Of a DNA stretch of 43,847 nucleotides, positions 1-43,847 are shown piece by piece. Position numbers and translations under genes: made by a program. Under the pieces are notes generated by a model that saw only the letters and a list, made by a program, of their open reading frames with translations, was not told where the DNA came from and searched no databases. Numbering within the stretch: position 1 is the first letter of the stretch; every line of letters begins with the position of its first letter. Source of the stretch: Collodictyon triciliatum. Taxonomy: Eukaryota. Where the stretch lies: positions 1-43,847 of the forward strand of contig JBHJMP010000929.1 of assembly GCA_043381765.1 (NCBI GenBank), written 5' to 3'.

Positions 1-261
1 TTGCTATGGACTATGTGGATAGCGCGCATATACTCACGCAAAGCATGACTCAACAACCAGCCACCCATTCCTGATAACAGGCAGAATGACATCATACAAA
101 TCTCTTTCCTCAATAGCTTTCTTCGTCACCTGCACGTTCTCTACTACTCCGACCCCGTGAGAAGAGACATGTGGAAAGAGGCTGAGAAGGAGATTAAACC
201 TCGCCTTGTCTCTCTCATGCAAGCACAAGACCCAGGCTACAGGCCAAAGCGCAGGACGTAA
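1..261 (+). mobile_element. 3' end of a degenerate non-LTR retrotransposon ORF2 (fragment)
   Basis: Frame 1 reads LLWTMWIARIYSRKA*LNN...RPKRRT*, resembling the W-x-x-W-x-x-R motif near LINE ORF2 C-termini. One internal TGA (46-48); a T-rich tract follows. Confidence 0.45.
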
Positions 262-3200
262 TTGCTTATTACCGACTACTTCTCCGCCACCCGGCCACCA
301 AGTAGCGTTAGATCTCAAGAATGATATGTTTTTCTTTTTCTTTATTATATATGATAAATTTCGATTCCAGGGCTTCGTTCGATTGTGGGATGCGGGTGGG
401 ATTAAATTATATCCATCTTATGGGAAAGTCCTCGCCTTTGATTTTCATACTTTCTGAGAGAGCATCATTCACTTTAATCCATCAAAAGGCGAAGATACGT
501 TTCGATTAATAGAAATTGTTGTTGGCGATTAATGGACTTAATTTTCATGAAGACCTCAATTTGTGTTGGATGTCTTCTATTTTGGTCCTTTAATGAAGTT
601 ATTTTAGGACTACATGATTGACTTTGTTTATAGAAATAACATTGGCGGTTTGGTTGGTTACCAGCAGGTAGTAGGGTTTCCTTTGTGTGTCGTAAAAGTA
701 TTTGGTTCTGGGTATGCAGCACATCATAGTTGTACTTTTTTCAGGTAAACCTACGTGAAGGAACATGCCTTTTTGATTTAAAATATTATCTCATCTACAC
801 CTAACGTTTCTGAAGCTCACTTAAGGTAAGAGGAGGTTTAAATCTAAGTTGACTTGCTGTTCCATTCGGGGCTTTTCATCTATGCTATGACCCTCAGTTA
901 GATACGGGATATAGGCCTTCAATTTTTAATCAGTAGGTCAAATCAAGCAAAAAATTTTGTGCATAAGCAAATCTGGTGCAAGATTCTTGTTGGGCCCGGA
1001 ACTCTGGTTTTCTCATAAGGAGTGGCAGTTTTCTGATTAAATCGAGTTCCAACGTGATTCCGTAAGGTTGCTTTAGTATTAGTAGTGAATATGTCATCGA
1101 TTTTTTTCTAGACTTTTTCCTGGTATATATTTGCTACTTCCTTCTTATATGTTTCAGTCAGGAAAATTTTTTATTTCAAGAGCATCTGTGAATACTCATT
1201 TATAGTAGTTTCTTAATAGTATATATATATTTAATGACAAAAGTTTGACCATCCCGTCCTGAGTTTGTAGCTCGCAGAGGCACAATACCCCCAAGTCACT
1301 ATTTTGAGTTATTTTACTCAACATCAGTCAAGGTCAAAATACATAGTTGATATTAGTTCTTATTTGATTAATTGGTACCAGAGACTTTATTGTTAAGTAG
1401 AACTAATGCATTTTCGGTACCTCTCTAATCACCGCTCGAGCCATTCAATTCATACAAGCTGTTAATAAAGCGAGTAATTCGTGGTAAATTGTAAGCGATA
1501 AGTAATCATTCGAAGAGGGATATTTGCCGAATTTTTGTGGAATGTCTGAGATTATCCCGGTCAAAATCAGTGCTGCATATGTTTCATCACTTCTCGGTTC
1601 ACAAGTACATCACTTATATGCAATTCTCTCGCTATCTTTTATGTTATTCCACGACAGACGCTATTTGTTTCATTGGTCAACAGTGGAAATGAAACAGACA
1701 GATAGTTTGCGAATAACTCACGCGCATCCTTATTCAATCACTCATACAGCCCGAAACCCCGTTCAAACTGTCCCTGTCCCATTTTCATCAGAATGGCTGA
1801 CAAAAATATGCCATCAGATAATTTCAATGAAATTTTTAATCGCCTTGATACAGATATGCAAAGCTATAGGTATGCTGTGTTTAAAGTAAGCTTATGTTTT
1901 ACCCACTTGGTGGTATTTTTTGTTGGTGGGTATAAAATCGGTGCATCTTTACAGTAGAATACATGCAATTTATACCTTAAGAAATACCCTAACTGACATC
2001 AATAATATCTATAATCATATAAGCTGGCACCTTTTTAAACATTCCCTCTAATATTTTGTCATATTGAAAATGAAAGTGACTAAAAACAGTGCGCCAATAC
2101 GGAAGAACTTCCAGCAAAAATCACAGTGCCACAAAACCCACGTATTTGAATGTGAACTTCCACGCCAAGGTCTCTATATAGGTTAACACGCGACATCAGA
2201 AAAATTATTCATGCAGTATCACACAGAAGGCGAGTGCTATGAACACATCCTAAACATGCAGCTCTAAAACTGTGTAAAAATCTCTCCTAACACTCTTCAA
2301 ACATACACAACATAGTATACCACCAACAAAATGCTCCAGTCAGGTGGGCACTGTGAGTGAGTCCCGTTAAGATGAAGACTTTGACAGGGTTGAAAAAAAT
2401 GAGTAGATTTTGTTTGACAGAACCAGATGTCTAATATTTATTCTTCACACTACAGTATGTGACACAGTCTTTCAAGATATTCGATATAATCAAGCCAAAA
2501 TAAATGGCACACACCACCCTCGCTCTCTTCTCTTCTTCTTTCAAGGGAAATCAAAAATGTGATGCAACATTGTACTTTGGTGCACCTTAATAGGTCTATT
2601 CAGAAAAGAATGTAGGGTTAGGGTCATTTTAAGGATGTACTCTAGACTATAGTGAGTTGTGGGCTGTGATTTCATTTTCATTTATCATTCTGTCTAACCG
2701 TACGGTACTCTTTCATAGAAACTCGAATTAATTTTTTGGCATTCGCAATATTTTTGGTTGAGAGCCCTCAGAATTATCAGATGAAAAAGGGATGTCATTT
2801 ATTTTATTGATTCCATACAATTTATGGATATGTAAAAAAACAACTTAAAGCAGCATATACACATATACCAAAACTTTCTTGATTAAAATATGCGAGTAAT
2901 GATTGTATATTGGTAGCATGTTTCCTCAGAATATTCTGACTTTACTCTTTCTATCTCTCAAAAATAGGGCAGAAAGAGTCTCCTGGTAGTTGGAAAGTTA
3001 TTTGTCCACAGTGAAAGCTTATATTTCGAATGTTTTCTGGGTGGATATGTATCCATGTATTTTCATTTGTGCTTCTTACCTTATTTTTTAGTTCTTCTGA
3101 AAAGTAAGCTCATAGCCAATTTTCAAATGTATGTACTTGATTAGGCAAGGATGCCTAAAATGCATCTGATATCCGCAATTTCCTGTTGACTTGATAGCCC

Positions 3201-3689
3201 CTGAGACAGAGACAATATGAAATATAGACCGCTTCTCTCATGTGGTATTGGTTGGCTTCGAATCAAGTAAAGGGGATAATGTGATGTTGGTTGGCTACAT
3301 CTTTTTCTTGGGTGTAGTACTCTCAGATTTTGTTGCTCGTTTCAATTCAGTTTTCTGGCGAAATAGAAACTAAATTCATCATGATTATAATGACAAATGT
3401 TGTCATGGACATCTAATCCAGGTCTCATACCCGAGGTCCGGACTGCAAGTATTAGGTACACCCTAACCCACAAAGTATAATGGCTGGTTGTTTGATATTT
3501 CTGTCTCGATTACATGTCTTGTGAGCATTTGGTGTTTGGGTTGTTAATTTTGAAGCTAAAATATCATGACATGATACATACAGGGTATTTGAAGTATGGA
3601 ATAAGCATGTTTCATCTTGGGTTTAATTATGCTACCAGTGCACTCATCTAGACAGTTTGACATGATGGCGCCAGTCAGCCTCGTGAGGG

Positions 3690-5626
3690 GTGGAGCTTGC
3701 ATCGGGAAGCGGAACCTCTTGTTCGATATTTTGTGGCTGACGTACCGCGATCAAAAAGTGCGATTGAGAACGAACTCTTCAAAATCGACGACTGCTTTAT
3801 CCGTCTTCGGGACAAGCAATCGCCGGTTCTCTCTTTCGAAAACCATAGAAGTATGAGCAAGCAACTGCATGCTGTGATGGATATCAGATAAAGATATCGC
3901 TACGAAAAGGACGTGACTCTTATGGTGGACAGCCCTACCCTTGGACTCAGAATCGCCCTCCCAAGAAAAGAAAATGCAGCTGCCTTCGTTAAACAGGGGT
4001 CGTTTAAGCTCCTCAATCTCCAATACACCCCATGCCAGTAAAAACTGTCACAAAGGATGCGCACCTGTCTAACATACCGCTGGGGGTCAGCTGGACTGAT
4101 ATTTTAAGGCATGTAGTGAATACTTTACCCAATCAAAGTCAACTAGAAAAAGCCTGGAGTAATATGCATGGATGATGCACTCATTACATTTGACAAAGAA
4201 CAGGAAAAATAGGAAAACCCAACCTTTGTCGTCATTCATGCTAGACGCTGTCGTGTGGAGATACGCGCCCTCAAAGATTTTGACATCCCATTAACTCTCC
4301 CCAACAAAGAAGGGAATGACACACAATTTCAAGCCACAAAAAAGGAGCTACTGCTAAGCCAAGCACCAAAAAACAAGCGGCCACCAAAAAACAAAATGCC
4401 ACCACTCGCTTCTCAGGCTTCAACACAAAAGTAGCCGACTTCAGTGCTAAAGAATGGCCAACCGTGCAGGCATCGTCTGTGCAAAACAAGCTCAGAGCCC
4501 ACAAACAAGGCCAAAAGCAAGGCGTCGTCTTCTAATGTCAGAGGGAGAAATTGTGACTAGACACCCGCACATGAAGTGCTCGAAGTCACAATCAAGACAA
4601 AGGTTCAGGGACGGCCCCAAAATCAAGAAATGAAAATTGAAATGATGGACGAAACACCAGGCGATTTGTCCGAAAGTGCTTCATCAAGTTCGTCAATGAA
4701 AATGGAGGAAGAAATATCAGTATTTGAATCACTTCTTTCCAAGTGGAGGAAACATCGCATGCCTTCAACATTACCAGCCACCCCAAGTCGATTATATTTC
4801 ACCAAACTCACCTTCAAATAATTAAAATGATGCCGAGGAAAGGGAAACCCAAGCCAACTCGGTAAAAGAATCGAGAAACAAGAATAATGGCACCCAGCAA
4901 ACCACACCCATCAGCGACCTTAGAGGTCATGGCTCCTGGAACCACCCAAGAGACTCTTTCTTCAGCAAGTACTGCGCAATCCATAAGAAGCGACGTCCCA
5001 GACTCGGGATTGGATTAACAACAGTCCATCCAACCTGTCGTCGTCATAGAAGGTTCTGCTGAAGAAGAAAGTGAGCACCTTGAAGCTTCGGGAACGACGA
5101 ATTACTCCTGAAGTACTGTTTGTGAATAGAGACCTACTGTCGAGACTCTTGCGACTCCCCATCGAGAAACGGCTCCTATCCAAGAAAAAGAACCGTAGAT
5201 GAATATAAAACACCGTTTACTCATCCTGAAATCACTGGCGCACCAAAAAAGGATCGAAACCGTCGAATATAAAGCCTCACCCGAGGAAAAGAGAGCGAAT
5301 CAGTCAAGTACACCACCGAATATAGCGAGCCAGACAGAAAATCAGAATGAAAGTAGAACCATGGGTGGCCCTGTCTACCGTGTGGATGAGAGAGGGAAAT
5401 GGAACCGATGATTGCTGATGACCAACAGAGTGCATCTCCCAACACGCCAGCTACAAAGGAGGTGCAGCCAAAATCCCAAGACCATCCGAAAAATCCTGAC
5501 TGAACCGCGAGCAATTGTAACACCGGCCAAATGAAGGATAACTCGAGTAAACCATCCCACCCTGAGCAACCCAGCTCCAGCAGAGAGGGCCAATCACCGG
5601 GGGCTACAGCCTCCAAAAGCCAATAG
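3690..5626 (+). pseudogene. Probable decayed ORF1 region of the LINE
   Basis: Short stop-interrupted frames, more GC-rich than the flanks and K/Q/S/P-rich, directly upstream of the ORF2 start. No diagnostic motif recognised. Confidence 0.4.
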
Positions 5627-5633
5627 AATTTTC

Positions 5634-8147
5634 ATGCGTTTTAACGTTCTGTCGTGGAACGTTAGGGTATTAACGACACCAAAAAAGAAAAGAGGTTCTA
5701 AACACTGCTATTTTCTCTCATTCAGACATCATCTGCCTCCAAGAAACATGGCTCAGCCCTGACAATCTAACAACTATGAAATATGGAAACGTCCACAAAT
5801 GTGGTCCTGTGACGATAATCAACAGACATGCAGGTGTAGCGATTTTGTGCAAGAAATGGATAGCCAAACTCAATCCTCGCTTCAGAGAGATTATTCTTGG
5901 CCGCTGCATGAGTCTCGATATCCAAATCGATGGAGCTAACACTCGTAAAATGGCAACATACATGTCGCTCCAAACAGCAGGTTCAAATACTAGAATACAC
6001 GAGTATGAGCTTGTCTCTAAGGAGATGGAGTCTGCAAAACGTATCATCATCTGTGGAGACTTCAACGCTCTTATTGACGCCAGCACCGAGTGGTATGGGT
6101 TTTCGAAACGCAATGACAAACCTTTCGTCAACTGGACAATCAGGCACAAGCTGCAAGACCCTTGGAAGACGCTCAATCCTCACTCTCTAGGAGCAACGTG
6201 TAGAGGACATACAAAAAGCGGCTTCACGTGGAGCAGAATCGACCGCCTCCTCTGCATAAGGGACTTGCGTGCGTGGTTCAAGAAACTTAAAACAGTCTAT
6301 TCTGCGCTGTTCGACCACATTGCTATCCTGGCTAACATCGATTCAGCCGGTGGCTGTGAATGGCAGGCGAGGTCTATAGACTGGAGGGCATACAATGACT
6401 CCAAGTCGATACAAGACATACAAAACAAGCTCAGGGCTTACTTCAACACCCCAGGCGATGCGCCCATCGAGGCGGAATGGCCAATACTCAAAAAGCAGCT
6501 CTCTATTCTTCTTATCCAAAAATCGAGCTGGTTCAAAAATAATGATGGAGAGGAGCGGAAGAAGCTTGAAAGGGTAAAAGAGGCTCTGATGAAAGCAGCC
6601 GGTAGACCATCGGGGTGGAAATGCACCCAAAAAGAAAAACTGGCGAGATATTAGAAGATAAACTTGCCGAGTAGCTCACATCAGACAATCACAAATACCG
6701 TGAAAAATGGGAAGCGAGATACTTGCGAGACTTTGAGCAGATGGAGAAATGGCTCTTTGGACTAGGAAAGGAAAAAGAAAAAACCTTGTATCCTTCCTGC
6801 GCACCATCTGAGGACATGCAGCATTTATTACCTCGCAACAACAAAAAGAACACCCACGTCTTCTTCTCAAAGATGTGGTCAAGACGAGACTATGATGCTG
6901 CTACTCTCGAGCTTATCACTACAAACTGCTCCATGGCTTCACCCTCGCAAGCAGCCAGCATGATAGCACCAATAGATGCAGGCAAATTGTGGAAAGCGGT
7001 CAAGTCGCTGCACAACGGAAAGGCGTCACGTCCAGATAGGCTGCCAACGGAATATACTCTGCTTTCTTTAATGAAGTCAAGGCATCCTTAGTGGCTTTTC
7101 TGAATGGAATCGTGTCTGGTGGCGACCTACCGCAAGGATTTACAGAGGCCACGGTGCGGCTGATACCAAAGAAAGGAAACTCGAGCAATCTCACAGACTG
7201 GCGGCCAATATCACTGTTGAATAACGACTATAAGATATTTACGACGCTACTCAGAAATCGCATATCACCCATCGCTGACAAACTCGTATCCAAAGAGCAG
7301 ATTGGTTTCATGAACGGAAGGAACATTGACACAAACATCTGGGTTGTCAACAAAGAGTACATGGAATATCAAGTAAGCGGGGTACACCGTGCTATGTTTT
7401 TCTACGACCTGGAGAAAGCATATGACTATGTGAACCACGAAGCATTGGAAAACCATCCTACACAAAAGAGGCTTCTGTACCGAATTCACCAGTCTTATCA
7501 AGAAACTGCACGACAATCCAACAGCGAGGGTACTCACGGCACACGGACCTACGGATGCAATTCAAAGACAGAGCGGGGTGTATCAAGGCTTCCCACTTGC
7601 ACCACTGCTCTTCAACTTTGCCGCTGACTGCATTGCAAACCACTTCCGAAACGAAAACAAGGTGCGCAACCAACTTCTACTTCAATATGCAGACAACACA
7701 GCGTTCATCTTGCGGTCTCACGAAGGCGCCACACTCGCCAACAAATGCATGCAAGAATAAATACGAGCCGTCGGCGGGAAAATCAACTATGACAAGACAG
7801 ATGGTATTCTTTTCGGGTGTCAGGACGGACTTGTGTTTCCAGGAAACATTGTGTGGAAGCCACTGTCACATCCACTCAAGCATCTTGGTATCATATTCGA
7901 TTCACAATCGGATAACAAATGGACAAGCCTGGTTGAGGACATCAAGTCGAAAATATCAGGGTGGAGCAACTTTCATCTCTCGGACGTGGGGAAAGTAAGG
8001 TTGTGGAATCGAGTGATGCTGTCGGCCTTTATCTACAACATGAAAGGTACTTTGCTGAATCCCCAAAGGCTGAAGGAGCTGAAAGACATCTGTCGCAACT
8101 TCATCACTACGAATAATCAAAAATATAAAATCAAGACGCTCTCTAAG
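5634..8147 (+). mobile_element. Degenerate L1/Tx1-like LINE ORF2 (APE endonuclease + reverse transcriptase), 3'-truncated by the LTR element
   Basis: APE motifs SWNVRG, DIICLQETWL, GDFNA, SRIDR, FDH. RT motifs WRPISLLNNDYKI, DLEKAYD, QGFPLAPLLF, QYADN, KHLGI. Several frameshifts and stops; ends abruptly at the LTR at 8148. Confidence 0.92.
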
Positions 8148-8391
8148 TGTAAGGGGATGTCCTTTTATTCTGTTATAAGCTTTTTGTATGATTCTCAACC
8201 TATTAAAGAGTTGACGGACTCGTTAAATATCCTCTGGACGAAGGGTTCAGGGGAGGTTTCTGAGAAAGTTCCTGGAGCGTCCCACGGTGGTTCTTTGGAC
8301 TGATTCTAATAACATACTTGGAGAATTCCGAGATGGGTCTTAGAATCAGATCACAGATTCCAAGGACGCACTTGGGTGCCCAGTTGTTACA
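8148..8391 (-). repeat. 3' LTR (244 bp)
   Basis: tgtaaggggatg...cagttgttaca; direct repeat of 13223-13466 with 18 mismatches by manual count. Confidence 0.95.
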
Positions 8392-8392
8392 A

Positions 8393-8411
8393 CTACTCCC
8401 CTCCCCCTCCT
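8393..8411 (-). other. Polypurine tract (PPT)
   Basis: Minus strand AGGAGGGGGAGGGGAGTAG, immediately before the 3' LTR. Confidence 0.9.
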
Positions 8412-8641
8412 AGCTGCGACCTTGCAGCTTGTTCAAACTCTTCTACCAAGTTCCGGCAGTTATTTAGGTTCTCTTCTGGCTCCCAAGCATCATCTTCTTC
8501 TTTATATCCCATCCATCTTATTAGGTATTCTGTTTTCCCAGATTTTATCCTGTTTCCTAATATCTTTTCAAGCTCAAACTTATCACTATCTTCCAACTCC
8601 TCAACACCTATTCCATCCTCTTTCATCTCTCGTTCTGGATT
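8393..8641 (-). CDS. Integrase C-terminal chromodomain, in frame with gag-pol behind a single TGA
   Basis: FELEKILGNR...EYLIRWMGY...WEPEENLNNC is a canonical chromodomain with aromatic-cage F/W/Y. Same frame as 13141..8642. Confidence 0.9.
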   Translation of the reverse strand, partial: NPEREMKEDGIGVEELEDSDKFELEKILGNRIKSGKTEYLIRWMGYKEEDDAWEPEENLNNCRNLVEEFEQAARSQLGGGGE

Positions 8642-11600
8642 TCACTCATATTTCTTTAACAAACTCACATGAAAAACAGGGTGAATTTTCATCTTCTCTG
8701 GCAACTTGAGCTTATACGCTACTTTTGAAACCACTCTTTCTACTTCAAACGGTCCAATAAACCTATTCAATAGCTTCCTAGAATTTGACTTAGGCTTTCT
8801 TCTTAGATTCTTAGCATCTAACATGACCATATCACCTTCTGTGAATGTTACTTCCTTTCTCTTCCTATTGGCGTAGTGCTCTTGTCTTTCTTGCGCCTCT
8901 TGTATATTATCCAAAGCAATCCTGATATTGTTTCTTATTGCCTTAATGTACCCTTCTGCTGTGGGGTTTTCGCTGCTTATCTTATCTCCCAATAATGTCT
9001 GTGGCACGATGGGGTCTTTGCCCGTATCCAAAAAAAATGGCGTCATTTTTGTTGTTGGATTTACCGAGTTATTGTATGCGAACTCTAATAATGGCAACAG
9101 CTTATCCCAATCGTCTTGGCTTTTGTTGGAATAAATTCTCATCATGTCCTCTAACGTACGATTAGTCCTCTCTGTCTGGCCATCGGTTTGGGGGTGAAAC
9201 GCCGTGGACATACCTAGTTTGACGTCTAGAGTTTTCATGATCGCTTTCCAGAACTTGCTTGTGAAGCGGCTATCTCTGTCTGAGATTATTTTCCTCGGGA
9301 GTCCATGGTATCTGAATATATTCTGTACGAATATGTCGGCGACATCCTTCGCCGATACCGTCGTCTTGCAAGCCTCGAAGTGGGCTGTCTTTGTCAGCCG
9401 GTCCACGAACACCACAACGCAGTCGTTTCCTCTCCTCGTCTTGGGTAACTGCGTAATGAAGTCCATGGTGATTTCTTCCCAACGTTGTGTGGGAGCCTCT
9501 ATTGGTTGAAGCAGTCCACTTGGCTTCTGGTTAATCGTTTTGGTCCTTTGACAGCTATCGCAGGATTCTATATATTTCTGTATTGTTTTCGACATCCTCG
9601 GCCAGAAGTATCGTGCGCTTATTAATTCATAGGTCTTATTAAATCCGAAGTGTCCAGCAATGATGGAATCGTGATTATCTCTCATAATTATTCCAATTAC
9701 TTTCTCATTGTCTGGTACACACAACCTCTGCTCTCTTTCGGTGTATATAAGTCCCTCCTTCTCAAAAAACTTTCTCAATTTGTTCTTCATTTTCGGTTCT
9801 GTCTTTCCTGTGGTGAGGCTCAACCAGATATCCCCAAAGTATGGGTCAGCCCTATAGCTGTCCCTTATCCACGTCTTGAATTGCTCTTGGGACTCCACCT
9901 CGTGTGTATGTAGCCGCACATCCCTGGATAACGCATCAGCTACTACGTTTTCTTTTCCCGGTTTATATTGTATCTTAAATCCAAGGGGTTGCATAAACGC
10001 TAACCATCTGACTTGCCTAGGTGATAGCTTCGGTTGGCCTTGAAAATATTGCAGCGTTGCGTGATCGGTTATCACAGTAAAAGGCTTTCCATGCAAATAA
10101 TGGTACCAGTGCTCTATGCCGTTCTTAATGGCCAAGAGCTCTCTGTCGTGAACTGGGTAATTCCTTTCGGTTTCATTTAATTTTCTCGAGTAAAATCCTA
10201 TTGGGTGCGCCTGTCCCTCCTCTTCCTGACTCAATACGGCGCCTACTGCATATCCTGATGCATCGCATGTTAATGTGAACGGTTTTTCTGGGTCTGGGGG
10301 TCTCAAGACCGGTGGCGTTGTTAGCTTTTCTTTTATGTCCTCAAAAGCTTTGTTCTGGGGCTCCTCCCACTTGATATCGCTTGATTTCTTTAACATATCG
10401 GTCAAAGGTCTCACTATCAACGAGAAATCTTTGATAAATCTTCTATAGTAGTTTGCCAACCCCAGAAACGACCTCATCTCGGTGATATTCTTTGGTTTTT
10501 CCCAGGTCTTGATGATTTCTGTCTTGGCAGTGTCTACTTTCACGCCTTCTTGCGTTACAATGTGTCCCAGAAACTCTACTTCCCTTTTTCCGAACTCGCA
10601 TTTCGATAATTTGGCATACAGTTTGTTTTCTTGCAGGGTATGTAGAACCTGTGTAAGGTGCTCCTTATGCTCGTCCATTGTCTTGCTGAAGATGAGTATG
10701 TCGTCAAGGTAACACAACACGAATTTATCTAAGAACCTTGACAATACTCGCTGCATGAGTGTAACGAATGTTGCTGGGGCATTCGTCAGTCCGAATGGCA
10801 TGACTTTGAATTCAAACAACCCTAATTTCGTACGGAATGCGGTCTTCGGAATGTCTTTTTCCGCTATGCGCACCTGGTAATACCCGGAGCATAGGTCAAG
10901 TTTACTAAATACCTTAGCTCCATGTAGTTGGTCGAGTAACTCGTCGATTCGCGGTATAGGGTAAGAGTTTCGGACCGTTATTTTGTTTAGGTCTCTGTAG
11001 TCGATGCACATTCTCATGTCTCCATTCTTTTTTTTTACAAACAGAACGGGGGCTCCGAATGGGGACGCACTCGGCCTGATAAACTTCTTTTCTAATAAGA
11101 TCCCTACTTGTTTCTTCAACTCTTCTTGCTCTGTAAATGATAGTCGATATGGCGGGCGACTAGGCGGCTTCGACCCGGGCGTCAATTCTATACTATGGAC
11201 TACGTCCCGTTCCGGAGGTAGTTGCTGTAACTCGTCTTGGAAGGTTCCATGATATGTATCCACTACCTCTTGGAGTTCCTTGGGGATACCCAGTTCCTTG
11301 TGGATATCCGACTCCTGGGTGACGGTAACGTCCTTCAGGTACAGTAGATATTTCACCTCTTGTTTCTTTAGCAACTGATTAACGTCTCTTACGTTCAACG
11401 TTGCTTCTTCCGTTACATCTGACATGTCGTCCATAGTATCTAAGTCGGGTTCCTCGTGAGCCGTAGCCATGCTCCCTTCATCACTATTCTCTTCCTGTGT
11501 TTCTCGTATTTCATAGCCTGGTATTTCATTTGTCTCATCTGTTATAGACAAATCTTCTATTCCTGTCAATATCTTCTTGTATCCTTGAGCTAATGCTCTC

Positions 11601-13141
11601 CTTTCGTTTCTCTTAGACCATCCGTCTTGGATGTTTTCTCTGCTACTGGTAATGCCTTCCATTTTATCCGCCGATCGTTCTATCGGCACTCGTTTCTCTT
11701 CACTATGATTATATTCTCTCTTCGGTGTCTGCGTCCTTCTTGGGTATGTATAACCACGTTCCTTTCTTCCTGGATTAAACCTGACCTTTTCTCTTTCTTT
11801 GCAGTCGTCCATTTCGTATCTCTCTGTGTTTCTTCGCCATTCTTCGCGCTTTCTGCGGTTCCATTCAGCGTTCAGCCTCGATATGTCTTCTGTTTTGTTC
11901 GGCGGACTCCTGTAGTCGCTCCTGTGCGGGCCCTTATTTCCAACGAACGTGGCTATCTTTCCAGCGTCTTCCTCTTTGAACTGTATGTCTCCCGTCTTCC
12001 AATCGATATGAGGGTTGGCGTCTTCTAGCCAAGGTATTCCGACAATCACGTCGTAATCATCTAGATCAATTACCAGATAGTCTGACTTGGTGCGCATGCC
12101 TCTTATATTTATATGTAGCTGGCGTGCTATCTCGTGGCAAAATATATACCTCCCATCTGCTAGTCTTATTCTTATCCTCTGTTGTGGTTCTTCTAATTCC
12201 ACCTTCAATCTTCGCACCAACTTTCGGGCAATGAAGTTTGCCGATGACCCTGAGTCAATCATTACTGTAACTTCGTCCCTCATCAGCCTCCCGCTGACCA
12301 CGAGAAGTGGTCGCGTCCACATTTCCTTGTCCTTTGGGTCCTCCGTAACACGTATCTCCAAGCTATGATTCCCTATATGTCCTTGGTGGAGAGGAGTGTC
12401 TTGGTACGCCGCAGTAACCCGACCCACGGTTACTGAGGTTTCTCTTTTTCCCGACATTGATGCTCTTGAGGCAGTCGGGTTCGGGCAGCGACGCGCGACG
12501 TGCCCTGGCTTTCCGCAGGAGTAGCAGCTATTATGTCTCCCACCTACGCGATCGTAGGTATCTTGCCTCTTCTCTCCGTCTTCTGCTCCTCCTCGTGGTT
12601 TAACTTGTCGGCTGTCGCTGTGGCTGGAGAATACTTCTTCGTAGTGGACAGCGTATGCCTGCGCTTCACGGACACTCTTCGGTTCTCGATAATCTACTTC
12701 CAGCTTAGCTCTTGTTCTCAGCCCGGATAGATACCTGTGGATCCTTTCGGCTTCAGTCATCTCCGAGATCGCGTCTACTATCTCGTTAAATGATCGGTTA
12801 TACTCCTCTATGGAGCCGGTTTGTGAGAGTTTGTCTAACTTTAGTCGAAGTAAGCGCTGACTCGTCGCTCCTCTAAACTGTCGGGTTATCGCTTCTCCGA
12901 AGTCCTTCAAGCTTTTAAGCGCTTGCACTTGTCCTTTCTCCTCGTCCGCCCGGTAGCGTAGCCACCATTCTGCTGCGGATCCATCCAGCAGTAAACTTAC
13001 GAACATTAATTCCTGCTCCTGGGGTACCTTGCGTATTTGGAAGAATGTCTCCACCTTGTATAACCATGTCCTCACGTTCTGCCCTGGTGCCCCGGAGAAC
13101 ATATCCGGCGATCGAATGGCTCCCTCTGTGATGGACTGCAT
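8642..13141 (-). CDS. Gag-Pol polyprotein (1499 aa): capsid, CCHC knuckle, aspartic protease, RT, RNase H, integrase
   Basis: [40 protein letters not shown] zinc finger; ITMDFI / SDRD / GQTER (DDE); GPF and [10 protein letters not shown]. Confidence 0.97.
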
Positions 13142-13207
13142 GGTCTATACCCTCGTGCTAGGTTTGGCGTGTTTCTGTTCTCCGATCTTCCTCAGGAAGG
13201 TCACTTC

Positions 13208-13219
13208 GCTTTGCTACCA
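13208..13219 (-). other. Primer-binding site, likely for initiator tRNA-Met
   Basis: TGGTAGCAAAGC 3 nt inside the 5' LTR, close to the TGGTAGCAGAG complement of eukaryotic tRNAiMet. Confidence 0.8.
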
Positions 13220-13222
13220 AAA

Positions 13223-13466
13223 TGTAAGGGGATGTCCTTTTATTCTGCTATAGACTTGCTTTATGATTCTCAACCTATTAACGAGTCGACGGACTCGTTA
13301 AATATCCCCTGGACGAAGGGTTCAGGGGAGGTTTCTGAGAACGTTCCTGGAGCGGTCCACGGTGGTTCTTTGGACTGATTCTAAGAACAGACTTGGAGAA
13401 TTCCGAGATGATTCTTAGAATCAGATCAGAGATTCCAAGGACGCACTTGGGTGTCCAGTTGTTACA
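13223..13466 (-). repeat. 5' LTR (244 bp)
   Basis: Direct repeat of 8148-8391. Sense strand has TATTTAA and AATAAA; two inverted repeats. Confidence 0.95.
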
Positions 13467-15097
13467 CCTACACCGTCCTAAAGTTCGATATATCTTAATA
13501 AATAACATGTGCATAGCCATTTTGTACTTTATTTCGATTTAGCAAAATTGCCTTTCTATTACTTTTTCCTTTTTTTCTTCCTCCTTTCAATTTGTCCAAA
13601 ATGACGGAGGTTTTGTATTTGATGCATTACCTTTTCTTCTACAGTTCAATGATACAGTTGTGCCTTCGCTACAAAGTATTGACACAAGTTGGATTGGGAT
13701 ACATGTCAGGTCGGAGCGGAACTGAATTTAAGATTCCCTCCTATGCGCCTAGTAAGTATCAAAATAATCTCATCAAATACATTGCTACAATACCTAGACT
13801 CTAGACTTCAACATCATCCATGGCCAGATTTCATCGAACTATAACAATTGCGCATAAGACTTGATTTTAAAATAATATGAAAAATAAATCACACGGGTCT
13901 TGTATTTCTTTTGACATATGAGATTCTACAAATCCATTAGCATTAAAGGTCTTGAGGCCAACTTATTCACTAAAAATATATCCATCGTTGTAATTAACTT
14001 CCCTCGAATTCCAAATAATAGAATCAGCCTTATAGGCTATGAACATAAATTAACATTCTTGATGCAACAAAAGTAACATGAAAATTAAAAAAGTCAGTAT
14101 CAATCATAGATGATATGTCATAATATTAATTTATTATCTGCGATTTTAATTTTTTATGCATATACTGTATGTTTTCTTGCACAGCATTACTCATGTCAAT
14201 GCGTGCAATTTCCCACCAACTCACATCAATTCACATTTATTTGCATTTATTTGCATAATTTTGAGAGTTTCTCATCATTTCTACTCTATCCACATCAATC
14301 TGCACATAATCTCATTAATCCTTATCAATCAGCAGGCCAATTGCCATATATTTGCACTTTATCCCATTGTTCACATCTGCCTTCCACGCCATGCGCCCGT
14401 GTCTCTTGCTTCACCACCTTTGCTTCCTTACTTTTGCTTCATCACCTTCTTCGATATGCTGCGCTCCTTCGCTGGTCATCCTCTCTGCCGCCTATGTACT
14501 GTCTTGCGTCCCTTGTCTCCCTCCCACGCCACACCATCTGCTTCCATTTTCGGTAGTGACCGTTTGCCCTATAATAACACCCCAACTACCTATACACACA
14601 CACCCTTCCTTCCTGCTTACCCACCCAAAAAAAAAGAAAAAACCGAATCTGCCTTAACTACCTACCTTGCTCAGGTACCATACCTTTTCCCCATCTAATA
14701 CCACATAAGGCCCATCTATGCCATATCCGGCCATTCCACAACACGTGCTGACCCTTGGCACTGACTTTATAAGGCACAAGGGACATGGAATATTTCGTAC
14801 ACACAAAGTGTGTGCTTCAACAGAGCATCACGCATTCTTTTTGTATATCGCACTAGTATTTCTGTAATTTTCATACTTTTTATTCATGTCAGAGCATATT
14901 ACAAGGTCAAGTATTGATTATAATATAATTTCCGCATTTGAATCAGCAATATTTTTAACGACAATTCTCGATTTCAACTTATAAAAAAACATTAAAACAT
15001 AAAAAACAGAAAAGAAGTTAAAACATAAAAACAAAAGAAAAAAACAAAAAACAAAAAACAAAACGAAGGTTATTGTCTCTCCTCGTTCCCTTTCAGT

Positions 15098-18000
15098 ATG
15101 AGCTCCGCTGCACTTCGAGTCGAATCGCCGACGGTATGTATTACTTGCGACCAACAATCCAAGATTTAGGAAAAGAGTTGAAGCCTGACAAAACCTAACA
15201 TCCCATCCTCTGAAGGCTAGAGACAGCGAGTTGAAGAGCCTTCCAAGCTCCACGCGCGGGCATGCTAGTAGAAAACGAGCTGATGTAATACCCATATTTT
15301 CTCTCAAGTTTTTTCTCATATGCACGGCTACTATAATTGTCCCTGAATGAAAAAATTATTAGTTTTTGGCCTGAACACTGTGTCGACTTCCCACTACTCC
15401 CATTTATTTCTCATTTTCCAACCAAGTGCAAAGATATCACCAATCTGATGCTTTTTTTTATATTACGTGCTTGAATTAGAGCTTCCGAGCGTACGGAACA
15501 GATTTCAACAGGTCTTTTGGGATATTATGTTGAACCTTTCCTTTGTGATGTAATTTTAGGTTTTAGAACTAATAATCCTGGTGCAATTTTTCTGTGTTTT
15601 AGTAAGCTGCGTGACCCATCTACACTCCAAGTATTCTTTATAATGAACATATTCCTGCATTTATATTGCCGATTATTTCTCAATGACACATTCTCCTTGG
15701 ATAGTTGCTTAATCCATTATCCCTAGGAGAAATCTTTATTGCTGTCGTATGTCACGATTAAATAAAAAAAATATTTGAAAGATCAATGAAGAGGAACCGG
15801 ATTTTGAAATAGAAAAGGAGGAGCATGTGAATCATCTTCGTGAATTGCGTGCACTTCTCAAACTGAAGAAGCAACAAGCAGCCACTGGAGAGTGAGAATC
15901 TATCGAATCTTCTGCTTTTTTTTTCGAGATTTTTGGTCTTTGTTTTTTTCGGATCTTTAGAGACCTTCCAAAAAAAAAACTCTTGAAATGAAGGCTTTTT
16001 TTTTTTGTTTTTCGTAAATATTGAATGCAGGACTGGTGCAGCAGACATACCATTTTCCTCCATTTTGAATCCAGAAGGGACCATCGCAGACCAGGCAAAG
16101 TCGAGACTCTCCTCGTCCCCCAGAAAAGCAACTCCTGTAAGTTGTGCATGACCCTTTTATTGTTAGTTGCTATCATGAAGTATTATCTTAAACCATATCA
16201 TCCGCCTTTTCGTTGTAAAATGTAATTTTATTTTTTTAATATTCCATAGCAAATGGGCACTGTAATGAGGACAATCGCTACTCATTTGGGGGAGGTAAAT
16301 GACATACGTAATGGAAATAAAGAAAAAAATAATCGAATTAATTTTAATCAAGGGAAGAAAATTTGTCAATACATCCTAATCATGATTGGATTATAGGCTA
16401 AGAAGCTTGTACAATATACAGACAGCACTCAAAGGAAGCGATTGCAGGATTTACTTGAACTACAGGAGAAGCTATTGATTGAACAACAAGAGCTGGTCGA
16501 CCAAGCTTTGATTAAAAAAGTGGTTGTTTAAATATGCTCCAGCACTTTGAAAAATAATACATATATACATTAATGTATGTCATGCTCGCATAATACATGA
16601 CACAGATATTAATGCTGGAGGAATATTAAACAAAACAACAAAAGACTATATAATCCATCACTGATAACATGAATCGTAAATTAACCAAACCCAAAAACTT
16701 GGAAATAAAACTCACACGCTCTTTGGCCATTTTCTTCGGCTATGCTTATAAAATAGAAAAGTTATGAACGCAGGGAAAAGAGACTAAATGCTGAAATCAA
16801 GAGACTACAAGAGCAACTTGATGTAGGCATATTTTCTTAATTTTTAAAAACGCCACATTTCAAAAAAAAAATTACCGCAAGGAGATAAAGTTGATGTATT
16901 ACTTTTAAACATAGGGACGTTCGGACAAGATGGAACTCGCCAACAAGGATGTTGATAAAGCTGATTTGTATCTGATGCAGCTTAAAGGTGTTTTGTTTGC
17001 ATATTTTTGAACAAAGCCTTCAATACTTGCACCTTTTCTTTGTGGAATCACTGAAAACGATGCAAGAACTAAAAATAACAAATTAAAAAATAAAATAAAA
17101 AAACGTATTTCAGATATGGGTACAGCAATCCGGTCTAAAGTTCGGGCCTTACAAGCTGAAGCAAACAAAGTTAATCAAGGTCATAATTTACATAATCTTG
17201 GAAGATGCATGCAACAAAATTTGGTATCATCAATTATTCTTTCCAAGTGTCTTTCCATCGCGAAAATGCCCTACAAACTTATTAATATTCTAGAGAGTGA
17301 TGTTATCAGGGAATTCCAGACAAAGCTACGACAGGTCAATCTGGAACTCGAGCTGAACAGTGTCGATGTATATGCCATACTATTTACCTCTATGGAATCC
17401 TTATCTTTCGAAGAAAAAAACGAATAGAGCTATCTTTTCAGTTTGAATAAAGTGTTCTCTTTAGAATGATCCTTTGATTCGCTCTTGGCGGGAACGGATT
17501 CATGAACTAAATGTTGTCATAGACGAACGAAAACTGGAGCTAGATCAACTGACTGCAAGGCATAATGATGTACATTAAGTTACATACAAGCGCCCATGAT
17601 ATATTTTATTGAGCAAATAGTTTGTAAATATATGAGCCGCTATCATATTTGATTCACTTTTTATTTTCTAGGTGAACACAGAGTGCAAAAGCCTCTTTGT
17701 GCAATTGGATTTCCAAGAGCAGGAAAGGTGAATCATTCTATTATACTGTAAAGATAGATAGTTAGTCTAAAAATAATGATAAACTTTTTTCTTTTATTTT
17801 CATAATTGCTGTAAAACACCTACATCGAAAATACCACCAGGGAACATATTGTCTCCATGATTGGGGTGGCTAAGCGAGAGAATAAACGACTTCGAGATCT
17901 GGTTACAAAAGGTCTTCTTTTCCCTCACCCGCACTGTGTGTTAGATATTATACTTTTTGAGTCGATGAAATTTTCTTATATGTGAATCAATTATATCAGT

Positions 18001-19310
18001 TATTAGACTCTTAGTTACTATTTTTTTTTTGTTTACATTAAGGCCCCGTGCGAATAGTACCCGTACCGTCTCCTAGTGCACGTTCTGAGTACTATACGAG
18101 CAACCATTCACAGCTGCCTGAAGGTTGTACTAATCATTTCAATTTGTTTTATAAGTGATTATGATTTTTTTTAACTTACCACCGCAATTATGATTTCTGG
18201 GTATTATGCGATGCATCGCTTTCCCAGGTTGCGTACGCACATTATACCTTCTATTGTACCAACCACTTCACATTCTTTTCAAAAAAAAAAAAAACTCAAA
18301 TATTTTACCGAACCTTCTAGCTGTAAACGAGCAGTATAAGTCCGAAATCCAAAGACTTACCTATCAAGTAGAAGATGCAAAAGCGCGACTAAGGTATGTT
18401 TCTAATTGACTAATGTAGTATTTACAACAACTCGTCATGCTCGGTTAAAGTCTGACATTGGTGCTTGGGATAAAGTTTGTTCCTAAACTGCATCAAATGC
18501 TACCTATTATTCAACCCTTTTTTTTAAAAAAAAATTATAATAACTATAATCCTATGGAATGCGATAGCGAATTACGTCAGCAGTATATGAAGTTCACCAA
18601 GAACAGGGCTGAAGTACAAACTTTTCTTCGTGGGTGCATGGATGATGTGCGAGAGGATATTGTCGGTTATCTTCATGAACAAGTAAGTGAAATAGAAAGG
18701 AGTCATGTGTGAATATGGTTCATGAGTTTTACTGAGCTGCCTGAGCACCGTGATGATATCATGTTCAATCTTATGTGTCTGGTCATTAAGAGCCAATGCG
18801 AGCCTGAGCCAGTAAACCCTTCCATGACAAGGAAAAATCGGCCATCTGTTGTTTGTTGCCCAAGAAAACTATATTATATCTTCAAATTAGCAAATGTGTT
18901 TGAACTCTCGCACCCAATTTTCTTTTGCACTTTTATATTGATAAAATAATCAATGCAATCAATGTTCGCTTAGAATCCCAAAAGACAAGGTGCTTTGATC
19001 AAGGCGGAGTATGAAAGTGCGAAGGAGCTCGAGCGAGCCAAAAGCCATGTTTGCTCAAACCCATTCGACGTCAGATTGTATTCCAATTTTTTAATCCTTT
19101 CATCGCTCAATAGGTCCCTTTCTTTGACAATTAACTGCATTTTAATAAATATGTATGTTTTTATCATGCCTATTTTCTTTATCCAAGGAAAAGCTCCTCC
19201 GGGCTATTTACACACGAACATTTCCATACCCATCAACGTATGATATCAAAATAAACCGGGCAGAGGATGTAGATGATGTGATGTCGGCTTTGCTGTTGAA
19301 GGACTCTTAA
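15098..19310 (+). CDS. Multi-exon coiled-coil protein, possibly basal-body/flagellar (BBOF1-like C-terminal motif); exon structure only partly resolved
   Basis: Many GT-AG-bounded E/K/Q/L-rich exons (e.g. RKRLQDLLELQEKLLIEQQELVDQ, EQYKSEIQRLTYQVEDAKARL, AEVQTFLRGCMDDVREDI). Last exon EKLLRAIYTRTFP...LLKDS* ends at 19310. Confidence 0.65.
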
Positions 19311-19814
19311 GCCTCCATTCACACGTTATCAAAAAAAAGAAAAAAAACACAAGTCAATAAAAAAAATCTAAAAAAAAAAAGAAAAGGAAAAAGAAAAGAC
19401 AAGCATCTAATCGATACTGCTGTGTATTTTCTTTAACCTGATACTTTGGATTGCCCCAAGTTTATATTTACATGGAGCCAGAAAGCTCAATAATGCTTGC
19501 ATAAAACAAAAAATAATAATAGTTTATCCCAGGTAGTATGTTTGTAATGTAGTTAATATTAGAAAAAGCATTATATCATTCAAAGAATCCCTGCTAGTAA
19601 CCTGACATTATGGCGAATCCTATTCAAACCGCCTCTGAGTAGAAATCTTGGAGAAGAGATATCGCAGAGGTTTTCTGCTTTTTCTGCTTTTATTTCTTGT
19701 TTACTCTCGAATGATTGCTCTTTATTTGGGTGAATCGCGATTATTTTATTTATTTATTTTGTATTAAATTCCTGTATTTGGGATTGAAGTGCCAGTCTAT
19801 TGTCTCCTAACTAG

Positions 19815-22800
19815 TCAAAATTCATTCAGTTCGACATCAAGCCTGTGCCTACCCTTCGCGAGATGAGTGCCTCTTCTCCAAAGAATGCAGGAGGCAATTA
19901 CCTTAGTAAGTCAGTACATTAAACCTACAATCAAATATTGTATCATAGGGAAGCGAACGAGAGTATCTATTCATATCTTACCAGCAACAAAAGCAGCACA
20001 ATTAAAGAAGCGAAGAGAGATGTATCATACTCCGAGCTGTGGACGGATAACAACAATATGGACTGTTTGACAATCATTTTTTTGTCTTTGTAAATAAAAT
20101 TGACTTTCAAACTGACTTTATGTGCTGTGTATATGATGAAAATCACCTGAATGCACTTGACAAACGACAGCACGATAGAAAGGATATTTCCCATTCTTGT
20201 TGTCATTGGCCTGGTTTCGGTGAGAGGAAGTTGCACAATTTTAGAAAAAAAGGCCACGTAAATACTTAACTCTTATCTTGTGGCAAAATTAAAAAAAAAA
20301 GCAAACACCAAGAAGATTTAGTGAAGTAGCAACTCATACCATTTTGCAACGACCACACCGTACTTGATCAAAACAATGACGCCATTTAGCATCAGTCGGG
20401 TTGGGATGTTGTGGACAAGAACAGATATTGTGCTGATGACACACGAAATAATTAAATCAAACGAGCGAAACCAGTAAGCACGAGGTTGTATCCCGTCCAT
20501 CAAAAAACCAGCTGACTTTACCATAGCCACAGTGCGACCATTCAAAGACCGATTCGAACTACGTGATCGTGAACTTAGTCAGTGTATAAATTGCATGCCA
20601 TAAAAAAATGATGGATTATTCAGCTTGAAGATGTATTTTATTTTACAAGTGATTCCGTAGCACGACAAAAGAATATATGGGATAGCCGATGATGTAGAAA
20701 ACCAAAACCAAACACCCAACGACTGATGCATACAAATGTGAATCTACGAGTATTATTTCATTTGTTTTTGCTGCTCAATTGAAAAAATTTACCGAATCAG
20801 GCGGGTGTATTGAAGGTAAATATAAAAAAAATAAAATGGTATAGTAAAGCACAGCACCTCTGTAGCACTCTCTTGCCATTTCATATCTCATTACGTCAGT
20901 ATTGTAGACTTGTTTGCAATCAAAAAGCTTTATTGTTCTTGTTGTAACAAGAATGTATGCTAGATGCGCCAACATCGTAATGCCCTAATAAGTATTAAAT
21001 TGCCAAACTCTGAATATGAAAAGTTTCTTGACTACCGCACATCAAAAACTCAAACAGGAAATTAAAAAAAATGCTGAATCAGTTGAAAAGATTTCTAAAA
21101 GAAAAATGCAAACAGCGATGAATCGTTGCTTCATCTTTGTCAGATAAAATTTTCTAGGGAGATTCTTTCCGAATTTCAAGGCTTTCATCATCATCGCCCT
21201 TATGATTGAGCAAACGATGAGTGTGAATGCACAAAAACCAATCACTACCAACGTCAGGAAGTAAAACTTTGGGTAAGGATAAGCCGGCAAGGTACATCCT
21301 ACGTTGAATAAAGTTTTTAAATTCTACAAACAGATAGACAACTATCGATAAGACATATATTTTAAGAGATAAAAAACCTGGATTTACAAAATTAAAGTCC
21401 AAAAGAAACCAAGAAAGTGATGTGTAAAGCTTTCTGGATAATGGAATAAAGTCACTGCCAGCCAATCCGATTTGGATCAGTTGCTGAAAACTCAAAACGA
21501 CAGTTGCGGACGCAAACAGGTAGGTTGAAGGCATGGCTGTATATTGAACAGAGTAACTCCGGTAAAAAAAGAAGGAATATTAAGCGTACAAAAAAAAAAA
21601 CGGAGCCATGATTACCGATAACACTGATGGACACTATGGATGCAAAAATCGCTGCAACTCCCATAACTGCATCTAAATTGAAGGCAGGGTCCTCACAGGA
21701 GCGACAGACTACACCTTGTCGAAAGTACTTATCCTGGCACACCGAACAAAAATTGTCTTTGTACCCTAAAATTTTTAAATTGTATGATTCCATCAAATAT
21801 ATTCTACTTTACATATTAACATAAAAGAAAAAAAGACAGGCCTCTTTAGTGCTATGCAATCCTCTTCAAGGAAAATATATGAGATGAATTACCATCCAAA
21901 CATCTGGCACCACGACTTCCTAGGCAAGATTCCCGTGGGAAACATGCAGCTGGCTTAGTTTCTATTGTGAGATTATATTTCGTTACGTCCGATATAATCT
22001 TACTGTTAGATTAAGTTTTGATTTTTATCTGTCAGAACCTTCGTTTGGTGACCAATATCCAAGGGTCGGCCATATTCTCGCTCCTCCTGGACATACGCCG
22101 TTTGCTATGTTAAATTCAATCAATTAAGTCCTAACCTCTATTATGGAAAAACAAATACGGATAACATCACATGAATCAAAAAAAAATCGTTTATGGACTT
22201 TGGTAGCACCTGGACAAACTTGGCAATTTAGACCGTTTCCATAGGAACCTTCTGGACCTTAATTCACCAATAATAGTATGTGTCTCATAATAATGTAGCA
22301 TCATCATATTCAAATTGGTTTTTAAAATACATGATATTTACAGTGATTTTTATCAAACTCACATCCATTTGTCACATAGAGTTGGTTTTCGTGTGGGCAA
22401 GAAGTAAATCCATAGCTTTTGTACAGGGATGATTGCGGGCAGCTGAATTCAAAAACAATTTATAACTCATACATACCATTTTTGATAGAGTAATATATAT
22501 TTCTTCGACCTTGTTGCAGCACCATTTGCATTTCTGACGCTCAAAATCTAAAAAAAAAGTTTTTGTGAAATTTAAATTTAAATTATTCAAAATATTGGAG
22601 CTGCGCGTGATATTATATTGTACCAAATATGTTCCGGGGACAAAAGAGCCATGAATCAAAGCTGTGATTTTTGTCGTTGAAATAAAAGTAACATTCGCCG
22701 GGATGGCTTTTTTTGAGGTTAATAACTATTTAATTCATATTTTTCGCATTTGAACACATTTTCAAGGTAAGAAATCAAAAAATACTAACATGGAATTGCA

Positions 22801-25800
22801 GTGGAATTAAGAGACACAAATATGGACGTATCGGGCGTAAAGTAATCTCCTGTAATATTAATGCATCCTCCATTCATGGAGATGACTCTGTCATGTTGAA
22901 TTAGCCAATATTTAAAAAATTAAGCACCATAGTGAATAAAGGATAAAGTGAACCAAATTATTTGAAAAGGCATATTTTAATGAAATTTTAACTTCATTTC
23001 GTATTATAAGAATAATCTATTACGGGTTTTCAACAAAAAATATCTGAGGGAAAAAAGCGTTCTTGTTTCTTACAGATATAGATATCGTAGTCTATTTTTT
23101 GAATTTAATAGTTGGTTTACCAATAGAAATTTAGTTTTACCGTGTCTCTTTCGAGAAATATGCATATTAATGTTCTGAACCTGTTTTTTGTAAGTGGAAT
23201 CTTTTGTATCTGGCCATCCAACACTTATCAAATATGAAGTGTCGCCATCGTTGGAACTGTCAGGCTAAATATTATGGAAACTATTACAATTATATAACAC
23301 ACTTGTTCAATTATGGAAGATAATTTATTACCACCCCTTGAATCCCGATAACTTGAGGAGTAGACCAATTTCTATATATAGCCATTTGTCAGTTTTATGA
23401 ATCATATATGGAGACAAATTAAAGATTGAAAATATTAATAAACCTACTCAATATCAAAATAAACATATGAAGGAATCGGAATTCCCTCTTTGCTATTTGA
23501 TGTCATGATTTTAAATCCTACTGGATACGACGGACGGACTCTAAGTGTCTAAATTGTTTATTGCAAGCGTTATTTTTAATACCAAGAAATGGCATGTGCT
23601 ATATATTGAGATGATAATTTTACCAATGTAAAGTTTGCAGACGGCCTAGAATCAGTCTCACTCGTAACTAAGCCGGATGAAGGACTAACGCTTATGTAGT
23701 TTGCTTTTTTCACAGATATGATTTTAGTCTCAGCATGCCATCTTTTACGTTTTCGTTTGAATCATAATATTTTGTTTAATTTTTCGAACATATGCAAAAC
23801 ATCAAGGTTTTTTCATTTTTTAAAAAAATAAATTAATCTCACTATCTTCTGGAGTGCAAATATTATTCGAATGAGTATAACCAGAAACACATCTGCAGGA
23901 GGTTCCTCCTTCACCAGGATTTTCCTCAGAGTTGACATCAATCTGAGAAAGAATGCGTCAGCGAAGGAATTTCGACGGTCATGGTAATGATTTAGGATAT
24001 TCATATTCAAAGCTAAGATATGAACTTTATTGCACGACATAATGGCGATGGAATGTTCTGCTTGGATTTTGGATTTTTCTTCTCGAAACAGTAAACGATA
24101 TGTCTGTCCATGTATTCCTGTTATAAATTTTTATTTTTCATAGAAAAGATAGAAGGCATTCAAATTCCCTTAAATTGTATGCATTAAAACTTTCTATCTG
24201 ACTTTAAATCTCGACGATAGCTAGGTATCGTAATTTTTCTTGAATAATTAAGAGTAAAACACCCTTAAAACTAAAATCTTTATATTCTGCCACACCCTGG
24301 TCATCTGTAATGACAGTTTTTGGTGACACTGTTGACCCAGATGGAAGTTCCGGGATGAAGCTCACTGTACAACATGAAAATCAATTATAATTTTTTATAA
24401 AAAGAAACAATTTGTGCGTTGTTAAACATAAAAAAACAAAGTTTTTCAAAACCCGTGATAGCCACAGGAGATTTGATTGAATTATTGTATTGGTCTTTGA
24501 CTAAAATCCTTGGCCAAGGATTTATGACTCCTGAGTTGGAAAACGAGTTCGCAGGAAGTGGCTCCACTGATTGAAATGAAATGTAAACCAATGACAGTGT
24601 TTTGTATATATATATATTAAAGAAATCTGATAACTGAAAAAAATAATACCAAAAGTGACTAGTGCGGTAGAGGCCATGTACTGGGTGATTTCTATTTATC
24701 ATGTAAAATGAACACATGAGTAATCCACTGTTCTCTTACGATATTTTCATTGAATATATAATTACCATAAGATCTGGCTCATGCAATTACCTATATGTTA
24801 TAGATTATCATTTAATAGATTATTTAAGGTGCGATTGTCAAAGAACTCATTGAAATCAATTTCGGCAAATTTTGGTTGGATTACTCACCCAAAACGTGAT
24901 TATTCACATGGCCGTGGTCATTGGTGGGGAAAGTGCAAAGTTTTGATGAACAAATTTTATTATGTAAATTTATTTATAGAAATGATATTATTTTAAAATG
25001 GAAAACCTTGAATTGAGTGTGATTATACCGCTTCTTGATGAGCTTTTTGATGGGCTTCTTGATGGGCTTCTTGATGGGCTTCTTGATGGGCTTCTTGATG
25101 GGCTTCTTGATAGGCTTCTTGACCCACTTCTTGACCCAGTAATTGACCCACTTCTTGACCCACTTCTTGACCCAGTAATTGACCCACTTCTTGATGCGCT
25201 TCTTGATAGGCTTCTTGATGGACTTCTTGATGGGCTTTTTGATGGGCTTCTTGATAGGCTTCTCGACCCACTTCTTGATGTACTTCTTGATAGGCTTCTT
25301 GATAGGCTTCTTGATGGGCTTCTTGATAGGCTTCTTGATAGGCTTCTTGATGGGCTTCTTGATGGGCTTCTTGATGGGCTTCTTGATGGACTTCTTGATG
25401 GGCTTGTTGATGCGCTTCTTGACCCACTTCTCGACCCACTTCTTGATGTACTTCTTGATAGGCTTCTTGATGGGCTTCTTGATGGGCTTCTTGATGGGCT
25501 TCTTGATGGGCTACTTGATGGGCTTCTTGATGGGCTTCTTGATGCGCTTCTTGATGCGCTTCTTGATGCGCTTCTTGATGCGCTTCTTGATGCACTTCTT
25601 GATGTACTTCTTGATGCGCTTCTTGATGCGCTTCTTGATGGGCTTATTGACGGGCTTCTTGATAGGCTTCTTGATAGGCTTCTTGATGGGTTTGTTGATG
25701 CGCTTCTTGACCCACTTCTCGACCCACTTCTTGATGCGCTTCTTGATGCGCTTCTTGATAGGCTTCTTGATGTACTTCTTGATAGGCTTCTTGATAGGCT

Positions 25801-27019
25801 TCTTGACCCACTTCTTGACCCACTTCTTGATGCGCTTCTTGATAGGCTTCTTGATAGGCTTCTTGATGGGCTTCTTGATGGGCTTCTTGATGGGCTTGTT
25901 GATGGGCTTCTTGATGGGCTTGTTGACGGGCTTCTTGATGCGCTTCTTGACGGGCTTCTTGATGCGCTTCTTGATGCGCTTCTTGATGGGCTTGTTGATG
26001 CGATTCTTGATGCGCTTCTTGACCCACTTCTCGACCCACTTCTTGGTGCGCTTCTTGATGCGCTTCTCGACCCACTTCTCGACCCACTTCTTGATCGAGA
26101 CCTCAATCTGGAATTAACTCTTGATAAAGAGACTGATTGGGTCGCTAAAATAATTGATTTTGTTACTATTGGAGATGAAAAATTTTCAAAAAAAAAAGCA
26201 ACCCTGGATGAACAATTATTCTATGAAGAAAAGAATATGTGAAGTCAATATGCAAAGCGTACATGTGAACTGAAGCCCATTATATTGTATGAGCGCCTTG
26301 TTGTTCTGGGGATCACCGGTAATTTTGAACTTGCATGTATGTGTATTGGACTCAAGTGTTCCAGGTACCACAGGACCATCCATTTTCCAACTACTTCCAT
26401 CCCACGAGTATGTGTAAAGATTGTTGATTTTTTCACCTGAAAGCGTGTGTAAAAGACTATTATTGAGTCGAACAATAGTTCCAAAGTATTGATTATCAGT
26501 GGAGCCATCTAGTCTGCTTTGAAAATTCAGTTGTTTTCCATCAAATCGGTAGACGAAAATGGCCCCGTATGCAACTGCAAAGTCTTTTGGTGAGCAGAGT
26601 TTGCATCCAACAGCTGCATTTCTGTCTTGAATCGAAACAGATGTACCAAATTGAGAATCATTTACTGGAGAAGGATTCTCTATTCGCTGGACTTGACCCC
26701 ACTCGTTGGAATCGGACAAGACAAAGAAATAGACCACGCCAGCGCTATCATATCTCCCGACCGTCTCTATGGGCGCACTCACCAAGGCATGGGTATTGGC
26801 TATTGAGACTGCACTACCAAATCCAACATGCCTTGCTGGCATCGGAATCAATCGAATCACTTGCATATCTACCCATGATGGCTGTGGTGATGCAGTTTTC
26901 GCACTCGAGAACCTTATGAAAAGCAATGAGAATAGCACGACAAAATCTGGTGAAAGAAATCGCCATGGCAACTTTTTCTTTAGCGATTTGGATATCATCG
27001 ACAACAGTGCCCAAGTCAT
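19815..27019 (-). CDS. Large multi-exon surface receptor-like protein: hydrophobic leader, FG-GAP repeats, (SRSx)n stalk, Ig-like, EGF-like, Calx-beta-like, IPT, Cys-rich, multi-pass TM
   Basis: FGSAVSI..APIE, FGTSVSI, YFGTIV (FG-GAP); PRILVKDQYNN / TDDQGVA (Ig-like); CRCVSGY (EGF); SPSSGLVTSE..EG..NWSTPQ (Calx-beta); GGCINITGDYF (IPT); CPGGARIWP..GYW, CSVCQDKYF; several hydrophobic exons. Likely stop at 19815-19817. Confidence 0.8.
25029..26098 (-). repeat. Coding 12-bp minisatellite (~89 units, TCAAGAAGCNNN) encoding S-R-S-[P/A/L/G/T]
   Basis: Obvious 12-nt period. Splice phase (donor ~26261, acceptor ~26167) selects the SRSx frame. Confidence 0.9.
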
Positions 27020-27125
27020 TTTCAGGTATGCTGTATGACTAGATGGATTGAAAGTTTAGTTACGTTAAGATTTTTCCGTATTTTCTTATAAAATAATATA
27101 GCCTTGAAATAGGCATGTGGCAAGA

Positions 27126-27180
27126 GGGAAAAAGGGAAAAAGGGAAAAAGGGAAAAAGGGAAAAAGGGAAAAAGGGAAAA
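27126..27180 (+). repeat. (GGGAAAAA)7 octamer repeat
   Basis: Read directly from the sequence. Confidence 0.95.
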
Positions 27181-28082
27181 CAACAGATTGGCAATCATAT
27201 CCTTGAAAGAGTGTGCCGTACGAGCTTCGAATCAACGAAAGTGATTGACACGATGAAAGTAAAAATGAATAGGAATAAATCAAGTGGATATGATGAAAGA
27301 TGTGTAGTGACAAGGCTTCCCTTGAGGCTTGTAAAGAAAAGGCATCAAAGACAAAACTTGCGACAAGCAGAGGAAAAAGAAAAGTGAATCCAGCCAACTG
27401 GAGAGAAAAGGCTCGGAACAAATGCGCGCATTCAGGACAGAAAATGACTGCACCTCGATCAAGCTGGCGTTGAGTTTCAGGTCAGAACTGCTCCATCATA
27501 TCTTATTATAGCCATCACGCCAGTTGACGATTTGCCTCGCCTGTCTGAGTTGAAGCTTGCGGCTTTTTCCTGGCAACGCAGACCTGACAGCATTGGAATA
27601 TATATTTTGTGTTTTCCAAATACGGTTTGAAGACATTGTAGGATGGACGAGGTATTGTGGGTTATGATGAAATTATTTACTAATTATATGTATATTATTG
27701 ATATTAAATTATAGTATTTCTTATTCTATATAACATATAAGAGTAGTGTGTAATTATATCGTCAATTCCATATTAAATTTATGTAACTGGAAAATAAATA
27801 TTTACGACATAAAATAAACTACAGAGCACTACATCAAATTTACTGCTTCTATATAATTAGTATCATATTTTTCTAGCCATTACATAAATGCTATCTCCAC
27901 ATTTGTGAGCATACAAACGCACACACGCCAATCGACAACAACACACGCCCTGTCACACAAACACACGATCGCAGGATGCTTCCCTTTTCGCAAAGAAGAA
28001 AACAACACTCTTCGTGCACGAACAAGACATACTAAGGACAGTCCTTGTGACGGAAGGGTAGGCCCAAACAAGCATCACAGAA

Positions 28083-29038
28083 ATGAAGGGATACTTGCTG
28101 GACGATCCAAGCGTGCTGCTTTCTGCATCGTGGGAGTGGGCAGCGCATGGCATCCACTTCCTGGACTGGACAGGGGCGAGCCATAGTGAGAAAGTGGGCG
28201 AGTGGATGCAGCAGAATGAGGCGATTCATCAGGAGACTCACGTCTGGAAGCCTGAAAGTGCTGAGGTCGAAGGCGAGATCCAACGCTACTCCACTGAGTA
28301 AGAGTTCAACCTTCGACAAAGTCGACTACTCCGGCCCACGGGGCTGAGCCCACCCGAAGTGGTGTGAGCAGTGAATCCGTGACGCAAATATGTGCAGTAA
28401 TGTGGAGAAAAAAAACAAGCAAACAAAAACTCTTTTCCTCAGTGGTTTTCTTCTCGTAGATCCCTTCGCCATCAGCCTGAGCTTCTCTGCATCATTGAAG
28501 GTGAGGCTATCCTGGATGTTAGAAGCAACCTAGACCACTGGATTCGCCTTGAGCTTGTAGCTGGAGATAATCTAGTCCTGGTGACGCTATATTCCATGGA
28601 AAACACGATATCAAGCAAAAGGATTATAGATAACAGATTATGATGATTCCTTTCTGTCATAACCATCCTATCCCTGACTTACCTTTCGGTTATTTGCTCT
28701 TTGTCTGTTCGACTTTAACGATAGAAACAAGGTACCTATCGTCGACTGTTGCGCACACCGGTTCAAAGAGTTACTTTTCTGGAGGCCTACACAAAAAAAT
28801 GGGCCCACCAACTGATAGCTCGTCCTGTTAAAGGCGAGTTGATTAACCCGAGACTCAAAAGGTAAAATACGATAAAAGAAAAAGAAAAAGAAAAAGAAAA
28901 AGAAAAAGAAAAAGAAAAAGAAAAAGAAAAAGAAAAGAAAAGAAAAAGAAAAAGAAAAAGAAAAAGAAAAAGAAAAAGAAAAAGAAAAAGAAAAAGAAAA
29001 AGAAAAAGAAAAAGAAAAAGAAAAAGAAAAGAAAAGAA

Positions 29039-29110
<72 letters not shown>

Positions 29111-30131
29111 AAAGAGGACGCAATAAAATACTATTTCCTAAATATTTATCATCGAACTAGCTACGGCCCGCCTGTTTTGTTCAATGCGTGGCTGGAGGAA
29201 AACAAACAGTTTCTAAAACCACCTGTGGGTGACCGTCCCATGTGGAATGATGGAGAGGTACCATTCCTTGCTCTGTTTTTATTTTATTTTATTTTATTTA
29301 TTTCTAGATTTCTACAATTTCTTGCTGTAATGAACGCTCTCATAATTTCAAAAGCAATTATTTTAGTGGCATAACTGTGCTTATTTTGGCAGTTTATCGT
29401 TATGATTGTGTCTGGCCCTAATCTCCGACGCGATTACCACATAAACCAAGGAGAGGGTTTGTATACATTGAAATGGGTCCAAAAGAGAATCCCTCGTACC
29501 AACAGCCCAAAAAAATCACTATATTTGCACTAGAATTCTTCTACCAATTGAGGGGAGACATGTGGCTTGCAATTGAGGACCAGGGCGTGTTTCGTGATAT
29601 CCCAGTGCGTGAAGGAGAAATGTTTGTTTTGCCTGGGGGTGTCCCCCACTCACCCCAGCGAAAGGTGGCTTCCTTTAAAAATCATAATGTGGACAACACG
29701 AATTCGTGTCGATTTTTCTTTTTGCCCGACGGGTGCATTGTGTTTTCGTAGCAGCCCAACAGCCTGATACCCCGCAATATTGAAGATTATTTTCTTGCTT
29801 TTTAGGCCAATACGGTTGGGTTAGTGATTGAAAGGCGCAGGAAAGAGGGCGAGTTGGACGGTCTCCGTTGGTATTGTGACCACTGTGGAAAAGTGCTGAA
29901 GGAGGTGCAAATATCATTATTTTTGATAATACGCAATCACAAACAATTTGATGTTTGTAATAATTGCCAGTCCATGCGATTGAAATCTGACATTGGATGG
30001 CTTAGGACTACTTTCAATGCGTGAGCTTGGGAGCGCAGCTTCGAGAGAAAATCCACGAGTTCTATTCAAACACAGAAATGCGAACATGCAAATCTTGTGG
30101 GAAGGTCTCCGAAAAGCCGGTGGATGTCTAA
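28083..30131 (+). CDS. HAAO: Fusion protein (8 exons, ~329 aa): acireductone-dioxygenase-like cupin + 3-hydroxyanthranilate 3,4-dioxygenase
   Basis: Exons 28083-28297, 28460-28580, 28725-28861, 29161-29257, 29393-29456, 29534-29664, 29806-29904, 30006-30131; all GT-AG, 990 nt open. HAAO motifs LKPPVG, GPNxRxDYH, EEFFYQ, PHSPQR, GLVIER, CDHC/CKSC. ARD-like motif ILDVR..DHWIRL....GD. Confidence 0.85.
28875..29114 (+). repeat. Polypurine microsatellite (AAAAAG)n-(GAAA)n inside intron 3 of the fusion gene
   Basis: Read directly from the sequence. Confidence 0.97.
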
Positions 30132-30796
30132 ATTACGAAAGCACAGCAGTTTGGGCCAAATGACTACAGACACAGCAGAATAAATAGAAAGTTTTAACGC
30201 ACTCAAAAACTTGCTTGTTGCGAGCATGCATTCCCGAGGGAAATGCATTGAAGCCCTTGACTAATTTGTACGAATCAGCTTATTCCCTCACTCCTCGGCC
30301 CTGCCTGACCAGCGCTGACAACTTCTAGCCTGATTATGTCTTTCCTGCCCTGCGAGCACAAGAAAAAAAAAATACGCGTTTAGCACCACTTCCACTTTTC
30401 ACTTTCCGCTTTCCGTCGGCGATAATCTGTCTCTGCCCTTTCAATGTCCCTCTGTTTCCACATATAGTAAACTCCGCAATTGGTTAGTATCAACAAATCC
30501 ACATAGAGCATGAATGGCCGGGACACGCTTACGCACGCAACAGAACGGGCTTTCCCTTTCCTGACGCAGAACCACACATCCGCATTCCAACCCAGGAACA
30601 CAACCACAGCACCGATGCAAGGCGCGTATGATATGCAGACATATATCCTCCACACATAAACATTTGGTAGAAGCATACGTCTCGGCCCCTTGCATCCACA
30701 CTGAACTACCCACGAATCTGCCCGCCCACAATCCGCACTAACAACCGCGTCTCTATGCAGCACAGATCCCCACCAGAAAACCCCGAAACCGCACAA

Positions 30797-33623
30797 ATGA
30801 GCACAGAGACAGGTTTGCCGCTCCGCCCTCAACCTCCTCCCCGCACAAGCCTGACCACCTGCTCAGTAACCAATTGCCGTACTGATGCCACACACACCAT
30901 CCCCTCCCAACAACTCTCTGCCTCCTTCTCACAACAGAGCTCCTTCCCTCCCGCTTCGGCCAGTTTGGCGGCCGCTACATTCCCGAGACCCTTGTTGAAG
31001 CCCACGAGCAGCTCGAAGTGGCCTACGTCAAAGCCAAGGCCGACCCTGAGGTGATCCTCATCCTCCTTCGTGCCCTTCCAAGCGCAGAGATATTGGGCAT
31101 GGCCGCAATATTCTCTTGCTATGTTTGCTGCTACCTCTCTCGTCCGCGTCAACTTTCTGTCGGCTGCTCCGAATCTGCCTGCACGATGCCCGAAGAAACC
31201 ACACATCACTCACCTCGTCCTTCCGGGACGCTCATAGTTTCAAAGAGAACTGGCTGAGTTGTGGAAGCACTATGTCGGACGCGCCACACCCTTGTTCCAT
31301 GCCAAGCGACTGACAGAGCACTGTGGAGGCGCGCAGATCTGGATCAAACGCGAGGACCTTGCCCACACCGGCGCTCACAAAATCAACAACGCAATCGGGC
31401 AGGCAAGACTGACTCTCCCTCTTCCTCTCCCGATTCATACTTAGACAAGTTCTCTCTGTCTCTCTGTCTCTCTATTGCACTCGCGTTTGTGGGTGGCACT
31501 TTGTCTCAACATGCGGTTTGCACATTTCTTGCTTGTTTGTTTGTTTGTTTGTTTGTTTGTTTGTTTGTTTGTTTGTTTGTTTGTTTGTTTGATTGTTTGT
31601 TTGTTTGTTTGTTTGTTTGTTTGTTTGTCTGTCTGTCTGTCCAGGCACTTCTTGCCAAGAGACTCGGGAAGAAGCGCATCATAGCAGAGACCGGCGCCGG
31701 TCAGCACGGTGTCGCCACAGCCACTGCATGCGCACTACTGGGTCTAGACTGCACGGTGAGGACGAAGCCGAACTAGACATTGACTCTCATTCCCTCAAAT
31801 AACCTCCAACTAAGTCCCGCCATTACGCTTTCCTTTTGAATGGAAGTTGCCGTGATGGTCTCCCTCTCTAGCGCTCTGTCATTTTTTTTTAAAAAATATT
31901 CCCCTTATTGTACTTTTGTTTCCTTGTTCCTCTGTGTCGCTGAGCTGCACCCCTCACCGACTTCCAGGTCTACATGGGTGCCGAAGACTGCATGAGACAA
32001 TCTCTGAATGTGTTCCGCATGAAAATGCTCGGGGCCAAGGTTGTTCCAGTGGAGCAGTAAGTGTACCCAATCATCTCCCTTTCAACATACACCAACCAAC
32101 CAATCAACAAACAAACAAACACATACGTACACACACGCGCGGAAAAGAAAGACTGAGACAGAGATGTGTCCCTTCGTGGTCTTCTGTAACATACATAACC
32201 CCCTTCCATCGTGTACCGCCTCTATCTATTAACCGGGAAACGTTGCGGCAATAGCGGCTCCCGGACATTGAAGGATGCCATTAACGAAGCCATGCGCGAC
32301 TGGGTCACAAATGTCCAGACCACCCACTACATCATCGGCTCTGCAATCGGACCTCATCCATTCCCAACCATCGTCCGTGACTTCCAGGTGCGCCTATATG
32401 CAACCCAAATGCCGTGCCTTCCCGCCGCCCAACTAACGACAGCCGATTATTATTCCGTCGAAATAGAGCATCATCGGTAAAGAAGCACGCCAACAGATGA
32501 TTGAGCAGTCAGGCAACCTTCCAGACTATGCGGTGGCTTGCGTCGGCGGAGGAAGCAACGCTATTGGTCTTTTCCACCCTTTCGTCGAAGACAAGGTATA
32601 ACTCCCAGTTCCAAGTCCTCCTCGTTGCATAGGAAACCTGCGAGTAGCAGTTCCCTCTCATACTCAACTTTAATAACACATGATTCGCTCATGCCCAGAC
32701 TGTCAAGTTGGTTGGCGTAGAAGCAGGAGGTGAAGGCATTGACAAGGGAAAACACTCGTCCACGCTCTCTGCTGGAAAACCAGGTAAGGCTACCACACCG
32801 ACATTCCCTAGTCTCACCAATAACGGCCCGCTCTGGTGTTCTGCGCGCAAGACACGCCAGAGTAGACCTTCCTTGTGAACCGGATATTGACCAGGTGTTC
32901 AATCCAGGTGTTCTTCACGGAACAAGAACATACCTCATTCAGGATGAGAACGGACAAATCCTGGAAACCCACAGGTGCTCCGCGAACACATACCCACCCT
33001 CGCCAAAATCACAATCGCCAAGACAGTAACACAGACCACTCACACCACCCTGAAATCCTCCACTCACAGCATCTCCGCCGGACTGGACTACCCTGGCGTC
33101 GGTCCCGAGCATGCATTCCTCAAGGACAGGTCAGCATGCCTCCAATCGTGTAGTATCAATCTAAGAAGTCCACCTTGGTGCTTCCTCTGACCTTGTCGCC
33201 TCTCCTCACTCTGCCTTCCACGCAGCGGTCGCGCTGAATACGTAAGTGTGACCGACGAGCAGGCTCTGGACGGGTTTCAAAAGCTCGCACAGCTCGAGGG
33301 TATTCTACCTGCATTGGAGCCATCGCACGCCGTCTACTACGTGATGGAGGTAATGCACTCGACCCTCTCTTTCTCTCTCACGGCTTCGGCACTCGCGCGA
33401 ATAACATATGGGTAGATGAGGATGAGGATTGACACAAACAAACGCCCCGCCGATGTAGCTGGCAAAGAAGCTGAGCCCCGACCAAACGATTCTCTTGCTG
33501 ATGAGTGGCCGAGGCGACAAGGACATGGCCACCATCGCTAAGGCTCTTGGCGTCGTTGTTAAGGGCGCCTCCCTCGAGTTTGCCAATGCTGCCGAGACCA
33601 CCACCGCACCAAACAACCATTAA
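30797..33623 (+). CDS. trpB: Tryptophan synthase beta subunit (TrpB1-type), stand-alone, 12 exons, ~418 aa
   Basis: Exons 30797-30812, 30938-31050, 31238-31402, 31645-31755, 31968-32056, 32255-32387, 32467-32595, 32699-32783, 32908-32974, 33070-33129, 33226-33349, 33459-33623 (1257 nt open). Motifs [51 protein letters not shown]. Confidence 0.96.
31530..31640 (+). repeat. (GTTT)n/(GTCT)n microsatellite in trpB intron 3
   Basis: Read directly from the sequence. Confidence 0.97.
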
Positions 33624-34140
33624 ATAGACACACACAACAGCCTCCATAAACACCAAATCCCAGTCTGCGCCCTCAGGCACTTGACTTGATACGCACTGGC
33701 GCGCACATACCACAAAATGTTACACAAATTTGGAACTTATAGTATTCTATACAATGTTTTCTATCGTTGATTTTAAAATCAATATGGCATCAAAATTATA
33801 TGTTACTAATGTTACGTATTTGATATATAGAATGAGGTTTCGATTCTTTCTGTCCCTAAATTCCAGCATTCAAATGTTTAAACATTCAAAAGTTCAAATG
33901 CGCCTCAACCGTGGCAAAGCACATCGCGTCAAACCCAGCATTCTGATTCAAACCGCACAAAGCCGTACCATTCCCAATTCCCCCAATCTAAAGCCAACCT
34001 CGCCGCATGTCCGACAGAGACCAGGGGCGAAGCGGTCGAGGGAGTGACTTCTGCATAAATCATATTCACTCATGAAACTCACCAGTTGTGCTCGCCGAGC
34101 AACAAAGCGTATCAAGACGAACCAAACATTGAAAGCAGTG

Positions 34141-34248
34141 AAAAAAAGAGAAAAAAAGAGAAAAAAAGAGAAAAAAAGAGAAAAAAAGAGAAAAAAAGAG
34201 AAAAAAAGAGAAAAAAGAGAAAAAAAGAGAAAAAAAAGAGAAAAAAAA
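34141..34248 (+). repeat. (AAAAAAAGAG)n polypurine repeat
   Basis: Read directly from the sequence. Confidence 0.95.
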
Positions 34249-34331
34249 GCAAGGAAAAGGGACACATCAAACCTTTAACACACAGAGCGAATCCCACACA
34301 CTCCGTCTGAGACGCCGACCAGCCAATAGTC

Positions 34332-34457
34332 ATGAGCACACGCGCCTCATGGAACACCGAAACACAGCGCCCGCGAGTCAGCCCAGACGAGGAGGTGAGA
34401 ATCATCGAGGATCAGAGCCACGGCAAGAAGTACATCCTCGGCAAATTCCTCGGCAAA
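34332..34457 (+). CDS. First exon of a probable Polo-like Ser/Thr kinase; the rest of the gene is absent
   Basis: IIEDQSHGKKYILGKFLGK followed by a GTGAGT donor. Matches the Polo-type lead-in to the Gly-rich loop (Y..GKFLGKGGF). Confidence 0.65.
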
Positions 34458-34476
34458 GTGAGTCTATGTCTTTGTC

Positions 34477-34628
34477 TTTTCTTTTTCTTTTTCTTTTTCT
34501 TTTTCTTTTTCTTTTTCTTTTTCTTTTTNNNNNNNNNNNNNNNNNNNNNNNNNNNNNNNNNNNNNNNNNNNNNNNNNNNNNNNNNNNTTTTTCTTTTTCT
34601 TTTTCTTTTTCTTTTTCTTTTTCTTTTT
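34477..34628 (+). repeat. (TTTTTC)n microsatellite spanning assembly gap 34529-34587
   Basis: Read directly from the sequence. Confidence 0.95.
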
Positions 34629-34682
34629 TCCTGCCCTTTATTTCATTTGTGTAGATTTAATCTTAAATTTTGACTGTTCTAG

Positions 34683-37600
34683 ATGACTGTGAGCCTTCTA
34701 ATGGCGATAGGATTGCTCTACTATGTGGTGCCAGTACTGGGGCAATGTACCGTACCCAGCGAGCAACCCTTCGGTCTTGTGCTGAACCCTGACCTCTCCA
34801 TCTCCAGCTGCCTTGGCTCCACCATCAACCCGCAACCCCCTAGCATGGTGGCCTCTATCAACCAATGGCTCCCGGAGTACAGCAACCCAGCCCCGGAGAT
34901 TACCAGCACGAGCAATAATCCCAATCTCGTCTTCACGTCCACCAGCACCATTCATATCACTTTTATCACTGAAGGTGCCGGGCTCCGTAATTCGCTTGGA
35001 TATTTCGTGTTCGATGGCAAGCAGAACATCATCTCCAAGAACGTTGTTTTTCCCGATGTATCGAACTCCCCAACCACCCTCCAGACTGGTCAAACAGTCG
35101 AGATAGGGCCGTTCTCAGCCGGGCGAAGAGTTGGTTTCTTCCTGATTGCGAATGGGTTTACCAACAAGTTCTGGTCCACCGACCTATCCGGCTCCACCTA
35201 TTACTCTATCTGGACAAAGAACCCAGACGGGAAGCAGCACATAGCAATGTTCACTGAAAGTACCTCTGGTAAAATTATGATCGGCTTTGAGGACTTATAT
35301 AACCTTGGAGACGCTGATTATAACGACGTTATTTTTTTCGTCACAGTGGACGGTTCCATCGAAAATGACCAATTCCCAACCACTCTCCTGGTGACCACTC
35401 CGATGAACATAGACGTTAAGTTCACGCTTCAGTTGAGTGCTGGTACTGCAGCTTCAATTAAGTTTCTGTCTCTCCCCTCGCACGGAGTTCTTTCCCAAGT
35501 GAACGCAGACGGAACAAAGGGCACTGCAATCACTTCAACGACTGCAACGGTTACGAACACAAATTCCTATCTTGTGTTTACACCAGCAACCAACACCAAT
35601 GGCCAGCCCTATACGACCTTTTCTGTTGAGGAGAAGTTGGTTAATGGACAGACTGTTCCTGTTATTGTGCGCATCGACGTCTTATCTCATGCACCATACG
35701 CCCCGACCCCCGTCCCAGCCTCTGTCACAACCACGGCTGCATTTCTCACGGTCATTCAACTCACTGGCACAGATGCGAACAATCTCAACCTATTCGCTAC
35801 AATTGCCACGCTGCCAACACACGGTGTTCTATTCCAATACAACGCCGGTGCGAAAGGGACCCAGATCACCGCAAACACTGCTGTCACTGACCCTGTGAAC
35901 CGTGTCTTCTACCAAAGCAATTATACTTACAACAATTCTGCTATTTCAGACTCTTTCCAATTCAAGATGACGAATAACATGATAATGTCTGGAAATGCTC
36001 AAATCTCTATCACCGTAAACTTGAGACCCAACAGTGCCCCAACCTCTTCGCCAGTTACCATAACCATTAACCAAAATAGCAATGGAGCACTTGATATAAT
36101 TGCCACTGATGAAAATGGTGACCCTTTGACTGCAACGATTCTTACAATCCCATCAAATGGTCAAATTTTCACCACTCCTGATGGGATTTCTCATGGAAGT
36201 CAAATTACCACGGTAGGAACAGTTCTCCCAAATCTCACTCCGACCTCCTGGCGAGTGATGGTCTCGCCCACGACAAACCTCTACGGCACCGCACTGATGA
36301 CATTTCATTTCGAAGTGAAGGATTACATATCATCCAATACGTATACGGCCACCGTAAACGTAAATTTCGTCAACCAGCCGCCTGTATCGTCCCCAGTCTC
36401 CCTGACAATTCAAGAGAGCAGCTCATCGAATTCGATTGTCAACAACTTGTGGAGTGTCCATACTAACTGTGACCCCGATAACATAGTTTCGACGCTGTCA
36501 TTCACAATTGTAACCGTTCCAAACTTTGGAAATCTCGTGGATAACACTGGAGCAATCATTTCGTCAACTTCACTCCCAAGAACATTTGCATATGGCTCTC
36601 AGGTGTCATACAACCCACCTTATATCGGATACGGGACACCTTACGCCACTTTTACTTTTCGTGTTACTGACAATCGAAATGGAGTCTCTGCTACAAACAC
36701 GTATATCATCAACGTCAACCACGTGAACCACGCCCCCACAGCGACTGTGCCGACAGCAGTCAGCACTGACCTGAATGTCGCAGCTTCGATTGTACTTTAT
36801 GGACAAGACGACGATGTGGGCGACACCCTGAGCTTTGCCGTGACAGCGCTACCGACCAGAGCTGGGTCATCACTTATGATAGGAAGCATGGCTCTTACAG
36901 CTAACACAAAGTACTCACTTCCATCCAACGGAGTGACGCTGACATACATGCCAGCAGCGAACCAGTTCTACACTGATCAAATTACTGTACAAGTCAGCGA
37001 CAATAGCCAGGCGACCGACACCAAGGCTGTTTCGATTATGGTCAACTATGTCAACATCGCGCCTGTAGCTCAAGCTCTTAGCGTCACCACAGATGAAGAC
37101 AAGTCGGTGACCATCACATTATTAGCGACCGATGCGAATATCCCAGCTGAAGACGTCACGTACACTGTCCGCACTCTTCCAAAAAAGGGCACGCTGTCTT
37201 TTGAAGGGAAGGCGATTACGACCGTACCATTTTCACTTGGGTCATCGACAAGCGTAAGCTTCTTGAGCGCACTGTACTCGTTTGGAGACCCATACACAAG
37301 CTTCACCTACACGGCCAACGACGGAAAGGCAAACTCTTTACTTGCGACAGTGACCATATCAGTCAACCATGTCAATCACCCGCCAGTAAGTGTAATTTCT
37401 GCAAATCCCCTCCTTACCAACCGATATACGCCGGTCGCTTTCACTATCACACCAAATGACTTCGATGCAAACAACCAAGTTCGAGTGAAATTTGCCATTC
37501 CGAACAACTTCCTCGGTGTGTTGTCAATCAATGGTGCAGCTATATCAAATGGATATGAGACACCAATGGGTGCTGTCCTTAACCCAATCACGCTAGTCTA

Positions 37601-40600
37601 CACTCCACCGTTCCTTGATAGCAATATGGACTATGGAGACCGCCTAGATACGTTCCAATACACTGTGATTGATAGCAACGGACTCGCTGCCGCCATCGCC
37701 TCGGTGCCTATTGACGTGACCTACGTTGCACGCGAGCCCGCAATCACATCAAGTCCTTCAACCATCTCAATCCAGGAGCAACAGCAGCGCTTGACAACAT
37801 TGAGCACGAACGAAAGAGACGGACTACCAGTTACCGTCTTCATCGCAAGCATACCCACGAACGGGAAGTTGTACATCGCTAACGACCAAGGAGCACCCAC
37901 TGGAGCAGCCCTCGAAAACGGTCAAGTGATTGCCACTGACAGCTTCGGTGACACGACTACCCGCATCGTCTATGTTGCGCCCATTCCGCCATCTGTGTTT
38001 GTCTCTCTAGGGGCAAACAGAGATTCATACAAGATATCTTGCAAAAACAGTGGTGAGACCTCGACTGTAACAGTCAATGTTAATGTGGCTGACAGAAACT
38101 TTGCTCCCTTTGTCAGTGCGACTATTCCGACCGTTACCATCCAGTCCTCCCAAACCGCACAGACTGTGATATTCACCGTCAGTGGTGTCGACCCGGATTC
38201 AAACCCCATTAACGCTATTGTGACCAGTATCACAGCTATGCCTGGAGTGACCGCCACAAACGGTGATATCGCACTGGTTACCAACAGCCCACTCCTTAGA
38301 GCACCCACAGGCTCTAACACATGGCTTATCACTGTAAACGTTCCCGCTCTTACATTCGGTACAGTCGCAAGCATCGTTGTTGTCACCAGAGACTCCCTCC
38401 AGGCCACTTCAAACCCACTAACTCTCAGCCTTACCATCAACCGCGTCAACTTCGCTCCAGTAGCAACAACCACAACCATACCAGAATGCGATGAAGACAG
38501 CTTTGTCGACATTCAGTTGAGAGGCCAGGATGACAACCAAGACGCCATCACTGCATACATATCTCAGCTGCCTTCCATCGGCACCCTCACATATGGCGGG
38601 GCAGCAGTCACAACAAGCACACCTCTTGTGATGACGAATGGCGCGACCACCATCCGATATACACCACCGCTGCTGAATGACGGGAGGCCGCTGACAACAT
38701 TCCGATACTATGTGAATGACGGACAGCTTCGATCGAATGAGCAGACACTTGCAATCAACGTCAACCATGTCAATCATGCACCCACAGCAGTCACACAGAC
38801 TCCAGTATCAACAAACCTTAACACTGCAGCGTCTATTGTTATCAAGGGACAGGACGTGGACGCAGGAGATACACTGACTTTCAAGGTCACGAGTCTACCT
38901 ACCACTGTGGGCTCACCGCTTTCCATGGACAACATGCCAATCACGGCAGGCACAGTCTATCCGCTGACATCAGCTGGCGCCACTCTGACATACACACCTG
39001 CTCAGAACCGACACTACACTGATCAAATTACCGTACAAGTCAGCGACAATAGCCAGGCGACCGACACCAAGGCTGTCCCGATAGTGGTGAACTATGTCAA
39101 CATCGCGCCTGTAGCTCAAGCCCTTAGCGTCACCACAGATGAGGACAAGTCGGTGACCATCACATTATTGGCGACCGATGCGAATATTCCAGCTGAAAAC
39201 CTGAAGTACACCATCCGCACTCTTCCGACAAAGGGCACGCTGTCTTTTGAGGGGAAGGCGATTACGACTGTACCGTTTTCACTTGGGTCGTCGACAAGGG
39301 TAAGCTTCTTGAACTCACTGTACTCGTTTGGAGACCCATACGCAAGCTTCACCTACACGGCCAACGACGGAAAGGCAGACTCTGTATCTGTGACAGTGAC
39401 CATATCGGTCAACCATGTTAACCACGCGCCTGTGAGCACAATATCCTCCAATCCCCTCCTTACCAACCGATATACGCCGGTCACTTTCACTGTTACACCA
39501 AACGACTTTGATGCCAACAACCAAGTTCGAGTGAAATTTGCCATACCAAACAACTTCCTCGGTGTGTTGTCAATCAATGGTGCAGCTATATCTAATGGAT
39601 ATGAGACACCAATGGGTGCTGTCCTTAACCCAATCACGCTTGTGTACACCCCCCCTGCTGCTGGAGCCACACCAGACTATGGAACTGGACTCGATACATT
39701 CCAGTACACGGTGATTGACAATCAACTCGCAACAACATTAGTGACAGTCCCCATTAACGTCGCCTTTGTTGCGAGAAACCCAACCATTTCTTCGAATCCA
39801 TCCTCTGTATCCATCCAAGAACAGGAGCAGAAGATTACTACCATCAGCACAAGTGACCCTGATAATCTCCCTGTCTCATTGATTGTATCAAGCATCCCAG
39901 CGAACGGAAAATTGTACCTTACCAATACACTCGGGCAAGTAACTGGAGACGCTCTTCGAAATGGACAACTGTTAGCCACGGGTAGCCAGGGTAGTTCGTC
40001 TGTTCAAATTATTTACGTTGCGCCCATTCCACCATCTGCACTTGTGTCTCTTGGAGCTAACTCTGATACATACACCATAATGAGCCAAAACAGCGGCAAG
40101 AGCTCGACTGTTACAGTCAATGTTAATGTGGCTGACAGAAACTTTGCTCCCTTCGTCAGTGCAACAAACCCATCCGTAACCATCCAGTCCTCCCAAACCG
40201 CACAGACTGTGATATTCACCGTCAGTGGTGTCGACCCGGATTCAAACCCCATTAACGCTATTGTGACCAGTATTACATCGAAGGATGTTGTCATCACAAA
40301 CGGTGGTAGCGCACTGGCCACCAACAGCCCACTCCTTAGAACACCCACAGGCTCTAACACATGGCTTATCACTGTAAACGTTCCCGCTCTGACATTCGGT
40401 GCAGTCGCAAGCATCGTTGTTGTCACCAGAGACTCCCTCCAGGCCAGTTCAAGCCCACTAACTCTCAGCCTTACCATCAACCGCGTCAACTTCGCTCCAG
40501 TGGCAACAACTACAACCACACCAGATTGCGATGAAGACAGCTTCGTCGACATTCAGTTGAGAGGCCAGGATGACAACCAAGACGCCATCACTGCATACAT

Positions 40601-40685
40601 TTCTCAGCTGCCTTCCATCGGCACCCTCACATATGGCGGGGCAGCAGTCACAACAAGCACACCTCTTGTGATGACGAATGGCGCG
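34683..40685 (+). CDS. Giant secreted adhesin-like protein, N-terminal part: signal peptide, DUF4114-like domain, tandem bacterial Ig/cadherin-like (Big_9/tandem-95-like) modules
   Basis: ~2000 uninterrupted codons. Signal peptide MTVSLLMAIGLLYYVVPVLG; EGAGLRNSLGYF, GFFLIANG, IGFEDLYNLGDADYNDVIF; repeated NxAP...DxD.D.L...LP..G.L...Y.P...F.Y.V.D modules. Confidence 0.9.
36713..40685 (+). repeat. Intragenic tandem duplication, period ~2040-2046 bp (six modules)
   Basis: gatcaaatta..gacaccaaggctg at 36975 and 39021; atgacgaatggcgcg at 38631 and 40671. Confidence 0.93.
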
Positions 40686-41683
40686 NNNNNNNNNNNNNNN
40701 NNNNNNNNNNNNNNNNNNNNNNNNNNNNNNNNNNNNNNNNNNNNNNNNNNNNNNNNNNNNNNNNNNNNNNNNNNNNNNNNNNNNNNNNNNNNNNNNNNNN
40801 NNNNNNNNNNNNNNNNNNNNNNNNNNNNNNNNNNNNNNNNNNNNNNNNNNNNNNNNNNNNNNNNNNNNNNNNNNNNNNNNNNNNNNNNNNNNNNNNNNNN
40901 NNNNNNNNNNNNNNNNNNNNNNNNNNNNNNNNNNNNNNNNNNNNNNNNNNNNNNNNNNNNNNNNNNNNNNNNNNNNNNNNNNNNNNNNNNNNNNNNNNNN
41001 NNNNNNNNNNNNNNNNNNNNNNNNNNNNNNNNNNNNNNNNNNNNNNNNNNNNNNNNNNNNNNNNNNNNNNNNNNNNNNNNNNNNNNNNNNNNNNNNNNNN
41101 NNNNNNNNNNNNNNNNNNNNNNNNNNNNNNNNNNNNNNNNNNNNNNNNNNNNNNNNNNNNNNNNNNNNNNNNNNNNNNNNNNNNNNNNNNNNNNNNNNNN
41201 NNNNNNNNNNNNNNNNNNNNNNNNNNNNNNNNNNNNNNNNNNNNNNNNNNNNNNNNNNNNNNNNNNNNNNNNNNNNNNNNNNNNNNNNNNNNNNNNNNNN
41301 NNNNNNNNNNNNNNNNNNNNNNNNNNNNNNNNNNNNNNNNNNNNNNNNNNNNNNNNNNNNNNNNNNNNNNNNNNNNNNNNNNNNNNNNNNNNNNNNNNNN
41401 NNNNNNNNNNNNNNNNNNNNNNNNNNNNNNNNNNNNNNNNNNNNNNNNNNNNNNNNNNNNNNNNNNNNNNNNNNNNNNNNNNNNNNNNNNNNNNNNNNNN
41501 NNNNNNNNNNNNNNNNNNNNNNNNNNNNNNNNNNNNNNNNNNNNNNNNNNNNNNNNNNNNNNNNNNNNNNNNNNNNNNNNNNNNNNNNNNNNNNNNNNNN
41601 NNNNNNNNNNNNNNNNNNNNNNNNNNNNNNNNNNNNNNNNNNNNNNNNNNNNNNNNNNNNNNNNNNNNNNNNNNNNNNNNNNN

Positions 41684-43847
41684 ACCGAGAGCGAAGGAGT
41701 CAATCCTGACTATGGAAATGAGTACGGCAGTGTCAGTTTTGTAGTTTTTGACAATGCTGATAGCGCAAACTCACAGTCTTCCACCGCAGTCACAGTTAAC
41801 ATCCGGTTTATATCTCGCAAACCGTCAGCTCACAGCGACTCGAATGTGATTAATGTGCAAGAGCGTGAGTCGGGCAGTGTGACCATCAGTGGAAGCGATA
41901 AAGACAATCTCGAGGTCACCCTTGTTTTGAAGAGCGCACCGCCCGCAGGGTCACTGTTCTTGCCAGGAAACGCCACAGCCTTGTCAAATGGAGATGTCAT
42001 CGGCAAGGGCGTGTCACCAAGTGTCACACTCAAATATGTCACACCACAACCATCAAGCGTGTACTCATCAACTGGAGCAGAGAGCGAGTCCTTCACGTTT
42101 TCAGCCAGCAATGGTGACAAATCAGCGGATAGCAAGGTGGACATCAGCATCAAGGATGTCAACTTTGCACCGTTTGTGTTTGCGACTGAAGAAAATGTCA
42201 CCACACCTGATTCACAATCAATCAGAACTGTTACATTTGTCTTAAGTGGAGTCGACCCGGATAGTGATGTCATCAATGCTTACATTATCAGCCACACAAA
42301 TACTCAAATTAAGCTCCAGCAAGACGGCCAAGATATCGACATCACTCAGCCTCTGAAAAAGACAACCGATGGACTTTGGAAGTTCGATGTTGTTGTGCCA
42401 GCTCTGTATGTCGGTGAGGTCGATAGAATCAAGGTGTACACACAAGACCCGCTCGGACTCAAGTCCAGCGACCTGGAGCTTGTGGTGAGAACCTCGTATG
42501 TCAACTTTGCACCTATCGCCACTACAACTAGCATTCCTGCATTTGATGAAGACCAATCGGTGACATTTGCACTGAGTGCAAAGGACGACAACAAGAACGA
42601 CACATTGAGTGTATTCATCAGCAGCCTACCAAGCATCGGCATCCTCAGCGACTCTGACGGAAATGAGATTGTATCAAACAGCACGGCGATAAGCGGAGGA
42701 GCAAACAGAGAGTGGACATTGACATACACACCGCCGAAGTATACGTTCGGCAGTCCGCTGACATCGATTCGCTACTATGTGAGCGATGGAAACTCTCAGT
42801 CGGCCGAGCAAACCCTATCTATCTTCGTCAATCATGTCAACCACGCACCTGAAGCCTCTGCTCAAACTCTCGTATACTTATATGAAAACTCCTTCTCAGA
42901 AATGACTCTGATCGGAAATGACGTGGACAAATTTGACAATTTAACTATTCACTTCAGCAGCATCCCGTCATCTGTAGAGTCACTTGGCTCAGAGTTTATA
43001 CTTGTCTCTTCAAATAAGGCAATCACGACTAATGAGACCTACGCACTTCCACGCGAAGGAGTCAAGGTCAGATTCGCACCACCGAAGTTCCGATTCTTCA
43101 ACGATAGCTTCACATTTGAGGTGAATGACGGACAATACAGCTCGTCCTTGACAGTGAAGCTGACGACTCTCGACCTGAACCATGCGCCAGTCGGCTACTC
43201 TCAGACGCCTGACATGGACGAAGACGGAGAGCTCCTGATTACGCTATCGGGCGACGATGAGGACATACCTGAAGACACGCTTAGCTATCGCATATCTTCA
43301 CTACCTAGTCGAGGTGACCTGTACGACGGAAACGTCACAGTGACAGATGGTTATGAGCTTAGAGGTAACACAGTGACCTTCAGGCCACCAAAGATTACCT
43401 ACGGCACTCCATACACATCGTTCACTTATACCGTGTTCGACGGTAAGACGTCATCGACCAAGCAGTCCATCATCATCAATGTCCGTCACATCAACCATGC
43501 ACCGACCATCAGCACATCATCATCTTCTATCACCATCGACCGATACGGACAAGGAAGCTTTGTCGTAGGAGCACGAGACGTCGACTTGATGGACACCATA
43601 TCTCTTCGTGTTGTGATTCCTTCACTGAAAGGCAAGGTTATGTACAACGGAAGTCAAGTGAGCGACGGAGATGTTCTTGAGTACTCTGAGACATCACTGA
43701 CAGAGACCTTCACGTATGTCGGACCCACCGAGAGCGAAGGAGTCAATCCTGACTATGGAAATGAGTACGGCAGTGTCAGTTTTGTAGTTTTTGACAATGC
43801 TGATAGCGCAAACTCACAGTCTTCCACCGCAGTCACAGTTAACATCC
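41684..43847 (+). CDS. Continuation of the giant adhesin (or a paralogue) after the 998-N gap; open to the window end
   Basis: Frame from 41684 reads TESEGVNPDYGNEYG...KDVNFAP...SYVNFAP...VNHVNHAP...LNHAP...INHAP, the same six-module order. The ORF-track stop at 41744 is a gap-length frame artefact. Confidence 0.85.

Follow-up and report, generated by a model that had tools for sequence, protein, structure and literature searches.

Fusion of an acireductone dioxygenase-derived domain to 3-hydroxyanthranilate dioxygenase in a gene of Collodictyon triciliatum

Analysis of a 43,847-nucleotide stretch of DNA (the window) from the freshwater protist Collodictyon triciliatum, a relative of Diphylleia, revealed a gene of eight exons (28083-30131, + strand) in which a domain derived from acireductone dioxygenase (ARD/ADI1) precedes a 3-hydroxyanthranilate 3,4-dioxygenase (HAAO). 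Its seven introns all have GT..AG borders and the spliced coding sequence of 990 nt forms a single open reading frame for a protein of 329 residues (Table 1). Transcript data showed that one gene, one mRNA and one protein are involved. The sequence-only reading of this DNA had proposed a pseudo-ARD fused in frame to HAAO, and this proposal was supported by the loss of ARD metal ligands, by RNA contigs across the junction and by the architecture of an orthologue from Diphylleia rotans. We give an even chance to the interpretation that the product is an HAAO with enzymatic activity, its ARD-derived cupin being an accessory domain without catalytic function.

Table 1. Features of the ARD-HAAO gene in the window
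Feature	Position	Strand	Evidence or remark
5' UTR	28060..28082	+	covered by RNA contig X1 record 1
Exon 1: start codon and N-terminal ARD-derived part (residues 1-72)	28083..28297	+	joint 28297/28460 in X1
Exon 2: ARD-derived cupin core; Ser73, Arg75, Glu79	28460..28580	+	Pfam ARD 3.3e-4; aligned to ADI1
Exon 3: second cupin motif (Arg118), ARD-derived C-terminal part, short linker	28725..28861	+	ends in phase 2
Intron 3, 299 nt	28862..29160	+	removed in X2 record 4 and X3 record 7
Exon 4: fusion codon AG/C (Ser158) and N-terminal HAAO strand	29161..29257	+	3-HAO profile positions 6-33
Exon 5: HAAO Arg202, His206 (Arg47, His51 of PDB 1yfu)	29393..29456	+	Pfam 3-HAO match, residue mapping
Exon 6: HAAO cupin core, Glu212, His250, Arg254 (Glu57, His95, Arg99)	29534..29664	+	Pfam 3-HAO 1.4e-14
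Exon 7: Glu264 (Glu110), first Cys pair Cys279/Cys282 of rubredoxin-like site	29806..29904	+	Pfam 3-HAO 3.4e-10
Exon 8: second Cys pair Cys316/Cys319, TAA stop	30006..30131	+	spliced translation

An in-frame TAG precedes the start codon at 28083 by 24 nt, and the start of exon 1 aligns with that of the D. rotans orthologue (MKAYFLEDPS). The frame closes with a TAA at 30129-30131, and the 3' UTR reaches at least 30200 according to RNA contig coverage. Contig X1 record 1 spans the 5' leader and exons 1-3, and the 45 nt before the ATG in this record contain an in-frame TAA and no ATG. In the same record, 22 nt precede the sequence starting at 28060, leaving a loose end before this position; no match to this 22-nt leader was found within the window when up to 3 mismatches were allowed, and the papers listed by a literature search did not mention a spliced leader. 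Small shares of the sampled words were found in runs X4, X5 and X6, those of X4 being limited to exons 4-6.

Six of the seven splice joints were recovered as GT..AG joints in RNA contigs, joint 28580/28725 being seen in X1, X2 and X3. The junction between the two domains (28861/29161) was missing from the tabulated GT..AG joints because the repeat of the intron, a 240-bp (AAAAAG)n/(AAAG)n microsatellite at 28874-29113, was skipped. In X2 record 4 and X3 record 7, neighbouring letters of the record (positions 187 and 188, and 223 and 224, respectively) correspond to 28859 and 29159, a step equivalent to 28861/29161 because of a 2-nt AG ambiguity. Both extend about 97 nt or more on each side of the exon 3/exon 4 joint and continue from exon 3 through the HAAO exons. 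They originate from study P2 (X2 record 4, 99+% alike) and study P1 (X3 record 7, 95-99% alike), so that the junction for which a check of RNA had been suggested is bridged by contigs from two studies; these are assembled contigs, not raw reads, and they are compatible with a minor HAAO-only isoform. The phase-2 join read from the genomic sequence (AAA AG/gt to /C TAC GGC) matched the spliced translation. The HAAO part lacks a start codon of its own, no obvious one having been seen in the sequence-only reading either: a sequence scan of 28862-29160 found no ATG in intron 3, and the earliest ATG in frame with HAAO, at 29240 (Met185), comes only after the conserved segment at the HAAO N-terminus. 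Another ATG, at 29184, precedes it out of frame.

Two adjoining genes, the first being an ARD-like gene ending at the TAA of 28863-28865, could simulate such a fusion if misassembly at the microsatellite, or read-through, had brought them together. This TAA is indeed reached when exon 3 is left unspliced (after ...RLKR), the 240-bp repeat lies inside intron 3 and all RNA support comes from assembled contigs. However, contigs of two studies are spliced at exact GT..AG borders and in frame, the D. rotans transcript carries the same fused complete ORF, ATG codons are absent from the intron and, in frame, from the HAAO part before Met185, and no loose RNA-contig end was reported at 29161. An artefact is thereby already largely refuted and must be considered extremely improbable.

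The D. rotans orthologue (EukProt EP00002_Diphylleia_rotans_P015187, referred to as P0004) is a transcriptome ORF of 336 residues marked complete. Its ARD-derived N-domain likewise precedes HAAO, and it shares with the window protein the start, the junction (..YGPP..) and Arg/Glu/Arg at ligand positions; it differs by its lineage, by two N-domain insertions that add 7 residues and by a Phe instead of a Ser at the position of His88. A Pfam scan of the fused protein for ARD and 3-HAO had been recommended from the sequence alone. Run on this orthologue, it returned both domains above their curated cut-offs, with 6.3e-13 and 49.7 bits for ARD (PF03079, cut-off 27 bits) and 3.8e-56 and 189.4 bits for 3-HAO (PF06052, cut-off 25 bits), the latter over profile positions 10-151 of 151. 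Identity between the two proteins was 52% (82/157) in the N-domain and 84% (144/172) in the HAAO half; among the N-domain exons, exon 2 reached 70%, exons 1 and 3 showing 44-49%.

There are strong grounds to regard residues ~160-329 as a complete short-type HAAO. Exons 4-7 each match the 3-HAO profile when taken singly, exon 6 alone reaching 54.5 bits and exon 7 40.2 bits, both above the cut-off, and exon 8 has no 3-HAO match. All 10 HAAO residues mapped on 1yfu are present, this mapping being based on the alignment of exon 6 with 1yfu residues 58-99, on P0004 offsets and on motif positions shared identically by the window protein. They comprise the 2-His-1-Glu iron triad (His206, Glu212, His250; His51, Glu57 and His95 in 1yfu), the substrate-binding residues Arg202, Arg254 and Glu264 (Arg47, Arg99 and Glu110 of 1yfu), and the complete Cys4 set (Cys279, Cys282, Cys316, Cys319) of the rubredoxin-like site of short-type HAO. 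The HAAO half should carry out the ACMS-forming step from 3-hydroxyanthranilate in the kynurenine pathway of NAD synthesis. HAAO acts where de novo NAD synthesis branches.

The nearest database proteins to the HAAO half have 170-195 residues and 57-69% identity over exon 6. Its length class, iron triad, Arg/Arg/Glu set and Cys4 site are those of the bacterial and yeast single-domain enzymes (1yfu, 174 residues; 1zvf, 176 residues), which lack the N-terminal domain. The best PDB matches were animal HAAOs (bovine 3fe5, human 2qnk and 5tk5; 285-290 residues; 1.5e-49 to 4.1e-49), which likewise combine a catalytic cupin and a second cupin-like region in one chain. In 3fe5 and 2qnk (285-286 residues), the HAAO match covers residues 3-158, followed by a second, weakly cupin-like stretch at 178-271. 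However, the extra region of animal enzymes is C-terminal and aligns weakly with HAAO itself, not with ARD (second domain of 3fe5), and animal chains are devoid of the rubredoxin-like Cys pairs in PDB alignments, whereas the window protein keeps them. The animal-type C-terminal metal-free cupin is absent from the window protein, whose extra domain is N-terminal and of ARD origin, and which ends 10 residues past its last Cys.

As shown by alignment, residues 1 to ~150 descend from ARD/ADI1. Scanned as single exons against Pfam ARD, exon 2 scored 3.3e-4 and 21.3 bits, below the gathering score, and exons 1 and 3 gave no match, while the spliced window protein aligned with a purpose-built bacterial ARD profile at 15.9 bits over residues 40-135, crossing two exon junctions. 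A PDB search with the orthologue retrieved mouse ADI1 5i8s without gaps (1.7e-8; P0004 residues 69-135, chain residues 77-143), and exon 2 aligned to residues 92-126 of mouse and human ADI1. When the N-domain alone was submitted to the ESM Atlas, all clusters among the matches listed were ARD (0.93-0.94). The N-domain is homologous to ADI1/MtnD (PF03079; 4qgn, 5i8s, 1vr3) over the cupin core; these proteins are free-standing, whereas the window domain is fused to HAAO. AlphaFold2 modelling of P0004 with an alignment of the HAAO half only gave pLDDT values <50 and spurious helices at residues 1-34 and 88-155, the low N-domain values being due to the lack of an alignment for this domain. No joint two-domain alignment could be used for folding because MAFFT, when N-domain exons or bacterial ARDs were mixed with HAAO sequences, misplaced the ARD rows onto the HAAO cupin.

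The metal ligands of ADI1 are His88, His90, Glu94 and His133, according to the legend of Fig. 3 in PMC8315008. At these positions, Ser73, Arg75, Glu79 and Arg118 were found in the window protein, and Phe80, Arg82, Glu86 and Arg125 in P0004. Glu94 is therefore the only one of the four ligands to be kept, His88 being replaced by Ser or Phe and both His90 and His133 by Arg in the two orthologues. Since the 3-His-1-Glu metal site of ARD is absent from both proteins, the domain is ARD-derived without being a working ARD, and, judging from these positions, it cannot be a normal one. The sequence-only reading had further suggested that the extra domain may stand in for the second subunit of the homodimer or connect methionine salvage with NAD synthesis; a direct enzymatic tie to methionine salvage is unlikely, because three of the four ligands are gone. 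A bifunctional enzyme, in which the N-domain would be an active ARD with unusual ligands, agrees with the clear ARD-family ancestry and with the retained Glu94, but it is hardly credible given the Ser/Phe, Arg and Arg substitutions and a His88 position that differs even between the two orthologues.

In RNA contigs of related strains, nine of the ten coding differences were synonymous, including 5/6 in the N-domain and 4/4 in the HAAO half, for a neutral expectation of 22-30%. For the N-domain this corresponds to P <= 0.012, a value based on six differences and on contigs, not raw reads. On this small sample, the N-domain is shown to evolve in a manner indicative of purifying selection and it is conserved in a second diphylleid lineage, which argues that it has a function. 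Alternatively, the N-domain could be the decaying leftover of an old fusion, tolerated as an N-terminal extension. Its evolution, much faster than that of the HAAO half (52% versus 84% identity), the loss of catalytic ligands and the failure of exon 1 to retrieve anything but three spurious repeat-protein matches from 1.84 billion representative proteins could be understood in this way. Yet the frame is open in both lineages, only one of the six strain differences in the N-domain changes the protein, and the P0004 N-domain still scores above the Pfam ARD cut-off, making decay highly unlikely.

Returning to the accessory cupin, the N-domain would serve as a built-in, non-catalytic partner that stabilizes or shields the HAAO barrel, a role to which, taken on its own, we attribute somewhat less than an even chance. 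Bacterial and yeast HAOs are homodimers, and a partner barrel is provided by their second subunit or, in animal HAAO, by the degenerate C-terminal cupin. By analogy, the N-domain would match both of these, and a two-cupin HAAO would have arisen here independently of animals. To our knowledge, the reason for the second, metal-free cupin of animal HAAO is not settled. If an unrelated protist lineage independently added a different dead cupin at the other end of HAAO, this suggests that a second barrel is of benefit to the catalytic one, and the two fusions would offer a natural comparison for testing this role. Two observations speak against a partner cupin: the old active-site region (exon 2, 70%) is the most conserved part of the N-domain, and both substituting Arg are conserved, a pattern for which a ligand-binding pocket is no worse an explanation than a purely structural role.

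These same observations are the basis for considering the N-domain as a small-molecule sensor. Its old metal site, now lined by Arg, would take up an anionic metabolite, for instance a product of methionine salvage or of the kynurenine branch, and thereby exert allosteric control on HAAO. The Arg at the His90 and His133 positions in both orthologues, the kept Glu94, the conservation of the pocket-forming exon 2 above that of exons 1 and 3 and purifying selection on the domain are all consistent with it. However, no precedent was found in a literature search, and exon 2 conservation is not specific to a binding site because every folded cupin conserves the strands of its barrel core. A sensor is therefore considered unlikely. 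The narrower proposal that the former pocket, with its two conserved Arg and its Glu, is reused for a carboxylate metabolite such as ACMS, the unstable product of HAAO, quinolinate, into which ACMS cyclises, or a methionine-salvage keto-acid appears quite unlikely. If true, diphylleids would have evolved a module for allostery or product handling where NAD synthesis branches, and a pseudoenzyme domain from one oxygen-dependent pathway would have been recruited to control another.

The N-domain may also act in docking, recruiting or localizing HAAO by reuse of the metal-independent partner binding reported for ADI1 gene products. According to PMC8315008, ADI1 binds MT1-MMP's cytoplasmic tail, and mutation of all four ADI1 ligands abolishes catalysis while other cellular effects are kept. 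Conservation of the N-domain and selection on it are compatible with such a role, but MT1-MMP is an animal partner that would not be expected in Collodictyon, and nothing in the window indicates a partner. We consider docking very unlikely.

Protein-database searches of limited extent found no second ARD+3-HAO protein besides P0004, and no paper describing an ARD+HAAO fusion was retrieved by literature search. The architecture had initially been called undescribed; this holds for publications and for the proteins searched, but not for annotation, as the precomputed Pfam labels attached to a public EukProt protein already contain this combination without remark. Comparison of the P0004 N-domain region with proteins of 184-588 residues matched P0004 alone out of 79 candidates, and whole P0004 against ESM Atlas clusters of >=50 members gave, among the matches listed, only 3-HAO and no ARD+3-HAO. 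Exon 1 yielded 15 candidates, none of which scored, in a word-indexed set of 5.8 billion proteins. In the set of 1.84 billion representatives, its three matches (1.2e-5 to 7.8e-4) were bacterial repeat proteins (Flg_new and similar) aligned over several stretches, and were judged spurious. Metagenome scans with exon 1 and with an 87-residue part of P0004 gave 95 and 128 pattern matches, respectively, none of which was confirmed. The domain fusion is real but lineage-restricted.

As a domain fusion of a single lineage, this gene has a limited reach unless a regulatory role is shown. It nevertheless represents a clean example of a pseudoenzyme domain retained under selection after fusion, and it could mark the diphylleid lineage within CRuMs. 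A protist ARD-family domain joined to another enzyme is also known from MtnBD of Tetrahymena thermophila, in which an ARD part described as functional in PMC3698126 is joined to the neighbouring enzyme of methionine salvage; in the window protein, by contrast, the fusion partner comes from an unrelated pathway and the ARD-derived domain appears to be dead.

The gene under study joins an N-terminal domain resembling acireductone dioxygenase (ARD; ADI1 in mammals) to 3-hydroxyanthranilate 3,4-dioxygenase (HAAO). Its ATG at 28083 (+), which lies downstream of an in-frame TAG, opens a frame running through eight exons, and all seven introns are of the GT..AG type. The joined coding sequence (990 nt) yields a 329-aa protein in which a linker of about 10 residues separates the two domains. 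The eukaryotic character of the window is apparent from its spliceosomal introns, a Ty3/gypsy element, a LINE and microsatellites; one of the latter, an (AAAAAG)n/(AAAG)n tract at 28874-29113, makes up most of the 299-nt intron 3. The passage from exon 3 to exon 4 is in frame and encodes the same peptide as in a previous, sequence-only reading of this DNA.

Exons of the ARD-HAAO fusion gene
Feature	Position	Strand	Remark
Exon 1	28083-28297	+	start codon at 28083
Exon 2	28460-28580	+	
Exon 3	28725-28861	+	ends AAA AG/gt
Exon 4	29161-29257	+	begins ag/C TAC GGC
Exon 5	29393-29456	+	
Exon 6	29534-29664	+	
Exon 7	29806-29904	+	
Exon 8	30006-30131	+	

The fusion is real and is expressed as one mRNA with one open reading frame. 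Logan contigs of four RNA-type sequencing runs were aligned to positions 28000-30200, and six splice joints of the gene were recorded directly as GT..AG joints. The intron 3 joint was absent from the joint table, from which rows at repeats are dropped, and was read instead from the positions of contig pieces on 28724-28859 and 29159-29255. These are covered, respectively, by positions 188-323 and 91-187 of record (assembled contig) 4 of run X2, a freshwater metatranscriptome (study P2, 99+% alike to the window), and by positions 88-223 and 224-320 of record 7 of run X3 (839 nt; study P1, 95-99% alike), which extends over every HAAO exon as far as 30200. Given a 2-nt AG ambiguity, both records place the joint exactly at 28861/29161, and thus bridge the junction proposed earlier. 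Record 1 of run X1 spans the 5' leader and exons 1-3. The runs hold cDNA, since introns are precisely skipped in the contigs and one contig carries a loose end that we take to be a template-switch oligo. A separate HAAO start is argued against because no loose contig end was reported at 29161 in the RNA contigs, intron 3 contains no ATG, and the HAAO part has its first in-frame ATG at Met185, which is preceded by an out-of-frame ATG and lies beyond the conserved N-terminal HAAO segment; the sequence-only reading had seen no obvious ATG belonging to the HAAO part. The RNA evidence, consisting of assembled contigs and not of raw reads, is compatible with a rare HAAO-only isoform, which may exist alongside the fused transcript.

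The same architecture was found in Diphylleia rotans. Of the 36 candidates in the exon 6 protein search, 34 reached E <= 0.001, and 33 of these were HAAO-only (128-405 aa). The remaining one, P0004 (336 aa; EukProt EP00002_Diphylleia_rotans_P015187), is a complete Trinity ORF of the D. rotans transcriptome, with precomputed labels ARD, 3-HAO and Cupin_2. A Pfam scan matched both families in this orthologue: 3-HAO at residues 173-315 (3.8e-56) and ARD at residues 58-134, equivalent to profile positions 67-142 of 157 (6.3e-13; 49.7 bits vs a cut-off of 27). The two proteins have start, junction and stop in common and are identical at 82/157 positions of the N-domain (7 gap columns) and 144/172 of HAAO. 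The window therefore comes from another diphylleid lineage than D. rotans, and the fusion is older than the split of the two.

Several comparisons supported the proposed ancestry of the 'pseudo-ARD' half. Exon 2 aligned with residues 92-126 of mouse and human ADI1, and P0004 69-135 aligned without gaps with ADI1 77-143 (1.7e-8). A set of 81 genomes from a single bacterial phylum yielded 18 ARD domains, of which 17 went into our own ARD profile; this matched residues 40-135 of the window protein, spanning both exon junctions, with 15.9 bits (E 3.8e-7, search space of one). Language-model features of residues 1-165 pointed to ARD clusters only (0.93-0.94). The metal ligands of ADI1 are His88, His90, Glu94 and His133, according to the legend of Fig. 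3 in PMC8315008. Glu94 is kept (Glu79 in the window protein, Glu86 in P0004); His88, His90 and His133 are replaced by Ser73, Arg75 and Arg118 in the window protein and by Phe80, Arg82 and Arg125 in P0004, with arginine at two of the three lost positions in both lineages. Because three of four ligands are gone, this half is, judging from its residues, an ARD-derived pseudoenzyme domain and not ARD.

The N-domain is under selection, as seen in a small sample: 9 of 10 coding differences between the window and RNA contigs of related strains were synonymous (5/6 in the N-domain, 4/4 in HAAO), against a neutral expectation of 22-30% (N-domain alone, P <= 0.012). These silent differences, few as they are, and a reading frame open in both diphylleid lineages argue against a decaying relic. 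Identity to P0004 was 70% in the pocket-forming exon 2, 44% in exon 1 and 49% in exon 3.

Pfam 3-HAO was matched by each of exons 4-7. The best solved relatives of the P0004 HAAO half were bovine and human HAAO (1.5e-49), followed by yeast (7e-43) and bacterial HAO (about 6e-40). The catalytic residue set is intact: Arg47, His51, Glu57, His95, Arg99 and Glu110 of the bacterial structure 1yfu mapped by alignment to Arg202, His206, Glu212, His250, Arg254 and Glu264, and its Cys4 site to Cys279, Cys282, Cys316 and Cys319. In the AlphaFold2 model of P0004, this half formed a beta-rich barrel, and block-mean pLDDT was 86-97 over most of it. An active short-type HAAO is thus predicted. Unlike this confident half, the N-domain part of the model was unusable; in MAFFT alignments, ARD sequences and the ARD-like exons of the window repeatedly ended up on the protein's own HAAO cupin. 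A practical caution is that structure predictions built on automatic alignments of this two-cupin protein will go astray.

In bacterial and yeast HAO, a second subunit provides the partner barrel. The partner in animal HAAO is a degenerate C-terminal cupin, this two-region layout being visible in the alignment with bovine 3fe5, whereas the extra cupin of the diphylleid fusion is N-terminal and ARD-derived. The N-domain would be a non-catalytic accessory cupin, and supplying the partner barrel to HAAO is the most economical role by analogy. A serious rival to this structural role, suggested by the conserved arginines, is a ligand-sensing pocket at the former metal site. A docking module is also possible, as ADI1 is reported to bind a partner independently of metal (PMC8315008).

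No ARD+HAAO protein besides P0004 was found among the 34 exon 6 matches, in exon 1 protein searches, in two metagenome scans or among the nearest Atlas clusters listed, and the P0004 N-domain search (proteins of 184-588 aa) returned P0004 itself. Each search was limited by words or by length, and the sampling of eukaryotic proteomes is sparse, so restriction to diphylleids is provisional. The ARD fusion already on record is Tetrahymena MtnBD (PMC3698126). Our literature search found no paper combining 3-hydroxyanthranilate, acireductone dioxygenase and fusion. ARD+HAAO is a real, conserved and, as previously suspected, apparently undescribed architecture.

Record 1 of X1 starts with 22 nt foreign to the whole 43.8-kb window and joins the genome at 28060, right after a TAG that is a possible 3' splice site (region 28038-28082). 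Possible explanations of these 22 nt are a leader added by trans-splicing, a remote 5' UTR exon or divergence between strains; none of the papers listed in a literature search on this leader mentions 'spliced leader'. About 800 bp past the HAAO stop begins a gene at ~30930-32300 (+), the first part of which matches the N-terminus of tryptophan synthase beta (residues 2-41 of PDB TrpB, 1.3e-7 to 1e-5); it also contains a PALP-domain exon. A tryptophan-making gene thus lies head-to-tail with one of the tryptophan-catabolic NAD pathway, which may be chance. Upstream, 26216-27055 (-) matches FG-GAP_2 repeats (1.5e-7) and probably encodes, as one exon, part of a surface protein of integrin-alpha-like or VCBS-like type. 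A short-period coding-like repeat of about 1.2 kb (24974-26242), in which several reading frames of both strands stay open, has LLD.., KKPI.. and SRS.. periodicities and strong AT skew. At 8642-13144 (-), an uninterrupted 1500-aa Ty3/gypsy gag-pol ORF (capsid, zinc knuckle, protease, RT, RNase H, integrase and SH3-like tail) appears to be an intact retrotransposon, which may be active. The LINE-like region 5674-8300 (+) has an endonuclease-domain ORF followed by RT-like sequence broken over several frames. A giant intron-free ORF (34683-43846, +; >2353 aa), with assembly gaps (runs of N) within, carries bacterial-type cadherin-like, Big_9, DUF4114 and SibA-like Ig repeats and a large internal tandem duplication.
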